Shown here: piece by piece, positions 1 to 64,000 of the stretch
How the letters are laid out: the number at the start of each line of letters is the position of its first letter
How positions within the stretch are numbered: position 1 is the first letter of the stretch
Virus record (IMG/VR): IMGVR_UViG_3300037010_002844
Coordinates: 1-64,000 of that record
DNA from: a virus
DNA length: 64,000 nucleotides
Direction: 5' to 3' (one strand)
Program-made: the position numbers and the translations under genes
Notes under the pieces: model-generated
What the model was told of the DNA's origin: nothing
Database searches by the model: none
What the model saw: the letters and a program-made list of their open reading frames with translations, nothing else

Positions 1-6
1 CTAATC

Positions 7-375
7 ATGGCCAACACCACCAACGAAATCATCGGCTACCGCGTCGTCAACACCCGTGACCAGGTCTTCGTCGACCATAACCCTAGCTTCTCTGGGTCCG
101 GCAACTTCCAGACCTCCCGTGAGCCGACGCCCATCTCGCGCGGCGATGCCTTCCGACGCCTCGCGGCCTTCCTCGATGCCTTCCCCGAGGAAGATCACCA
201 GAAATTCGCCGTCGAGCCCGTCTACCGTGAGCTGACGCCCATCGAGTCCAGTGCCCGCGAGCTCGGGAGTCTCCTGTCTTCCCTCTGCCAACGCCACGGG
301 ATCAATCTCGGTATGTCCCAGGCCGAGATCGAGGCCCAGCTCGTCCGCGAGCTCCGGGCGTTCGGCGCCCGCTGA
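7..375 (+). CDS. hypothetical protein (122 aa)
   Basis: Intact ORF with codon usage typical of the window. First gene of a + strand block of four. No recognisable motif. Confidence 0.4.
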   Translation: MANTTNEIIGYRVVNTRDQVFVDHNPSFSGSGNFQTSREPTPISRGDAFRRLAAFLDAFPEEDHQKFAVEPVYRELTPIESSARELGSLLSSLCQRHGINLGMSQAEIEAQLVRELRAFGAR

Positions 376-463
376 GTTCACACCACAACTAGCGCACACG
401 GGGCTCGGGCAATCGCTCGGGCCCCGTGTGCATTTTATCCCGCGATCGTGATACACTAGAACC

Positions 464-766
464 ATGGCAACCAACCTCAAGTTCGCTGATGTGCTAAACT
501 ACCTCGCCACGTGCCAGCTCACCCCCACGGAGACGCAGCAGCTGGCCAAGGCCTGGAACGCCAACATCAAACGGCAGCGTACCGCGACGAAGGAGACCGC
601 GATCGCCCAGTTCCGCGTCGGACAGCGCGTCAGCTTCACGGCCCGTGGCGGGTTTCCCTGCACCGGCGTCATCGAGAAGGTGATGCGGGTCAACTGCTGG
701 GTCCGTGAGGATATGACGAAGCAGCGCTTCTACTGCCCGTCGACCTGCCTCAAGATCATCGCCTGA
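464..766 (+). CDS. small hypothetical protein (100 aa), SH3/KOW-like 'GQRV...G.I..V' motif
   Basis: ORF. Its start lies in the conserved context ACTAGAACCATGGCAA, which recurs in inverse orientation at 5453-5468. Contains FRVGQRVSF...GVIEKV, resembling the recurrent small-protein family in this window. Confidence 0.45.
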   Translation: MATNLKFADVLNYLATCQLTPTETQQLAKAWNANIKRQRTATKETAIAQFRVGQRVSFTARGGFPCTGVIEKVMRVNCWVREDMTKQRFYCPSTCLKIIA

Positions 767-770
767 TCCT

Positions 771-800
771 CGCTCGCGGGTGTGCAACTCGTTGCAAAGG
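771..800. promoter_or_regulatory. 30-nt inverted-repeat operator/promoter element, copy 1 of 3
   Basis: CGCTCGCGGGTGTGCAACTCGTTGCAAAGG. TGTGCAA and TTGCACA are reverse complements. Near-identical copies at 5852-5880 and 7525-7553. The TTGCAA half doubles as a -35-like hexamer 18 nt upstream of TAGGAT (816-821) and the ATG at 828. Confidence 0.6.
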
Positions 801-827
801 CACCGACAGGTGTGGTAGGATAAATCC

Positions 828-1283
828 ATGACCTGGGGCAAGCGACCCTCATCACGTGGTAGGGGACCGATCAACTGGAAGAAGGACGCAGAGACCTTCG
901 CGGTGCCGGTTGGCAAGATTCGGCGTCATACCCACGAGGAAGACGTCCCACTCGAGAAGCAAGAACTATACGCCGCCCACATGGTCCCGGGCGCGATGTG
1001 GGAGGTGATGAAGGACCTCGAGCTGGTCAAGCTCGGTCCCAACGTGGTGCAGCCGCCCTTTCCACTGCTGCAGGTCCACATACCTCGCACCTGGGATCCG
1101 ACCTACGATCCCAACAAGTCGACCGTTGCCCGCGCCAAGGCCATCGCTCTCTACGTTGACTCCGTCCGCGTGGATGAGCAGGGCAAGCAGGGCACGCTCC
1201 GCGTGGTCCGCCACACCTTCATCGTCGGCGGCGGGCGCTACATCATCACAGATCTCAACTGGGTCAGGCCGATTGATGACTGA
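828..1283 (+). CDS. hypothetical protein (151 aa)
   Basis: ORF preceded by GGTAGGATAAATCC directly before the ATG. Stop overlaps the next start (ATGACTGA). Confidence 0.45.
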   Translation: MTWGKRPSSRGRGPINWKKDAETFAVPVGKIRRHTHEEDVPLEKQELYAAHMVPGAMWEVMKDLELVKLGPNVVQPPFPLLQVHIPRTWDPTYDPNKSTVARAKAIALYVDSVRVDEQGKQGTLRVVRHTFIVGGGRYIITDLNWVRPIDD

Positions 1284-1563
1284 GAAGAAGCGTTCTCCAC
1301 GGCAGCTGGCCCGCCTAGCGTTGGGCGAACTCGTCATCTACAACGAACACCCGTCCCGGAAGGACGAGCCCGACCGCTTAGCGATGGTCATCGGCTGCTG
1401 GCGCTGGGGTGCTGACAGCAAGACACGGGAGGACCTCTTCAACGTCTGCCCCCGCGAGGTCGACTGGGCACAGGGCTACCTGCTACTGCCCAACTCAGAA
1501 TCGCGCTGGGTCCGTTGCTGGTTCGGCGACATAGACACACCCGAAAAGCTCCGCCGCGCTTAA
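1276..1563 (+). CDS. small hypothetical protein (about 95 aa)
   Basis: ATG at 1276 overlaps the upstream stop (translational coupling). The longer 1126..1563 frame is mostly an out-of-frame overlap with the previous gene. Contains LALGELVIYN, resembling the small-family motif. Confidence 0.4.
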   Translation: MTEKKRSPRQLARLALGELVIYNEHPSRKDEPDRLAMVIGCWRWGADSKTREDLFNVCPREVDWAQGYLLLPNSESRWVRCWFGDIDTPEKLRRA

Positions 1564-1571
1564 ACGACTTT

Positions 1572-1600
1572 CGCCCCCGAAACTCTGTGGAGTCCGGGGG
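1572..1600. terminator. bidirectional stem-loop terminator between convergent gene blocks
   Basis: GCCCCCGAAACTC-TGTG-GAGTCCGGGGGC, a 12/13 bp stem. Lies between the end of + genes (1563) and the end of - genes (1742). Confidence 0.55.
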
Positions 1601-1741
1601 CGAACCTCATTTTCGAGGCCTAGGTTACAGGGACTACGTCGGTTCGCCCTTTCACCTGCTTATAAAATATATTTGCTCAGGGCATGCACCATGCCATACC
1701 CGACCCCCGAGCGACGCTGGTTGATGGGAAGTCCCTACGGA

Positions 1742-2149
1742 CTATCCCTCTTTCTTCCCATCGCTTGACTCCTCCTCTCGCTTGATGGTCTTGAGCTGCT
1801 TGACCATCGGCTCAACCTTGGTCTTCATGACTTCATCGTAGACAGCCTGCTTGCGCGCCAGCCTCTGCCTCCGTGAAGGTCGCGTCGGCTTGCCTTTCTT
1901 TGGGACGGCAACGTATTTGTTCTTGACGAGCTTCTTTCGCTCCTCGGGCAGCTTCACCAGCTGCTTCTTCATCTGCTTACGCCACAGCTTGCGAAACTTC
2001 CGCTTCAAGCGTCGGGCATCTTCCTGCTGCAGGCCTTTCAACGCACGGCGGACGTCCATCGTCGGGTCTTCCATCGGGACGATGCCCTCTTGGAACATTG
2101 CCGTATGGATGAAGATTCGCGTGGCGTCGTTGAGCTTGTTGTTGCGCAT
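1742..2149 (-). CDS. lysine/arginine-rich basic protein, possibly DNA-binding (135 aa)
   Basis: Very basic composition (KRKFRKLWRKQMKKQLVKLPEERKKLVKNKYVAVPKKGKPTRPSRRQR). ATGA overlap with the upstream gene. Confidence 0.45.
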   Translation of the reverse strand: MRNNKLNDATRIFIHTAMFQEGIVPMEDPTMDVRRALKGLQQEDARRLKRKFRKLWRKQMKKQLVKLPEERKKLVKNKYVAVPKKGKPTRPSRRQRLARKQAVYDEVMKTKVEPMVKQLKTIKREEESSDGKKEG

Positions 2150-2484
2150 CAGCTGCCTCCGACCTTCTGCTGCCAGACTCGTCGAATCGATTCTATCGCC
2201 TGGTGCATCCGTTGTGCACCGACGGGATTGGCCGAATGAACGCTGATGATCTCAGGCGGGATGAAGTCCTGACGGGCGCACTGCTCTTCCAACCAGCAGA
2301 CAACATCGTAGCCGGTGCCTGCGCTCAGAGGTCCCAGATCGTGGTCGAGGCTTAGCTCCACCACGCGGCCCGTCTCCAACAGGCGCTGCGCGCCCGCCGC
2401 TGTCTTGGCGTGGATCCAACCTGAGGGCGCAGGCCGCTCATCATCAAGCCACAGTCGCATCGTCATCTGCTTCTGCTGGGTCAT
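2149..2484 (-). CDS. hypothetical protein (111 aa)
   Basis: ORF coupled on both sides by start/stop overlaps. Pattern LWLDDER...LSLDHDLG...ISVHSANP suggests a small Rossmann-like fold of unknown function. Confidence 0.4.
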   Translation of the reverse strand: MTQQKQMTMRLWLDDERPAPSGWIHAKTAAGAQRLLETGRVVELSLDHDLGPLSAGTGYDVVCWLEEQCARQDFIPPEIISVHSANPVGAQRMHQAIESIRRVWQQKVGGS

Positions 2485-3031
2485 CGTATTTCTCGTATCC
2501 AGGCGCCTTCGTCGCCCAGAGCAGGTATGTCCGCAGCATGGCGACCCGCGTCCTGTCGAAGGCTGCCTTGTCTTTCTTGGTCAACGCACCCAGGCGCCGC
2601 GCTAGCTTCCAACCACGGTGCCAGGCCTCGAACTCTTCATCAACGATGTCAATTCGATGATGAAATGAACGCTTAACGTCGGGATCCTGGTTGCCGTAGC
2701 CCATCCCGTAGCGCTCATATTTGTCCTTGCTGCCGATCAGGTGGTGCCCACACTCATGCAGGAGGATGTGCAGCTGGTGCTTCGGCGAAGCCCGGCCGCT
2801 GACCTTGATCTCCTTGTCAGCCGTGTAGTAGATACCACCGCTGCGCTTGCAGAAGGTCACTGTCAGCGACCGGGCCTCACACCACTCCACCACCACGCGG
2901 AGTGCCGAAACGTAGTGGCGATCTTCCGTCCACCGCTTGGTGGCCCGGTCTGCGTTCTTGCCCGCTTGGATCGCTTTTTGAAAGCGATCCCAGGCACGTG
3001 CATTCCACAGCTCGAGATCGAAGGCCGCCAT
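2444..3031 (-). CDS. putative zinc metallopeptidase-like protein (HExxH)
   Basis: HECGHH motif (LHILLHECGHHLIG). Immediately downstream of the AAA_5 ATPase in the same operon. Confidence 0.45.
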   Translation of the reverse strand: MAAFDLELWNARAWDRFQKAIQAGKNADRATKRWTEDRHYVSALRVVVEWCEARSLTVTFCKRSGGIYYTADKEIKVSGRASPKHQLHILLHECGHHLIGSKDKYERYGMGYGNQDPDVKRSFHHRIDIVDEEFEAWHRGWKLARRLGALTKKDKAAFDRTRVAMLRTYLLWATKAPGYEKYDDPAEADDDATVA

Positions 3032-3044
3032 GCAGGTAACTAGG

Positions 3045-4205
3045 TCACTTCTTCTTCCCTCCCGCCCCGGGCGACTTGAAGATGCCGGGGATGTCAGGAA
3101 CGATGCCGATGCCAGCCTCGCCCATCGGGACGCCGAAGACGTCCAGGACTGCGGCCGCGCAGTACTTGTGGATGCTGCGTGCCAGCTCCATTTTGTCGGT
3201 GCCAGGCAGGGTCAGCTTGGACCAGCAGTTGACGCGCTGCTCACCCGGCAGGTCCTTGAGAAACTGCTTCAGGTTGGTGCCTTGCTTCTCGGTCAGACTG
3301 TTGAGGTTCTTGGTCACGTGGTCCGAGACCTTATCGACCAGATCGTTGATGCGGTCGGCCGTGAACTTCTTGACCTTGTGCTGGACCTTGTCGTACCCGT
3401 CGATCACGTCTTTGCCCGAGACGCGGGTGTCGACGGTGACCGCGAAATCGTGGAAGGCGATCGCCGCCTCGACACCGACGAAGCCCACGGCTATGTGGTA
3501 GAACAGCGGGTTGCTGGGATCATCCGCGACCCCGGCGTGCTTGTGCGAGCGGTCCATACGCTCCCAGCTACGCCGCGAGGAATGAACGCTGCCGGCCTCG
3601 GCGCCCTTGGGCGGGTCGAGCCACTTCTCGCCGTTGGCAGCGTGGAAGTCGATCAGGGTCGGGTGAATGTCACCCTCGCCCTTTGCCCAGGCGAGCCAGT
3701 CCTTGACGTCCGGCTTGAGGTCGACGACCCAGAAGCGATCGAGGAGCGCCGGATCCATCTCGTTGACCGTGTACTCCTGTGAGGAGTTGATGGCCGACCA
3801 GACGCGGGTCTGGGGGTGCAGCTTCCAGCCGTTGAGCTCACGGTCGAGCACGATCTGGAACGCTGCCTGCATGACCTCCTGGGTCGCGCGGTTCAGCTCG
3901 TCCAGCAGGAGGAAGCAGGGCCGGACGCAGGCACGCTTGTACCAGTCGGGCGGATTGAAGCGCGTGACCTCGCCGTCGGTGCTGGGGAGGCCGATGAGAT
4001 CGCCTTCCGTCTTCTGCGACAGGCGCTGGTCGATGAACTCGAAGTCCTTGATCTGCTCCGCGTGAGCGATGATGCGGGCGACCTGGCGAGCCAGCTGCGA
4101 CTTGCCGATCCCGTGAGGACCGCGCAGCAGGACGGAGATGAAGGCGGGGAGCTTGGGAGAGACGTCCACAAGGGTATGGATCGCCATGGAGTTGGGAGTT
4201 GCCAT
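3045..4205 (-). CDS. AAA+ ATPase, AAA_5/MoxR-like subfamily
   Basis: Walker A LLRGPHGIGKSQL, Walker B FLLLDELNRA, sensor region QTRVWSAINSS. Layout typical of MoxR/CbbQ/GvpN-type AAA_5 ATPases. Confidence 0.7.
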   Translation of the reverse strand: MATPNSMAIHTLVDVSPKLPAFISVLLRGPHGIGKSQLARQVARIIAHAEQIKDFEFIDQRLSQKTEGDLIGLPSTDGEVTRFNPPDWYKRACVRPCFLLLDELNRATQEVMQAAFQIVLDRELNGWKLHPQTRVWSAINSSQEYTVNEMDPALLDRFWVVDLKPDVKDWLAWAKGEGDIHPTLIDFHAANGEKWLDPPKGAEAGSVHSSRRSWERMDRSHKHAGVADDPSNPLFYHIAVGFVGVEAAIAFHDFAVTVDTRVSGKDVIDGYDKVQHKVKKFTADRINDLVDKVSDHVTKNLNSLTEKQGTNLKQFLKDLPGEQRVNCWSKLTLPGTDKMELARSIHKYCAAAVLDVFGVPMGEAGIGIVPDIPGIFKSPGAGGKKK

Positions 4206-4249
4206 GTGGTGGTGTCTCTATCCTAACTTAGCGAGTCCCGGCTTTACAC

Positions 4250-4945
4250 TCAGGAGACGCGGTGGAGGTGCGAGGTGTTCGGCCGCCGCTCGTCGACGGT
4301 GATGGTGTACTTGCGCTCGACCTTGCCGTTGTAATCGTCCCGCGAGACGGGGTAGACGCCCGTCTTGATGCCCGGCAGCAGCGAGGAGGGGATGTTGCGA
4401 TCCTGACCCACGCGCATACCCTTGCGGACCATGTCGGCGGCCTCGTGGAGAACACGCTCGATGCGGGCTTCCTCGGCCTTGCGTTCCTGCTCGGCCATGA
4501 ACGCCGCCTGCTCCTCCGCGGTGCGGATGCAGACCGCGATCCCGTCGCCGATTTCCGCGTTGATCGCCTCCGTGAGCTCGACGACCCTGGTGTAGAACTC
4601 CAGGCGCGCCTTGGCGAGGGCGGGCCGCGTGTCTCCGTGGCTGGGCCAGTTGACCTCGACGCGGAACTTGTAGTTCCGCCAGATCGACCCGTCCTCACGG
4701 GGCTTCAGGTCGCGGGTCCAGTCGATCGTATCGAACCGCACGTAGAGGTCACAGCTCGTGTCGATCTGCTCCGTGGTATCGCGGAACATCACGGACACGT
4801 TGCCCGCGGAGCCCGACTTGCGCTGCTCGCGGAGCGACTGCATGGTGTGCGGGGACAGGTACTTCTGCGCGATCTCGCTGGCAAGGATGAGGTCGATGGC
4901 CTTGTGAGCGCGGTCGATGATGAGGGGCTGTTGCATGGCGTTCAT
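4250..4945 (-). CDS. hypothetical protein (231 aa)
   Basis: ORF preceded by the conserved 35-nt leader repeat containing GGTAGGATAGA. Confidence 0.45.
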   Translation of the reverse strand: MNAMQQPLIIDRAHKAIDLILASEIAQKYLSPHTMQSLREQRKSGSAGNVSVMFRDTTEQIDTSCDLYVRFDTIDWTRDLKPREDGSIWRNYKFRVEVNWPSHGDTRPALAKARLEFYTRVVELTEAINAEIGDGIAVCIRTAEEQAAFMAEQERKAEEARIERVLHEAADMVRKGMRVGQDRNIPSSLLPGIKTGVYPVSRDDYNGKVERKYTITVDERRPNTSHLHRVS

Positions 4946-4981
4946 GAGTCTATCCTACCAGGATCAGAGATGAAGGTTCAC
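4946..4981 (-). promoter_or_regulatory. conserved 35-nt leader/promoter repeat, copy A
   Basis: On the minus strand it reads GTGAACCTTCATCTCTGATCCTGGTAGGATAGACTC then ATG. About 80% identical to 5272-5307. Confidence 0.5.
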
Positions 4982-5271
4982 AGCAGCGCCAGCGAGATCG
5001 CCAGCTCCAGTCCGGGCTCCGTCAGTGCAAACACGTGAGCACCTGACTTCGTCTTGCCGACGACCTCGATGAAGCCTCGGTGCACCAGGGACGCTCGCCA
5101 GCCGTACCCGTCTCGTCCGGAGGTGACGAGGGAGTGCCCCCACGTCGGGCTCTGGAGCGCTCGTCGCTTCTGTTGGATCACTGCGAAATCTTTCACCGTT
5201 GCCGTCTTGTTGCGGACGAGGGTGAACAGGATATCGCGGATCGTGGGAGAAATGCGGCTTGGATTGACCAT
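4978..5271 (-). CDS. small hypothetical protein, possible winged-helix DNA-binding (97 aa)
   Basis: ORF preceded by the second copy of the 35-nt leader repeat. No strong motif. Confidence 0.4.
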   Translation of the reverse strand: MVNPSRISPTIRDILFTLVRNKTATVKDFAVIQQKRRALQSPTWGHSLVTSGRDGYGWRASLVHRGFIEVVGKTKSGAHVFALTEPGLELAISLALL

Positions 5272-5307
5272 GAGACTATCCTACCAGGTTCAGCGTTGAA
5301 GATTCAC
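5272..5307 (-). promoter_or_regulatory. conserved 35-nt leader/promoter repeat, copy B
   Basis: On the minus strand it reads GTGAATCTTCAACGCTGAACCTGGTAGGATAGTCTC then ATG. Confidence 0.5.
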
Positions 5308-5460
5308 TGCGCGCCACAGGCGCTTGACCTCACGCCATAGTTCCTCGACTGTGCACGCAATCTCCTTGCGGAACTCTTTTGAGAGAGGACGCGAGGACTG
5401 TGCCCGGACGTTGTCCGTTAGGATCTCGATGTCCGCGTCGGTCAAGGGGCGCTTGCCATG
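5294..5460 (-). pseudogene. small gene with apparent 1-nt frame disruption just after the start
   Basis: The ATG at 5458-5460 sits in the conserved ACTAGAACCATGGCAA context but opens only 5 codons (MASAP*). A 56-codon frame lacking an ATG (KRPLTDADIEILTDNVRAQ...LWRAVNLQR*) continues in the +1 frame. Confidence 0.3.
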
Positions 5461-5540
5461 GTTCTAGTTTAACTCAGCGAACCCAAAGTTTGCACTGCGA
5501 GCACAGAATATTCGTAGAATCAAGCCATAAGATACCCCGT

Positions 5541-5630
5541 CGGGCCCATGAAAGCCCTCCCGTGGGTCCCCTGTGGGCACAGTTTTGGTTGCTCATGGGC
5601 CCGAGAAGTGTAAGAGCTCATGGGCCCAGG
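5541..5630. repeat. GCTCATGGGCCC iterons in a divergent intergenic region
   Basis: GCTCATGGGCCC occurs directly at 5591-5602 and 5615-5626. Its inverse GGGCCCATGA occurs at 5543-5552. Lies in the 480-bp spacer between the - block and the RecA-like gene. Confidence 0.5.
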
Positions 5631-5851
5631 GTACTATAAGACCATGAGCAACGCCTTCTAGAACTTCGTCAGGCAGCACGATACAGGCATCTCGCGGACC
5701 GGGTGTCCACGCGGCACCTCTCGGGTTCGATCTTGACCTGACTCACCTGTCGGAGCTGCTGCGGCTTGCCCAGCAGACGGGTTACCAGCTCTGCAACACG
5801 GGCTGGGATGACTGCATCATGGTCACCTAGACTTTCAGCGTTGGCTGATCG

Positions 5852-5880
5852 CGCTCGCGAGTGTGCAACCCATTGCACTG
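5852..5880. promoter_or_regulatory. 30-nt inverted-repeat operator, copy 2 of 3
   Basis: CGCTCGCGAGTGTGCAACCCATTGCACTG, about 60 nt upstream of the RecA-like gene. Confidence 0.6.
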
Positions 5881-5941
5881 GGTGAAAATCAGCGCCTGGG
5901 CGTGATAGACTGTAGACCTCCACCACCACGGGGTAAGATAT

Positions 5942-6706
5942 ATGGCGAGCATGAACCTCAACGTCGGAATCAAGGGCCTGAAGCAGGGCACCAACATCAT
6001 GGATGTTGAGGTGCCTGAGAAGCTGAAGCAGCGCATCAAGACCGGCATCACCTGGTTCGATGACGCGGTTGGTGGCCAGGGTTTCGTGCCCAGCTCCGTC
6101 ATGATGCTGACCGGTACGCCTGGCGCCGGCAAGACCACGATGCTGCTGCAGCTGGCGGACGCCATCACCGGGCAGGGGAACATCTGCCTCTACAACACCG
6201 GCGAGGAGTCGCTCTACCAGGTGCGCATGGTGACCGAGCGCCTGAAGTTGAAGCACGGCTTCATCTGTGGCCAGGACATCATGGTGCCCGACCTGCTGAA
6301 GCACGCGGACGCGCTGCGCAAGGCCAACCCGAAGAAGCAGGTCTTCATTCTGCAGGACTCGCTGCAGACCCTGGACGACGGCAAGTACTCCAACGGTACC
6401 AATGGCGCCACGCCGCTGCGCTGCGTCGAGATGCTGACCGACTGGGCGAAGAGCACCTACGGCATCGTCATCTTCATCGGACAGGTCAACAAGAGCGGCG
6501 AATTCGCCGGCAAGAACGGGATCCTCCACGCGATCGACGTCCGCGGGTCGCTCTACATCGACCAGGAGAAGAACAGCGAGACCTACGGGGAGCGCATCTT
6601 CGAGGTCACCAAGAACCGCTTCGGTTGCTCGGGCCGCGCCTACGTCCTCGGCTTCCAGGAGAAGGGGCTCTTCGAGAAGGGCAGCTTCGGCATGAACGAG
6701 CGCTGA
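5942..6706 (+). CDS. RecA-superfamily ATPase (RadA/KaiC/Sak4-like recombination or DnaB-C-like)
   Basis: TWFDDAVGG...VMMLTGTPGAGKTTMLLQL Walker A. Walker B-like VFILQDS. RecA-fold layout. Confidence 0.6.
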   Translation: MASMNLNVGIKGLKQGTNIMDVEVPEKLKQRIKTGITWFDDAVGGQGFVPSSVMMLTGTPGAGKTTMLLQLADAITGQGNICLYNTGEESLYQVRMVTERLKLKHGFICGQDIMVPDLLKHADALRKANPKKQVFILQDSLQTLDDGKYSNGTNGATPLRCVEMLTDWAKSTYGIVIFIGQVNKSGEFAGKNGILHAIDVRGSLYIDQEKNSETYGERIFEVTKNRFGCSGRAYVLGFQEKGLFEKGSFGMNER

Positions 6707-6789
6707 ACCCGCGATCTGGGGGCGCAATTCTCGGGAGAGACGGGGGCACGGGTCCTTAGGGACCCAAGCTCACGCGGCCAACGGGAGAC

Positions 6790-6830
6790 CAATAGCGCCG
6801 AACCCGGTTCGATTCCGGGGCGCTCCACGA
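6790..6830 (+). other. tRNA 3'-half-like fragment (T-arm plus 3' acceptor strand)
   Basis: CCCGG-TTCGATT-CCGGG is a canonical T-arm (GGTTCGATTCC), followed by GCGCTCC-A. No complementary 5' acceptor strand or anticodon arm lies within 110 nt upstream, so this is not a complete tRNA. Confidence 0.35.
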
Positions 6831-7124
6831 GAGACGGATATACTGACAAGGGCAACACCACGTGCCGGGAGGTAAAGGAACAACTAGTCGAAGTCGTCAG
6901 TTGACAGATGCCTTGACAAGACTGGATCTACGTAGCATTGCAAGAACCTGCCAGATCAAGTCAAAAGAGGTCGTTTCTCTCTTTCAATGACGATGTTAGC
7001 TCGTGATTCTTCTCCTTTGCGGGAGAAATGTCAGCCAACATCTACGTTCTATAAGTTGACCGTAGATCTCGTAAGACAGATGCATGTTTAACAATGACAG
7101 GGAGAGGAAGAGAAAGTCTCTGCT

Positions 7125-7158
7125 CCCCGGTCAACCCCATCTCAACACCGGGGTTTTT
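7125..7158 (+). terminator. intrinsic terminator (hairpin plus T5)
   Basis: CCCCGGT-N15-ACCGGGG followed by TTTTT. The T-run overlaps the stop codon of the convergent minus gene. Confidence 0.55.
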
Positions 7159-7576
7159 ACGGCTTCTTAGCCTGAGACTTGCGGAGGCGTTCCGCCTTCT
7201 CCTTGTCCTTCTTTTCTTTTTCCTCGGCACGCTCGTCTGAGGTCTTGACGGTGTGCAGGGACTTCTCATCATCGAGATAGTAATAGAGGGTACGCTTGGC
7301 AACGCCCAGCTCGCTGGCTGCCTTGGCAGCATCGCCCCCGTGACCGTTTACGGCGGCGCGGACCCTGTTGCGGAACTTCTCAGGGTTGAGCTGGCGCACT
7401 GCCCCGATGTCGGTGCGCGGCCCGCCGGGCTTGGCGTGGCGCTTCTTCTCGTCGAGGAGATCCAACGTCTCCTTGATGAACTCCTTCAACAGTGCTGCAC
7501 TCATGGGTCTAAGTAGGCAGCCCGCGCTCGCGGGTGTGCAACTCATTGCACAGTTGATACCCATGAGAGGGCCCAA
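7157..7576 (-). CDS. HTH DNA-binding protein (candidate regulator or small terminase-like)
   Basis: AAKAASELGVAKRTLYYYL is a helix-turn-helix. Basic/acidic KE-rich tail. Operator copy 3 lies directly upstream. Confidence 0.5.
   Translation of the reverse strand: MGPLMGINCAMSCTPASAGCLLRPMSAALLKEFIKETLDLLDEKKRHAKPGGPRTDIGAVRQLNPEKFRNRVRAAVNGHGGDAAKAASELGVAKRTLYYYLDDEKSLHTVKTSDERAEEKEKKDKEKAERLRKSQAKKP
7525..7553. promoter_or_regulatory. 30-nt inverted-repeat operator, copy 3 of 3
   Basis: CGCTCGCGGGTGTGCAACTCATTGCACAG, upstream of the minus-strand HTH gene. Confidence 0.6.
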
Positions 7577-7738
7577 TTCCGCAACTCACAGGTAGAGTTC
7601 ATAGTCGAAGTTCCACACGGGGATGCGGGCACGGGCCCAAGAAAAAGCTTCCAACCCCGCGGCAACCCCATCTCTTTGCCGGCATTTATGCAAATGTTCT
7701 GAGTGCAAAGCTCGCTTGGGAAGGGATAGAATCTGAAC

Positions 7739-17687: not shown

Positions 17688-18176
17688 ATGCAGCCTAACA
17701 CGCGTAGGAGCATTGTGGACTTCGGACTGAACGTCGGTGACATCGTTACGTTTGCGTCTGAGAACGATAACACCGGTGGGTGTATCTATCAGATCGTCTT
17801 CGACCAGACGCCCATAGCGCCGCACACCACGCGGCGCACGACCACACGAACTCGAACAAAGTTCAACTGGCGGGACAATAGCAAATCTCAAGAAACTGAG
17901 ACGTACGAACACGTCGAACACGGCAGGTGGGACGAACAAGGTCGCAAGATCAAGCCTTGCGACGTCGCCGGCTACGTTCGTATCAAGCCGCTGTTCACCT
18001 TCTATCCGACGCCTCGAGGCAAGAAGCCCAAGGGAGCGGGTGAGACCATCATGGTCTACTACGGCCATGGTGTTTCACAGTTGAAGAAGGTCGAGGTTGC
18101 TGACCTGGGTGCCAAATACGTGGAACTGGGCGAACTGATGAAGTTCCTGCTCCGTAAGGGAGGCGCCGAACTGTGA
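17688..18176 (+). CDS. paralog-family protein A2 (162 aa)
   Basis: Paralog of 15769..16269. Confidence 0.5.
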   Translation: MQPNTRRSIVDFGLNVGDIVTFASENDNTGGCIYQIVFDQTPIAPHTTRRTTTRTRTKFNWRDNSKSQETETYEHVEHGRWDEQGRKIKPCDVAGYVRIKPLFTFYPTPRGKKPKGAGETIMVYYGHGVSQLKKVEVADLGAKYVELGELMKFLLRKGGAEL

Positions 18177-18448
18177 AGGTCAAGCCTGAAATTGGCGAGT
18201 TCGTCACCCACGTTCACTGGAACGGCGCCCGAGAGGGCGTCATTTGGCAAGTTTTGGCACACAAGGGTTCCAAGGTTCGAATCGACCCGATCTTCACCGT
18301 CACTGGCCCGTCGATCCTCAAGGCCAAGTGGGTTCACTATAGTGAGATTGAACTGATCGACCTTGTCACGTTGGGTTCCTCGCGGGCTCAGATCGACATC
18401 ATCATCCAGGAGCTGGTCCGTCGGCGTTCCAGCGAAGTCACCGCCTGA
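18173..18448 (+). CDS. small SH3/KOW-like family protein
   Basis: IGEFVTHVHWNGAREGVIWQVL motif. ATGA coupling. Confidence 0.4.
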   Translation: MKVKPEIGEFVTHVHWNGAREGVIWQVLAHKGSKVRIDPIFTVTGPSILKAKWVHYSEIELIDLVTLGSSRAQIDIIIQELVRRRSSEVTA

Positions 18449-18752
18449 TTGGCGGCGTCGGCAACGGAGAGAAATCGCGAACAAACGGGTCCTGAGACAC
18501 ATAGGGTTCCGGAGTCGTCGGCGGCACAGGACCCCAGCAATCTTCGGGATCTTCCTGTGGATCTCTTAGGTGTTCAGGTAGCTCGTCGTCAATGGGCGTG
18601 CCGCTCTGCAACTTTCCTAGCTGCTCACGGTTGTTGATGTCGGGCGACATGGCATTGCGTGCCGCGGGCTGCGGCGGTGAGGCCCAACCACCGCCGGTCT
18701 CAATCAGGATTGTCCTGATGATGTGCCTTAGTTCACCTAGCTTTATCCGCAC
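18438..18752 (-). CDS. N-terminal targeting-motif family protein (104 aa)
   Basis: Starts MRIKLGELRHIIRTILIETGGGWASPPQP, which is the shared N-terminal motif followed by a Gly/Pro linker. Confidence 0.45.
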   Translation of the reverse strand: MRIKLGELRHIIRTILIETGGGWASPPQPAARNAMSPDINNREQLGKLQSGTPIDDELPEHLRDPQEDPEDCWGPVPPTTPEPYVSQDPFVRDFSPLPTPPIRR

Positions 18753-18801
18753 ACAATAAGTAGGCGAGTACTCAGGCCGTAGCAGGGGTTAGGATAGACG
18801 C

Positions 18802-19035
18802 ATGACGACACTGGCAGTTGAAGTCACTTGGGCCCGACAGCCCGCACCTGACGAGACGGTGACGATGATCATCGCCTTGACGTTGCCGCCCCCGTTGCGG
18901 GCGACGTTTCCGAGTTCCAACATCGTGGACGTCAACATTCCGCCCAACTTTATTCCCAACGTCATCGGCAGGACGTTCATCGTCTTTGACGACAACTACG
19001 AAAGACTCGGTTCGGGAAGGATCGTTCGCCAATGA
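18802..19035 (+). CDS. small hypothetical protein (77 aa)
   Basis: Preceded by GTTAGGATAGACGC directly before the ATG. Confidence 0.4.
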   Translation: MTTLAVEVTWARQPAPDETVTMIIALTLPPPLRATFPSSNIVDVNIPPNFIPNVIGRTFIVFDDNYERLGSGRIVRQ

Positions 19036-19145
19036 AGCCCAAGATTCTGATGATCCTGTCTGACATCCTGTGGAAGGTCGGCCTCCATCAGTTCAGCCTG
19101 CGTTGTTACATCAATGCGAGGTTGATGCAGCAGTGATGGTGTCTC

Positions 19146-19391
19146 ATGTGGTCCCCCGGCACGTTCTTGCACCTCCGTAAGGAGTACGTCAACAGCATTC
19201 TTGGCTTTAGCCGCAGCTCGACCGCGCCACGGGCCACAACAGCGTTGGTGATTGCCATCCGCGAGACGGGCTTCGGCACGCGCGGTCGCAAGTGGGACGC
19301 CTTACTGTTGATCAATGGGTATATCTTCGAAGTTGAGGACGCCTGGAAGAAGGAAGACATGTTCTACGTCCACGTGTGGAATCACAAATGA
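19146..19391 (+). CDS. small hypothetical protein (81 aa)
   Basis: ORF only. Confidence 0.3.
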   Translation: MWSPGTFLHLRKEYVNSILGFSRSSTAPRATTALVIAIRETGFGTRGRKWDALLLINGYIFEVEDAWKKEDMFYVHVWNHK

Positions 19392-19829
19392 GTAGGACGA
19401 TCGTCATCGGCGACCTTCACGGATGTTAGAGAGAGGCCATCGACCTCAGATCAAGTAATCTTCCCGGGCGACTACGTCAATCGCAGGCCCGACAATGCCA
19501 AGTGCTGCGATCTCGTCCGCGAGCGTGAGCAGGTCCAGGATTCACCCGCCGGCGTGCTGGGAAATCACGAGGACCACGTTCAATGCATCGGTCGCGTGCC
19601 CAGCATGCCCGACAGTCACGTGAAGACTCGAGCGCAGCTGCAGTCAGAGCATTACGAGTGGTTTCGTTCACTGCCTCTGCTCATCAAGGTATCAGACCAT
19701 AACGTGGTGTGCGTCCATGCGGGCATCGATGGCGGCGCAGTGTTCGGTCATGACCTTCACGCTCTCGTGTTGGGAGATGAGTCCGACCGCATCGTCACCG
19801 TCAAAGGCGTCCACGATTACGGCAAATGA
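19388..19829 (+). pseudogene. disrupted lambda-PPase/ApaH-like metallophosphoesterase (Ser/Thr phosphatase family)
   Basis: MSRTIVIGDLHGC ends in an in-frame TAG. The other motifs lie in the +1 frame: VIFPGDYVNRGPDNAKC (GDxVDRG) and GNHEDH (GNHE), then the ...VHAGIDGG ORF. An in-frame stop plus a frameshift are needed to assemble the enzyme. Confidence 0.55.
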
Positions 19830-19943
19830 CATCGAGGTCGCCAGACCGAGGAGGAAATCATCCGCGGTGGGCACATCAAGCTATTCCTTGTCCGCGGTAA
19901 CGTTGGCACCTTCAGTTGACCCTCGCGCGCCTATTTACCCTCG

Positions 19944-22289
19944 ATGAGGGCGAAGGTACAAGAAGTCGCACTGCTGTTGGAGATCAGTTTCAACGGTTTC
20001 GTTGATCGCTTTAAGCAGCTTGCCAAGCAGATCAAGGCGACAGCTATCGTCAAGGCCATCGACTCGCTAGACGATGCGCCCCCAGGCCTCAAGGCCAAGC
20101 TACATGACGCATTCGATGCCTGGGTGGATTCTGGCGGGCTGAGCAACAGCGGTTACTACAGTGAAGTTCTCTTCACTAAGCTGAAGGCTGCTTTGGGCAG
20201 TCTGTCAGACGATCAGCTCGATGATCTCTTTTCAAAGATCACAAACTTTGAGGCGGTCCCAAGCCACGCTGACAAGAGCATTCAGGACATTGCGTTCAAC
20301 TCGATCCTGAAGCGACTGTCACACATCCCAATTCCGATCCTGCGTGACCTCAGGGAAGACCTGCAGGACCTGCAGCTTAACGTCAAGAACCACGCCACGG
20401 CTCGTGACTTCTTGAATTACGCCCTGGGCGCAGTGATTGAAAGCAACCCGACTGAAAAGCACTTCAGGTTGCAGTCGTCCAAAGGTTACTTCACGCGCTG
20501 GTTGGAACAACTGGACAGCGAGGACGCTGAGTCCGAGATCGACAAGCTCGACAAGATCATCGCTGGGTTTGAGGCCAAGAAGGCCGAGGCCGCCTGGGAC
20601 GTGGTCGACGCAGGCCGCGAATTGCTCGACCTTCTGAAGGAGAAGGTTCCGAGCGACCTAAAGCCCTACTATGAGACCGTAATCTCATACGACTACCACA
20701 TTGGTATGTCGGACTACAATTCCATCAACACGTTCAATGCGTATCTTAACGAGGATGAAAACGAGTTTCTCGAAGAGTACGCAAGGATTGCAGAACGCTC
20801 GAGCAGGCTAGCGCGCAAGGTCATCACGCAGATCAAGGCAATGCTCGAGCGCGAGACTCCCAAAGCCGCCAGGTACGTGCAGACCCTGAAGGGTGAACTG
20901 ACCGAGGAACAGCTGCAGGACCTGCAGACGCTCGCGGATTACGCTCGCTTCACTCACAAGTTGGGCGGCGCCAAAGTTTCAAGGGACTACTTCGGCAAGA
21001 GCATTTGGAACTTTCCCAACGACTTTACTGACAAAATCGACAAGATCACCAAGATCGATCCCGAGGTCGGACCTAAGTCAATGACACGCTTGCGAGCTGT
21101 CATGGCCTACTCGCAGATCATCAACTCCTCTGAGTTGCATGAATACATCAAGAACCTGAGAGACGATCTCGCTCAGGTCAAGGAACAGCTCAAGGCAAAG
21201 GACGATCCTCAATTCATTGCGTTGATCGATGGCCTGATCAAGTTGTCGGACACCATCAGATCGATGCCCGATGATGACATCGTGGATACGTTTGAAACGC
21301 TTGGACCCGAGAAGTCATCGAACGAGACCTACTTTTGGGGCAGCATCATTTCGACAATGCGCTCCAAAGGTGATGACTTCACCAAACAGCCCAATGATCT
21401 CAAACGCGCCCTGAAAGCATGGGCACTGACCTCAGAAGGTGACAGGCCAAAACTGCTGCAGCGCGCCAAGAAGATCGCCAGCAGTTGGATCAAAAAGACG
21501 AAGGCGAAGAACGCCGAGCTGTTGAAGAAGGCGCCTCCTGAAGCAGAGCCCTCAGCGCCCCTACAGCAGTGGGCCTTTGCCGACCAGCGCAAGGGAAAGG
21601 TTCCGTATGAGGCAAACTCGAAGGAAGAGCAGAAGTTGTACAATGACCTGTATGCCCACTTCGTCAACAACGATCCGATCTCACCCGCTCACGCTAAGCT
21701 GATCCAGTCCTTCCTGCAAAAGGGTCAATACGCTAGCGTCTTCCGCGAGCCTAAGCAGGCGTACGTCCTCCGTGGCATGAACGTTCCTGCAGATTATCTG
21801 CGCAAGGCCTTGAAGCTAAAGCCCGGAGATGATCTGCCACCGAAGGGAAACAAGGCCGCATCATTCACGTTCACGCCGTTGTCAGGTCGCGGGGCCACTA
21901 GCTGGTCATCAACGTCGCAAGGTGCTGTCAAGTTTTCAAACGATGGAGGTTACGGTTCTTACGCCATCATCATGGTCGCCTCTGTCAAGAAGAATCCAAA
22001 CAAGTTCTGCATGGGACCGGGCGCTCTCTACAACGTTCAGGGCTTCGATGAGTACGAGACTGAAGACGAGGTCATTGCCTTGGGCGAGATCAATGTCTCA
22101 AAGGTCTTCTGGTCAATCAACTCCATCACCAAGTCGACGCCGGGCCTGCCAAAGGGCGGTGTTGGCCACAAGACGTTGAAGAAAAAGAAGAAGGTGGCGA
22201 CCAATAAGTCAGTGGCTAAGAAACCGATCGCCAAGAAGAAACCTGTGGCCGCCAAGAAGCTCGTCAATAAATCCACGAAAAAGAAGTGA
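19944..22289 (+). CDS. large hypothetical protein (781 aa) with lysine-rich C-terminal tail
   Basis: Long, predicted mostly alpha-helical. C-terminal tail KKKKKVATNKSVAKKPIAKKKPVAAKKLVNKSTKKK is histone H1-like. Confidence 0.5.
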   Translation: MRAKVQEVALLLEISFNGFVDRFKQLAKQIKATAIVKAIDSLDDAPPGLKAKLHDAFDAWVDSGGLSNSGYYSEVLFTKLKAALGSLSDDQLDDLFSKITNFEAVPSHADKSIQDIAFNSILKRLSHIPIPILRDLREDLQDLQLNVKNHATARDFLNYALGAVIESNPTEKHFRLQSSKGYFTRWLEQLDSEDAESEIDKLDKIIAGFEAKKAEAAWDVVDAGRELLDLLKEKVPSDLKPYYETVISYDYHIGMSDYNSINTFNAYLNEDENEFLEEYARIAERSSRLARKVITQIKAMLERETPKAARYVQTLKGELTEEQLQDLQTLADYARFTHKLGGAKVSRDYFGKSIWNFPNDFTDKIDKITKIDPEVGPKSMTRLRAVMAYSQIINSSELHEYIKNLRDDLAQVKEQLKAKDDPQFIALIDGLIKLSDTIRSMPDDDIVDTFETLGPEKSSNETYFWGSIISTMRSKGDDFTKQPNDLKRALKAWALTSEGDRPKLLQRAKKIASSWIKKTKAKNAELLKKAPPEAEPSAPLQQWAFADQRKGKVPYEANSKEEQKLYNDLYAHFVNNDPISPAHAKLIQSFLQKGQYASVFREPKQAYVLRGMNVPADYLRKALKLKPGDDLPPKGNKAASFTFTPLSGRGATSWSSTSQGAVKFSNDGGYGSYAIIMVASVKKNPNKFCMGPGALYNVQGFDEYETEDEVIALGEINVSKVFWSINSITKSTPGLPKGGVGHKTLKKKKKVATNKSVAKKPIAKKKPVAAKKLVNKSTKKK

Positions 22290-22299
22290 TAAACGCACT

Positions 22300-23169
22300 A
22301 TGAAGATAAAGGTAAAAGACCTACGCCGCACCATCCGCGAGGCACTCGTTACCGAAGTCGGTATCGATAAGCTCAAGGGCATGAAGGGCACCTTGGGCTC
22401 CACCCATGAGATGAACGTGGCCAAATTGGTGGGCTCGGAGGAGAAGTTCTTCGTCAAGTTCTCTGACATCGCAGAGGACCTTTGGAACGAAGGCGACCCC
22501 GATCCTAGCATGCAGTGCATGAGCGAGTACCTCGCCTACAAGCTGTATGCCCTCTACCCGGGCGTCAAGATTCCCAGCCGTATTGAGTTGGTCTATGATC
22601 CTAACAACTCACGGGTCGGTATTGCCACGGCTGCTGTCAAAGGCAAGATGGCGCTCGGTCGCATCAAGCCTCAGGCGCTGGCGAAGCAGCTCGAGGCAGG
22701 CGTCTACGTCGACATTTTCCTGGCCAATTACGACGTCATCGGTACTGGCGCCGGCAACCTGATATCGTCGGACGACGGCTCAGTCACCCGTATCGACCCG
22801 GGTTCATCGTTCAAGTACCGTGCACGGGGTGGTCGCAAGGGACCTGGCTTCAACGACAAGGCTGGTGAGCTGAACACAATGTTGGACCCTGACTTCGGCT
22901 ATGGCGAGGCAGCCGGGTCAGTCTATCAGTACGCTGACCTCAAGGTCGCAGCCAAGGAGTTCATGACAGTAAGTTGGCCCGCAATCGCCGCGCGTATCGA
23001 TGAGGTTCAGGGGTCAGTCGCGGCTGAACTTGAGGAGAACGGCATGGACGACCTGCTGCAACAGTGGCACGCCGAGGTCAACGACATCAAGAAGGTCCTG
23101 GCTGGCCGTTACAAGGTTGTTACAATGCACGCGCAGAAGGTCCTCGCTGCCGACAAGAAGACACGTTGA
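22300..23169 (+). CDS. N-terminal targeting-motif family protein with a PI3/4-kinase-like catalytic signature (289 aa)
   Basis: Starts MKIKVKDLRRTIREALVTEV. Internal IFLANYDVIGTGAGNLISSDDGSVTRIDPGSSF resembles the GDRHxxN...IDFG catalytic/activation loops of PI3/PI4-kinase-like atypical kinases. Confidence 0.45.
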   Translation: MKIKVKDLRRTIREALVTEVGIDKLKGMKGTLGSTHEMNVAKLVGSEEKFFVKFSDIAEDLWNEGDPDPSMQCMSEYLAYKLYALYPGVKIPSRIELVYDPNNSRVGIATAAVKGKMALGRIKPQALAKQLEAGVYVDIFLANYDVIGTGAGNLISSDDGSVTRIDPGSSFKYRARGGRKGPGFNDKAGELNTMLDPDFGYGEAAGSVYQYADLKVAAKEFMTVSWPAIAARIDEVQGSVAAELEENGMDDLLQQWHAEVNDIKKVLAGRYKVVTMHAQKVLAADKKTR

Positions 23170-23546
23170 TATTGCGACAACGATTCATTGCCACAATCAA
23201 CTCCACTCGCGGGGCCTAACTCTTTTGTTCAAAACGATAGAGGCTCTCAAAGAACTTGTCAAGTATTTTGACCCGTTTGACGGGTATTCCGACGTGTTCA
23301 GCGTACTACTACAGGTACTTGGCATCACGTTGGTCGCTCTCTAGGCGATGCATGTCACCGCAAATGCAGGACTTTCCATCCTAGAGACCGCTGGCCCACC
23401 AGTAACCTGGACCGCCGAGGTCACTTCGTCTGACCAGGCGCTCAACGCCTTGAAGGCCGCGTAGCAGACGTTAATCACCGCCAACGCCAAGAAGAACATC
23501 ATGATCTCGTAGTGACTACACCACGTGAACAGCATCTCTGCGTTCG

Positions 23547-23813
23547 TCACTTTGAGCGCCAGGCAACACGGCCCCGCGTCAGGTCGTAAGGCGAGACTTC
23601 AATCGTCACTCGATCGCCGGGCAGCAGGCGAATGTGGTGGAGCCGCAGCTTGCCCGACAGGGTGCACAGCACCTTGATGCCATTGTCACAGATGACCCTA
23701 AACAGGGTTCCCGGCAACGCTTCGTCGATCATGCCCTGAAGTTCGATCGAGTCCTCGCGCTCGGGCTGCTCTTGCGCCGAGTTGCTCCAGTTCTTCTTGT
23801 TCTTCTTTGCCAT
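23547..23813 (-). CDS. infA: translation initiation factor IF-1 homolog with lysine-rich N-terminal extension
   Basis: [70 protein letters not shown] aligns over its length with bacterial IF-1 ([67 protein letters not shown]). Confidence 0.85.
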
Positions 23814-23976
23814 CGTCTTGTGTCTCGTCGTCACCGAGTTCGGGCGGGGGTGCGGCACCATTGCCGCCATTGTAGCCACCCTCTTGTCCGCCGCTAAAGA
23901 TTCCTGCGCTCCAGCGCATGTTGCGCTCGACTTCTTCTCGAATTAGAGCGCGCAGTTCGCGGATGGTGATCCTCAT
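23698..23976 (-). CDS. N-terminal targeting-motif peptide ORF overlapping the infA start
   Basis: [45 protein letters not shown], which is the motif followed by a Gly/Pro linker. The frame then overlaps the first 115 nt of the IF-1 gene in the -1 register. Confidence 0.4.
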
Positions 23977-23984
23977 CCATCTAA

Positions 23985-24611
23985 CTATGCCTTGACGATC
24001 ACCGTCGAGATACTGATCAACCAGTCTGCGGCAATCTCATAACGACCCTGCGGGCTGCCAGAAGCATCGAGCTGCACCGTGTGCCCGTGGTCGATGGGCC
24101 AGGCCTGACCGGGAGGAAAATACTTGGCGGGCGCGGACATCATCGTGCCGTCACCCGTGATGAAGTCAATGTCAGCCCTTCTCGTCACGCGACCACACGC
24201 CAAGATCATCTTGGATCGCTGAGGGGCATCATTGACCTCGACCATCTCGCGGTCACTGAGGACGTTGAAGTGCTCAGGAACAACAATTTCATAGTCGCCA
24301 TCGACCGTGATGGGATCTGAACTACCGTTGAGCTCCAACCTCATGTCCACCACTAGGATGTAATCCGTCACACGATGCTGTACAACGGAATCATGGGTCT
24401 CAGTCGAACTCGGTCGCTGTCGTCGACAATTGACAAATATTGCAAGACAGTACCAACCATGGTCCATCACGTGAATAAACCTGGGATCTCTGTGGGTCCC
24501 GAGGGTGGCACCTACGACCTCTTGAGAACCATAGTTACGAGTCGGCCAAGCCATGTCGGACCCGGGACTACTCGCGCCCATCCTGATGTTGTTCGGGATG
24601 GGCTTGATCAT
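23985..24611 (-). CDS. hypothetical protein (208 aa)
   Basis: ORF only. Confidence 0.4.
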   Translation of the reverse strand: MIKPIPNNIRMGASSPGSDMAWPTRNYGSQEVVGATLGTHRDPRFIHVMDHGWYCLAIFVNCRRQRPSSTETHDSVVQHRVTDYILVVDMRLELNGSSDPITVDGDYEIVVPEHFNVLSDREMVEVNDAPQRSKMILACGRVTRRADIDFITGDGTMMSAPAKYFPPGQAWPIDHGHTVQLDASGSPQGRYEIAADWLISISTVIVKA

Positions 24612-24825
24612 CGCTCAGTTGGCAGAACAAGCTAAGACGCGTGATACCCACCCCTTCGTTCAAGACCTACGTGATATGGAGCGTGGACGCTGCCCTGAGT
24701 GCCACAGTGTCCATCCTGAAGCTGCAAACCACGATGGGCCGGAAGGGTTTTGGACTGTTTTTGCGTGCCCTGAATGTGGTTTCAAGCTTCGAGCACACGT
24801 ACACTCCACGGATCCCAAGCCCTGA
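24553..24825 (+). CDS. small membrane protein with zinc ribbon (90 aa)
   Basis: N-terminal TM helix LLAPILMLFGMGLIIAQL. Two CPEC pairs (CPECHS...CPECGF). Confidence 0.4.
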   Translation: MSDPGLLAPILMLFGMGLIIAQLAEQAKTRDTHPFVQDLRDMERGRCPECHSVHPEAANHDGPEGFWTVFACPECGFKLRAHVHSTDPKP

Positions 24826-25006
24826 GTTGAAGCCAGGGTCCTACGTGGTCCAGGTAGGAAGACACAAGCAGATCGGCCTCATCACTTCTCGCGGGACGAG
24901 CTATGCTTTGAGGCCGGCGTCTTGGAAGACGGTCGCTCGGTGACTTGGCTTCTATGGGAACGTGACAGAGGTCTGACGTGGCACGTTTGCTCTGAACTAT
25001 GATACA

Positions 25007-25606
25007 ATGGCACAGAGGTCGACCGTGTTCAAGAAGTTCTTCGTTGGTTTGTTCGCCGCGCTGATGATCACCGGCTGCGCTCATGTCGTCAAGGAACCCG
25101 TCCCGGGTGGCTCGTGCCCGTCAGGGGGCTGCCACGAGGAACTGCAGACGTCACATGAGATCAAGGGAACGGGATGGTCGTTGACGTTGCCAGATTCCTA
25201 TATCATTAAGTCTGTTCCGGCGCGTTCCGTCAAGGTGGCTGAAGGCAACCGTGAACTGTTGGCAATGACGAAGCAGAAGGAGCCGGTCGGCCGCGGGCCC
25301 ATCATCGTCACCGTTACCGTCGCTGACCTCGACAAGGACCTGCCACCCGAGAAGTACGGGTTGACTGCCATGGGCGCCCTGCTGTCACAGGAAGATATCA
25401 TACCGTTGGGAATGAAGGAAATCAAACTAGGCGCCTACCCGGGCACATTGACTGTCGTCCTTGCCGATGGCAACGTTGCCATCGCTCAGCTGGCGGTCGG
25501 CAAGGGAGCCCGCGGAATCATGCTGGCGTGCGGCGGCGAGGCTCACGAGTACAAGAAGGTCGCCGAGGCCTGTGGTGATGTGATCAAGTCCTTCAAGCTA
25601 TTGTGA
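25007..25606 (+). CDS. lipoprotein (199 aa)
   Basis: Signal peptide with lipobox LMITGC (FVGLFAALMITGCAH). Confidence 0.55.
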   Translation: MAQRSTVFKKFFVGLFAALMITGCAHVVKEPVPGGSCPSGGCHEELQTSHEIKGTGWSLTLPDSYIIKSVPARSVKVAEGNRELLAMTKQKEPVGRGPIIVTVTVADLDKDLPPEKYGLTAMGALLSQEDIIPLGMKEIKLGAYPGTLTVVLADGNVAIAQLAVGKGARGIMLACGGEAHEYKKVAEACGDVIKSFKLL

Positions 25607-25815
25607 TGCCTGACGAGTGGCTGCAGCGCCTGACCCCGGGCACATTATTGGCGAGGCCTTCCGGCGAGGTGGTGATGGTGATCACTTGCGAGGTGCAAAC
25701 GCTGCCCATCGGCTGGATTCAGCTCAACTTCACCACGATTGGACCCTCGGGCCTGCTGCGAAACAGCGTCGAAGCCAACACATTCGATAGAACGTGGAAA
25801 ACCTTGACCTCATGA
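25603..25815 (+). CDS. small SH3/KOW-like family protein
   Basis: LTPGTLLARPSGEVVMVITCEV. ATGA coupling. Confidence 0.4.
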   Translation: MMPDEWLQRLTPGTLLARPSGEVVMVITCEVQTLPIGWIQLNFTTIGPSGLLRNSVEANTFDRTWKTLTS

Positions 25816-26063
25816 GGCAGCTGATCCCGCGCCCGGGTGACATGGTCATCGCTCGCAAAACGATGGCGGCGTGGTTCTCTGACAGCGAGCGTCGTCCCGT
25901 TGGGATCCAGGTCGATCCAGGTGATGTCTGTCTGGTCGTCCAATCGTGGATGGTAGGTGCCAACGTGCGGCTCAGATTGATCGCCAGGGGGACCATGTCG
26001 ATGTTTTCCTGTCGGCTGGAACACGTGCGGCTCAATTGGACGGTTGTTCAAAATGCTGAATGA
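25794..26063 (+). CDS. small SH3/KOW-like family protein
   Basis: PRPGDMVIARK...PGDVCLVVQ, a tandem double motif. Confidence 0.4.
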   Translation: MENLDLMRQLIPRPGDMVIARKTMAAWFSDSERRPVGIQVDPGDVCLVVQSWMVGANVRLRLIARGTMSMFSCRLEHVRLNWTVVQNAE

Positions 26064-26080
26064 AGTTGGCTACTTAAAGT

Positions 26081-26350
26081 GTGTCCACCCCTCCAATTCG
26101 TCCAGGTGACCTCGTCACATTCACGTTCTGGTCCTCGTACTTGGCGCCCTCAGCGGCGCCGACCGAGCTGGGCCTCATCAACTGGTATGAACTGCACCCC
26201 GGCGACGCTGGCCTGGTCGTCTCGGTCGGGAGCGACGTTTCTGCGTCTAACACTCACGATAACACAGTCACCGTGATGTTCTCAAGGGTCAACAAGCTGC
26301 TGCGGGTTCACTTGAACCAACTGACCAGGGCCAATGACTCCACCAGGTGA
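26081..26350 (+). CDS. small SH3/KOW-like family protein
   Basis: IRPGDLVTFTF...HPGDAGLVVSVG. Confidence 0.4.
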   Translation: MSTPPIRPGDLVTFTFWSSYLAPSAAPTELGLINWYELHPGDAGLVVSVGSDVSASNTHDNTVTVMFSRVNKLLRVHLNQLTRANDSTR

Positions 26351-26370
26351 TTGTCTCGAATAATCCTGAG

Positions 26371-26616
26371 TCACTCTATGGACTCCAAATCCAAGGCAGC
26401 GATCCACCAGAGTGACCCTTCTAACAGGACCAATGATAGTTGTTCGCCGAGTTCATTGCAGCGATAGTGGTGAGCGATGAGCAGGCCGATCCCCTCGTGC
26501 CACATCTCGCAGTAGCCTCCCAGCTGTTCGATCAAGACTTGGCCTTTGGTCGCGACCAAATCACCAGGCAGGAGCGTCTGAGACATGACTGAGCTCGGAT
26601 GAAAAAAGTGGTCCAC
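26371..26616 (-). CDS. small SH3/KOW-like family protein
   Basis: LLPGDLVATKGQVLIEQ. Confidence 0.35.
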   Translation of the reverse strand: MDHFFHPSSVMSQTLLPGDLVATKGQVLIEQLGGYCEMWHEGIGLLIAHHYRCNELGEQLSLVLLEGSLWWIAALDLESIE

Positions 26617-26791
26617 TAATGCCGCTGCACGTCAAGACGTAGTAAACCCACGGGTAGCGGTCAGACCGTGCTGATCCCGCTGCCAGTGGGTCTCGGTTCG
26701 CCTTGGTGGCGCAGATGACCAGACCGAACTTGGGGCGCCCCGCGAACGGATCACAGATGACCAATTCGCCGATCAGGTGGCGAGGTGCCAT
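26561..26791 (-). CDS. small SH3/KOW-like family protein
   Basis: LIGELVICDPFAGRPKFGLVICAT. Confidence 0.35.
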   Translation of the reverse strand: MAPRHLIGELVICDPFAGRPKFGLVICATKANRDPLAAGSARSDRYPWVYYVLTCSGISGPLFSSELSHVSDAPAW

Positions 26792-27000
26792 CGACCCTCC
26801 ACCTGCTTAGCGTTGTGATCATTGACGACGAGGAGCGCATCGGCAAGGTGGACCTTGAAACCGACGCGATCATCCTCGTGCCACATCACAAGCCACTCGC
26901 CTTCCCTGATTTGACCGATAACCAGACCGAACTGTTGAGCGTCAACGCCCCAGCGTATCCTACGCACCACTAGCTCGCCCGATTGCAGGCCGCTACCCAC
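26773..27000 (-). CDS. small SH3/KOW-like family protein
   Basis: LQSGELVVRRIRWGVDAQQFGLVIGQI. Confidence 0.35.
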   Translation of the reverse strand: MGSGLQSGELVVRRIRWGVDAQQFGLVIGQIREGEWLVMWHEDDRVGFKVHLADALLVVNDHNAKQVEGRWHLAT

Positions 27001-27021
27001 AAATATAAATATCGTCTTGAT

Positions 27022-27405
27022 TCAATGATCGTCTGCGGGCATGCGTTGCTTGAACGTCGTCACCATCTCCATTGTGTCCTTGACGGCCCGATCGTGCAAC
27101 AGCTTGGAACCCGAGCTCGCCAGCGCTGTGATTGCTGACATAAACAACTGCAGGCCCGCGGTGCAGACCAGGATAGTACCCGCGGCCACGTGGAATAGCG
27201 CTAGGACCAGCGCCAAGACCATGGTGAAGACCAGCATGGAAACTCGGCTGTTGCTGGCGCTAGCTGCGGTCACCCAGGCCATCGCTGCCTTCTCGAGGAC
27301 GATCATCTGCAACGTGAAGTTGATCTTCTGCTTGTCGCTGACCGTCTCCCAATCAACGTTTTCCAGCTTCTTCGCGAGTTGTTCCTTGGCCTCTTCCACC
27401 TTCAT
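27022..27405 (-). CDS. membrane protein translationally coupled to groEL (127 aa)
   Basis: Two predicted TM helices (AAMAWVTAASA..., VFTMVLALVLALFHVAAGTILVCTAGL) and an N-terminal coiled coil. Its ATG overlaps the groEL stop (ATGA). Confidence 0.45.
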   Translation of the reverse strand: MKVEEAKEQLAKKLENVDWETVSDKQKINFTLQMIVLEKAAMAWVTAASASNSRVSMLVFTMVLALVLALFHVAAGTILVCTAGLQLFMSAITALASSGSKLLHDRAVKDTMEMVTTFKQRMPADDH

Positions 27406-29009
27406 TCCTTCTTCTCCTCTTCCTCGACCACAACCGCATCGAGCGACAGGAACGTCACCGCGACGGAGACGGCGTTCTTCAGGGCGGTGCGAGTCACCTT
27501 GACGGGATCCACGACGCCAGCGGCGATTAGGTCCTCGTAGGTCTCCTTAGCTGCGTTGTAGCCCAGGGTGACGTCATTGAGGTGCAACTTGTGCAGCTCA
27601 TTGATGACCACGTCGGGAGAGACGCCCGCGTTGGTGACGATGCGCCGCAGGGGCGCAACACATGCAGCCTGCACCACCTTGGCACCGGCGCCGAACGTGG
27701 AGACTGGAATCTGCTGGCTCGCAGCCGCCAGTGCCATGCCGCCGCCGGGAACGATGCCCTCTTCTGCGGCAGCCTTCGTGGCATTGAGAGCGTCTTCAAT
27801 GCGGTACTTGCGTTCCACCATCTCGACTTCCGTCGCGCCACCGACGCGGATGATGGCGACGCCGCTCGCCAACTTGGCGATTCGCATCTTCAGCTTGGTG
27901 ACCTCATCCTGCGTCTTGGTGACGTCTTCCACCTGCGATCGCAGGTTGGCCACGTGAGCGTCGACCTCGGGCTTCGTGGTACCGGTGCCGACCAGCGTCG
28001 TGGACTTGGCGTCGACCGTGACACGCTTGATGGTGCCGAGGTCAGCCAACGTCAGTGTCTCGAGCTTCAATCCCTGCGATGCAGAGACGAGCTTTGCGCC
28101 CGTCAGGGTGGCGATGTCCTGCAGTAGCTCGTCGCGGTGCTGCCCATAGCCCGGTGCCTTAACGGCCACAATCGGCAGGTTGCCCTGGACACGGTTGAGA
28201 ACCAGGCCGTGCAGCGCCTCACCTTCCACGTCTTCTGCGATGATCAGCAGTGGCGTCCGCGTCTGGAGAACCTTCTCTAGGATTGGCACTAGGTCCTTCA
28301 ACACGCTGATCTTCTTGTCAGTGACCAGGACTCGGGCGCCCTCGTAGGTCGCCAACATCCTGTCGGGATTGGTGACGAAGTACGGCGATAGGTAGCCGCG
28401 GTCGAACTGCATACCTTCGACGACGTCGAGGCTGGTCGTCATGCCTTTGGCGTCCTCAACAGTGATAATACCGTCCTTACCGACCTTGCTCATGGCCTGA
28501 GCGATCAGTTGCCCGATTTTCTCGTCACCGTTCGCGGAGATAGTGCCAACCTGGGCGATCTCTTCCGCCGTCGTTAGCTGCTTCGCAGCGCGGATCAGCT
28601 CCTCATCGACAGTGGCCCGTGCCAGCTCGATGCCTTCACATAGTTCCTTCGCCGAGAAGCCAGCCTCCAGCAGTTTCAGGCCTTCCCTGACCATGGCGTG
28701 GGTCAACACCGTTGCTGTTGTCGTGCCGTCACCGGCGACCTCGTTGGTCTGCGATGCGGCCTCCCGGATCAGCTCTGCGCCCATCCTCGCGATGGGGTCC
28801 TTCAGCTTGACAGACTTGGAGACCGTGACGCCATCCTTGGTGACAACCGGCGCCTCGCCCTTGCGCTGGATCAGTACCGTTTTGCCCTTCGGGCCCAGCG
28901 TGCAGCTGACGGCCTCCGCGGCGATCTCGAGACCGTTGTAAAGCTTACGGCGGGCCTCGTCCTTGAAAACAACCTTGGTGACTGCGGGAGTGTCGACGTC
29001 TTGAAACAT
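27402..29009 (-). CDS. groEL: chaperonin GroEL (Cpn60), 535 aa
   Basis: Full-length match to GroEL (AAVEEGIVPGGG, DGTTTATVL). C-terminus lacks GGM repeats and ends EEEEKKE. Confidence 0.95.
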   Translation of the reverse strand: MFQDVDTPAVTKVVFKDEARRKLYNGLEIAAEAVSCTLGPKGKTVLIQRKGEAPVVTKDGVTVSKSVKLKDPIARMGAELIREAASQTNEVAGDGTTTATVLTHAMVREGLKLLEAGFSAKELCEGIELARATVDEELIRAAKQLTTAEEIAQVGTISANGDEKIGQLIAQAMSKVGKDGIITVEDAKGMTTSLDVVEGMQFDRGYLSPYFVTNPDRMLATYEGARVLVTDKKISVLKDLVPILEKVLQTRTPLLIIAEDVEGEALHGLVLNRVQGNLPIVAVKAPGYGQHRDELLQDIATLTGAKLVSASQGLKLETLTLADLGTIKRVTVDAKSTTLVGTGTTKPEVDAHVANLRSQVEDVTKTQDEVTKLKMRIAKLASGVAIIRVGGATEVEMVERKYRIEDALNATKAAAEEGIVPGGGMALAAASQQIPVSTFGAGAKVVQAACVAPLRRIVTNAGVSPDVVINELHKLHLNDVTLGYNAAKETYEDLIAAGVVDPVKVTRTALKNAVSVAVTFLSLDAVVVEEEEKKE

Positions 29010-29046
29010 ACAGCCATTCTACCGCGTGGGTAGGGCTCTGTACACA

Positions 29047-29328
29047 TCAACCGTCCTTTGTGACGGGCAACCAGACAGGCTGTCCCTTGCGCCAGGCGAT
29101 GGCGACGAGGCCCTTCTTGTAGTTGGTGATCAACTCCTTCAGGGTTGCCTTCTGTTGCGGGTCCTTGACTTTGTCGGCATAGCGGAGCAGCCGGTGTTCG
29201 GTGTAGTCAATCACCTTGTGCATGATCCCTGCAAAGATTGACTGCTGAGACTTGTGGAGGTGAAACTCCGTGCCTTCAACGTCCACCTTTGTGCCACCGG
29301 GATTACGAGTCGCCATGCTAGCATTCAT
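29047..29328 (-). CDS. small protein in the GroES position, not GroES-like by sequence (93 aa)
   Basis: Sits immediately upstream of groEL where groES normally lies, but shows no GroES signature. Confidence 0.35.
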   Translation of the reverse strand: MNASMATRNPGGTKVDVEGTEFHLHKSQQSIFAGIMHKVIDYTEHRLLRYADKVKDPQQKATLKELITNYKKGLVAIAWRKGQPVWLPVTKDG

Positions 29329-29778
29329 AATTACTTGTCACCTCCCTTTTTGTCTCGCGCTCAGTTTATCCACATTCGCAATGGCGATATTGTCGACTTC
29401 TATGAGTGCCCGTGTCCAGAGTGCACGAATATTCGCCTGTCCGTGATCCTCACGGTGTAGCTTATCACGCGCCCGTGTCGACGCAGGGCCTGAAATGCAA
29501 ATCAGCCCGGTGCCGAAAGACGGCACCGGGCTGATTGATTCGCAGACGACACTGCAAGACACAGTTACTTGTTCACCCTGTGTTGAGCGGGTTCTTGACC
29601 CTAGGCGTCGGCGGTGTGTGGCAAACATGACTTCTCGAGACCATCGTACATAAGTACGTGTCTACGAGACAACGCTTCGGCGGCATGAGCTTTTTCTGCA
29701 TGCCATGAAGGCGCCTCAAATGTTGCATTGTCCTGAACGGGGGCTTGCCATTGTGATCAGCGTGCACCTTGTCGAACT

Positions 29779-31164
29779 TCACTTTCGATCGAAAGAGCGC
29801 TCAACCTCTTCGACCTCATCGTGCGAGACCTTCACGATTTCGACATCCTTGTCGAGGTTGTAGTTGGGATCGGGCGGGTCGGTGTCAGGCCCGTCTTCCT
29901 CGTCATCCTCTTCAATTTCGACCTTCGTCATCTTGAGGTGCTTGCGGGTCAGGCGATGCATCCGCTCGACCTCATCGACATCCTTGTACTTCTCGAGACG
30001 CTTGACGCGGTCGGCCAACTCCTTGGTTGAGGCCTCGGCCTCTTCGGCGCTCATGAAACGTCGGCGCTTGACGTACTCCTGGATGAAGGCGATGGGCCAA
30101 TCCTTGACACTTTTCATGGCGTCCTTCAGTTCGGGACCCAGCACGGCCTCGATGACCTCAGGCTCCATCTCGTTGATCAACAACAGCTCATCGAAGCGAC
30201 CGGGGCGCAGAATCGCCTCGTCCAGCGAGTTGCGGTCGTTGACCGTCGCGATGACCAACTTCACGTGACGTTGGAAGAACTCCAGCGTCTCCAGGAGCTG
30301 CGCCTGAGCGTGAGCCCGATCGAAGTCATCCAAGATGATCGCGTCTGGTTCGAAGATGCTGATGGCCTCGAACAACGTCGAGCTCTCCAGGCCCGCCACA
30401 TCTTCCACGCGGATGCGGAAAGAGCGCATCTTCAGCTCGGTGACGATGGTTCGCGCCATCGTCGACTTGCCGGTTCCCGGCGGCCCGTACAACATGACAG
30501 ACCGCGAGACGTTGGCATCGATGCAGCGCTTCAGATAGGCCGCGTAGTTTGAGGCCCGCCTCGAGGGCATCGAGTGGAAAGCATCGTCCAATTCGAACAA
30601 CACTCGGGATTCATCGTCATGCAGCACCAGACGCTTGTTCTGGCGCATCACCAGGTTAGCGTCCTTGAACTGTTCCCAAAGCAGGCGCTTGATAACGTTG
30701 CGAGCGTCCTGCAACCGCGCGGTCTCGACGTAGATGTTGTCGATGGCCGACAACTTGGTGTTCATGATGTACCCACACTTGATGCCTTCGACATCGACGA
30801 TGCGGATGATGTTGTTCTCGTCTGACGTTCGAATTGTCTCATACGGATACCCGGTGATCACCTTGATGATCGTCTGGTTGAAGTCCCGCGAGTAGGGCAG
30901 GTTCCACTCGTCACCTGCGAAGTAGTCCTCGCTCCACAGCTCAACCTCGTCAACAAACACCTTGCCGATGGCGAAGGCAGCCTTGACGCCGTTCCACCAA
31001 TTGGGCTTCTCGAGGAAGGGCGCGACAGCGGTGAACACCTCGGTTCCCAAGGCGATCGTCTTCTTGACCTTGCTGATGTTGAACGCGGCCTTCAATTCCT
31101 CCACGAGCGTCCTTTCTTTCTCGAGGCTGGGATCACTCGCCGGGACACGGCTCTTCTTACGCAT
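29779..31164 (-). CDS. classical AAA+ ATPase with 200-aa N-terminal domain
   Basis: Walker A LYGPPGTGKST, Walker B IILDDFD, second region of homology ATVNDRNSLDEAILRPGRFD. Confidence 0.8.
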   Translation of the reverse strand: MRKKSRVPASDPSLEKERTLVEELKAAFNISKVKKTIALGTEVFTAVAPFLEKPNWWNGVKAAFAIGKVFVDEVELWSEDYFAGDEWNLPYSRDFNQTIIKVITGYPYETIRTSDENNIIRIVDVEGIKCGYIMNTKLSAIDNIYVETARLQDARNVIKRLLWEQFKDANLVMRQNKRLVLHDDESRVLFELDDAFHSMPSRRASNYAAYLKRCIDANVSRSVMLYGPPGTGKSTMARTIVTELKMRSFRIRVEDVAGLESSTLFEAISIFEPDAIILDDFDRAHAQAQLLETLEFFQRHVKLVIATVNDRNSLDEAILRPGRFDELLLINEMEPEVIEAVLGPELKDAMKSVKDWPIAFIQEYVKRRRFMSAEEAEASTKELADRVKRLEKYKDVDEVERMHRLTRKHLKMTKVEIEEDDEEDGPDTDPPDPNYNLDKDVEIVKVSHDEVEEVERSFDRK

Positions 31165-31327
31165 CCGATTCTCCTGATAGTGTTGCTAGTCGATGACTTC
31201 GATGTCCTCGTCGCCGAGGGAAGCTTCTGTCAGGTCGCTTAGGTCAAGCGACAGCAGGTCTATTGTCATATCCAGGCCTAGCGATTTACAAGGATGACCC
31301 TCACCGTGAAACCACGTGAGATTGCAT

Positions 31328-31615
31328 TCATTCTCGAAAAGGACGACTGCGGACAATCTGGTCCCCAATTATCCCAGTGGCGTGCACGCACAGGGCCTGA
31401 TATGGGTCGTGTTTACAGTTATCGTGGTTGCTAAGCACGGAGTGCAACTTGACCACGATGACCTCTTCGGAATCGTCAGGCTCCATATGCGAGGCCAACG
31501 CCATGGCGTGGTTCGTCTTGAGACGATACTTGTCGCCCGATCTCTCATCGCGGGACGCCACGATCATTGGACTATGCCCACGGCGAAAAGGCCGATGGAC
31601 GATCGTAACGCTCAT
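31328..31615 (-). CDS. hypothetical protein (95 aa)
   Basis: ORF only. Confidence 0.3.
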   Translation of the reverse strand: MSVTIVHRPFRRGHSPMIVASRDERSGDKYRLKTNHAMALASHMEPDDSEEVIVVKLHSVLSNHDNCKHDPYQALCVHATGIIGDQIVRSRPFRE

Positions 31616-31681
31616 CGTGGTTTGCCGCGACGACTAGAGGGTACTTGTGATGTACCAGGTACATCACAATCAAAGTACACA

Positions 31682-32596
31682 TCAGATCTTCAACTCCATC
31701 AAGCGCTTGCCCAAGTCCTGGAGGAAGGGCACACCATACTTCAAGTTGCCTTTCGCCTCGAGATCGTGGACCAAGAACTCAGGCAGCACTTCGTCCTGGT
31801 GACGGGCGCCCGCGATTCCCCATGCGATGGCCGCGACAGAGTCCGTGTCGCCGCCCCACTCGATGACCTGGTCCATGATCTCACGGAGAGAGCGCTTGTG
31901 AATCAACAAGGTGTTGACGGCCCAGGCCGTGTTGATGCCCACGTCGTACGGCGAGTGCTTGACATTGCCTTGAACCGGGCCCTCCCAAGGCACACGGAAT
32001 TTTTCGAACAAGGGTAAGCGGGGTTCCAACCACCCCTGCATTGCAGAAAGTTTGCGATGATCGTAGAGCGCGTAATGCGACATCAGGGCGATTGCCATCG
32101 CCGACTGCACGCCCTCGTAAGAGGCGTGCGTGGTGGTCGCCTGAAACGCTGCGACTGTCAGCAACTTGTCAACGTCTTTGATGACGCCCAAGGGCACGGC
32201 ACGCATGGCCGCGCCATTCTTCGTCGAATTGGGCCGCAATGTGGCGCGGAGCTCGTCAGCTGACTTCACCGACTCTAGGATCGCCTGGAACCCACGGGAA
32301 TACCCATCGCGTGGATCACGCTTGAAGGTGTCGAACCAGGCGGCGACCCAGTCGTTGTAGCTAGCGGACGTTCCCTTGTTGATCAGGGTCTCAGCCACCG
32401 CGATCGACATCTGCGTATCGTCAGTGTACATGCCAGGACGCAGGCCTTGGTGACCCGGGTGCTGCATGTAGCCCTGGAAGGCGCGGATTTCCTTGAACTC
32501 CGGCTCATCGGGATGGAACTTGATGTACTCGAACCCGGCAGCGTAGGCATCGCCCAAAGCGATGTGCAGCAGCATGTTGTCGTTGCGGTATCTCAT
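31682..32596 (-). CDS. ADP-ribosylglycohydrolase family protein
   Basis: MLLHIALGDAYAAGFEYIKF...MYTDDTQMSIAVAETL matches the DraG/ARH N-terminal signature. Start placed at the MRYRNDN internal Met, which is an assumption. Confidence 0.65.
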   Translation of the reverse strand: MRYRNDNMLLHIALGDAYAAGFEYIKFHPDEPEFKEIRAFQGYMQHPGHQGLRPGMYTDDTQMSIAVAETLINKGTSASYNDWVAAWFDTFKRDPRDGYSRGFQAILESVKSADELRATLRPNSTKNGAAMRAVPLGVIKDVDKLLTVAAFQATTTHASYEGVQSAMAIALMSHYALYDHRKLSAMQGWLEPRLPLFEKFRVPWEGPVQGNVKHSPYDVGINTAWAVNTLLIHKRSLREIMDQVIEWGGDTDSVAAIAWGIAGARHQDEVLPEFLVHDLEAKGNLKYGVPFLQDLGKRLMELKI

Positions 32597-32606
32597 GTTA
32601 TTTCTC

Positions 32607-32807
32607 TTATGAAAGCCACCAAATGACCAGCATCGTGAATGCGCAGATGATAGCAATGACCATCACGCCTGAATTGAACTTGCGCTGAAACTCTGCGTCG
32701 GCCTTGCGGTACGCCCGCTTCTGGTCTTTGTTGAGCGTCAGCCACCAACGATGAAATCGTTCGCGGCGTTGCCGATCCTTGCGGTTTCTGCGCATCCAGC
32801 CCAACAT
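32607..32807 (-). CDS. small basic tail-anchored membrane protein
   Basis: GGAGGTG RBS before MLGWMRRNRKDRQRRERF. C-terminal TM VMVIAIICAFTMLVIWWL. The longer ORF 32607..32990 is probably an upstream extension. Confidence 0.4.
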   Translation of the reverse strand: MLGWMRRNRKDRQRRERFHRWWLTLNKDQKRAYRKADAEFQRKFNSGVMVIAIICAFTMLVIWWLS

Positions 32808-33444
32808 TACACCCACCTCCTGTGCGGCCTGCGGAACCTGTCGATTTTGTCGACCAAGACTTGATTCATGATCTCGACCGCGATTCCCAACATGTCTTCC
32901 TCGGACCTTGAACGTCGATTGAACTGTCCATTCTAAGTGATGCTGCCGAGGTCGTCGAGGCCCAAGGATCGCATCTCTGAATCCAACCAATTGCCGATCG
33001 TCACCAGCTCACGGGTCCGCGGGTCACAGGCCCATTGAGCAGGTCGATTGGCGGCGTTGGGCAACGCCGAAATGTTTTGCAGGCATCACAACACATATTC
33101 TTCGGACGCGTGAATGCGCCGCGCTCAAGAGCTGGTCGCTTTCAACGATCGTCTTGATCACACGCTTGTTGCACTGCATCTGCACAGCCAGCTTGGGATC
33201 GGTGCTAAGGATGAAGATGTTCAACAGTTCTTAACTGGTCGCTTGTTGTAGAGGACCACATCCTTCTTGTTCTTGGCGGCCTCGATCAACTTCGGCAGCA
33301 TGCTCTTACGAATCATGATGATATGGCCGTCCTTGACCGTTGAGCACACCACGCCATTGATGTCGTAGACTTCTATCGTGAAGTCGACTGCATCATCCAA
33401 CACTTTTCGTCTTACATGCCGCCATCCTACACCAGATGCGGTGG

Positions 33445-34344
33445 TTACTTCATTCGACCAACAGCACGCAGCAATCGCTTGTTGTAACCGCCAAACGAAC
33501 CCGCGAGCAGGACGCTAGGGTCGACCCAGCGGACAACGCCCGATTCTTCGGTGTCGATTTGGCCCTCAACGCGGCCGGTAAACGTGATAACGTGGTAACC
33601 TCCCTCGTCGACGTCTTCAAAGACTTGATTCAAGTCAGTGATGTGAAGGCCCGTCTCTTCTTCCAGCTCACGGGCCGCTGCAGTCGCTGCGTCCTCGCCT
33701 GGGTCGATCTTGCCACCGGGCAGGCCAAAGTCGCTTGGGTCATTCTTCCCGGAGACTGCGAGGATCTTGCCAGCGCGATTCATCACCAACACACAAGCCG
33801 CACGAGGCAGTGCGGCGGCGTCCTGTTGGACCTTGGCGTCCACGTCAGCCTCATCGTCCAGGATGTTACGATTCTTCTGAGCCAACGTGGCGTCCCCGTA
33901 GCGCAAGTTGCCGGCGACGCCGTCGCGGCCTGCAGTGTTCAACGACTTGAAGCCCGTCAACACTTCGTTGACGAAGACCTTTAGCAGCTCGTGAGACTCT
34001 CGGGCCGGCGTCCTGTAGGGACCCATATCGGGTGACTCTGCGGATTGATCGTCCTGAACGTCAAAGCCTGCTGCGTCGAGGTCGGTGATGAACCGACCAC
34101 GCTCTTCGGGAGTCATCTCCACGAAGATAAAGCGCTCAGTGTCAGCCATGTCATAGGCCCCCGACGACTGACGCCAGGGTTCTTGCGTGGCATTCCACTT
34201 GGCGAGCACCTTGCGTAGCCTCGACCAGTGATCCTGTGACTGCTCAAACGTCCACGTCTTGGACAGGCGGACGTTGCCAGCTCGCCAAGGACCGACCTTC
34301 AATGGCAGAAACTTGCTCATTTCTTCGGTTGTGGGGTTGGACAA
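33445..34344 (-). CDS. Nudix hydrolase with N-terminal extension domain
   Basis: Nudix box GGKIDPGEDAATAAARELEEETGL (GX5EX7REUXEEXGU) in the C-terminal half. Confidence 0.7.
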   Translation of the reverse strand: MSNPTTEEMSKFLPLKVGPWRAGNVRLSKTWTFEQSQDHWSRLRKVLAKWNATQEPWRQSSGAYDMADTERFIFVEMTPEERGRFITDLDAAGFDVQDDQSAESPDMGPYRTPARESHELLKVFVNEVLTGFKSLNTAGRDGVAGNLRYGDATLAQKNRNILDDEADVDAKVQQDAAALPRAACVLVMNRAGKILAVSGKNDPSDFGLPGGKIDPGEDAATAAARELEEETGLHITDLNQVFEDVDEGGYHVITFTGRVEGQIDTEESGVVRWVDPSVLLAGSFGGYNKRLLRAVGRMK

Positions 34345-34685
34345 CTGTCAACCTGGTCGCAGCTGGTGATCTGAGAAACGCAGATGGGATCCAGCCAGAC
34401 ACCTTGGTCCTCTGTATCGCGACAAAACTGCTCGCATGAGGCGTGGCACGTGCCCCCAGAACACGTCTGGCCCGGGCCGCATTCAGCCTGGATGACACAC
34501 GATTTCTTCATGTCGATCGGCTCGCCGTCAGCACAGTGCAACTCCTTGAGCTTGGCACACGCCGGCACGCACTGGTCCTGGTCGGTCACAACTGGCGGCT
34601 GCGAGGTTACGCCGAGGCTCTTGGGACACCCCACAAAAATCGCGGCCAGGAGGACCATGGCCGCAGCACTCAACTTTTTCGTCAT
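34317..34685 (-). CDS. cysteine-rich lipoprotein (122 aa)
   Basis: Signal peptide plus lipobox IFVGC. Thirteen Cys in the mature part. Confidence 0.5.
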   Translation of the reverse strand: MTKKLSAAAMVLLAAIFVGCPKSLGVTSQPPVVTDQDQCVPACAKLKELHCADGEPIDMKKSCVIQAECGPGQTCSGGTCHASCEQFCRDTEDQGVWLDPICVSQITSCDQVDSCPTPQPKK

Positions 34686-35011
34686 TTCTTGTCCCTTCCG
34701 GCAAGGCCACCTGTAAACGCAGAGAACCTGCTGTCGATGAGCCGGTTGAGCTCAGCGCGGGCCCTTGAATCGTCGCCCGTCTTGAAGACGAGCGCGGAAT
34801 ACTGTGCAACCGCGAACGACCTGATGTCGTTCTTTGTCTTTCCTGGCAACAGTCGCCCGCCACGCTCGTAGTCCGCAATCCAGGCATCGGCGACGAGGCG
34901 GGCCTTCGACGACAGCGACGGTCCGCTTCCACGTCGAAGTCGTTTGACAAAATTGCGATCCACACGCAGTTCAACCAACACGGATCTAACGTATTCCTCG
35001 AGCAGCCTCAT
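34682..35011 (-). CDS. hypothetical protein with weak N-terminal motif (109 aa)
   Basis: MRLLEEYVRSVLVELRV is a weaker match to the shared N-terminal motif. Confidence 0.35.
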   Translation of the reverse strand: MRLLEEYVRSVLVELRVDRNFVKRLRRGSGPSLSSKARLVADAWIADYERGGRLLPGKTKNDIRSFAVAQYSALVFKTGDDSRARAELNRLIDSRFSAFTGGLAGRDKK

Positions 35012-35019
35012 GTTCAGCC

Positions 35020-35829
35020 TCAGACCTGTGCATCAGGCGCCGGCGTTCCAGGCAAGTAAGGAACCCAGAAGTCGTTGGCGTTCGAGGCGTCCAAGTACGC
35101 ATAGGGAACGTAGGCATAGCCCTTGTCACCCCACCAGGTACCCCAAGAGTTGCGGACGATCCAGCATTGTTTGTTTTCGTCGTAGCCAACGATGACCTGA
35201 CAGTGACCGCCCGAATTGACCCGCGTGGATTTGGGCATCGGCATGATGCCCCCACGGTAGTCCATGTATTCCTGATCGACCGTCATGCCGAAGACGACCA
35301 CATGGTTGGCCTGCAATGCTCGCTTGATGAAGTCAATCCTCGTCTGACCCGAGCCGCCAATCGAGTAGTAACTGTCGATCTTATTTGGGTAGGCTTCACG
35401 ATACGAGCTCCATGAGGGTCGAATGAAAACCTTGGAGACATCATAAGGCCACTTGGCTTCAGTGCAGGTTCCCAAAGACGACAAGGTGCCAAAGGCCAGG
35501 TGAATGTAGGTGCCGTTGTCCTGGTCCTGTTCCTGCGTCATCAACCTTGAGTTGTAGTAGATGAAGAGGCGGCTGAGATCCGTCAGCTGCTGGCCATTAC
35601 GGATCTGCAGAAACTCGAGGGCGCCGACTGTACCATTGCCCACGCATGAACCTAGGTGACCCTGGTCCTCGACAGGCGAACACCACTTACGTAGGTCCAG
35701 GACGCCGTCGACCTCGGTGGATGCAGGCGAGAACTTGTCGAGGTTCTCATGGAACTGATAGTCCTGGCTGGCGTCGTGGCCGGGAGCTGTGTTATCGGGG
35801 CGCCATCCGCCCAATTTAGGAGTGTACAT
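35020..35829 (-). CDS. papain-like cysteine peptidase (C1 family)
   Basis: Cys motif DQGHLGSCVGNG, and His/Asn region GGHCQVIVGYDE...WIVRNSWGTWWGDKGYAY. Catalytic triad context conserved. Confidence 0.6.
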   Translation of the reverse strand: MYTPKLGGWRPDNTAPGHDASQDYQFHENLDKFSPASTEVDGVLDLRKWCSPVEDQGHLGSCVGNGTVGALEFLQIRNGQQLTDLSRLFIYYNSRLMTQEQDQDNGTYIHLAFGTLSSLGTCTEAKWPYDVSKVFIRPSWSSYREAYPNKIDSYYSIGGSGQTRIDFIKRALQANHVVVFGMTVDQEYMDYRGGIMPMPKSTRVNSGGHCQVIVGYDENKQCWIVRNSWGTWWGDKGYAYVPYAYLDASNANDFWVPYLPGTPAPDAQV

Positions 35830-36735
35830 TTAGGAACCCTTTCGGCCCGTCAGAAACATGAAGATCGCCCTGATGAATGCGAAGAACGTTGCCAAGAAAC
35901 CCGTCGGATTGCCAGGCACGATAGGTGCGGAAGGCACGGGCTTTGGAGGATCGGGAGACGGAGCGACTGGTTCAGGCGTGGGAGGCACGGGTTGTTCTTC
36001 CTGAGGAACTGGTGACGGAGGTGGCTCAGGTGCGGGCACCATGGGTACCGACTCTGGCTTCTTCAACTTGGACGCTTCGATCCAGTCGACCAGGTCGTTG
36101 GCTGCGCCCTGAGTAACATCGAGGTCAACGACGCTGCCGATGCCGTCGATTCGGAAGCCAGGCTTGCCGTCGGCCGCCACGTCTCCGCTCTTCTGCCAGA
36201 TGACCCAGCCTTTTGATTGCCAACACGGTGGAACCCACTTCGTTGGATCATTAACGTAGGCGGCCAACCAAAGATCGCGGGTGGCGAGGGCGGCCAGGGT
36301 CTCAGGTGCAGCACCCTTCATCTCTGCAATGATGATGGAGAGGCCCGTGTAGACGACCACGCGGCGCTCGAACAACTTTTCTAGATGTTCGATGCAGGCC
36401 AACACGTCCTTGGCATACTGGTCGCCTGTCTTGCTGGCGGGCCTCGTCTGCTCAACGTCGAGCATGGGAGGTAGGTCGCTGTCGTTGAGCGGGCCCACCG
36501 TCTTGAAGAAGTGTTCAGCCTGTATGATCGGATCAATCGAGGCGATGTAGAAGTGATACGCCCCACGCGGTAGACCCGCTTTGGGTAGCTCGGCCCAGTT
36601 ATATGCAAAGGAGGAATCGACGGTCTTATCACCGCCGCTCGCCTTTGCATATACGAAGTCAATCTTGCCCGTCGCCTTGACCTTTGCCCAGGCAGGCTTG
36701 CCTTGGGCGTAGGACACATCAATGCCTGTCGCCAT
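35830..36735 (-). CDS. GH25 lysozyme/endolysin with Pro-rich linker and C-terminal hydrophobic anchor
   Basis: GIDVSYAQGKPAWAKVKATGKIDFVYAKASGG...GAYHF is the GH25 signature. C-terminal PEPPPSPVPQEE linker plus TM-like tail FLATFFAFIRAIFMFL. Confidence 0.8.
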   Translation of the reverse strand: MATGIDVSYAQGKPAWAKVKATGKIDFVYAKASGGDKTVDSSFAYNWAELPKAGLPRGAYHFYIASIDPIIQAEHFFKTVGPLNDSDLPPMLDVEQTRPASKTGDQYAKDVLACIEHLEKLFERRVVVYTGLSIIIAEMKGAAPETLAALATRDLWLAAYVNDPTKWVPPCWQSKGWVIWQKSGDVAADGKPGFRIDGIGSVVDLDVTQGAANDLVDWIEASKLKKPESVPMVPAPEPPPSPVPQEEQPVPPTPEPVAPSPDPPKPVPSAPIVPGNPTGFLATFFAFIRAIFMFLTGRKGS

Positions 36736-36755
36736 GATCGATAACTAGGCGATGT

Positions 36756-37400
36756 TCAGGCCTTCTTGTTCTGCTCAACAATTCGCTTGAGCCTCCCCTC
36801 GACGTCGACGATCTGCCCAGCCGCACGTCGGGCGTCGATCTCGAAGGGGTTCGAGTAGTAAGGATCGCTGCCCGTGCACCCAAACTTGAGCGCTAGGTAG
36901 CTCAGTGCATAGACCAGCGGCTGAAAGACACCAAGACGCATGCACTGGTCAACGTGCTTCTGCTCGTGGGTCAGGATGACGGGCCTTGCGGCAGGCGTCT
37001 GCTTCAACACCACGACATTGCCAATGGTGTGACCCGCCCACTTCTTCCACAGGTTCAACAGCCACGTGGGAGCCTTGTCGGTCTTGACGACCCAGACTAG
37101 AGCATCACCAAAGACGCCGCACCAAGCGTACCAGCCCAACAGGTTGAACAGCAGAGCGTACACAAGGCCGAACACCGTCACCGGTGCCGACCAGATGTAA
37201 CCCAAGACCTTGAAGAATTTCGACATGAGCCACCTACCCTTCACGGATAGGTAGGCCCGGTCGTTCAGCCCTGCGAGATCTTCTTCAGTGAGTTGACGAT
37301 GACACCGGCCTGTGCCGGAGACCTTCTTCAACGACAGCCCAGTTGACGTCAGCGGGATCCCACCCGTGTTGGTCCATCTCGTCAGCCATCTCTGCTGCAA
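36756..37400 (-). CDS. membrane protein with HExxH metalloprotease motif
   Basis: TM helices (VLGYIWSAPVTVFGLVYALLF...) and ILTHEQKHVDQCM (HEQKH). Confidence 0.45.
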   Translation of the reverse strand: MQQRWLTRWTNTGGIPLTSTGLSLKKVSGTGRCHRQLTEEDLAGLNDRAYLSVKGRWLMSKFFKVLGYIWSAPVTVFGLVYALLFNLLGWYAWCGVFGDALVWVVKTDKAPTWLLNLWKKWAGHTIGNVVVLKQTPAARPVILTHEQKHVDQCMRLGVFQPLVYALSYLALKFGCTGSDPYYSNPFEIDARRAAGQIVDVEGRLKRIVEQNKKA

Positions 37401-37499
37401 GTTCGCTCATGTCATCGCTGATGACATTGGGGATCACCACCTCCTCAAACCACCACTACGTCTTGTTGACTGCGTAACCCGTCTCGCCACCCTTTGCCA

Positions 37500-38336
37500 T
37501 CAGCCTTCTCCCCACAGCGGTTCAAACGTCGCCACGAACTTGTCCCACGTCTTGTCCTTGAGCAGCGACTTGAAATCGTGTTGTTCGAACAACTTTCGCA
37601 GTGGCTCCCAATCCTTGGTCGGATGCGAGCACGACATCTCAAGGGCCTCATCATCGGACCAGGTGATGAACTTGATGAGTTCGTAGTTCCTTGAGAACGT
37701 ATCACCTATAACCGAATCGCACAGCAGTAGGTCAGACAGCGCCTCAGGGTCATTGACGATGCGATCAGCGGCCCCGTCAGTGATGATGCCCGGGATGTTA
37801 TCGCTGGGGTCGCCGCGCAAAGCCTTCCAGGTGACGTAATCGTAGTCGGGTACCTCAACGAACTCCTTTTTCATTGGGTTATAGAGGCTAACGTTCGGGA
37901 ACTCGTTCAACAACTGCGTGAAATCCGAATCATTAGATGCCACGACCCACGGGACCGCAGAGCTAGAGCGCTTGATGAGATTGTAGATGGTATCGTCGCA
38001 CTCGTAGTGTGGGTGGCGCACCACAGAGACCGGAAAGTGCTGGCTCAGGTGATCCACGATCACGTGGACTTGCTCGAAGAACTTCACAAGCTCATCGTGC
38101 TCGGGAGTCCCGGGCTCTACCACGCGGTTGGCCTTGTACTCCGGTAGGATGTCCTTACGCTGTTGCGGATGACCCTCCAGGACGAAGTAGACACGGGTCG
38201 GCTTATGGAGTTCGACCTGTGCCCGAAAGTTTCGCATGAAGTTGAAGATGACGGGTGCGGACCCCAACTGCCAACCGCTCCGAGCGCGGTGGAGGAAGTT
38301 CATGCCGTCAATGCAAAGAATCTTTGGATTGCCCAT
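37500..38336 (-). CDS. 5'-3' exonuclease / flap endonuclease (T4 RNase H-like)
   Basis: KILCIDGMNFLHRA, YKANR, ECDDTIYNL and SNDSDFTQLL are the FEN/5'-3' exonuclease motifs. Confidence 0.8.
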   Translation of the reverse strand: MGNPKILCIDGMNFLHRARSGWQLGSAPVIFNFMRNFRAQVELHKPTRVYFVLEGHPQQRKDILPEYKANRVVEPGTPEHDELVKFFEQVHVIVDHLSQHFPVSVVRHPHYECDDTIYNLIKRSSSAVPWVVASNDSDFTQLLNEFPNVSLYNPMKKEFVEVPDYDYVTWKALRGDPSDNIPGIITDGAADRIVNDPEALSDLLLCDSVIGDTFSRNYELIKFITWSDDEALEMSCSHPTKDWEPLRKLFEQHDFKSLLKDKTWDKFVATFEPLWGEG

Positions 38337-38613
38337 GATTGACTCTACCACTCTGACAGGTGAATTTCACAGCAATAGCTCAAGTCCCTCGTAGACCGGC
38401 GTCGTAGTGATCTTCGATAATGTCGGCCACCTTATCGAAAATCCGTTCTTGTGCCATGGTCTCAGTCTACCTATCAAGGGTCAAAGATTGCGCTGTGGCC
38501 CAAATGAGCCCACGGATCACGAGAATGACCCAAAAAGAGGAGGTGGTTTCCCCTTCTTGGGCCGTGCAGGCACTCACGTGGGTCACGCGGGGGCCGAGTT
38601 TGGGCCACAGGAA

Positions 38614-39789
38614 TCAGCCCGAGCCACTGGTGGCGGCCAAGATGATGCCGAGCATCGACCAATCGATAAAGACTTTGCCGGCGACGAGGTCATCGAGGTC
38701 GTACACCTCCACGTAAGTCAACTCAGTATCGTTGGCGATCCCGTGAGTGACGCCGGAACTGTGTTCGTCCTCCAGGCGATTCATTTCAAGTGCTGTCAAC
38801 TCAACAGCGTAGACCACGCCATGATGGGTCGACAGGGCAGCACACATCTGCCGCGAGCCCACGTAACGTAGCCGCGTGGGATCAATATTGATGCCCATCT
38901 CTTCTTCCAACTCGTGGGCCGCCACCACGCGGGCATCCTGACTCAACTTCAGCGAACTACCACCAGGAGCCTCATATACGAAGCCTGCATTGTTGCGAAC
39001 AGAGCTGCGGAACTCCTTGACAAGGGCGACCCTCGTCCCAAGGACATCGGAGTCCGGCCTGTGATACGCCACCACGACGAAGACGTCCGGCCGCGAGAAG
39101 ATGAACTCGTTGGTCTTGTTGCGTTTCTCGGCCGCCACATAGACATCAACCTTCAAGGCATAGCAGAAGGTCACTGCTTTGTTGGGCCCAATGCGGAACG
39201 ACCACAGCAACTGTGCGCCGTCTAAACGATTACCAACAGCCCTCTGGGCCGCGTGCCACGAGCGGAACGCAGGCTGGTGCCAGATATGCAGTGGAACTGA
39301 ACGTTCCCCGCCGAATCGAAGTGCCTTGTGCTTCGTCCTCTCGAGTGCCTGCAGCAGCGTGTTCTGGAGCGTGCTCTCTACTGGGACGCCCTCGAGACGA
39401 GCACGGTGCGCCAGGTAGCGCATGTTATAGGCCTCGGGCGGGTAACCCAGGACCGTCTTTCCGGCATCATAGTACATACCGAACTCGACGTTCGTCGTCA
39501 GGGCAGGTGCCACCTGCATGTCGCGAGGAACCCAGAAGACGACCACGTCGCTCATGTCGAGGTGTTTCTTTTCCCATTCGACCTGATGATCGAAGCCGCA
39601 GTTCCACTTACCATCGCGGGGCAGCGGCACGAAGACGACGCCATCATAGCCCATCTCTTCGAGGAGCTTAAGGGCATCCGGTCGCCAATTCAAATGCGCA
39701 TCAGAACGGGGAGAAGGCCCCGCCAAAAAGATGGACTTCTCAAACGAAGCCGGCGCCTCTTCGGCTGCATAGACGATCTGCATGTTCAT
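38614..39789 (-). CDS. nucleoside 2-deoxyribosyltransferase-like (DRTase/Rcl-like) domain fused to Nudix hydrolase
   Basis: N-terminus SIFLAGPSP...DGVVFVP has a DRTase-like Rossmann signature. C-terminus carries the Nudix box GGSSLKLSQDARVVAAHELEEEMGI. Confidence 0.55.
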   Translation of the reverse strand: MNMQIVYAAEEAPASFEKSIFLAGPSPRSDAHLNWRPDALKLLEEMGYDGVVFVPLPRDGKWNCGFDHQVEWEKKHLDMSDVVVFWVPRDMQVAPALTTNVEFGMYYDAGKTVLGYPPEAYNMRYLAHRARLEGVPVESTLQNTLLQALERTKHKALRFGGERSVPLHIWHQPAFRSWHAAQRAVGNRLDGAQLLWSFRIGPNKAVTFCYALKVDVYVAAEKRNKTNEFIFSRPDVFVVVAYHRPDSDVLGTRVALVKEFRSSVRNNAGFVYEAPGGSSLKLSQDARVVAAHELEEEMGINIDPTRLRYVGSRQMCAALSTHHGVVYAVELTALEMNRLEDEHSSGVTHGIANDTELTYVEVYDLDDLVAGKVFIDWSMLGIILAATSGSG

Positions 39790-40305
39790 TCCTCAGTTGA
39801 CAGGTAACGCTTGATGTACTCCGAATGAGATGCACAAAATTCGATCTTGAGTTCTGGCAATTAAATTGCATGTCTTTCGTGATTCTGGCAATGATTTTCA
39901 CGATTTGCTCAATGTGATGAGCATCTAAACGTGTCGTCACCATACATTTGACACACTTCAAATTGTCTCGCTCAAGCACACGTGAAAACCAGTGATGCCT
40001 TATCTGACACAACTTTTACTCGTCGTGTGACAGAACTCCTACTGCCCTTCCACGCTGTGGCACTTGGGCCCAACTTACCAGTTCGTGACCGTAATATCCT
40101 CTCTCACGAGTTTCAACACTGTGCGCTCTATCCAACATGCCATTCTTGGCGCCAAACATATTACGACGTTTGATCGCTTCGTAGTACGCTTCTGACGAAC
40201 GCATCGATTGACTGTGTTTATCTTTGATGGCTTGATCTGACCAATGCGCTGAGTTGTTATGAGGTCGACACGTACAACATCGATAGTGTCCGTTACGTCA
40301 TACAT
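39740..40305 (-). mobile_element. HNH homing-endonuclease gene, possibly frame-disrupted, inside an AT-rich island (about 39790-40440)
   Basis: CVKC...LDAHHIEQ is an HNH motif. Three overlapping reading frames are needed to cover the region. Local GC is far below the window average. Confidence 0.55.
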
Positions 40306-40411
40306 TCCCTTCGTACGTATTCAACCACACTGTGTTAGGTTGACCACACTCATCGCATGGAATTGTGACTCTACGATCATCTTTCATGATGATACGCATT
40401 CAATCGTCACA

Positions 40412-40699
40412 TCACTGTCCATTCAACATTCGGGCGCACAGCGCTTCAAGGGTCCTCGCCGTCTCACGGAGGTCATTTAGGACCGCCAGCTGACACTGGC
40501 TGATCAGGACCTTGCGAACGGACTTCCGCCGATGTGAAGGTGCCAGGGCAACGCGGAGGCCGATGATCATCGTCCGTTTCTTGACCTCGAGTACCTCGTA
40601 GATGGCGCCTTTGGTCTTACAGGTGACCAGTTGACCTTTGAGAAAGTTCATCTTAGACATGTTGCAATCTGTGATCTGACTCGAGCGTGAACTTTTCAC
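40412..40699 (-). CDS. small SH3/KOW-like family protein
   Basis: LKGQLVTCKTKGAIYEVLEV. Confidence 0.35.
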   Translation of the reverse strand: MKSSRSSQITDCNMSKMNFLKGQLVTCKTKGAIYEVLEVKKRTMIIGLRVALAPSHRRKSVRKVLISQCQLAVLNDLRETARTLEALCARMLNGQ

Positions 40700-40800
40700 C
40701 GTGCCACGGGCCCATCCACATCACGCGAAGTTGCGTGATTGCATAAAGGGGACCGCAGAAAATTTATAAACCAACCCATACCCTGATGGGCTGTCAGGGT

Positions 40801-41385
40801 TCACAAGGTACCGCGGAATGTCCTGAAGGCCCTGTCACAGACGAAGGTGAAGATACCGAAGTTAGTCTGCATGTAGCAGTGGTGCACGTAGTGCAGTTCG
40901 TTCATGCGCTTGTATCCCGGCAAGACGCGGGCGAGCCAATGGTTACGCACGTGGAACGAATCGTGAATGTAGTCGTTCAAAAATCCAATCAGCAACGAGG
41001 CGCCCACCATCGCCAACGCAGTGGGCCAGGCCACCAGAGAAAGGAACGTGAGCGCCAGGGGCGCGAGCACGAGCGGGCTGCCCAAAACTAGGAACGGAAA
41101 GACCGTCGAATCCTTGCCGGGATCGCGGTAGACGTCCGACATGTAATCCTCGGGTGGATACAACTTGACGTGGTGCGTCATGTGCCCGCGGTAGAGCCTA
41201 CCCGACCAACGCTGGTGAATGGCCCAGTGAAGCACGTGACCGAACACCATCGTAACGAACATCATCAACGCAACAAAAAAGAACGTTAGCATCAGTTGAT
41301 CTATCCCTTCTTCTCGAGGTCTTCCTTCTCGAGTTGGGCCAAAGAAATGTTTCCCGTGTTCCAGGTGCAACCAGTGACCTTGCAA
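40801..41385 (-). CDS. fatty-acid hydroxylase/sterol desaturase-superfamily membrane protein
   Basis: His boxes HVLHWAIHQRW, HMTHHVKLY and HYVHHCY. Multiple TM segments. Confidence 0.5.
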   Translation of the reverse strand: MQGHWLHLEHGKHFFGPTREGRPREEGIDQLMLTFFFVALMMFVTMVFGHVLHWAIHQRWSGRLYRGHMTHHVKLYPPEDYMSDVYRDPGKDSTVFPFLVLGSPLVLAPLALTFLSLVAWPTALAMVGASLLIGFLNDYIHDSFHVRNHWLARVLPGYKRMNELHYVHHCYMQTNFGIFTFVCDRAFRTFRGTL

Positions 41386-41513
41386 ACGACGATCGAGTAA
41401 ATCTGGATCTTGAGGACCTTGATGACGTCCATGACCTCATCGTGAATTCCAGTGGGGGTACGCCGCCTCTTCCTTCGGCGTCTCCATGGCCCTTTCGGTA
41501 ACTAAAAGCCGAT

Positions 41514-41807
41514 TCACTTCCCATGAAGAAGCTTGACGTAGTTTCGAGCCCAGGCCAACGGGTTGAACAGAAAGACGCCGTACTCCTCGGGAGTCATGCC
41601 TAGGTGTTGCCAAACGGTGACGCCTTGGCGATCGTTGCGCAGCAACCAGGCAGCCAACTCATCATCGACTGCATCAAGGATGATTTGAGCTCGATAATCG
41701 AGATCAGTCAGGCGCTCGAGCTGCGTGTGTTGTGTTATATCCATCACTTCACCGGACAGTTCATACACGCCACGTCCTTGCGAGCATTGTTGACCGTGTA
41801 GTAGCAA
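41514..41807 (-). CDS. hypothetical protein (97 aa)
   Basis: ORF only. Confidence 0.35.
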   Translation of the reverse strand: MLLHGQQCSQGRGVYELSGEVMDITQHTQLERLTDLDYRAQIILDAVDDELAAWLLRNDRQGVTVWQHLGMTPEEYGVFLFNPLAWARNYVKLLHGK

Positions 41808-41823
41808 TTTTCGATGTCGTACA

Positions 41824-42179
41824 TCAACGGCCTCCCACCGGGATAACGCGAGCCACGCGGCAGCCCGAGTTAATGGTCAGCGAGGCTGCACATTCGATGG
41901 GCACGATTGAGATCGTACCGTCCTTGCCCGCCGTGCTCAGCGAACAGGAAACGTACCCGTCAACGTTGGAATCGACGTTGACACATGAGACGCCCTTGAC
42001 GTCGAGGCCCATCTCTTGGCCCCACTTGCCGGCCTCGTTGACCGCTTTCTTGTGATCCATGCCAGTGACGTCAGTGCAGCCCCTGCCGACCATCGCAACG
42101 ATAATCGCGAGGACGATGGCGACCACGGCGACCAAGATCATGAGCTCGACGAGAGCGTGTCCCCGTTTGTTCTTCATTG
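41824..42179 (-). CDS. type IV pilin/pseudopilin-like protein
   Basis: AGGAGA RBS, then MKNKRGHALVELMILVAVVAIVLAIIVAMV. This is a class III (prepilin) signal: G-H-A-L-V-E plus hydrophobic helix. Confidence 0.45.
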
Positions 42180-42362
42180 ATTTTCTCCTGACTCGTTCTT
42201 TGCGAATTGTGATCATTGCAGCCCTTCGCCACGCCGTCAATGATGCAGGCGACGATGAGCGCCTCGGATGACGAAGAGCCCCGAGAGCGGGTGCGGATGT
42301 TCATGTTCTATGAGTACCACGTTAGGGTCATGGTTTGCACCAGCGCGGAATACTTACTTCGC

Positions 42363-42866
42363 ATGAAGCTTACCGCTAAACAGTTGCGCAATATCATTCG
42401 TGAGACAATTGATGAAGTCTCAGACGCCGAGAGTGACTGGGAACGCCTCGAGGCTTTGAAGAATCAGGGCGCTGCCTCATTGAAATCAGTTGTGGAAGCT
42501 TGCAATGAAGTCGGCATTGATGATGCCGCACTTGCGAAGATGCGGGCGACTCGCAATGGTTACAATCAGTTTTTCTTCACCTTTGTCAAGGCCAAGGGTC
42601 AATCTTGGACTAGCGCAAGGGCACACAGCCTCTATGACTTTTTCCACAGTCAGACTACTCTTACAGAGGCGGAATCATTGGCGGCGGAGTATGCCGACTT
42701 GTCGTCGAGGTTCATTCACGGAAATGACCCAGACGCAAACTCAGGTGATCCCTACTACCGCAGCGGTGGAATGACGACGCACAAGCCCAGTGGCAAGACG
42801 AGCTCGTGGCGTGAGGATTATCGTTCGCCGAGCACGTACCGCGATCGCAAGCGTGTCTGGCGTTGA
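42363..42866 (+). CDS. N-terminal targeting-motif family protein
   Basis: MKLTAKQLRNIIRETIDEVSD at the internal Met of ORF 42216..42866. Confidence 0.45.
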   Translation: MKLTAKQLRNIIRETIDEVSDAESDWERLEALKNQGAASLKSVVEACNEVGIDDAALAKMRATRNGYNQFFFTFVKAKGQSWTSARAHSLYDFFHSQTTLTEAESLAAEYADLSSRFIHGNDPDANSGDPYYRSGGMTTHKPSGKTSSWREDYRSPSTYRDRKRVWR

Positions 42867-42935
42867 TTATCACTTCTTGTTTTGCTTACGCGGAGCATTA
42901 AGTTTACGCCGAACCTTACGAAGATCGTCGGCGGC

Positions 42936-43298
42936 TTACTGTTCCTTACGCTCAAGCTCGCGGAGCAGCACATTCTCTCGCATTTCGTCAGTGATCCAGG
43001 ATTCCCTGGAGCCATTTTCGGCCTCGTACTGCACTATACCAACTTCGTACATCTTCCAGGGCGAAATCCGAGCTTCCTTGCAGCGCTGCCACCAGGTGAC
43101 CAACGCATACAGTCCATGATCGAACGCGTAACGCTGCACGTCCTCGGTCAACATGTTGATTTCACCACGTTGACGGACGTACTCGTACTCCAGGATCTCT
43201 TCCCAGGTTGGGAGGCACAAAATGGTGTTGTTCCACTTGACGACCTCGGCGTAAACGCCGAACTCAGGATCGCCTGGCTTGGTGCGTTCCCGTTCCAT
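42936..43298 (-). CDS. hypothetical protein (120 aa)
   Basis: ORF only. Confidence 0.4.
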   Translation of the reverse strand: MERERTKPGDPEFGVYAEVVKWNNTILCLPTWEEILEYEYVRQRGEINMLTEDVQRYAFDHGLYALVTWWQRCKEARISPWKMYEVGIVQYEAENGSRESWITDEMRENVLLRELERKEQ

Positions 43299-43333
43299 GC
43301 CTCGAGTCTACCTTGTGAGTAGGCAGAGGTTCA

Positions 43334-43591
43334 CTACTTCTGCTTTGCCAATTTCACGAAGACATCATAAGGGATCATCTTCAGTGCCTTGACGGCCATA
43401 TCGACGGTCTTGAAGTATTCAACAAGGTCTTTTTCATCCTTGATGTCACCCTTCATCACTGCCTCGATGACGCGGTCCTGCAAGTCCTCGCGAATACGCT
43501 CCTTTTTCATGTAGTCCTCAGAGGCAGAGATCGCCTCGCGGATCAGGCTGCGCAGCCTCGACAATGACAGCTTCATCCGAGTAAGTATCAA
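43334..43591 (-). CDS. N-terminal targeting-motif family protein (85 aa)
   Basis: MKLSLSRLRSLIREAISASEDY. Confidence 0.45.
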   Translation of the reverse strand: MILTRMKLSLSRLRSLIREAISASEDYMKKERIREDLQDRVIEAVMKGDIKDEKDLVEYFKTVDMAVKALKMIPYDVFVKLAKQK

Positions 43592-44049
43592 TCCTTCAGG
43601 ACATCAGGCAGCTTCACTCGAGCAACGATACCATCGCCGAGGTCAATCGCGGGATCAGCAGACGCCGGCCGTGGTGTGTCTTGACCGACAGCCTCGTGGG
43701 CCGAGGGCTTCTTCAACGCATCGATGATGTTATCATCTGAGCTGCCTTCGAATGCACCCGGGTACCATTCTTCCGCCTTCTTCGTCGCTGACTCAACGAG
43801 TCGAGCAACGGACTTGATGGCACGGTCGGTCAGCACTGTCTTGGCACGGACAGCACTTTCGTAGATCTCGCCTTTGATTTCCTTGAGCTTGATCGTCTTG
43901 CTCTCAGTCGCACTGCCAGCGCGGAGAACGTAATCGACCTCCGTGCCGTTTAGCGTCTTTTTGGTCAACTCTTCAACGACCTGCATTGGATAAATGATGG
44001 CCTGTTGGGATGGGACCACGTACAGGATTTGTCCAACCTTGAGGTTCAT
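43588..44049 (-). CDS. hypothetical protein (153 aa)
   Basis: ORF, ATGA-coupled. Confidence 0.4.
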   Translation of the reverse strand: MNLKVGQILYVVPSQQAIIYPMQVVEELTKKTLNGTEVDYVLRAGSATESKTIKLKEIKGEIYESAVRAKTVLTDRAIKSVARLVESATKKAEEWYPGAFEGSSDDNIIDALKKPSAHEAVGQDTPRPASADPAIDLGDGIVARVKLPDVLKD

Positions 44050-44456
44050 GCCTCGGAATCCTTCCCGCCAAAGATGCGATCAGGATCTTCGGGCTCACAA
44101 TGCGGCCTGTGATGCGTTCCGCACTCTGGACATGGGCCTTCAGGCTCAGCAACAGGCATCGGCTCGTGAGCCAACTGGAAGACGCCCATCGGGGGCGGCG
44201 CTGACGGGGCCACAATGTAGTCGGGTGCCTCTTCTCCGAGAGGCAGCCCAGCTTCTTCGCAGGCCTCGCTAATCTTTCGCCACAGGTACGTCTCGATCAT
44301 GGGTCGACCCTCAAGTGCTGCCAGTGCCTGCGACAGCGTCTGCTTCCCGTCCGGGGGCAACGTCACAGACATCAAGTCGCGGAGGTGTAGCAGCTCGAAT
44401 CGAGTAAATCTGATTGGATGCGTCTTGCGACGCTTGATCTCAGGTTTGTCAGTCAC
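44046..44456 (-). CDS. hypothetical protein with C-terminal Cys/His cluster (136 aa)
   Basis: CPECGTHHRPHC. Confidence 0.35.
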   Translation of the reverse strand: MTDKPEIKRRKTHPIRFTRFELLHLRDLMSVTLPPDGKQTLSQALAALEGRPMIETYLWRKISEACEEAGLPLGEEAPDYIVAPSAPPPMGVFQLAHEPMPVAEPEGPCPECGTHHRPHCEPEDPDRIFGGKDSEA

Positions 44457-44752
44457 GGCTGCTCCTTGGTTCTCTCGAACTTGATCAGACGATTGCCTTC
44501 AAATCTTGCAACAATGAAGCCCCAACTCTCACGAGGGCCAGAATCGATTGTTCCCACGATACCATTCAACTGGCCAAGAAATCCCAAAAGACCAGTTGGG
44601 CACTGGATTGATTTGTGATTTAGCGTGGCCTTCGAGGAGATAGGCGTCTTTCCGTACAGGATGAGACGTCCAACATCCTGGGCAACGTCAGGGTCAACGA
44701 CAATGTCATTGAGACGCTCGATCACTTCATCAGCAAACGCTCGATCGTCCAT
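44453..44752 (-). CDS. hypothetical protein (99 aa)
   Basis: ORF only. Confidence 0.35.
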   Translation of the reverse strand: MDDRAFADEVIERLNDIVVDPDVAQDVGRLILYGKTPISSKATLNHKSIQCPTGLLGFLGQLNGIVGTIDSGPRESWGFIVARFEGNRLIKFERTKEQP

Positions 44753-44766
44753 GTAACAATCCTACA

Positions 44767-45060
44767 TCACTGAGCAGGATCAGTCAATGCCTCGATGAAC
44801 AAGTCGAACGTATCTTTGTGCGCCACGCCACGCTGAATCTGGACGACACGGAGGGCAGCCGTCAGCGTCTTCATGTCGAGCTTTTCTGCGTACTCCTCGA
44901 TGATTTCCTTGCGGTCCTCCTTGAGGAGGTCGATCTCGTTGTCGACATTGTTGATCTTGCCGATGAACTCCTTGACGAGGGCGCGTAGGGCGTTAACCTC
45001 ATCCGGCATCATCTCGCCGATGTTATACTGTTTCTCAGGACCCTTGCTTCGCTTTGCCAT
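44767..45060 (-). CDS. hypothetical coiled-coil protein (97 aa)
   Basis: ORF only. Confidence 0.35.
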   Translation of the reverse strand: MAKRSKGPEKQYNIGEMMPDEVNALRALVKEFIGKINNVDNEIDLLKEDRKEIIEEYAEKLDMKTLTAALRVVQIQRGVAHKDTFDLFIEALTDPAQ

Positions 45061-45092
45061 GTTCTGAAAGATACTACACGTGAACTCAGTGT

Positions 45093-46211
45093 TCAGAAGC
45101 TTTTGATCTTCTGAATAACGCTCTCGTAGTCTCGAACATAGCCGCTGTTCTTGGGAATGCCGGCCTCGAGGACCTGCTTGACGTTGCCTTCCAACGACTT
45201 CACATAGAACTCCTTCATGGATTTCTTGACCGTTGCTAGCATCTGCTGCTCTGCAGCCTGGCGTTCCTCGGGCTTGGCTTGCTGTAGTTTATCGAGTCCC
45301 TTCAACGGCTTGCCGATCTTCTTCTGTAGCTCTTCCACCGACTTGGCGGTGCAGACGGCCTGAGCATGTTCCAACACTGTCTTCAAGGTATTGTGCACTG
45401 CCGCCCGCGCTTTCTTCTGCATACGCTGAGCCTCCGGCGAACTGAGCGCCTTCTTGACGACTTTTTCAGAGGTGATCAGGTCGACCACCTTCTGCTTCTT
45501 GTTTTTCTTTTGATCGTCCTCACGGATGACGCTCTCGTGAGTGCCACCGTAACCTCCGCCCCCGCCATAATCGAATCCGTACATATAGTCCATGCCCATC
45601 GTGCCGCCACCTCCATAGCCGCCCGCTGGTGATTCGAAGTGATCCTTGCTGCTTTTGCCAGTACCAAAGCCCCCGCCGATTGCCTTACGGACCTTTTCGA
45701 TCCACGAGTCCAGCGTGCCGCCCGACAGGATGCCCAACATTCTTAGCGCAACATCAGGGGCCTTCTTGGCCATGACGCCCGTCAGGACGGCACCAGGATA
45801 ACAGAAGAACGCCGTCAGCGCCACATCGGTCTGCTTGAAGGCGTCCCAGGTCGCTGCATAGACCTCACTGTACTCGTTGCGGATCTTGTCGAGCTCTTCC
45901 TTTTCCTTGTCGAAGATCTCCTTGTAATCAGACGTCAAGAAAGGCAGCAGGCTCGTCGCCACTGCCTCAAAGCCGACCTTGGCCAGGGTCTGAACGCGCT
46001 GGCTCATCTCCTTGGTCTTGCCAACGGCGACGTCGACCACGTCAACGAAAGGCTTAACAAACGCCTTGTAGAGCATATCGCCCGACGTGTAGTGAACGCC
46101 ATACGGCGTCATCGCGTAGGCAGCACTCATCACAGAGGCAACGTCGTCCCCCTCTTTCAGGACTGTTCTGACGTACTCACGTAGGACCTGATGTTCCTTG
46201 AGGCGCTTCAT
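45093..46211 (-). CDS. hypothetical protein with Gly/Tyr-rich low-complexity segment (372 aa)
   Basis: GGGFGTGKSS...AGGYGGGGTMGMDYMYGFDYGGGGGYGG. N-terminus MKRLKEHQVLREYVRTVL is a weak match to the shared motif. Confidence 0.4.
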   Translation of the reverse strand: MKRLKEHQVLREYVRTVLKEGDDVASVMSAAYAMTPYGVHYTSGDMLYKAFVKPFVDVVDVAVGKTKEMSQRVQTLAKVGFEAVATSLLPFLTSDYKEIFDKEKEELDKIRNEYSEVYAATWDAFKQTDVALTAFFCYPGAVLTGVMAKKAPDVALRMLGILSGGTLDSWIEKVRKAIGGGFGTGKSSKDHFESPAGGYGGGGTMGMDYMYGFDYGGGGGYGGTHESVIREDDQKKNKKQKVVDLITSEKVVKKALSSPEAQRMQKKARAAVHNTLKTVLEHAQAVCTAKSVEELQKKIGKPLKGLDKLQQAKPEERQAAEQQMLATVKKSMKEFYVKSLEGNVKQVLEAGIPKNSGYVRDYESVIQKIKSF

Positions 46212-46554
46212 CTCGACTAAATACCACCGGGCGCCCCGACATTTCAGACCAACGTCGCGCTAGTTCGTAACGGTTGATGTTGACTTCCTTGCGCAGGGGT
46301 GCCGGCAACGTCTTCAACAATTCACGATTGATGACCTTCCACTCATCCACGTGAGCGGCATACGTAAAGACATCAGCAAGGGCCTCGACTATTTTCGGGT
46401 CCATTCAGCAACTCCGACAGGATCTTGAGAGCTCGATACAGGTTCTGTCGAAGGAACTCAATGTCTGCGGCGTCCTGCACTTGGTCAACACTACCCGACA
46501 CTGGGTACTTGATTTCGATATAGAAATCCTCATCGACTGACGGTGGATTGGCCT

Positions 46555-47019
46555 TCACCCTTCCTCCTTATGAAAGGCCTCATGCAGGCGATTGACGGCC
46601 TCTGCAATCAACGCACGTTGGTAGGCGTGAATGATCGGCAGCTCGCCGACCCTGAACCAACGCGCGTCGGCGACCTCAGAATCTGGATCGCTGGCATCAG
46701 GCACCCGTGAGCACGATTGCTGTGCCAGGTACGAGACCACGGTCTTGTCTTCATGCTTGTAGCCGGCATACGCGTCAGGCAGACGATCCTCTAGGATGAC
46801 GTCAATTCCTGCTTCTTCACGGGTCTCACGGGTCGCGCACTGTTCCGGTGTCTCGCCTTCGTGCATGTGACCCTTGGGAATGCCCCACGAGTCCTTGTGA
46901 GCGAACTGCTTCACCAGCAAAATACACGTGTCATCCCAGGTTTCTCCAAACCTGTACACCAGCGTGCCACAAGAGATGGTCTTTCGGCGCTCCTTGTGCT
47001 CCTTGTTCTTTGCTCCCAT
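46555..47019 (-). CDS. Nudix hydrolase
   Basis: Nudix box GIPKGHMHEGETPEQCATRETREEAGI. Start at MGAKNKEH is preceded by GTGTAGGATAACTAGC. Confidence 0.7.
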   Translation of the reverse strand: MGAKNKEHKERRKTISCGTLVYRFGETWDDTCILLVKQFAHKDSWGIPKGHMHEGETPEQCATRETREEAGIDVILEDRLPDAYAGYKHEDKTVVSYLAQQSCSRVPDASDPDSEVADARWFRVGELPIIHAYQRALIAEAVNRLHEAFHKEEG

Positions 47020-47054
47020 GCTAGTTATCCTACACTGGATCCGGAGATTTTGAC

Positions 47055-47705
47055 ATGGCAACTATCGGTCTGATCGCGATGTCGGCGAAACCATTTCACG
47101 CAGGTCACGATGGCCTGGTGCGGTGGGCAGCCAAGGAAAATGATGAAGTCCACCTATACGTAAGCCTCAGCGATCGCATGCGGCCTGGTGAGCTGCCCAT
47201 CCTTGGCTCCGACATGGAGCAGATCTGGAAGAGGTTCATTGAGCCCTCGCTGCCAGGCAACGTCCGCGTGACGTACGGCGGTTCGCCTGTCCGAAACGTC
47301 TATGAAGACATTGGCGAGGCCAATGAGGCCGGCGACACCGAGGACATCTTCACCATCTACGCTGATCCCGAGGACCTTGCACAAAACTTCCCGGAAAAAT
47401 CGCTCGACAAGTATGCTGGAAACCTATTCCACAATGGGCAGATTATTCTGAAGCCGATCGAGAGGACCCAGACGGTTAACGTTAGCGGCACCAAGATGCG
47501 ACAGTTCCTGTCCACGGGAGACAAGAAGGGCTTCATTGCCAACCTGCCAAAAGAAATCGACCGCGAGGCCGTCTGGAACATCTTGTCGGCGCCCAAGGCC
47601 CCGGCAGCCCCTGCCAAAAAGCCTGCAGCGAAGAAGCTCACAAGCAAAAAGGTCAGGGGCGAGGCCTTGATCCGCGACTTCGTGTCTCGGTACCTAAAAG
47701 GCTGA
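47055..47705 (+). CDS. HxGH nucleotidyltransferase (NMN adenylyltransferase/NadM-like) with Ala/Lys-rich tail
   Basis: IGLIAMSAKPFHAGHDGLVRWAAKENDEVHLYVSLSDR resembles the archaeal-type NMNAT motif (G.F.GRF.PFH.GH...). C-terminal tail APAAPAKKPAAKKLTSKK. Confidence 0.55.
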   Translation: MATIGLIAMSAKPFHAGHDGLVRWAAKENDEVHLYVSLSDRMRPGELPILGSDMEQIWKRFIEPSLPGNVRVTYGGSPVRNVYEDIGEANEAGDTEDIFTIYADPEDLAQNFPEKSLDKYAGNLFHNGQIILKPIERTQTVNVSGTKMRQFLSTGDKKGFIANLPKEIDREAVWNILSAPKAPAAPAKKPAAKKLTSKKVRGEALIRDFVSRYLKG

Positions 47706-47707
47706 CG

Positions 47708-49093
47708 TCAGTTGTGAGGCAGCGTTAGGGCAAACCTGGGCTGCATCTGCGTGACCTTGTCGAACCGCAGGGCCTTCTTCAACATCGACTTGGGTATCAT
47801 CATGAACCCACGTGGGTTGACAACGATGACGCCGTCGGTCTCCGAGAAGACCTCGTTGACGTCGACCGAAAGGAACCACTCATTGAAGAACTCAGCTGGG
47901 TTCTCGAAGGCAGGGTCCTTTAGCGTCGACAGTAGCAGATCAATCTTCTCAAAGTCGGCCAGGATGTTCTTGGTGCCGGTGGACTTCTCTACCTTTTTGG
48001 CCACGTCGATGAACGTTGGCTTGTCGACCTTGACTTCCTTGTCGTTCAAGGCAACCCGCGTGTCAGGTTGGTCCTCCATTGACGTTTGGTTGCCGTGCTT
48101 CTGACGGAACTGCTGCAGTGCCTTGAGCACGCCGCGGAGGGCAATGAATCTGTCCCGCGAGATCTCACCCTTGCCGACGATCATCTCATAGTCGTCTTCC
48201 ACGAAGACGTTGACGTAGTCGACGATCCGCTTGTCAGTCTCATCTAGCTCGCCGGGTTGCAGGAACCCCGAGCGCCGGGCCAGGATCGAAAAGTTACGCA
48301 GTTGCTGGACGATGCCCTCGAGGCGCTTCTTGGCGCGCTTGAATGCCTTGCGACCTTCAGTGCCCGGGCGAATGGTGTCTGAGGATTTCTTGAGCTCCTT
48401 GACCTCCCAAATGCGACCGTCAGGAGTGACAACGTCGAATGGAACGCCGCCGCCCTGGACCTGGCCGCCAAACAGCCAGGCCAGCCACTGCTCGCCTGGG
48501 CCCACGTTCTTGTCATTGGCATCATGGTAGATCAACTTTGACGATCCTATCGGGGGCCAGGCGTACCACCTCAGTGGCTTGACGCTGTCGATTGACAGGC
48601 GGACTGCCTTCCCATTCGGGGGCATCACCTTATCGGCCGCAGTTTTGGCACCGCCGGACCGAGCCCGGACGTAACCGCGAAGTTCAGGATTGTACTCAGC
48701 GTATTCCGTCTCGGCCTTGGCGAGCTGCTTCTCAAGCGTCGGCCGTTTGGTCTGCGCCAGCTTGACATCGTACCGCGTCGCGGGGTTGCTCATCAACTCC
48801 TTGCGCGCATTGTCCTTGCTGATCTTCTTGGAGGCCCTAAGGGCATCGACAGCGGCCGGAAAGTTGACGCGTCGCTTTTCGTTTTCATCCCAGGCCTTGA
48901 GCTCAGCCTGCGCGGCCTCGTAGCGCTCCTTGGCAGCCTTCTCGAGGGCGTCAAATTCCTCGCCGGCCTTGAACGTTGAGGTGGGCAAGGACTGTGACTC
49001 ATCGTCAGCCTCAACGATGAGCTTCTCGACCAGCATCTGTCGAATAATGTGCCGCAGCACCTCAGGAATCTTCTTCTGGATGATCGTCGGCAT
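47708..49093 (-). CDS. N-terminal targeting-motif family protein (461 aa)
   Basis: MPTIIQKKIPEVLRHIIRQMLVEKL. Confidence 0.45.
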   Translation of the reverse strand: MPTIIQKKIPEVLRHIIRQMLVEKLIVEADDESQSLPTSTFKAGEEFDALEKAAKERYEAAQAELKAWDENEKRRVNFPAAVDALRASKKISKDNARKELMSNPATRYDVKLAQTKRPTLEKQLAKAETEYAEYNPELRGYVRARSGGAKTAADKVMPPNGKAVRLSIDSVKPLRWYAWPPIGSSKLIYHDANDKNVGPGEQWLAWLFGGQVQGGGVPFDVVTPDGRIWEVKELKKSSDTIRPGTEGRKAFKRAKKRLEGIVQQLRNFSILARRSGFLQPGELDETDKRIVDYVNVFVEDDYEMIVGKGEISRDRFIALRGVLKALQQFRQKHGNQTSMEDQPDTRVALNDKEVKVDKPTFIDVAKKVEKSTGTKNILADFEKIDLLLSTLKDPAFENPAEFFNEWFLSVDVNEVFSETDGVIVVNPRGFMMIPKSMLKKALRFDKVTQMQPRFALTLPHN

Positions 49094-49096
49094 AGT

Positions 49097-51217
49097 CTAA
49101 GTCTCCTTGCCACTAGCTATCATATCGATATAGCGGAGTGCACTATCAGGGTCATCTCCCAGCATGTGGGGCGTCTTAGCCACCAACTCCCTCATTTCCT
49201 GAGCAAACGTGGCAAGAATCTCAGGTGCGAGCCTATTGAGCAGCGGCGAGCGCCTGAGCGCTGCGGCCACGTCTTCGATGCGGCGGAGATCGTCAGCCTT
49301 GACGCCCTTGCCGAACATCACAGAGGCAATCTTGTTGGGATCGTCGCTGACCAGCTCACGCTCCACCGTGCGCCAGTCCTTGAGTGGTGGCTTGCCGGGC
49401 GTTTTGTTACGCTTGGTCTGGACGACCTTGAACAGGCCTTTGTCGAAGTCAACACTGTAACGCGTGCGATCAAGGTCGGTCTGCTGGCCTGGGAACTGCT
49501 GAGCCGCCGCGAACCTATTGATGACGTTGAGCAACACATTGCGACCGACGCCCTTGACGGGCGAGTAGTCCACGTGGCCCGGATCAGGTGAGGTTCCGAA
49601 GCGGGACCAGGTCATGTAGCCGACCTTGCCCATCATCACGTCAACCTGCACGTGAGTCCCAGACGAGGGAACCAGATAGCTGATAGAGACGATGTTCGAT
49701 CCGATCTTCTCGACTGAAGACTTGCCAAACATGTCGACGGCGGCAGCGTAGAGTTCATCGCGGGTCCCAGGATATTCTGCCGCCAGGTCGATGTCGCCCA
49801 TCAGCTGCTTCTTGCCCGTGGTGCCAATAAATTCGACCTTGGTGCAGCCCAGTGCCATCAGGTCGGCCTTCAACTGAGGCCAAACAGAACGAAAGTCCTG
49901 CAGTGAGATTGGGCCCACGTTGTCAAAGGCATGGCCGCCCTCACGGAGGAGGCGGCTAATAGCGGCGCGTAGACGTGCCTCGCCAATGTCCATTTTCGGG
50001 ATGCCCTTGCGTCCGTACTTGAACAATGACAAGATCTGGTGAGCTGGCGCAAATGCGCCCGTAAACTTGTAGGCCTTGCCCTTGTAGAAGAAGACCATGC
50101 CTTCCATCGCCGCACTGATATTTTCAACGCGGCCCAGGCGAGACATTTCCTTCTGCAGGACGTCCATCGCTGCTGCGTTACCTGAGGCCTCGATTGCCCT
50201 GATCGCCTTCTGCAACTGCGCACGGAGACGGGCGACCTCCTCGTCAGACTTGGAGATCAACGTCGAGTCAACACCACGGAGCACCTCAATTGCAAAATCC
50301 GTGATCGCCTGTTCGATGGGCTGGACCATACGCTTCAGAAGGTCTTCGGAACGCTTGACGAAGTCAGCAGCGACAGCTTGCTGTTCCTTAGGCAGCATCT
50401 TCTTGATCTCCGGCACGCCTGGAGCTCCGGGCGCCGTGATCGACCTCTCAACAACGGCGGCGGCGGCAGACTTGGGCAGCCCGAGCTCTGCGACCTCCTG
50501 CGACATCAGGACACGCAGGTAGTCATAGACCGTGTTGGAATCATCGACGCCCGCAGTGGCCATTGCCGCATCAATCCGCGAGATGGCCTTGGCTGCCACG
50601 CTGCCATCCGACAATCGCTTCAAGTTGAGCAGAGAGGGCCCGCGGACTCGCCAGTCGCGGAGCGAGATCGCCTTCTGCATCTGGTCAACGCGCCTTGAAA
50701 GCAGCTCAACACCGGTGTCATCGTCGGTCTGGTCGACGCTGCCGTCCTTGTTGACCTGAAAGATAGGCCACCCGTGAAAAATGATGCTGTTGGAATCGTA
50801 GATGATGGTATTGGGCTCTGGGGAGTAGATGATCTCCATTGAGTACCACCGCGTGCCCGTCTCGCCAAAGACCTTGATTGCGTCCTGCTTGCCGAGCGAT
50901 CCTAGGGCATCATTTAGGACCTTAAAGGCCGAATTGAAGGCGACCTCCACATTTCCGCGTCCGAAGAACTTCTTCGCCAGGCCCGCCGCGTCCATGCCTC
51001 CTCCCTTGATGTCACTGCCGGTGCGGGCGACCTTCAGGCGACCCTCCGACACGTCGTAGGTGAAGACGAGGTTCATGCCATCGAGCTTCTCAGAAGCCTT
51101 CTCCAGTTTGCCCTCCGAGGCATTGGTGATGACCTCTTTGATCTCGCCAAAGGTTAGCTCCAGATTTTCGTACAGGTGTTGCAGGTGACCTGCAGCACCG
51201 CCTTCATTCAGGATCAT
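49097..51217 (-). CDS. large protein with covalent nucleotidyltransferase (RNA/DNA-ligase-like) motifs (706 aa)
   Basis: EKLDGMNLVF (motif I, KxDGxN, Rnl2-like) and EGMVFFYKGKAYKFTG (motifs IV-V, EGxVxK...KxK). Confidence 0.4.
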   Translation of the reverse strand: MILNEGGAAGHLQHLYENLELTFGEIKEVITNASEGKLEKASEKLDGMNLVFTYDVSEGRLKVARTGSDIKGGGMDAAGLAKKFFGRGNVEVAFNSAFKVLNDALGSLGKQDAIKVFGETGTRWYSMEIIYSPEPNTIIYDSNSIIFHGWPIFQVNKDGSVDQTDDDTGVELLSRRVDQMQKAISLRDWRVRGPSLLNLKRLSDGSVAAKAISRIDAAMATAGVDDSNTVYDYLRVLMSQEVAELGLPKSAAAAVVERSITAPGAPGVPEIKKMLPKEQQAVAADFVKRSEDLLKRMVQPIEQAITDFAIEVLRGVDSTLISKSDEEVARLRAQLQKAIRAIEASGNAAAMDVLQKEMSRLGRVENISAAMEGMVFFYKGKAYKFTGAFAPAHQILSLFKYGRKGIPKMDIGEARLRAAISRLLREGGHAFDNVGPISLQDFRSVWPQLKADLMALGCTKVEFIGTTGKKQLMGDIDLAAEYPGTRDELYAAAVDMFGKSSVEKIGSNIVSISYLVPSSGTHVQVDVMMGKVGYMTWSRFGTSPDPGHVDYSPVKGVGRNVLLNVINRFAAAQQFPGQQTDLDRTRYSVDFDKGLFKVVQTKRNKTPGKPPLKDWRTVERELVSDDPNKIASVMFGKGVKADDLRRIEDVAAALRRSPLLNRLAPEILATFAQEMRELVAKTPHMLGDDPDSALRYIDMIASGKET

Positions 51218-51483
51218 TTCTTCTTCGCCTTTTCTGCGGCGCGCCTCGCTGACTTCAACTCTGCCTTCAGGCGAGCGACCACGCGGGCATAGTTGGCTCG
51301 TGCCTCAGAACCTTTACGTTGCTTGTCACGCCACCGCGTCAGATCAGCAATGCGGGCCTCGAGGTCCTTGATGTGCTTCGTTGATCCGTGTGGAACCCTC
51401 GTGCCATCGGAAACGTCGGCCTCACGCATCCGGGCCTCAGCCACCAACTGGATGTACTCGACCAACGTTTCCTTCTCAGCCAT
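51214..51483 (-). CDS. small coiled-coil protein (89 aa)
   Basis: ORF, ATGA-coupled. Confidence 0.35.
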   Translation of the reverse strand: MAEKETLVEYIQLVAEARMREADVSDGTRVPHGSTKHIKDLEARIADLTRWRDKQRKGSEARANYARVVARLKAELKSARRAAEKAKKK

Positions 51484-51717
51484 GTGCCATCTCCAGTTCA
51501 GCCTTGTCGACGGCCGAATTGACTGAACCCCAGACGAACATCCTCACGTGATCGTCTTCGATCTTCTGGTCAGGTGACAGGCCGAACTGATACCTGATCC
51601 TGTCGATCAGCCCTTGGGTCATTCCGACCTCGAGTTCGCCGCCCCTTGGCAGAGAGATCACCCTTGTTTCAATGATTGGTTGCATGCGTGTACCCTAAAC
51701 TGAGATTGTCAGATTGA

Positions 51718-52314
51718 TCACTTCTTCTTGGGAGTGATCGGGACCGGTCCTGAGGTGTCCTCAGCGCCCGGCTTCTTGCTCGTCTTGGGCTGCTGCGACT
51801 TGATGACGTTGGGCTTGATGTGCTTGACCTGCGCTGGCTCCGGGCCCTTTTTCATCTTGACGTCTGCGGGCTTCTCGCTCGGGTCAGAGGCCTGCTGCGC
51901 CGCAATCTCGCCTGTCACAATCTGCGAGATGCCCTTCAGGAAGGCCAACAGCGCGGTCTTCTCTGCGTCTGACAGGGACTCCACGTACTGCTGCATGTTG
52001 CCTTTGACCTTCTCGTCGCGGAAGGAGTGGCCTGAACGAATCGCGTTGAGCTTTTCGATGACATCGTCAGCACTGACCTTGCCCGATTCCATCGCCTCCT
52101 CATCGTCATCACCTGTCTTTGACGAGTGATCAACGTCAGGAGCCTTGTCGGGCGCCTCATCAGGGTCTGTCGACGTCATTGACGATGACAACGAATCCTG
52201 CTTTTCTTTTTCCTGCAGCGAACGCTGGTACAGCGCCTGCTTCACTGCCTCCTCAACGAGCGTGTCGAAGAAGACGCCGAGGCTCTTACCTGTCTTCAGT
52301 TTCTGTGTCATCAC
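51718..52314 (-). CDS. acidic hypothetical protein (198 aa)
   Basis: ORF with charged low-complexity tail. Confidence 0.4.
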   Translation of the reverse strand: MMTQKLKTGKSLGVFFDTLVEEAVKQALYQRSLQEKEKQDSLSSSMTSTDPDEAPDKAPDVDHSSKTGDDDEEAMESGKVSADDVIEKLNAIRSGHSFRDEKVKGNMQQYVESLSDAEKTALLAFLKGISQIVTGEIAAQQASDPSEKPADVKMKKGPEPAQVKHIKPNVIKSQQPKTSKKPGAEDTSGPVPITPKKK

Positions 52315-52781
52315 TTGCCTCCGACGCGGGTGCGGTTTGCAGGCGTCTCGCGGTACTTCTTGTTGTAGATGCGCTGTGGCGTGTCCTTGGCCACGACGGT
52401 GCGCGATGCGGCCTCCTTGATCAAGGTGGCGTCCATGAACTTGTCGAACGAACCGATGATCTGATCGCTCGTCGATCGACGACGGGCTGATTCAGCGAGG
52501 CCCGTGGCGGGCTCGGCGGGGCAGCCTGGGGCGTGTGGCTCGTTTTCTAGCGCTCCACATTCACCGCACGGAGGAGCGCCTTCCGGTGCCAGTGGCTCAC
52601 GGTAGAGCTCGCTCTCGGCGCAGCGCTCGCAACTGCAGTCACAATCCACGTCTTCATAGTTGTAGTCGGCGCTAGGAGCGTAGCATCCCGAATCATAGCT
52701 GCAACAATGGCTTTTCATGGCAAGAACGTCCTCAGGTCGTAAATAGGTCACTCGCGGCGCAGCTGCATGGACACAGTGCAC
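52311..52781 (-). CDS. cysteine-rich putative zinc-binding protein (156 aa)
   Basis: CCSYDSGCY...DCDCSCERC...CGECG. Confidence 0.4.
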   Translation of the reverse strand: MHCVHAAAPRVTYLRPEDVLAMKSHCCSYDSGCYAPSADYNYEDVDCDCSCERCAESELYREPLAPEGAPPCGECGALENEPHAPGCPAEPATGLAESARRRSTSDQIIGSFDKFMDATLIKEAASRTVVAKDTPQRIYNKKYRETPANRTRVGGK

Positions 52782-53160
52782 ATCCCTCTTTGTGGATCGA
52801 GATCCTGCAGACCGAGGCCTTGAATGATCATCGGCCCCTCGACGCGGTGGATTTCCTCGCCAAAGTGTAGCTCAAAGCCCGCAATCTTCAATGAAGTCCC
52901 GGCTTGAACTAGGCCGTAACCATCCTCGATCGTCACTCTTGCCTCGAGATCGTGAACCTCGACCACGGCCTTTTCAGCACGATACGATTTGACCGAGCCG
53001 ACGACGGTCTCGATGCCAGCGCCCACCTGGACTCCGATAACGGCAATAATGAAGCCTAGGGGTTGCTGTGACTTTTCCGCATCATCGAGGTGACCCTCGA
53101 GGATCTCGCTCATCAGGACTCTGCTAGTGTCAGCCTTTGCTTCCATCTCCCAATCTTACA

Positions 53161-53532
53161 TCAATCGGGCCGCATGGCGAGGTCCTTGTAGACGTCGTCA
53201 GCGTACTTAGCAAATTCCTTGTCGAGTTCTGTGACCTGCTCGATGTCCCTCGTCAGCAGCTCCACCTTCACGGTATCCTCATCTAGGGTCAACCGCGCGT
53301 GGTGTCCAACCTGTTCCTCGTATTCCATCAAGGCCAACACAAAGGGATTGCGATCAGACTGCCTGCGAAACTTATACGTCTTCGTCAGATGGGCTGGCGA
53401 GCCTTCCTTGACCCAACGATCCATCGGCACCACGGGCAGTTCAACCCTACGGGTATTGACGGGCAGGCGACCGAATTGCATCGGTCTTCGCGCCACGTTG
53501 ATGAACTCCTCGTGTAGGTCCGTCAACTTCAC
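53161..53532 (-). CDS. hypothetical protein (123 aa)
   Basis: ORF only. Confidence 0.35.
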   Translation of the reverse strand: MKLTDLHEEFINVARRPMQFGRLPVNTRRVELPVVPMDRWVKEGSPAHLTKTYKFRRQSDRNPFVLALMEYEEQVGHHARLTLDEDTVKVELLTRDIEQVTELDKEFAKYADDVYKDLAMRPD

Positions 53533-54296
53533 AGCAACACCACTCCACCGACGACGGCCGACTCTGTGAAGGAAGAGCCATTGGTCCAGATCCGACGATC
53601 GCGGTCAATGATGCAGGAACCGCCCTTCCACTTCAGGTCACGTTCTTCACCCACGCGGTTGCTGACGATCAAGTTGGCTCGAGTGTCCTCGACCAGCTCG
53701 ACCCAGGCCGAGTCAGGATAACCGAAGGCAGCGCCCCAGTTGGTCAACAGTGCAATGGTGTCGACTGAGCCTTTGGGATAGAACTTGTGACCGGGCTTGA
53801 AGAACTGGTACGATTCCCGGTACTTGTTCATGGCATCCCGACAGATCAGCACACCCAGGCGACCGACCGGAGTTACCAGGACCTCATGTTGAACATCTGA
53901 AGGCTGCGCCCAAAGATTGTCATTGCCCCATAGGTTGTGTTTCTGCGAATTTCCTACGAGGCCTCCAGGGCCCACGGTAGCCGCTGAGTTGTACAGCATG
54001 CCTTCGCGGAGCTCTGGATAACCGAAGACGATGTGACAGTTGAACCGTCGAGCGATCGGCAGGAACGCTTCTGTTTGGTACCCATCACGGGTCTGAGCGC
54101 ACTCCATCGCCTCGCGGGGATTGCGGAAGACATAGCCGGAGGTGCAGAGCTCGGGCAACACGATCACGCGAGCGCCCTTTGCAGCAGCCTCGAAGGCCAA
54201 CTGCTGCGCTGTCGCGAGGTTCTGCCTCACGTCGAACAGCTTAGGCTCGAACTGAACTGCTGCAACAATTACTGCGTTAGGTTGCCCGAAGTCCAT
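53529..54296 (-). CDS. carbon-nitrogen hydrolase (nitrilase superfamily)
   Basis: AVQFEP...RVIVLPELCTSGY...GVLICRDAMN has the CN-hydrolase Glu/Lys/Cys layout. Confidence 0.6.
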   Translation of the reverse strand: MDFGQPNAVIVAAVQFEPKLFDVRQNLATAQQLAFEAAAKGARVIVLPELCTSGYVFRNPREAMECAQTRDGYQTEAFLPIARRFNCHIVFGYPELREGMLYNSAATVGPGGLVGNSQKHNLWGNDNLWAQPSDVQHEVLVTPVGRLGVLICRDAMNKYRESYQFFKPGHKFYPKGSVDTIALLTNWGAAFGYPDSAWVELVEDTRANLIVSNRVGEERDLKWKGGSCIIDRDRRIWTNGSSFTESAVVGGVVLL

Positions 54297-54304
54297 GCAT
54301 CACC

Positions 54305-55756
54305 TCAGGTAGCTGCTGCGACTCGCGATTTTGACCCGTGACACGGGCCGTGGTCGTCGAGGTACTTCTCGCCACCCGGAATTGCGATCATCACCTCAAC
54401 TGGCTGCCCACAGAACTTGCAAGTCACCTGGTCGCCGGTGCCGACCATGCGGGCACCGGCCTCGAGGACGATGGTGACGTTGCCCTTCTTGATCACCTTC
54501 TTGATGACCTTCGACTCGCCGACCGGATCCCAAATTTGAGTGTGATCAGAGCCCGTCTTCTTGACCTTTAGCTTGTCGCCATCCATCGAGACCCGACCTG
54601 TCTCACCCGGTTTGAACTCCGAGGCGCCCGACTTGCCGTAGACCTTACCCTTGTACCGCGTCACCACGGAGGCGCCACCGTACTTCGGTCCACCCTTGTA
54701 GACCTTGTACGTGTCCTTACCGGCCTTGGCAGCGGGAGCCGTCGCGGGTGGCGCTGCAGATGCGGCCGCGGAGGCGGTGACTTTGGGAGCCTCGCCGCCC
54801 TCGTCGCTGATAGGATTGATGATAGCCTGATTAGTCTTGCGGGCCTTGCGAATCGACTTGTCGAGGAACTCGCGGAAGCCGTCGAGCTCGCGGACGATGT
54901 CTGGATGATCCTTCATCAGCTGCACGTCGGCAGCCGTCAGTTCGCCCGACTTGGTCAACAGCTTGATGTAGTCATTTATGGCTGACAGAACGAGGATTTC
55001 GAGTTCCTCGGGAGATTCCTCCTCGAGCTGACCCAACCATTGGGCCTTCGCCATCGCCTTGTCGACGGCCTGCTTGGCGCCCGCAACTGAAAAGCCAAGC
55101 TCGGCAGCGATGTCCTGGAAGGAGGCGCCGCCCACGTCAGAGACAGTTTTGAACTTGCGAGCGTCATCGTCAGCCATCGCCTCGACCTCGTCAGCTTCTG
55201 GTTCCTCCAAAGGACCCTTCAGTGCCGACCTGAGGTCCTTGCGGTACTTCTCGGCCTTGCGCATGTACTCAGCACCGTGAACGCCCGTCGGGACCTTCGT
55301 GACAGGGGGCAGAGGTCCGACGACTGGACCAAACTCCTTCTGTTTCTTCGGAAAGGCCTCGGTCAGGTCGAGGTTATCACGCAGATGCTGCCTGACCGCA
55401 GCACGGATCACAGCCTCGGTCTTCGTGTCCTTCTTCATCTTGTCCCCATCATCCTTTTCTTGTGAAACCTCAAGGGCACCGACCAACTTCTCGTAGACAT
55501 CGGGCACCTTTTCATCGGGCAGATCTGCGCTAAGCGCATCGACAGCAACCTTGAGCTCTGCTCGGCTGTGTGGCCGAAAATCTGGGTTGCCGGGATTGGT
55601 CACGGCGGCCGAAGGATCGACCACGTCATTGACCTTGATTGGTTCATCGGTTTTGCCGGTGCCCTCAGGCACCAGAACGCGGCCAAGGTCCTTGTTGTCA
55701 AGGACCTCGCGGACCATCTCACGGATGGCCTCCTCGGTGACTGTGACCTTGCTCAT
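54305..55756 (-). CDS. hypothetical protein with C-terminal zinc ribbon (483 aa)
   Basis: CKFCGQPV...HGPCHG. N-terminus MSKVTVTEEAIREMVREVL is a weak match to the shared motif. Confidence 0.4.
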   Translation of the reverse strand: MSKVTVTEEAIREMVREVLDNKDLGRVLVPEGTGKTDEPIKVNDVVDPSAAVTNPGNPDFRPHSRAELKVAVDALSADLPDEKVPDVYEKLVGALEVSQEKDDGDKMKKDTKTEAVIRAAVRQHLRDNLDLTEAFPKKQKEFGPVVGPLPPVTKVPTGVHGAEYMRKAEKYRKDLRSALKGPLEEPEADEVEAMADDDARKFKTVSDVGGASFQDIAAELGFSVAGAKQAVDKAMAKAQWLGQLEEESPEELEILVLSAINDYIKLLTKSGELTAADVQLMKDHPDIVRELDGFREFLDKSIRKARKTNQAIINPISDEGGEAPKVTASAAASAAPPATAPAAKAGKDTYKVYKGGPKYGGASVVTRYKGKVYGKSGASEFKPGETGRVSMDGDKLKVKKTGSDHTQIWDPVGESKVIKKVIKKGNVTIVLEAGARMVGTGDQVTCKFCGQPVEVMIAIPGGEKYLDDHGPCHGSKSRVAAAT

Positions 55757-55758
55757 GC

Positions 55759-56076
55759 TCAGTCCTTGGGACCGGGTGTCGAGGCAGTTCCGAACTTGGC
55801 GTCAGTGAACTTGCGGCCAAAGTACAGCGTCAAGATCGGAATAAAGTAAGCAGAGCATGCTGCCACGTCAAACGGTCTGATCGTCACGCCGCCGATCTTC
55901 TCGACCAACGAGACAATGTAGGCCAAGGTCGTCACCCAAAAGGCGACGAAAACCATCGTCACAGTGACAGAGCCATAGCCTTTTGTGTCCTTGATCCAGT
56001 ACCACGCTGGTTTGACCTCAGTCGGGTCAGGAGTTGTGTTATCGTCTGCCATGGGAGCCTCCGAAGTGTCCGGCAC
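55759..56076 (-). CDS. small two-TM membrane protein (holin-like topology)
   Basis: VTVTMVFVAFWVTTLAYIVSL and FIPILTLYF. Confidence 0.4.
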   Translation of the reverse strand: MPDTSEAPMADDNTTPDPTEVKPAWYWIKDTKGYGSVTVTMVFVAFWVTTLAYIVSLVEKIGGVTIRPFDVAACSAYFIPILTLYFGRKFTDAKFGTASTPGPKD

Positions 56077-56097
56077 GGTCTAAATAGGACGCTCGCG

Positions 56098-56613
56098 TTA
56101 TTTGCTGGTCACCTTCGACACCGTGTAGACAGTCAACAACGTGAGGCCAATCCCGCCTGCGGCGCCCAGACCCACGTAGACGGGCATCCAAGAGTTTGAC
56201 GACTGCGCCTTCTTGAGTTGCTCTTCGGCCGCATTGAGCTCCTTCTGCTTGGCGTCAATCTGAGCCTGCAACACCTTCTGGTCTGCGTCTGACTTCGCTT
56301 TGGCTTCAAAAAGCTTGAAATCGCACTGGGCCTTGTCCTCGCCCCTCGCGCGATCTACCTCGATCTTGATCTGATCGTTGGCAGCGTGTAGCTGAGCGAT
56401 CACCGTCGCCACAGCCTTAGGGGACAGGAGGATGCCAGTGAAGGGCGCCTTGTCGCCCTTCTTCATCGGCGAAATGACTGCGCCTAGGTCTTTTTCACCG
56501 TCAGGGACGGTGATGTCAGGCAACGTCACGCCGTTGTCGTCGGCCAACGCCGGGCGAACATAGCTAAAGATCAATGTGAAACAGAGGATAAGGGAGAAGA
56601 GTCTTTTCCACAT
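56098..56613 (-). CDS. secreted coiled-coil protein with C-terminal TM anchor (171 aa)
   Basis: Signal peptide MWKRLFSLILCFTLIFSYVRPALA. C-terminal GLGAAGGIGLTLLTVYTV. Confidence 0.4.
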   Translation of the reverse strand: MWKRLFSLILCFTLIFSYVRPALADDNGVTLPDITVPDGEKDLGAVISPMKKGDKAPFTGILLSPKAVATVIAQLHAANDQIKIEVDRARGEDKAQCDFKLFEAKAKSDADQKVLQAQIDAKQKELNAAEEQLKKAQSSNSWMPVYVGLGAAGGIGLTLLTVYTVSKVTSK

Positions 56614-56627
56614 GCCCTCATACTACA

Positions 56628-57020
56628 TCACGCAGGTAGGACGATCTGAAAGCCAGTCGCCGCGCTCAACTGCTTGGCGAGCTCGTTAGGATTCGAACCG
56701 TACTGCTTGACGATGTCCTCGATCTCCTTCTTCTTCTTGTCGTCGAGGTCCTTCTTGGCAGCATCATACTGTGCCTGAACTGCGCTCAGAGCATCCTGCA
56801 GGCGCTTGACATCGAGATCATGTTGGCGCTCTTCTTCAGCGCGAGCGGCGTTGATTTGCTTGATTTCATCATCGTGAGCGTCCTGAATCTCCTTCAGGCG
56901 CTTAGCGTAGTCACTACCCTGCCCGCGAAACAGGATGAATCCGACGATGACTCCAAGGACTAGGAGGCCGATCTGCCAGTACTTCTTGACGAATGCCCAA
57001 GTTGTTAGCAACCACGTCAT
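56628..57020 (-). CDS. N-terminal TM plus coiled-coil protein (i-spanin-like topology)
   Basis: MTWLLTTWAFVKKYWQIGLLVLGVIVGFILF, then a heptad-rich region. Confidence 0.4.
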   Translation of the reverse strand: MTWLLTTWAFVKKYWQIGLLVLGVIVGFILFRGQGSDYAKRLKEIQDAHDDEIKQINAARAEEERQHDLDVKRLQDALSAVQAQYDAAKKDLDDKKKKEIEDIVKQYGSNPNELAKQLSAATGFQIVLPA

Positions 57021-57616
57021 ATTCAGTTAGGCTTGTCACGCCCCTCCTTCTTCTTGCCTTCGGAGAGCTTGGAATCAAGAGAGTTGCCATTCATGACCTT
57101 AAGAATCTGCGCCTGGATGGCGTACAGCTCCGAAATCGCCTGATGATGCGACTGAACCGCCTGCGCGACTCCGACGACTGACTTGGTCAATATGTTGACG
57201 TTGTGTGCCAGGTCAAGGATGTCGTTCTTCAAGTCCATGACCTTCGCTGAAGTATCAATGGCCTTGTCGATTAGCTTGTTAAGCAAGCTCTTCTTTGGCG
57301 TCGGGCTTTCCATCTTGAGTTCCATCTTGTTCGTCCCTGTTGATCAAACTGTACAACGCCTCTGAGTCCAGTTCACCGAAACCTTCGATGCGACGCTTTT
57401 TGGGCTTGCCGTCGATCACCTCACGCAACTTGCGATTGACGAGGCCGTCGACGATGGCAATTGCCCGAGGCGAGCCTTCCGCCACTTGACGAGCAAACTC
57501 GTCAAAGACATCCTGCATCGAAATGCCGTGTTGGAAGAGCCGCGCCCGCAGGGCTGCGTGAACTTCCTTCGTCAGCTTGACGTGGATGCATTTTCGTGAC
57601 TGGAAGATGTCATGTC

Positions 57617-58216
57617 TCATGCGGGAGCGCCTCCGGCACCACCCCCAGCTCGGGCGGCGGCGGGAGCCGGGAACTCATCGTCGGCTGCCTCTTCAGGCGA
57701 CTTACCGATCTCGATGCCGTGCTCAGAACGCAGGTTCTCCTTGAACGCCTCTACGACTTCTGGGGCATAGTTCTTGCCCAGGAAGTTGGCCGCTCGACGG
57801 AGCAATGTGTTGCGCAACTCCAACAGTGACGCGGCGTTGTCGATCAGGCGCATCACAGAATTGGCATAAGAGTCCATGTCGATGGAATCGACGCCGGGCT
57901 TCGAGGGCGCGTCGCTGCCTTCGTCGCCGAGGCCGAACTCATCATCGCCACCTTCATTGTCACCCTCGTCATCGCCGGCCTCGACAATGCGCCGGACCGC
58001 GCGACGCCAGTCCTTGCCTTCGGTCTTGGCGGACTTGGCTTCGCTCTCGTATTCTCCGAGGTAACGATCGATCTGCGCGTCGACAGAGTCCTCGCCGTCC
58101 TCACGCTCAGGTTCCTTACCGGCCGTGGGATCATTGCCGCCGGCCTCACGTAGAAATTCCTCGCGGAGGATTCGCTTCAGATCGCCGACCTTGATCCTGA
58201 TCTTTCTGTCCATCAC
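57617..58216 (-). CDS. N-terminal targeting-motif family protein, acidic (199 aa)
   Basis: MMDRKIRIKVGDLKRILREEFLREAGGNDPTAGKEPE, which is the motif followed by a linker. Confidence 0.45.
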   Translation of the reverse strand: MMDRKIRIKVGDLKRILREEFLREAGGNDPTAGKEPEREDGEDSVDAQIDRYLGEYESEAKSAKTEGKDWRRAVRRIVEAGDDEGDNEGGDDEFGLGDEGSDAPSKPGVDSIDMDSYANSVMRLIDNAASLLELRNTLLRRAANFLGKNYAPEVVEAFKENLRSEHGIEIGKSPEEAADDEFPAPAAARAGGGAGGAPA

Positions 58217-58923
58217 TTCACCGCCACTGCAATCGCCTCACCGCGCTTGAAGCGGTCTTCGATCACGGTCCAGTTGAACTCGCGCATCTGCGAGATGAGA
58301 TAGCTTTTCTTGTCGGACAGGTAGTCGCGGTAGTAGGCATGTTCATGCATGTCGACCACGATGATAGGGTACAACCCAACCATGACGTCCTGGCTGTGAT
58401 TGCTGATGATGACATTGACATAGCGCTTCAAGAAGGCGTGATAACCGCACACCACCCAACCGTTGCCCGCCGCCATGCCGCAGGCAATGAAGTCACGTTG
58501 CCAGTCCTCGAAGGTCCCGAAGTCACGCTGTAGCTTCAGGTACGAGATCGAATCCATCACGATCTCGCTGTGAGGATCGAAACAGTTGGCAAAGTACAAC
58601 TCGTGCAGCCAGACGGCATTGAGGTTGTATGCCTCGTCTAGCTTCAACGATCTGAAGTCGCTGTGCTTCGAATTGGCACCCGAACGATCTGCGGTGTCGA
58701 GCTCCGACGAGACCTGATTCACTTGCTCAATGTAGTCCTTGTAGAGGGCGGTGTGAGCGTCCTTGGTCTTCTGTGAGATGAGCTCGGAGACCTGTTTGAA
58801 GGGCTTCTGCTCGGCCACGTACGCTTCCTTGAGAGGCTCGCGTGCCGCGCCCATCGTCTCCTTCACGGACTTCCTTAGAAGGCCGTCGACGTCGAGGCCC
58901 GTGTCTTTGTCAGTCAAGCTCAT
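58213..58923 (-). CDS. Fe/Mn superoxide dismutase family protein with about 70-aa N-terminal extension
   Basis: NAVWLHELYFANC (WNHTFYWNC), FGTFEDWQ...GNGWVV (FGSFADF...GSGWTWL) and DMHEHAYYRDYLSDKKSYL (DVWEHAYYIDYRNARPGYL). Metal-ligand His/Asp positions are conserved. Confidence 0.75.
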   Translation of the reverse strand: MSLTDKDTGLDVDGLLRKSVKETMGAAREPLKEAYVAEQKPFKQVSELISQKTKDAHTALYKDYIEQVNQVSSELDTADRSGANSKHSDFRSLKLDEAYNLNAVWLHELYFANCFDPHSEIVMDSISYLKLQRDFGTFEDWQRDFIACGMAAGNGWVVCGYHAFLKRYVNVIISNHSQDVMVGLYPIIVVDMHEHAYYRDYLSDKKSYLISQMREFNWTVIEDRFKRGEAIAVAVK

Positions 58924-59454
58924 ATTCTTGCTCCAAGGTTGTAGCGTCAACAAGGAAGGTCTCACCTTCCGGCGTTCGGAGAATGCAATCGCGGGGCCCG
59001 ACGGAGTCAACCGTGTAGCGGATGCCGCTCTTCTTGTGCAGTACCTTTAGCTCGGGAGAGATGACGATCTTCTCATCACCTTTGCCCAGTTTCGCCGTCA
59101 GTGCGACGTCGATGGTCTCAGCGAGTTGATTGACCTTGTTATCCCATTCCTCACGCATAATGCGAAGGACATCAGCCTCAGTCAGTGTCTTCATCGGGCC
59201 CTGGCGGTAAGTATTCTCTCCAGCTTGAGACGCAGGTCATCACGATTGGCTTTCGTTCTTCCATGTACAACTATCGATAGAGTCATGTTTTGAGCGGTAA
59301 ACCACTCATCCTTTGCACGATCTGAAAGCCAGTTGCGATAGATTCCTTTGTCACGTGGATTTGTGATGCCATCATGACGTCGATGGAGCGGTCAAGACCG
59401 TGCCAATATTCGCTGTCGTACTGAATGTACGTATTGATGCTTTTGACGTAAAAG

Positions 59455-59913
59455 TCAACGGGCCAATCTTGAGTTGATAATCGCATCCTCTAGCGATAGC
59501 ACTTCAATACCGACGGACCGCAGGAGATTTAGCCCTGCCGGATCGCGGTAGGGAATCTCATAAACAACTCGGGCAATCTCAGCATTGATGATCAACTTGG
59601 CGCAGTCCTTGCACGGGCTGTGAGTCACGTACAGGTGTTTCTTCTTGGGAAAGTTGAAGTCACACTTGACCAGCGCATTGACCTCGGCGTGAATAAAGCC
59701 TGACTTGCCAGGTTCCTTCGACTCGTGCTCGTGTGGCCCGCCTTTGTAGTTGCCGTTGTACCCGATCGACAACATCTGGGTATTGTCGTATGAGACGACG
59801 ATGGCGCCCACCTTTAGCCTGGGATCGTAAGAACGCAAGGCAATCGTCTTGGCGACTGCCATCCAGATCGAAGGCCAGGTGGGCCGCAGTTCTTCGCTAT
59901 TGTGGGTCATCAC
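59455..59913 (-). CDS. dCMP (deoxycytidylate) deaminase
   Basis: HAEVNALVKC...HSPCKDCAKLI are the zinc-binding H(A)E and PCxxC motifs of the CDA fold. Confidence 0.85.
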   Translation of the reverse strand: MMTHNSEELRPTWPSIWMAVAKTIALRSYDPRLKVGAIVVSYDNTQMLSIGYNGNYKGGPHEHESKEPGKSGFIHAEVNALVKCDFNFPKKKHLYVTHSPCKDCAKLIINAEIARVVYEIPYRDPAGLNLLRSVGIEVLSLEDAIINSRLAR

Positions 59914-60785
59914 AGTAACTCCTTGAAGAGCTCCGTCTCACGGCGCTCCATCTCCTTGCCCAACTGAGCGCCCGTGAATCCTTGTGCCATTAGCTCATCA
60001 CCTGTGATGGTGGGCCTGTACTTCAGGAAGGCTCGAACCAAGCGCGGTTCAGGCGTGCTCTTCATTGCAGCGAACTCAATCAAGTCCTTGTCCGACAGCT
60101 TGCTGATCAGGTAAGCCTTGCGTAGCCTGAAGGCATTCTCGGGAGTCAAGTCCTTGAATCGCAGGAGAAACGTCACCTGCGCTACCTCGTCGGCAGAGTA
60201 CTTCAACGCATTAAGGCGCTTTGCCACAAGATCGGGAGCGTTACCCCACAACAATCGGGCGAGAACCACCGGCACGTTCTTCGTGTCGATCGGAACCCGC
60301 GCAACGTTAAGACCCGGGAACACCTGTGGCCAGAGGTCGTACTCCTCCATCATGTCAAGGAACGACGGCACAGATCGGGTCGCTAGAATGCCCTTCAAAA
60401 ACTCGTCTCTAATTCGTTCAGGGGAAACCCCGCTCAACTTATTGTCATTTTTGATGGCCTGAGCCGTCGCAGGGTCAAGTTGTGACCCCATGCGTGTCGC
60501 AAATCGCAGGGCCCGCAGGATGCGCAACCTGTCTTCTGCAAATCGCGCACCTGGGTCTCCAACTGCCTTGACGATCCCGTTCTGGATGTCGTCGATTCCG
60601 CCGACGAAGTCGACGATCTCCCCTTTGTCGATGTCGTAGAACAAGGCGTTGATCGTCAGATCGCGGCGCTGCACGTCCGAAGCAATGTCAGTGAACTCGA
60701 CCGCGTCGGGCCGACGACCATTAAGTCTTTCAAATTGCTTGAATTCTTCAGGAAATATTTCCTTTGCTATCTTTTGCCACGTCAT
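59910..60785 (-). CDS. cca: CCA-adding tRNA nucleotidyltransferase, body/C-terminal part (exon 2 or split product)
   Basis: RRPDAVEFTDIASDVQRRDLTINALFYD...EDRLRILRALRFA are PolyA_pol-family motifs downstream of the head domain. Confidence 0.7.
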   Translation of the reverse strand: MTWQKIAKEIFPEEFKQFERLNGRRPDAVEFTDIASDVQRRDLTINALFYDIDKGEIVDFVGGIDDIQNGIVKAVGDPGARFAEDRLRILRALRFATRMGSQLDPATAQAIKNDNKLSGVSPERIRDEFLKGILATRSVPSFLDMMEEYDLWPQVFPGLNVARVPIDTKNVPVVLARLLWGNAPDLVAKRLNALKYSADEVAQVTFLLRFKDLTPENAFRLRKAYLISKLSDKDLIEFAAMKSTPEPRLVRAFLKYRPTITGDELMAQGFTGAQLGKEMERRETELFKELL

Positions 60786-61075
60786 CTGTTACGTCTTTCT
60801 TAGAAGTTGTAGTAAGTCGACCGGTCAATCCTTTTGCCCACATTTCACGTTTTGATTGAGCAATACGTTCTGAATGTTCTTTTGTTCTAGGGGCTTGGGA
60901 ACACCCAATTTACGTTTGTGTTCTTGAGTTGCCAGAACACCTTTATTCCACGGTCCTACAGTTATACCAACGTAACGAATTTTAGGCGTGATCGGATCGA
61001 TCAATGAACAGACGAAGCCTTTTCTCATACTCTGGTCCCTTTGCGCGGATAAACTTCACAAAGTCATCCCTAGTA
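60786..61075 (-). mobile_element. AT-rich insertion splitting the cca gene, with a GIY-YIG-like mini-ORF (60825..61028)
   Basis: GC drops sharply. The 67-aa ORF KGFVCSLIDPITPKIRYVGIT resembles the GIY...YIG motif. Candidate group I intron or free-standing homing-endonuclease remnant. Confidence 0.5.
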
Positions 61076-61434
61076 TTAGAAGCATACGTCTCCTTGCGGA
61101 AGGTGGCGATCTCATATTCACCGCCCTCGGGAGTGATCACCTTGACGACGCCGAATGACTTGCCGATGGGCAGGATCTTGAGGCCGGGATCAGTCTCCAG
61201 GAGCGAAATAACCTGGTCAGGAGTCGCCTCAGTCGCAACGTCGTAATCCTTGGGCTCCTTGCCCAGCAAAGCATCGCGGACTGAACCGCCGACAACGTAG
61301 AGCTGGTGTCCAGCGCTCTTGAAGAGGGTCGCCAACTGCCTGAGATCATCGGGCAGGTGCATGTTGAACTTCTTGCGGACCTGTTCAAACAGGTGCGCCC
61401 GTACCGCCTCGGTAATGAGTGATTTTAGCGTCAT
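60982..61434 (-). CDS. cca: CCA-adding tRNA nucleotidyltransferase, head domain (exon 1 or split product)
   Basis: LYVVGGSVRDALLGKEPKDYDVAT...GEYEIATFRKETY is the catalytic head (GGxVRD, DxD). Confidence 0.7.
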   Translation of the reverse strand: MTLKSLITEAVRAHLFEQVRKKFNMHLPDDLRQLATLFKSAGHQLYVVGGSVRDALLGKEPKDYDVATEATPDQVISLLETDPGLKILPIGKSFGVVKVITPEGGEYEIATFRKETYASNTRDDFVKFIRAKGPEYEKRLRLFIDRSDHA

Positions 61435-61449
61435 CTGATGATGTATTTG

Positions 61450-62025
61450 TCAAGGCATCTTGTGCTTGTTGTTGATCAGCAAGTGGTGCTCCCAACACCG
61501 CGGCTCGTAGAGCTCGTCGCCGCCCACCTCGACGGTGTGTTCATCACCGCCCGTGACCTTCTTATGCGTATAATGAGCATCACGGCCGCAAACAGTGCAG
61601 ACAGCGGTACACTTGATGACCTCGGTCGCCCAAGGCAACAGTTGGGTGACTTCCGGGAATGGCTTCCCATTGGCGGCCATGTCCAACGTGGAGACGATGA
61701 TCGAGAAACCCGAGCGATACAAGAAAATTAGCACTTCAGCGATCCCGTGAATCATGAAGGCCTCGTCGACAGCGATGACCTTGTAGTCGGTGTCGCTGTC
61801 GAGGATGTGCTGCAACAGGTCGGCGCCTTCCTTCACCGTCACAGCCTGCGCTCGCCAGCCGCTGTGACTGACAATGTCACCGACTGCATAACGAGTGTCG
61901 ATCTGCGGCTTGAAGACCGCGACGGACTTGTGCTGGAACTTGCAACGCTCCAGTTCCATCAACAGTCGCGATGTTTTTGACGAGAACATCGGACCGCAGA
62001 AAACGGTGAAGGAAGGGTTCTGCAT
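61450..62025 (-). CDS. tdk: thymidine kinase (TK1-type)
   Basis: P-loop FCGPMFSSKTS. C-terminal zinc ribbon CTAVCTVCG...YTHK. Confidence 0.85.
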   Translation of the reverse strand: MQNPSFTVFCGPMFSSKTSRLLMELERCKFQHKSVAVFKPQIDTRYAVGDIVSHSGWRAQAVTVKEGADLLQHILDSDTDYKVIAVDEAFMIHGIAEVLIFLYRSGFSIIVSTLDMAANGKPFPEVTQLLPWATEVIKCTAVCTVCGRDAHYTHKKVTGGDEHTVEVGGDELYEPRCWEHHLLINNKHKMP

Positions 62026-62037
62026 CTCTCTCCTGTG

Positions 62038-62583
62038 TCAGAGGCTCAAAAAGGCGAAGGGTCCTCGAACGCCCGCGCTGTACTCTGCTGCGGCCTCGAG
62101 GGCCACGCGGAGACGATCTTGGGGTTGCATGTTGCTGTTCCTCGTAGCGTACAGGGCGCCCAGAGCGATCTGGGCGCCGCAGCCCACGGCCGCGTAGTTC
62201 TCACGGGGTCGACCCACCTGGTAGTCCTCTTCAACCACGTAAATCTTACCCTTGAAGCCAACGATGAAGGACGACTCATGCTCTTCCAGCTCGTTCTCCT
62301 TCTTCGCCGCGCCCTTCTCATTCAGGAGTTCTCTGACAGCATCAACAAAGTCATTGACCAGGTACTCCATGTCGTCGGTCTGCTTCACCGATTGCTCGGG
62401 GACCTCGAGCGAGTAGCGTAGCAACTGACCGATGCGGAAGGACCCGCAGAACCCCATGATGAGGTTCTCGTTGATAAAGACCTTCTCATCGGCCCGGTTG
62501 CAGATGCTCAAACCATCGATGCCTGCAGAGTCACCACCGACCCAGACAGTACCCTCGTGTTCCAGTGCGACAATGCAGGTCAT
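62038..62583 (-). CDS. HslV/proteasome-beta-like Ntn hydrolase, paralog 1 (181 aa)
   Basis: MTCIVALEHEGTVWVGGDSA aligns with HslV [20 protein letters not shown]. Thr1 follows the initiator Met. Conserved GxxG/GSG segments. Confidence 0.6.
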   Translation of the reverse strand: MTCIVALEHEGTVWVGGDSAGIDGLSICNRADEKVFINENLIMGFCGSFRIGQLLRYSLEVPEQSVKQTDDMEYLVNDFVDAVRELLNEKGAAKKENELEEHESSFIVGFKGKIYVVEEDYQVGRPRENYAAVGCGAQIALGALYATRNSNMQPQDRLRVALEAAAEYSAGVRGPFAFLSL

Positions 62584-62586
62584 GGT

Positions 62587-64000: not shown

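Follow-up and report, generated by a model that had tools for sequence, protein, structure and literature searches.

The window, as we call the whole 64,000-nucleotide stretch of viral DNA that was analysed, carries a gene for translation initiation factor IF-1 whose start codon lies inside a second, virus-specific gene, here named ORF-A. Our results show that this arrangement is conserved in about 20 diverged loci, and we consider it probable that the two are separate overlapping genes on one transcript, where IF-1 is translated from its own ATG and works on the host 30S subunit, and where ORF-A is co-expressed with IF-1 and functionally tied to it. On re-inspection the coordinates of both ORFs, the lysine-rich head of IF-1 and the N-terminus of ORF-A all matched the original prediction for this DNA (Table 1). 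IF-1 is read in the +1 frame relative to ORF-A (23976 − 23813 = 163 = 54 × 3 + 1), and the overlap, first estimated at about 115 nt with both frames open, measured 116 nt.

Table 1. Positions of the IF-1/ORF-A gene pair and of other leader-headed ORFs in the window.
Feature	Position	Strand	Remarks
IF-1 (infA-type) gene	23547..23813	minus	88 codons (aa) plus stop; PF01176, TIGR00008 and PDB matches
IF-1 ATG start	23811..23813	minus	embedded in ORF-A codons GAT-GGC
Lys-rich N-terminal extension, IF-1 residues 1-18	23760..23813	minus	outside the IF-1 alignment
OB-fold core, IF-1 residues 19-88	23550..23759	minus	end-to-end alignment with solved IF-1s
IF-1 stop codon	23547-23549	minus	end of the ORF begun at ATG 23813
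ORF-A, small conserved gene, 92 aa	23698..23976	minus	leader helix, then Gly/Pro-rich linker, then acidic tail
ORF-A N-terminal leader module	23917..23976	minus	common to other proteins of the genome and lineage
ORF-A PPPELG motif	23833..23850	minus	family consensus P-x-P-G-L-G; L47 and G48 nearly invariant in alignments
ORF-A stop codon	23698-23700	minus	ATG start at 23976
Dual-coding overlap, 116 nt	23698..23813	minus	both frames open
Further leader-headed ORF	22300	plus	leader motif match
Further leader-headed ORF	42363	plus	leader motif match
Further leader-headed ORF	43576	minus	leader motif match
Further leader-headed ORF	58216	minus	looser leader motif match

The IF-1 gene and its lysine-rich head

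The proposal that the gene is a bona fide infA homolog was confirmed by profile and structure comparisons. The NCBIfam infA equivalog model TIGR00008 gave 91.7 bits against a cutoff of 61.15 and was covered from position 1 to 68 of 69, and PF01176 was matched over its full length (model positions 1-64 of 64) by IF-1 residues 23-86 (E=5.9e-22, 77.5 bits vs 30.2). This was further supported by residues 19-88, which aligned to full-length IF-1 in the PDB with E-values from 2e-24 to 5e-19 for the eleven best chains; the structures aligned end to end with the phage core were those of C. difficile, T. thermophilus, E. coli and others. NMR and docking of the C. difficile protein (Cd-IF1) showed that K39, R41, M42, R46, H35, Y60, R64 and R66 face the 530 loop, A1492/A1493 and S12 (PMC10913371). 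Six of these eight 30S-contact residues were identical in the phage IF-1 (K39, R41, R46, Y60, R64 and R66 in Cd-IF1 numbering), and in the other two positions M42 was replaced by Leu and H35 by Thr. A loss of the contact residues, which would have pointed to a degenerate OB fold, was therefore not what the alignment showed. The core of the phage IF-1 is intact, and from this likeness we infer that it may bind the 30S A site like its cellular counterparts.

Residues 1-18 form an extra N-terminal head that is rich in lysine, in agreement with the original description, and this head had no counterpart among the 80 cellular IF-1 genes that we fetched; those of the 80 with a clear start had MAKED, MAKQE or a similar sequence immediately ahead of the first strand. 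In the loci with the overlap, the first ten residues of IF-1 held two to six Lys/Arg and usually no acidic residue at all. The same ten-residue stretch was net acidic in L005, a related locus without the overlap, and in what we take to be the E. coli IF-1 sequence; the checked E. coli comparison is the PDB match to 1AH9.

The lysines can be traced to the overlap itself. ORF-A encodes its acidic tail in GAN codons, which become ANG or AAN when shifted by one base (a GAA/GAG-rich stretch turns into AAG/AAC), and the 116 nt that encode this tail also encode the basic head and the first strand of IF-1 when read +1. IF-1 thus has a Lys-rich N-terminal tail because the GAA/GAG-rich stretch of ORF-A is read one base later, and the opposite charges of the two products are an automatic outcome of GAR repeats in the +1 frame. 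Basic N-terminal extensions on the rpS21 of huge phages are a precedent on a phage translation protein (PMC7162821), and the basic N-terminal tail of eIF1A is a functional analogue (PMC2731904); the likeness is that of a small ribosome-binding initiation protein with a basic, probably RNA-binding N-terminal tail. We claim no homology between these tails, and the one in IF-1 differs from both in being the acidic tail of another gene read +1. In our model the basic tail would add RNA affinity, probably through contacts with rRNA or mRNA.

ORF-A and its N-terminal leader

Using a profile of six ORF-A sequences, we found homologues in 96 protein clusters of 61-111 aa, which occurred only in viral or metagenomic DNA. 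None of the 96 clusters had a name or a Pfam domain, and no relatives were found in 185,579 bacterial and archaeal species, for which one genome each was scanned. Four features recur across the family, namely the leader at the N-terminus, the motifs R-x-SAGFF-GG and P-x-P-G-L-G, and a tail of acidic character that in many members ends in YGKEQEKSQFAVRVDDR.

Long open shadow frames are common in genes of high GC content, and ORF-A gave no match to Pfam, NCBIfam or PHROG families; both points would fit an upstream ORF that is just an incidental open frame in GC-rich DNA, with IF-1 as the sole gene. However, some of the 96 homologous clusters belong to genomes of 34-40% GC, the leader, R-x-SAGFF and PxPGLG motifs are conserved, and the ORF-A frame shows a clear third-position periodicity, so that we regard an incidental frame as hardly credible. 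The periodicity was seen when codon-phase mismatches were scored in 133 pairwise comparisons of 20 loci. In the region coding for ORF-A only, mismatch at ORF-A positions 1/2/3 was 0.30/0.23/0.54, and in the region coding for IF-1 only, mismatch at IF-1 positions 1/2/3 was 0.27/0.15/0.60, with a peak at the third position in both. Evidently, the single-coding flanks of both genes carry a signature of purifying selection at the protein level. Within the overlap the values at IF-1 positions were flat (0.30/0.29/0.36), because the third positions of each frame are constrained by the other frame. Given the 96 clusters, the coding periodicity and the roughly 20 diverged loci with the same overlap, these overlapping frames are not open by chance. 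The prediction of a motif-bearing 92-codon ORF across the IF-1 start was thereby borne out, and ORF-A is a real, virus-specific gene.

Structure prediction with AlphaFold2 (97 sequences) gave a confident helix for ORF-A residues 5-22 (pLDDT of about 90) and values of about 50 for the remainder, a low-confidence part that is apparently a disordered chain. ORF-A would then be a small, mostly disordered acidic protein headed by the leader helix of the lineage. As modelled, it has no globular domain after the leader and linker and looks like a tag lacking its cargo in front of a domain of cargo size, an observation that speaks against separate genes.

The leader follows the consensus M-[KR]-[IL]-x-[LIV]-x-x-L-[RK]-x-x-I-R-E-[EA], and the claim that it is a motif shared among ORFs held up well. 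Four ORFs in the window are headed by the strict leader, five if a looser match is counted, and about 0.2 start sites are expected in shuffles; in the related loci it heads dozens of ORFs, in which a Gly/Pro-rich linker and then unrelated sequence often come next. In L106-L111, an identical 20-residue head is found on different, unrelated proteins. A scan of all fetched loci showed no leader-headed ORF in the other IF-1-carrying phage loci (L006-L080), the leader-bearing proteins gave sub-threshold matches and none that was significant to Pfam, NCBIfam or PHROG families, and a text search of the literature for the leader peptide sequence returned no matches. Taken together, the leader is a real and portable N-terminal module of this phage lineage with a putative targeting role.

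The prohead protease of phage T4 cuts at L/I-x-E, and the leader, which begins with MK, is helical and ends with I-R-E, resembles such a site. It is also similar in form, and in form only, to the T4 capsid targeting sequence, a short N-terminal peptide carried by the otherwise unrelated internal proteins IPI-III of that phage (PMC3012670). Following this likeness, the leader could be a sorting signal for the capsid core or another phage assembly, and ORF-A could carry IF-1 there, so that IF-1 is packaged and delivered to the next host along with the phage DNA. We consider this very improbable. The leader has no sequence homology to the T4 sequence, and the cassette lies beside chaperonin genes; no prohead protease or scaffold gene was identified in the 64-kb window. 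The proposed link between carrier and IF-1 would be either covalent, by low-level +1 recoding or the natural fusion described below, or electrostatic, by way of the acidic tail.

The overlap and the translation of IF-1

Related loci were gathered from IF-1 relatives in IMG/VR and from ORF-A relatives in IMG/VR and the JGI metagenomes. In about 20 distinct loci, with a GC content from 0.34 to 0.66 and on contigs of up to 369 kb, ORF-A precedes IF-1 and IF-1 is always in the +1 frame; a GroES-sized gene and a Cpn60 gene lie directly upstream of the pair in most of them. In a neighbour-joining tree built on the IF-1 core (about 70 residues, no bootstrap), the ORF-A-linked IF-1s formed one clade apart from the other viral and the cellular IF-1s, and L005 was the sole ORF-A-linked IF-1 outside it. 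At the L005 locus, an acidic ORF of 72 aa headed by the leader stops 28 nt short of IF-1 and so does not overlap it; the IF-1 gene there has a TAA immediately ahead of its ATG, a good Shine-Dalgarno sequence and no Lys-rich head. Since its upstream ORF matches ORF-A over the 22-residue leader only, its orthology is uncertain and L005 is a weak control.

The IF-1 ATG was kept in all of the 20 loci. In the ORF-A frame it spans NAT-GNN, where all four first bases are used and the ORF-A residues vary accordingly (D, N, Y or H, then G or E). The synonymous third base over the ATG is nevertheless T in 20 of 20 loci, as compared to 91 T and 91 C in the other NAY codons of ORF-A; in L003, with 66% GC, none of the ten other NAY codons ends in T. 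A synonymous site of ORF-A that is fixed as T means that the start codon of IF-1 is preserved by selection. Several loci have AGGAG or GAGG 5-11 nt 5' of the IF-1 ATG. The Shine-Dalgarno-like sequence is weak in this window, which counts against the separate-gene reading. According to our model, IF-1 would be initiated at this conserved ATG, in the 3' portion of ORF-A that codes for its acidic tail.

Between ORF-A and IF-1 we found neither a promoter-like nor a terminator-like site, which is consistent with one transcript. The pair resembles coupled genes in lying on the same strand, in having no intervening promoter or terminator and in keeping the overlap in its relatives. It departs from them in the length of that overlap: termination-reinitiation goes with a stop/start overlap of 1-4 nt, usually as ATGA or TGATG, and here it is 116 nt, with the ORF-A stop 35-95 nt past the IF-1 ATG in the relatives. 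That an overlap so far beyond the usual coupling length persists is a point against separate genes. Overlapping phage genes (phiX174, MS2) and coupled operons (infC-rpmI-rplT) are similar in that a single RNA segment yields two co-expressed proteins in different frames, both of which are constrained. The overlap described here differs from these by being long (35-116 nt), variable and of low complexity, and by encoding opposite charges.

The original prediction had offered a +1 ribosomal frameshift that appends the motif peptide to IF-1 as one of two ways to express the pair. In such a scheme a programmed +1 frameshift, or some other recoding, would join ORF-A to part of the IF-1 pool and the leader would route the fusion. 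The +1 geometry is present in every locus with the frame open across the junction, AAA-G and CCC-C sites exist in the ORF-A frame of this window, and ORF-A consists of a leader and a flexible linker with no domain of its own, where other leader proteins of the lineage have one downstream. We nonetheless find recoding unlikely. The IF-1 ATG is selected for, and the downstream frame has its own start. Stops in the IF-1 frame occur 1-12 codons before the ATG in L002, L004, L081 and L095, and ORF-A ends 35 nt after the IF-1 ATG in L094, L095 and L099, which together confine any shared shift site to about 35 nt. These 35 nt are made of Lys/Glu-coding repeats, and a search for slippery sites found no motif in them that is common to all loci. 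Nor did an RNA structure search near the overlap give a signal, as 161 nt around the junction scored no better than shuffles (z = +0.53). The ORF-A stop contexts (GAT TGA, GGA TGA and GTT TAG) do not allow +1 re-pairing, and both their position and their context vary. Finally, fused proteins are rare: none of the 96 ORF-A clusters and one of the 106 IF-1-containing clusters were fused, and no ORF-A::IF-1 fusion was present among the best 150 matches in a scan of 1.84 billion protein representatives. With the conserved ATG, the missing slippery site and structure and the rarity of fusions all arguing against the frameshift as the general route, coupling or co-expression was the better half of the earlier proposal.

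Some further candidates were rejected. Long IF-1 matches (115-165 aa) in the 1.84-billion library were bacterial infA genes with mis-called starts and not fusions. A +1 slip or stall at CCC CCG CCC was rejected because L002 and L004 have an IF-1-frame stop after this site and before the ATG, and because PPP is replaced by PLQG, PLPG or VPPG in relatives of low GC. Transcriptional slippage was dismissed as well, as homopolymer runs are missing from the high-GC members and the one in L081 (A7) is upstream of an IF-1-frame stop.

The +1 frameshifting of prfB (RF2) offers a known case for comparison, in which a downstream domain is likewise read +1 relative to a short ORF ahead of it, and a few genomes have an in-frame version. 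In contrast to prfB, the downstream frame here has a conserved start codon of its own; a shift site is not conserved, the position of the stop codon is not conserved either, and a Shine-Dalgarno stimulator at constant spacing is missing.

The one natural fusion was found on contig Ga0194131_10014023 (L097/L192; cluster P0097), where ORF-A and IF-1 form a single ORF of 147 codons by a one-base deletion relative to the sister locus L095 (GATTATG to GATATG). The sequence was found again in a second sample, Ga0194132, identical over 3.2 kb, and two independent assemblies make an assembly slip unlikely. In-frame orthologues were confined to this lineage (P0097, two samples), with none in the other clusters checked. 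Because the fused ORF keeps the internal ATG, production of unfused IF-1 is still possible. The fusion is counted in favour of recoding and, concurrently, against separate genes; it is, however, tolerated in one lineage and is no proof of recoding in the others. Gene fusion is classically read as a hint of physical or functional association, and judging from the sequences the fusion suggests that the products of ORF-A and IF-1 may be functionally linked. It is also what leaves the earlier hint of IF-1 delivery to a particle or compartment in play, as a minority view.

Such an association is central to another explanation, that ORF-A works on IF-1 in trans, as its partner or adaptor: the acidic, disordered tail would bind the Lys-rich head, and either the leader helix would dock the pair or the tail would mask IF-1 until it is needed. 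Besides the fusion, it draws on a gene pair that is kept across wide divergence, on the opposite charges encoded in the two frames of the overlap and on a leader that is common to many otherwise unrelated proteins. However, the binding is putative, the charge mirror arises automatically from the GAR repeats, and the cassette usually adjoins GroES/GroEL-like genes and no recognisable structural genes; we hold a role in trans to be rather unlikely, if conceivable. It is compatible with separate translation and can coexist with the model of two separate overlapping genes. The docking site proposed for the ORF-A leader helix in trans is the capsid core or another phage assembly.

Phage context and meaning

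The window encodes an endolysin, a thymidine kinase, NUDIX hydrolases, a CCA-adding enzyme and a GroEL-type chaperonin, and no capsid, portal, terminase or tail genes were recognised in its 64 kb. We infer that the sequence comes from a phage on the basis of the endolysin, the auxiliary genes and its relatives in IMG/VR, whose contigs are as long as 369 kb (for example IMGVR_UViG_3300005529_000001). No exact match to the 88-, 92- or 110-aa product was on record. The lineage also encodes chaperonins and a vault-protein homologue. A host was not drawn from the IF-1 match list, which is rich in Gemmatimonadota, as the list is biased by the peptide pattern IEVSPYDL.

IF-1 in a virus had been called uncommon. 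It is rare in that 36 of 50,697 phage records carry it, but IF-1 genes of huge phages have been reported before (Al-Shayeb et al. 2020, PMC7162821) and IF-1 is recurrent in IMG/VR, where 166 stretches were confirmed from six peptide patterns. We also found it in Lak megaphages, Sinorhizobium phage Phosso and Bacteroides phage DAC16. The gene described here is similar to the IF1 genes of huge phages in being a bacterial-type IF-1 in a very large genome with translation genes (here the CCA-adding enzyme), and in its proposed role of redirecting host translation initiation. It differs from other phage IF-1s by its Lys-rich extension, by its start inside a conserved upstream gene and by forming a clade of its own; the other viral IF-1 loci inspected (L006, L007, L008, L012, L015 and L017) have a different upstream gene and no overlap. 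No earlier description of the dual-coding ORF-A/IF-1 cassette, the charge mirror, the natural fusion or the shared leader was found, and the cassette appears to be new.

In the explanation that we favour, ORF-A and IF-1 would form a cassette of two genes in a lineage of large uncultured phages, probably on one transcript. The IF-1 core would occupy the A site of the host 30S subunit in the manner of the cellular factor, and the phage may thereby keep or bias translation initiation during infection, with ORF-A probably functionally tied to IF-1.

A phage-encoded IF-1 is by itself already known and not news. What appears novel is a partner gene that is found in viruses only, with an acidic tail that comes from the same bases as the basic head of IF-1 over a range of 34-66% GC. 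If the tail alters how IF-1 is seated on the 30S subunit, this would be an example of a phage that tunes initiation without replacing the ribosome. The leader shared by many unrelated proteins provides a handle on the question of whether a linear signal directs protein sorting in huge phages.

Natural fusion of ORF-A to IF-1

An in-frame natural fusion of the small conserved ORF-A to the infA-type IF-1, 147 aa in length, was found in two related loci, L097 (= L192) and L193, and the two samples gave an identical assembly of it. The fusion is in frame because one T has been lost relative to the sister locus L095. Downstream of the unfused pair in the window, a hydrophobic ORF has as its start codon a GTG sharing bases with the stop of IF-1 (AAGTGA). 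In locus L082 a 74-aa hydrophobic ORF follows IF-1 and is similarly placed, the likeness being one of position and hydrophobicity. Separately, the representative-protein search returned P0203, a 343-aa protein from outside the window with a tandem pair of IF-1 domains and Lys-rich low-complexity tails, and without relation to ORF-A.

Recurrent N-termini and sequences before gene starts

The leader, the N-terminal helix module of ORF-A (MK[IL]x[LIV]xxLRxxIRE), also forms the N-terminus of several otherwise unrelated ORFs in the window and in loci L002 and L081-L111, and is often followed by a Gly/Pro-rich linker. Comparison of these leader-headed ORFs with known families gave no significant match. 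The 289-aa member is convergent with IF-1, and we observed the same layout in L002 and L089. A second recurrent N-terminal motif, (K/E)xxLREY(I/V)(K/R)E, is carried by other ORFs of the same lineage, and in low-GC loci one such gene sits shortly downstream of IF-1.

Among 86 crude gene calls across the window, 10 had an AT-rich hexamer, TA-N-T-[TA]-[AT], whose first base lies 8-22 nt ahead of the ATG, as compared to 0.7% of random positions, and 18 had Shine-Dalgarno-like sequences (vs. 4%). TAGTTA lies 5 nt 5' of the ORF-A ATG. The hexamer may be a promoter element yielding very short leaders.

Gene content and the chaperonin neighbourhood

The window encodes a full-length homologue of Major Vault Protein (MVP), in which the MVP shoulder domain was matched with E=3e-28, together with Vault repeat and Band_7 matches. 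Homologues with 40-69% identity were present on 13 IMG/VR contigs, among them the 369-kb contig that carries the L001 IF-1 cassette (the overlapping ORF-A and IF-1 pair), where MVP and cassette are ~12 kb apart, a spacing equal to that in the window. MVPs of viruses have been reported earlier in a preprint (10.1101/2023.11.10.566534). The window also holds a broad auxiliary set, with 12 genes listed between 31682 and 63192, all on the minus strand; the 64 kb yielded no tRNA gene and no virion gene that could be recognised.

Features of the window and, where named, of related loci
Feature	Position	Strand	Remark
ORF-A::IF-1 fusion, L097 = L192	3001-3444		Ga0194131_10014023
ORF-A::IF-1 fusion, L193	2578-3021		Ga0194132_10041006
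MVP homologue, 859 aa	11150-13729	+	domain matches
Leader-headed ORF, 289 aa	22300-23169	+	N-terminal leader
Hydrophobic ORF, 69 aa	23341-23550	-	GTG start
GroEL-type Cpn60	27402-29009	-	
GroES-sized gene, 93 aa	29047-29328	-	
AAA ATPase	29779-31164	-	
ADP-ribosylglycohydrolase	31682-32656	-	
NUDIX hydrolase	33445-34344	-	
Papain-family C1 peptidase	35020-35829	-	
Endolysin	35830-36735	-	
5'-3' exonuclease	37500-38351	-	
Nucleoside 2-deoxyribosyltransferase-like protein	38614-39789	-	
Leader-headed ORF	42363-42866	+	N-terminal leader
Leader-headed ORF	43334-43576	-	N-terminal leader
Second-motif ORF	45093-46211	-	N-terminal second motif
NUDIX hydrolase, second	46555-47061	-	
CN hydrolase	53529-54296	-	
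Leader-headed ORF	57617-58216	-	N-terminal leader
Fe/Mn superoxide dismutase C-terminal domain	58213-59010	-	
CCA-adding enzyme	59910-60785	-	
Thymidine kinase	61450-62025	-	
HslV-like peptidase	62587-63192	-	
Second-motif ORF, L081	5610-5897		
Second-motif ORF, L082	7-549		
Second-motif ORF, L085	907-1419		

In most related loci the 93-aa gene and then Cpn60 are located just upstream of ORF-A and IF-1, and this arrangement suggests a module for protein synthesis and folding.

Follow-up and report, generated by a model that had tools for sequence, protein, structure and literature searches.

Three adjacent genes in the 64-kb window (the whole 64,000-nucleotide stretch of viral DNA that was analysed) make up the chaperonin cassette of a lineage of uncultured huge phages. 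They encode a group I chaperonin, GroEL, preceded in the groES slot by a 93-residue protein, p93, and followed by a 127-residue membrane protein, p127. Genomic context points to p93 as a dedicated, non-GroES partner of the phage chaperonin, acting as a modulator or an adaptor, a reading to which we assign a probability of about one half. The ORF listing of the window places the genes on the minus strand in the order p93, GroEL, p127, and all coordinates of the original prediction were confirmed:

29047-29328, minus strand: p93, 93-aa ORF occupying the groES slot
27402-29009, minus strand: GroEL, complete group I chaperonin, 535 aa
27022-27405, minus strand: p127, 127-aa helical membrane protein with two predicted transmembrane (TM) helices

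The gap between p93 and GroEL is 37 nt, and the ATG of p127 and the TGA of GroEL share the tetranucleotide ATGA at 27402-27405 (junction GGAATGAAGG). The p93-GroEL-p127 arrangement is far above chance and was seen again at each related locus examined, p127 being a variable flank as described below. A 309,481-bp JGI contig bears identical copies of p93 and p127. An exact-sequence look-up of the window GroEL gave no record.

Linkage of p93 to GroEL and absence of groES

GroEL lies directly downstream of p93 in 104/104 related loci with enough sequence (30/30 and 74/74), at a median distance of about 41 nt (computed on the 74). The IMG/VR scan for clade GroELs returned at least two clade members among the matches listed, and the converse test consisted of three GroEL-first look-ups with DNA, in which p93 was found upstream in 3/3. 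The surroundings of the two genes are variable, with an AAA gene in 19/30 loci, p127 in about half, and insertions between AAA and p93. Since both flanks vary around it, the p93-GroEL pair is the invariant core of the cassette. The pairing persists down to a GroEL identity of 42% (locus L030). As the adjacency is found inside one viral lineage, shared descent may account for part of it.

The original prediction held that groES is missing and that an unrelated ORF of groES size has taken its slot; both statements stand, and the ORF belongs to a family conserved in the 104/104 loci. With an HMM made from 63 GroES sequences, no groES was detected in the six-frame translation of the 64-kb window (best E 2.2), and zero GroES matches were obtained at the p93 loci (32/32, then 81, then 2 further loci). 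The search covered 64 kb of the ~309-kb genome and 4-10 kb flanks of the related loci. At other GroEL loci on viral contigs, groES was nearby in 62/78 and 35/78 (two sets) and p93 in none. p93 and groES are mutually exclusive at the loci searched. A hidden GroES was considered in the ORF at 17688-18176, where a 33-aa tblastn match (E 0.002) was obtained with an approximate Cpn10 query; Pfam and the GroES HMM were unsupportive and the match was judged to be chance. The CIRCE heat-shock operator has no match at up to 3 mismatches anywhere in the window.

The p93-linked GroELs are monophyletic (NJ bootstrap 100/100), share at most 51% identity with other GroELs, and come from phages only. The monophyly and the low identity to other GroELs exclude a recent host capture, the outcome that the original prediction had named as counting against functional specialisation; no clustering with a host copy was seen in the phylogeny. 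p93 is likewise confined to phage-like contigs, with 1 match among 185,579 species genomes, itself on an 89-kb MAG contig. In this GroEL lineage groES appears to have been lost once, early, and since then GroEL and p93 have been passed on together as a tight pair.

The phage GroEL

The window GroEL is complete and well conserved, as was first noted from the sequence. It matches Pfam Cpn60_TCP1 (PF00118) with an E value of 2.8e-69, the PHROG 'chaperonin groEL' with 6.7e-149, and the NCBIfam models TIGR02348 (an equivalog; 639.6 bits, curated cut-off 582.1) and NF000592 (652, cut-off 397). The protein is 48% identical to enterobacterial (Salmonella) GroEL. Bacterial GroELs are its best matches in the PDB (480-535 bits), and none of the 60 best is a chain that is named as a phage chaperonin.

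Individual residues of the window protein and of 20 clade members were checked by alignment to Salmonella GroEL. The ATP/Mg site, comprising GDGTTT (86-91), D52, D398, G415/G416 and D495, is intact in the window protein and in 20/20 clade sequences, and T30-P33 and K51 are likewise unchanged throughout this set. The apical hydrophobic groove is the GroEL site that binds both substrate and the GroES mobile loop. Seven of its nine residues (Y199, S201, Y203, F204, L237, L259 and V263) are identical in the window protein and the 20 clade members, and the remaining two are changed conservatively in this set (L234->V and V264->L in the window GroEL). Judged from its sequence, the phage protein is a bona fide group I chaperonin, and probably an active one because the ATPase site and the apical hydrophobic groove are intact.

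Several other positions depart from the bacterial protein. T261->G is a clade-specific substitution in the apical domain, and F44->G is found in the window GroEL. Among the double-ring contact residues, E461 is replaced by Ser and S463 by Asp, V464 is kept, and R452 is variable across the clade; the changes at 461 and 452 would be expected to alter how the rings contact each other. The window protein ends in ...VVVEEEEKKE and carries no GGM repeat. This feature, already pointed out in the original prediction, proved to be general, with short, acidic or neutral, GGM-free tails in 44/44 clade GroELs. The acidic tail is a clade trait, and its coding sequence doubles as a purine-rich Shine-Dalgarno sequence for the downstream gene.

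The p93 family

p93 is a small basic α+β protein that belongs to a new family. It has a mass of 10.5 kDa and a pI of about 9.6-9.7, and the median net charge of the family is +5; an alternative start at M5 is possible and would yield 89 aa. The homologue search returned 50 proteins, including the 100% identical copy on the JGI contig, and the family as a whole comprises 248 clusters at 50% identity, which are stand-alone, unnamed proteins, nearly all of 60-135 aa. p93 has no match in Pfam, PHROG, NCBIfam or the PDB. The alignment contains 13 invariant residues at a mean identity of 45%, which indicates that p93 is under purifying selection. The invariant residues include the acidic or polar D41, T43, E44, D56, Q58 and Q59.

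The AlphaFold2 (AF2) model (pLDDT 81) consists of two helices (residues 42-53 and 57-71) followed by a β-hairpin (75-88). The N-terminus is predicted to be disordered (pLDDT below 60) yet is conserved, with a MATRNP motif; this segment is followed by a conserved T-x-F-x-L-H-K-S-Q motif that includes a hydrophobic triplet. The model and the fold and profile comparisons revealed no recognisable chaperone-related fold or motif in p93, and no helix-turn-helix (HTH) or other DNA-binding fold was detected.

The resemblance to GroES lies in size and position, p93 being a protein of about 10 kDa encoded directly upstream of groEL. There is no Cpn10 match for p93 in Pfam, the GroES HMM returned an E value of 7.6, and hhalign gave a probability of 0.15% for the p93 family against the GroES family. 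The two also differ in charge, p93 being basic (pI about 9.6) and GroES acidic (5.1). The proposal that p93 might be a GroES analog, with T4 gp31 as precedent, was not supported by structure prediction, which yielded helices and a β-hairpin instead of a GroES- or gp31-like barrel. The accompanying remark that no GroES-like mobile loop is visible agrees with the model, in which no loop with a Gly and a hydrophobic triplet flanked on both sides by flexible residues is predicted.

The membrane protein p127

p127 contains a hydrophobic stretch of ~43 residues (about 55-97) with Kyte-Doolittle values of up to 2.55. Its single-sequence AF2 model is all-helical (pLDDT 71), with TM helices at about residues 53-73 and 79-96. 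The family is fast-evolving and retains a conserved N-terminal [IV]DW motif. A word-based search with p127 returned p127 alone; jackhmmer applied to the loci identified homologues directly 3' of GroEL in 9 distinct loci, and in 9/9 junctions inspected they share 4-14 nt with the 3' end of GroEL. p127 is also present in 24/54 further loci and in 3/3 GroEL-first look-ups, overall in roughly 45-50%, and its homologues are always located at the GroEL 3' end. Thus, the overlap between the membrane protein gene and the groEL stop described in the original prediction is real and recurs in about half of the clade, where the arrangement of start and stop codons indicates translational coupling of p127 at the stop codon of GroEL. 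About half of the clade lacks p127, which therefore cannot be essential to the chaperonin. The two TM helices would fit a class II holin; this assignment is unsupported, as the endolysin gene lies at 35830-36735, about 8 kb away.

Comparison with known chaperonin systems

Dependence on a Cpn10 lid is the defining property of group I chaperonins. The cassette resembles a bacterial groES-groEL operon in that a full-length group I GroEL is preceded directly by a gene for a ~10-kDa protein in the same orientation. In contrast to that operon, neither the sequence and profile of the upstream gene product nor its charge and predicted fold are those of a Cpn10, both CIRCE and the GGM tail are lacking, position 461 of GroEL, an inter-ring contact (E461), is Ser with R452 variable, and the 3' end of GroEL is overlapped by the gene of a membrane protein.

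T4 gp31 is a structural GroES homologue, with a β-barrel and a mobile loop, and its partner is the host GroEL. Like gp31 and RB49 CocO, p93 is a small protein of phage origin that stands functionally close to GroES, and gp31 was the precedent cited in the original prediction. Unlike gp31, it shows no such fold, and the GroEL beside it is encoded by the phage. For the favoured reading of p93, the closest functional analogy is offered by the product of T4 gene 39.2 (NwgI), a small ORFan that is reported to modulate GroEL (Ang & Georgopoulos 2012, cited in PMC5649160). NwgI, too, lacks homology to GroES; it differs from p93 in acting on the host GroEL and in being encoded away from any chaperonin gene.

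A viral GroEL-only clade, separate from the viral clades with the orders GroES>GroEL and GroEL>GroES, was described by Marine et al. (2017, ISME J, PMC5649160), who proposed that its members use host GroES or are independent of a co-chaperonin. By its description that clade is similar to the present one, as both consist of phage group I GroELs from contigs lacking groES and both stand apart as clades of their own. The passages of PMC5649160 drawn on here mention no conserved small protein upstream, whereas the present lineage has an invariant partner gene.

The chaperonins of phages phiEL (gp146), OBP and AR9 are likewise phage-encoded Cpn60 family members that are not accompanied by a phage groES. 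phiEL gp146 is 22% identical to GroEL and does not bind GroES (PMC7185714), and Bracher et al. (2020) noted that an unrelated co-factor for the phiEL chaperonin 'cannot be ruled out' (PMC7185714). The original prediction asked whether the window GroEL belongs with such co-chaperonin-independent phage chaperonins; it does not resemble the phiEL type and proved to be conventional, with 48% identity to Salmonella GroEL as against the 22% of gp146 (PMC7185714).

Possible roles of p93 and p127

In the reading that we favour, p93 would modulate the chaperonin cycle, or adapt GroEL to a particular substrate or localisation, without serving as a GroES-type lid. The lid, if one is needed, may come from the host GroES, a plausible source given that the phage GroEL has kept the binding groove for the GroES mobile loop. 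p127 may be a stoichiometric client or a membrane tether of the chaperonin.

A less probable explanation is that p93 has no part in the chaperonin cycle, GroEL using host GroES or no lid at all, and that p93 is a basic nucleic-acid-binding or regulatory passenger of the transcription unit. The basic charge of p93 (family median +5) would also fit nucleic-acid binding, and the phage GroEL conserves the residues that contact GroES. GroEL-only viral contigs are common, moreover, and their upstream genes are heterogeneous; the clade for which Marine et al. (2017, PMC5649160) proposed a host co-chaperonin or independence is, as described there, a viral lineage without groES. A passenger that is merely co-transcribed should not, however, stay at a distance of ~40 nt from GroEL across more than 100 loci while both flanks are reshuffled, nor does the persistence of the pairing to 42% GroEL identity (L030) agree with such a role. 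The invariant acidic and polar residues of p93 (D41, T43, E44, D56, Q58 and Q59) are atypical of a nucleic-acid-binding surface, and the protein shows no HTH or other DNA-binding fold.

It is doubtful that p93 is a true lid-forming co-chaperonin of new fold, which would form an oligomer on the GroEL ring, use its flexible N-terminus for docking and close the chamber as a gp31-like replacement of independent origin. No β-barrel is predicted for p93, structural and profile similarity to GroES is lacking, and the charges of the two proteins are opposite (pI 9.6 vs 5.1). Moreover, the mobile loop of Gly and hydrophobic triplet between flexible residues is missing, and a helix-helix-hairpin domain of ~70 residues offers no obvious way to construct a dome. 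These points have to be set against the groES size class and operon slot of p93, its strict mutual exclusivity with groES, and its conserved disordered N-terminus leading into the T-x-F-x-L-H-K-S-Q motif with the hydrophobic triplet. The conserved apical groove of GroEL with its one clade-specific apical change (T261->G) is also consistent with a lid. We regard as similarly doubtful the broader proposition that p93 founds a structurally new co-chaperonin class, one that has taken the place of GroES to cap or gate the group I chaperonin of widespread huge freshwater and soil phages, with p127 as the membrane tether.

Finally, p93, p127 or both might be privileged clients or assembly factors whose folding or insertion depends on GroEL; one example would be a membrane protein that the chaperonin holds in solution until delivery. 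The GroEL of E. coli reportedly solubilises and delivers small membrane proteins, the lambda holin among them, and both the hydrophobic helical hairpin of p127 and its conserved, apparent translational coupling to GroEL would suit such a role. Yet about half of the clade does without p127, the gene is not beside the endolysin (35830-36735), so that a holin role is unsupported, and p93, being small, soluble and partly disordered, would be an improbable obligate client. This explanation is accordingly considered very unlikely.

The lineage provides a concrete candidate for how groES-less phage GroELs work, as its groES slot is always filled by p93. If p93 binds GroEL, it would represent either a co-chaperonin of a new type or a chaperonin modulator not seen before, and a protein family of about 250 clusters would acquire a function. 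If it does not bind, the lineage would still offer a clean virus-specific GroEL and a membrane protein that appears translationally coupled to a chaperonin. The question is directly testable with three small, synthesisable genes.

Transcription signals and the upstream AAA+ gene

The region preceding p93 contains four features, listed here in the direction of transcription:

29779-31164, minus strand: AAA+ ATPase of the classic clade, 461 aa (Pfam AAA, 1e-16)
29500-29536, minus strand: hairpin, likely intrinsic terminator, with a perfect 16-bp stem, a 5-nt loop and a following U-rich run
29389-29418, minus strand: candidate sigma-70-like promoter between the terminator and p93, TGGACA-18-GACAAT, 9/12 positions
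29341-29345, minus strand: Shine-Dalgarno sequence GGAGG, 12 nt upstream of the first p93 ATG, read from the sequence (...AAAAAGGGAGGTGACAAGTAATT-ATG)

The hairpin coincides with inverted repeat I1, which is 100% complementary, and is supported by the MFE fold. As a predicted terminator it likely sets the p93-GroEL-p127 transcription unit apart from the AAA gene upstream. An Rfam match to the Pxr sRNA upstream of p93 scored 34 bits against a gathering threshold of 80 and is largely driven by the terminator hairpin; it was not accepted as a Pxr gene. The region contains 4 sigma-70-like sites compared with 1.8 +/- 1.2 in shuffles, which is not clearly above expectation, and the weak match listed above is a candidate for a possible cassette promoter.

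The AAA+ domain is most similar to those of FtsH, PAN and CDC48 (NCBIfam partial matches). A homologue lies within 6-8 kb upstream in 19/30 loci, with variable insertions before p93; the AAA+ gene is a frequent, non-obligatory upstream neighbour of the cassette.

Organization of the GroEL locus

GroEL lies on the minus strand between the genes for two small proteins, p93 (93 aa, upstream) and p127 (127 aa, two-TM, downstream), and the three genes form a cassette preceded by an AAA+ ATPase gene. In transcription order the locus comprises:

29779-31164, minus strand: AAA+ ATPase of the classic clade, 461 aa
29329-29778, minus strand: structured spacer of 450 nt between the AAA gene and p93
29500-29536, minus strand: perfect 16-bp hairpin with a U-run, within this spacer
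29047-29328, minus strand: p93 ORF, 93 aa, preceded by a GGAGG Shine-Dalgarno sequence
27402-29009, minus strand: GroEL, 535 aa, 37 nt after p93
27022-27405, minus strand: p127 ORF, 127 aa, its ATG overlapping the GroEL stop codon as ATGA

The ORFs, the Shine-Dalgarno sequence and the ATGA junction were read from the sequence, and every element described in the original prediction is present at the position given for it. The hairpin terminator sets the cassette apart from the AAA gene. The spacer has an unusually stable fold (z = -3.4) and a sub-threshold match to the Rfam Pxr sRNA (34 bits versus a cut-off of 80, E 0.0026); it may be no more than a terminator or may be a small RNA gene. The AAA domain of the ATPase partly resembles FtsH, PAN and CDC48, and its N-terminal half (~200 aa) matches no family. 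Of 30 related loci, 19 have this gene ahead of the cassette, within 6-8 kb upstream of p93 and with variable genes inserted between. The ATPase and GroEL may constitute a proteostasis module.

An HMM of 63 GroES genes that adjoin GroEL on other viral contigs retrieved nothing from the six-frame translation of the whole 64-kb window (best E 2.2), and no GroES match was found in the flanks of the p93 loci, in agreement with the proposal that this GroEL has no accompanying groES. The gene is lacking locally, in a 64-kb window of a larger genome with ~245 kb beyond it. One short tblastn match pointed to the ORF at 17688-18176, which was rejected as a GroES candidate because neither Pfam nor the HMM supported it. 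No CIRCE operator was found in the window.

The p93 family and its predicted fold

p93 belongs to a genuine protein family and is not a spurious ORF. Word-based searching yielded 50 homologues, 84-132 aa long. Profile searching of 1.84 billion cluster representatives yielded 248 clusters at E<=0.001, of which 132 reach E<=1e-10; almost all are stand-alone proteins of 60-135 aa. The alignment has a mean identity of 45% and 13 invariant residues (T20, H25, D41, T43, E44, D56, Q58, Q59, Y70, G73, A76, W79 and G82). Pfam, PHROG and NCBIfam contain no family that matches it, and the PDB no sequence relative. None of 50,697 deposited phage genomes encodes a relative, and a search of 185,579 species-representative prokaryotic genomes gave a single hit, on an 89-kb MAG contig.

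The AlphaFold2 model computed from the family alignment is of moderate confidence (pLDDT 81). It predicts a disordered N-terminal segment of ~20 residues with a conserved MATRNP motif, followed by short turns, helices 42-53 and 57-71, and a C-terminal β-hairpin at 75-88. The family is basic: 89% of its members have a pI above 8, and the median is 9.6. For 64 GroES proteins taken for comparison the median is 5.1, with no value above 8. On all four counts (sequence, profile, predicted fold and charge) p93 is not a structural analogue of GroES or gp31, and the suggestion of a co-chaperonin analogue on the T4 gp31 precedent does not hold in the structural sense.

Linkage of p93 with GroEL

In each of the 30 loci found via p93 homologues in metagenome look-ups and IMG/VR, p93 is followed by a GroEL gene in the same orientation. 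A further set of 81 loci came from JGI metagenomes and a single MAG; GroEL is the next gene in 74/74 of those whose downstream sequence runs to 400 nt or more (median gap 41 nt, range 19-339 nt), the distinct contigs numbering somewhat fewer than 104 as a few were reached twice by different routes. In the reverse look-up, three GroELs of the p93-linked clade, picked solely for lying on long contigs, were each preceded, at a distance of 35-45 nt, by a member of the p93 family (E 1e-35 to 2e-52); a fourth GroEL, whose record comes without DNA, had small ORFs at the matching upstream position. Other viral-contig GroEL loci have groES nearby in 62/78 and, in a second set, 35/78 cases, and p93 was found in neither set.

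The gene after GroEL varies, being p127 in some loci and ~70-aa paralogous small ORFs in others. The region is thus reshuffled except for its invariant core, the p93-GroEL pair, and p93 is inherited strictly with its GroEL lineage. An invariant pair amid reshuffled flanks argues for functional coupling rather than inertia, although it is not proof.

A different set of groES-less viral GroEL loci (L205, L211, L215, L220, L233, L234) has its own recurring gene just upstream, whose product is 150-195 aa long and bears an IGQ[IV]IYVLS-like motif at its N-terminus. The p93 clade may thus not be alone in having a lineage-specific partner in the groES slot.

Features and phylogeny of the phage GroEL

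The window GroEL matched Pfam Cpn60_TCP1 (2.8e-69), the PHROG 'chaperonin groEL' (6.7e-149) and the NCBIfam equivalog TIGR02348 (639.6 bits; curated cut-off 582.1), and its closest solved structures are bacterial GroELs (480-535 bits). The ATP-site residues are kept, as is the apical groove for substrates and the GroES mobile loop. Active site and substrate groove are thus intact in what is a complete group I chaperonin. Since the groove is kept, binding of a GroES-type loop, host GroES included, is still plausible. Clade members differ at inter-ring contact residues (E461 to S, S463 to D/E, R452 variable), at F44 (to G/N/D) and at a few clade-specific positions such as K4 to T, E59 to S and T261 to G. 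In 44/44 members the protein ends in a short acidic tail that lacks GGM.

In a neighbour-joining tree of 87 GroELs, of which 20 are linked to p93, 66 come from other viral contigs and one is from Salmonella, the p93-linked proteins form a single clade in 100/100 bootstrap replicates, and in 96/100 without the deepest member, L030. Within the clade, identity to the window GroEL is 60-72%, dropping to 42% for L030; all GroELs outside the clade are 47-51% identical. Each of the 120 best matches listed from a collection of 5.8 billion proteins is 65-76% identical to the window GroEL; one that was looked up, labelled as a 'Caulobacteraceae' MAG, has a 96-aa gene preceding GroEL. The single clade and these identity levels point to an old, virus-specific lineage and contradict recent capture from a host.

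The coupled membrane protein p127

A word-based search for p127 relatives found only p127 itself. An iterative HMM on the fetched loci recovered homologues directly 3' of GroEL in nine distinct loci. Their N-terminus carries an [IV]DW motif, and two hydrophobic helices come after it. All nine have an in-frame ATG 4-14 nt before the GroEL end, so the overlap seen at 27402-27405, which had been taken to imply coupled expression, is kept. The family HMM found such an ORF at the GroEL end in 24/54 further loci and in 3/3 of the GroEL-first look-ups. p127 is a real and fast-evolving protein, the third component of the cassette but an optional one, and it is translationally coupled to GroEL wherever it occurs. 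The codons of the acidic GroEL tail in the window (GAGGAAGAGGAGAAGAAGGAA) double as a purine-rich ribosome-binding region for p127. Its single-sequence AF2 model is all-helical (pLDDT 71), and helices 53-73 and 79-96 likely form a membrane hairpin. A holin role found no support; the endolysin gene (35830-36735) is not adjacent.

Runs of small ORFs (~60-95 aa) follow the cassette (26371-27000, minus strand) and match ORFs right after GroEL in related loci L012, L014-L016, L020 and L021. Such ORFs replace p127 in loci that lack it, and more than 30 stand in a row at 400-8300 of L112.

Proposed role of p93 and comparison with known systems

We propose, with a probability of roughly 0.5, that p93 would be a dedicated partner of the phage GroEL acting as a modulator or adaptor, any lid that is needed coming from host GroES. 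p93 could adjust the ATPase or the conformational cycle, make the chaperonin specific for phage clients, or tell phage rings apart from host rings. This role is favoured because p93 is without any structural hallmark of a lid; for the same reason a true lid with a new fold, in keeping with its place in the groES slot, seems unlikely. It is rather unlikely that p93 is functionally unrelated to the chaperonin: adjacency is not proof of coupling, but the pair persists where its flanks do not. That p93 and p127 are instead privileged clients of the GroEL encoded between them is improbable.

For p93 as a modulator, the closest functional analogy is T4 Gp39.2/NwgI, a small ORFan reported as a GroEL modulator in the title of Ang & Georgopoulos 2012 (cited in PMC5649160). 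Phage GroELs without groES are already known: Marine et al. 2017 (PMC5649160) describe a 'GroEL' clade of this kind, and phiEL is another example. The phiEL chaperonin is only 22% identical to GroEL and does not interact with GroES (Bracher et al., PMC7185714). The window protein, 47-51% identical to GroELs outside its clade, is clearly of another kind, which speaks against placing it with co-chaperonin-independent chaperonins of the phiEL kind. Two features appear undescribed in the literature searched: the groES slot of a conventional GroEL is filled without exception, in >100 loci, by a small protein that is not a Cpn10, and a membrane protein is repeatedly coupled to the GroEL stop codon. 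The main value of the cassette is that it provides a concrete cofactor candidate, easy to test, for a group I chaperonin that lacks GroES.

Phage setting and other genes

The window resembles a segment of a huge phage genome. Identical p93 and p127 occur on one 309,481-bp JGI metagenome contig, the relatives are viral contigs in IMG/VR that reach 340 kb, and no DNA similarity was found among GenBank phages. Most ORFs have no assigned family; among the exceptions are an endolysin, an exonuclease, a thymidine kinase, a NUDIX protein, an Fe/Mn SOD, a CCA/poly(A) polymerase and a major-vault-protein homologue. The last (11150-13729, plus strand, 859 aa) resembles eukaryotic MVP, with MVP_shoulder (3.1e-28), Vault repeat and Band_7/SPFH domains in Pfam, and recurs in the related contig L006 (18166-20258). 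Auxiliary genes are abundant.

Auxiliary genes in the window
58213-59010: Fe/Mn superoxide dismutase C-terminal domain
53529-54296: carbon-nitrogen hydrolase
40801-41385: fatty-acid hydroxylase
59910-60785: CCA-adding/poly(A) polymerase
38614-39789: nucleoside 2-deoxyribosyltransferase-like protein
31682-32656: ADP-ribosylglycohydrolase

The p93-GroEL pair also occurs on two public records labelled as bacterial MAGs, P0170 (loci L112/L113) and L114 (Caulobacteraceae, Bdellovibrionota). The P0170 loci hold mostly small ORFs without family match and the L114 record is an 89-kb contig; both are probably phage contigs binned into MAGs. Several relatives carry IF1/eIF-1A-like genes ~0.2-1.3 kb downstream of GroEL (L112 12577-12882, L276 4479-4638, L025 8036-8332, L030 7952-8197).
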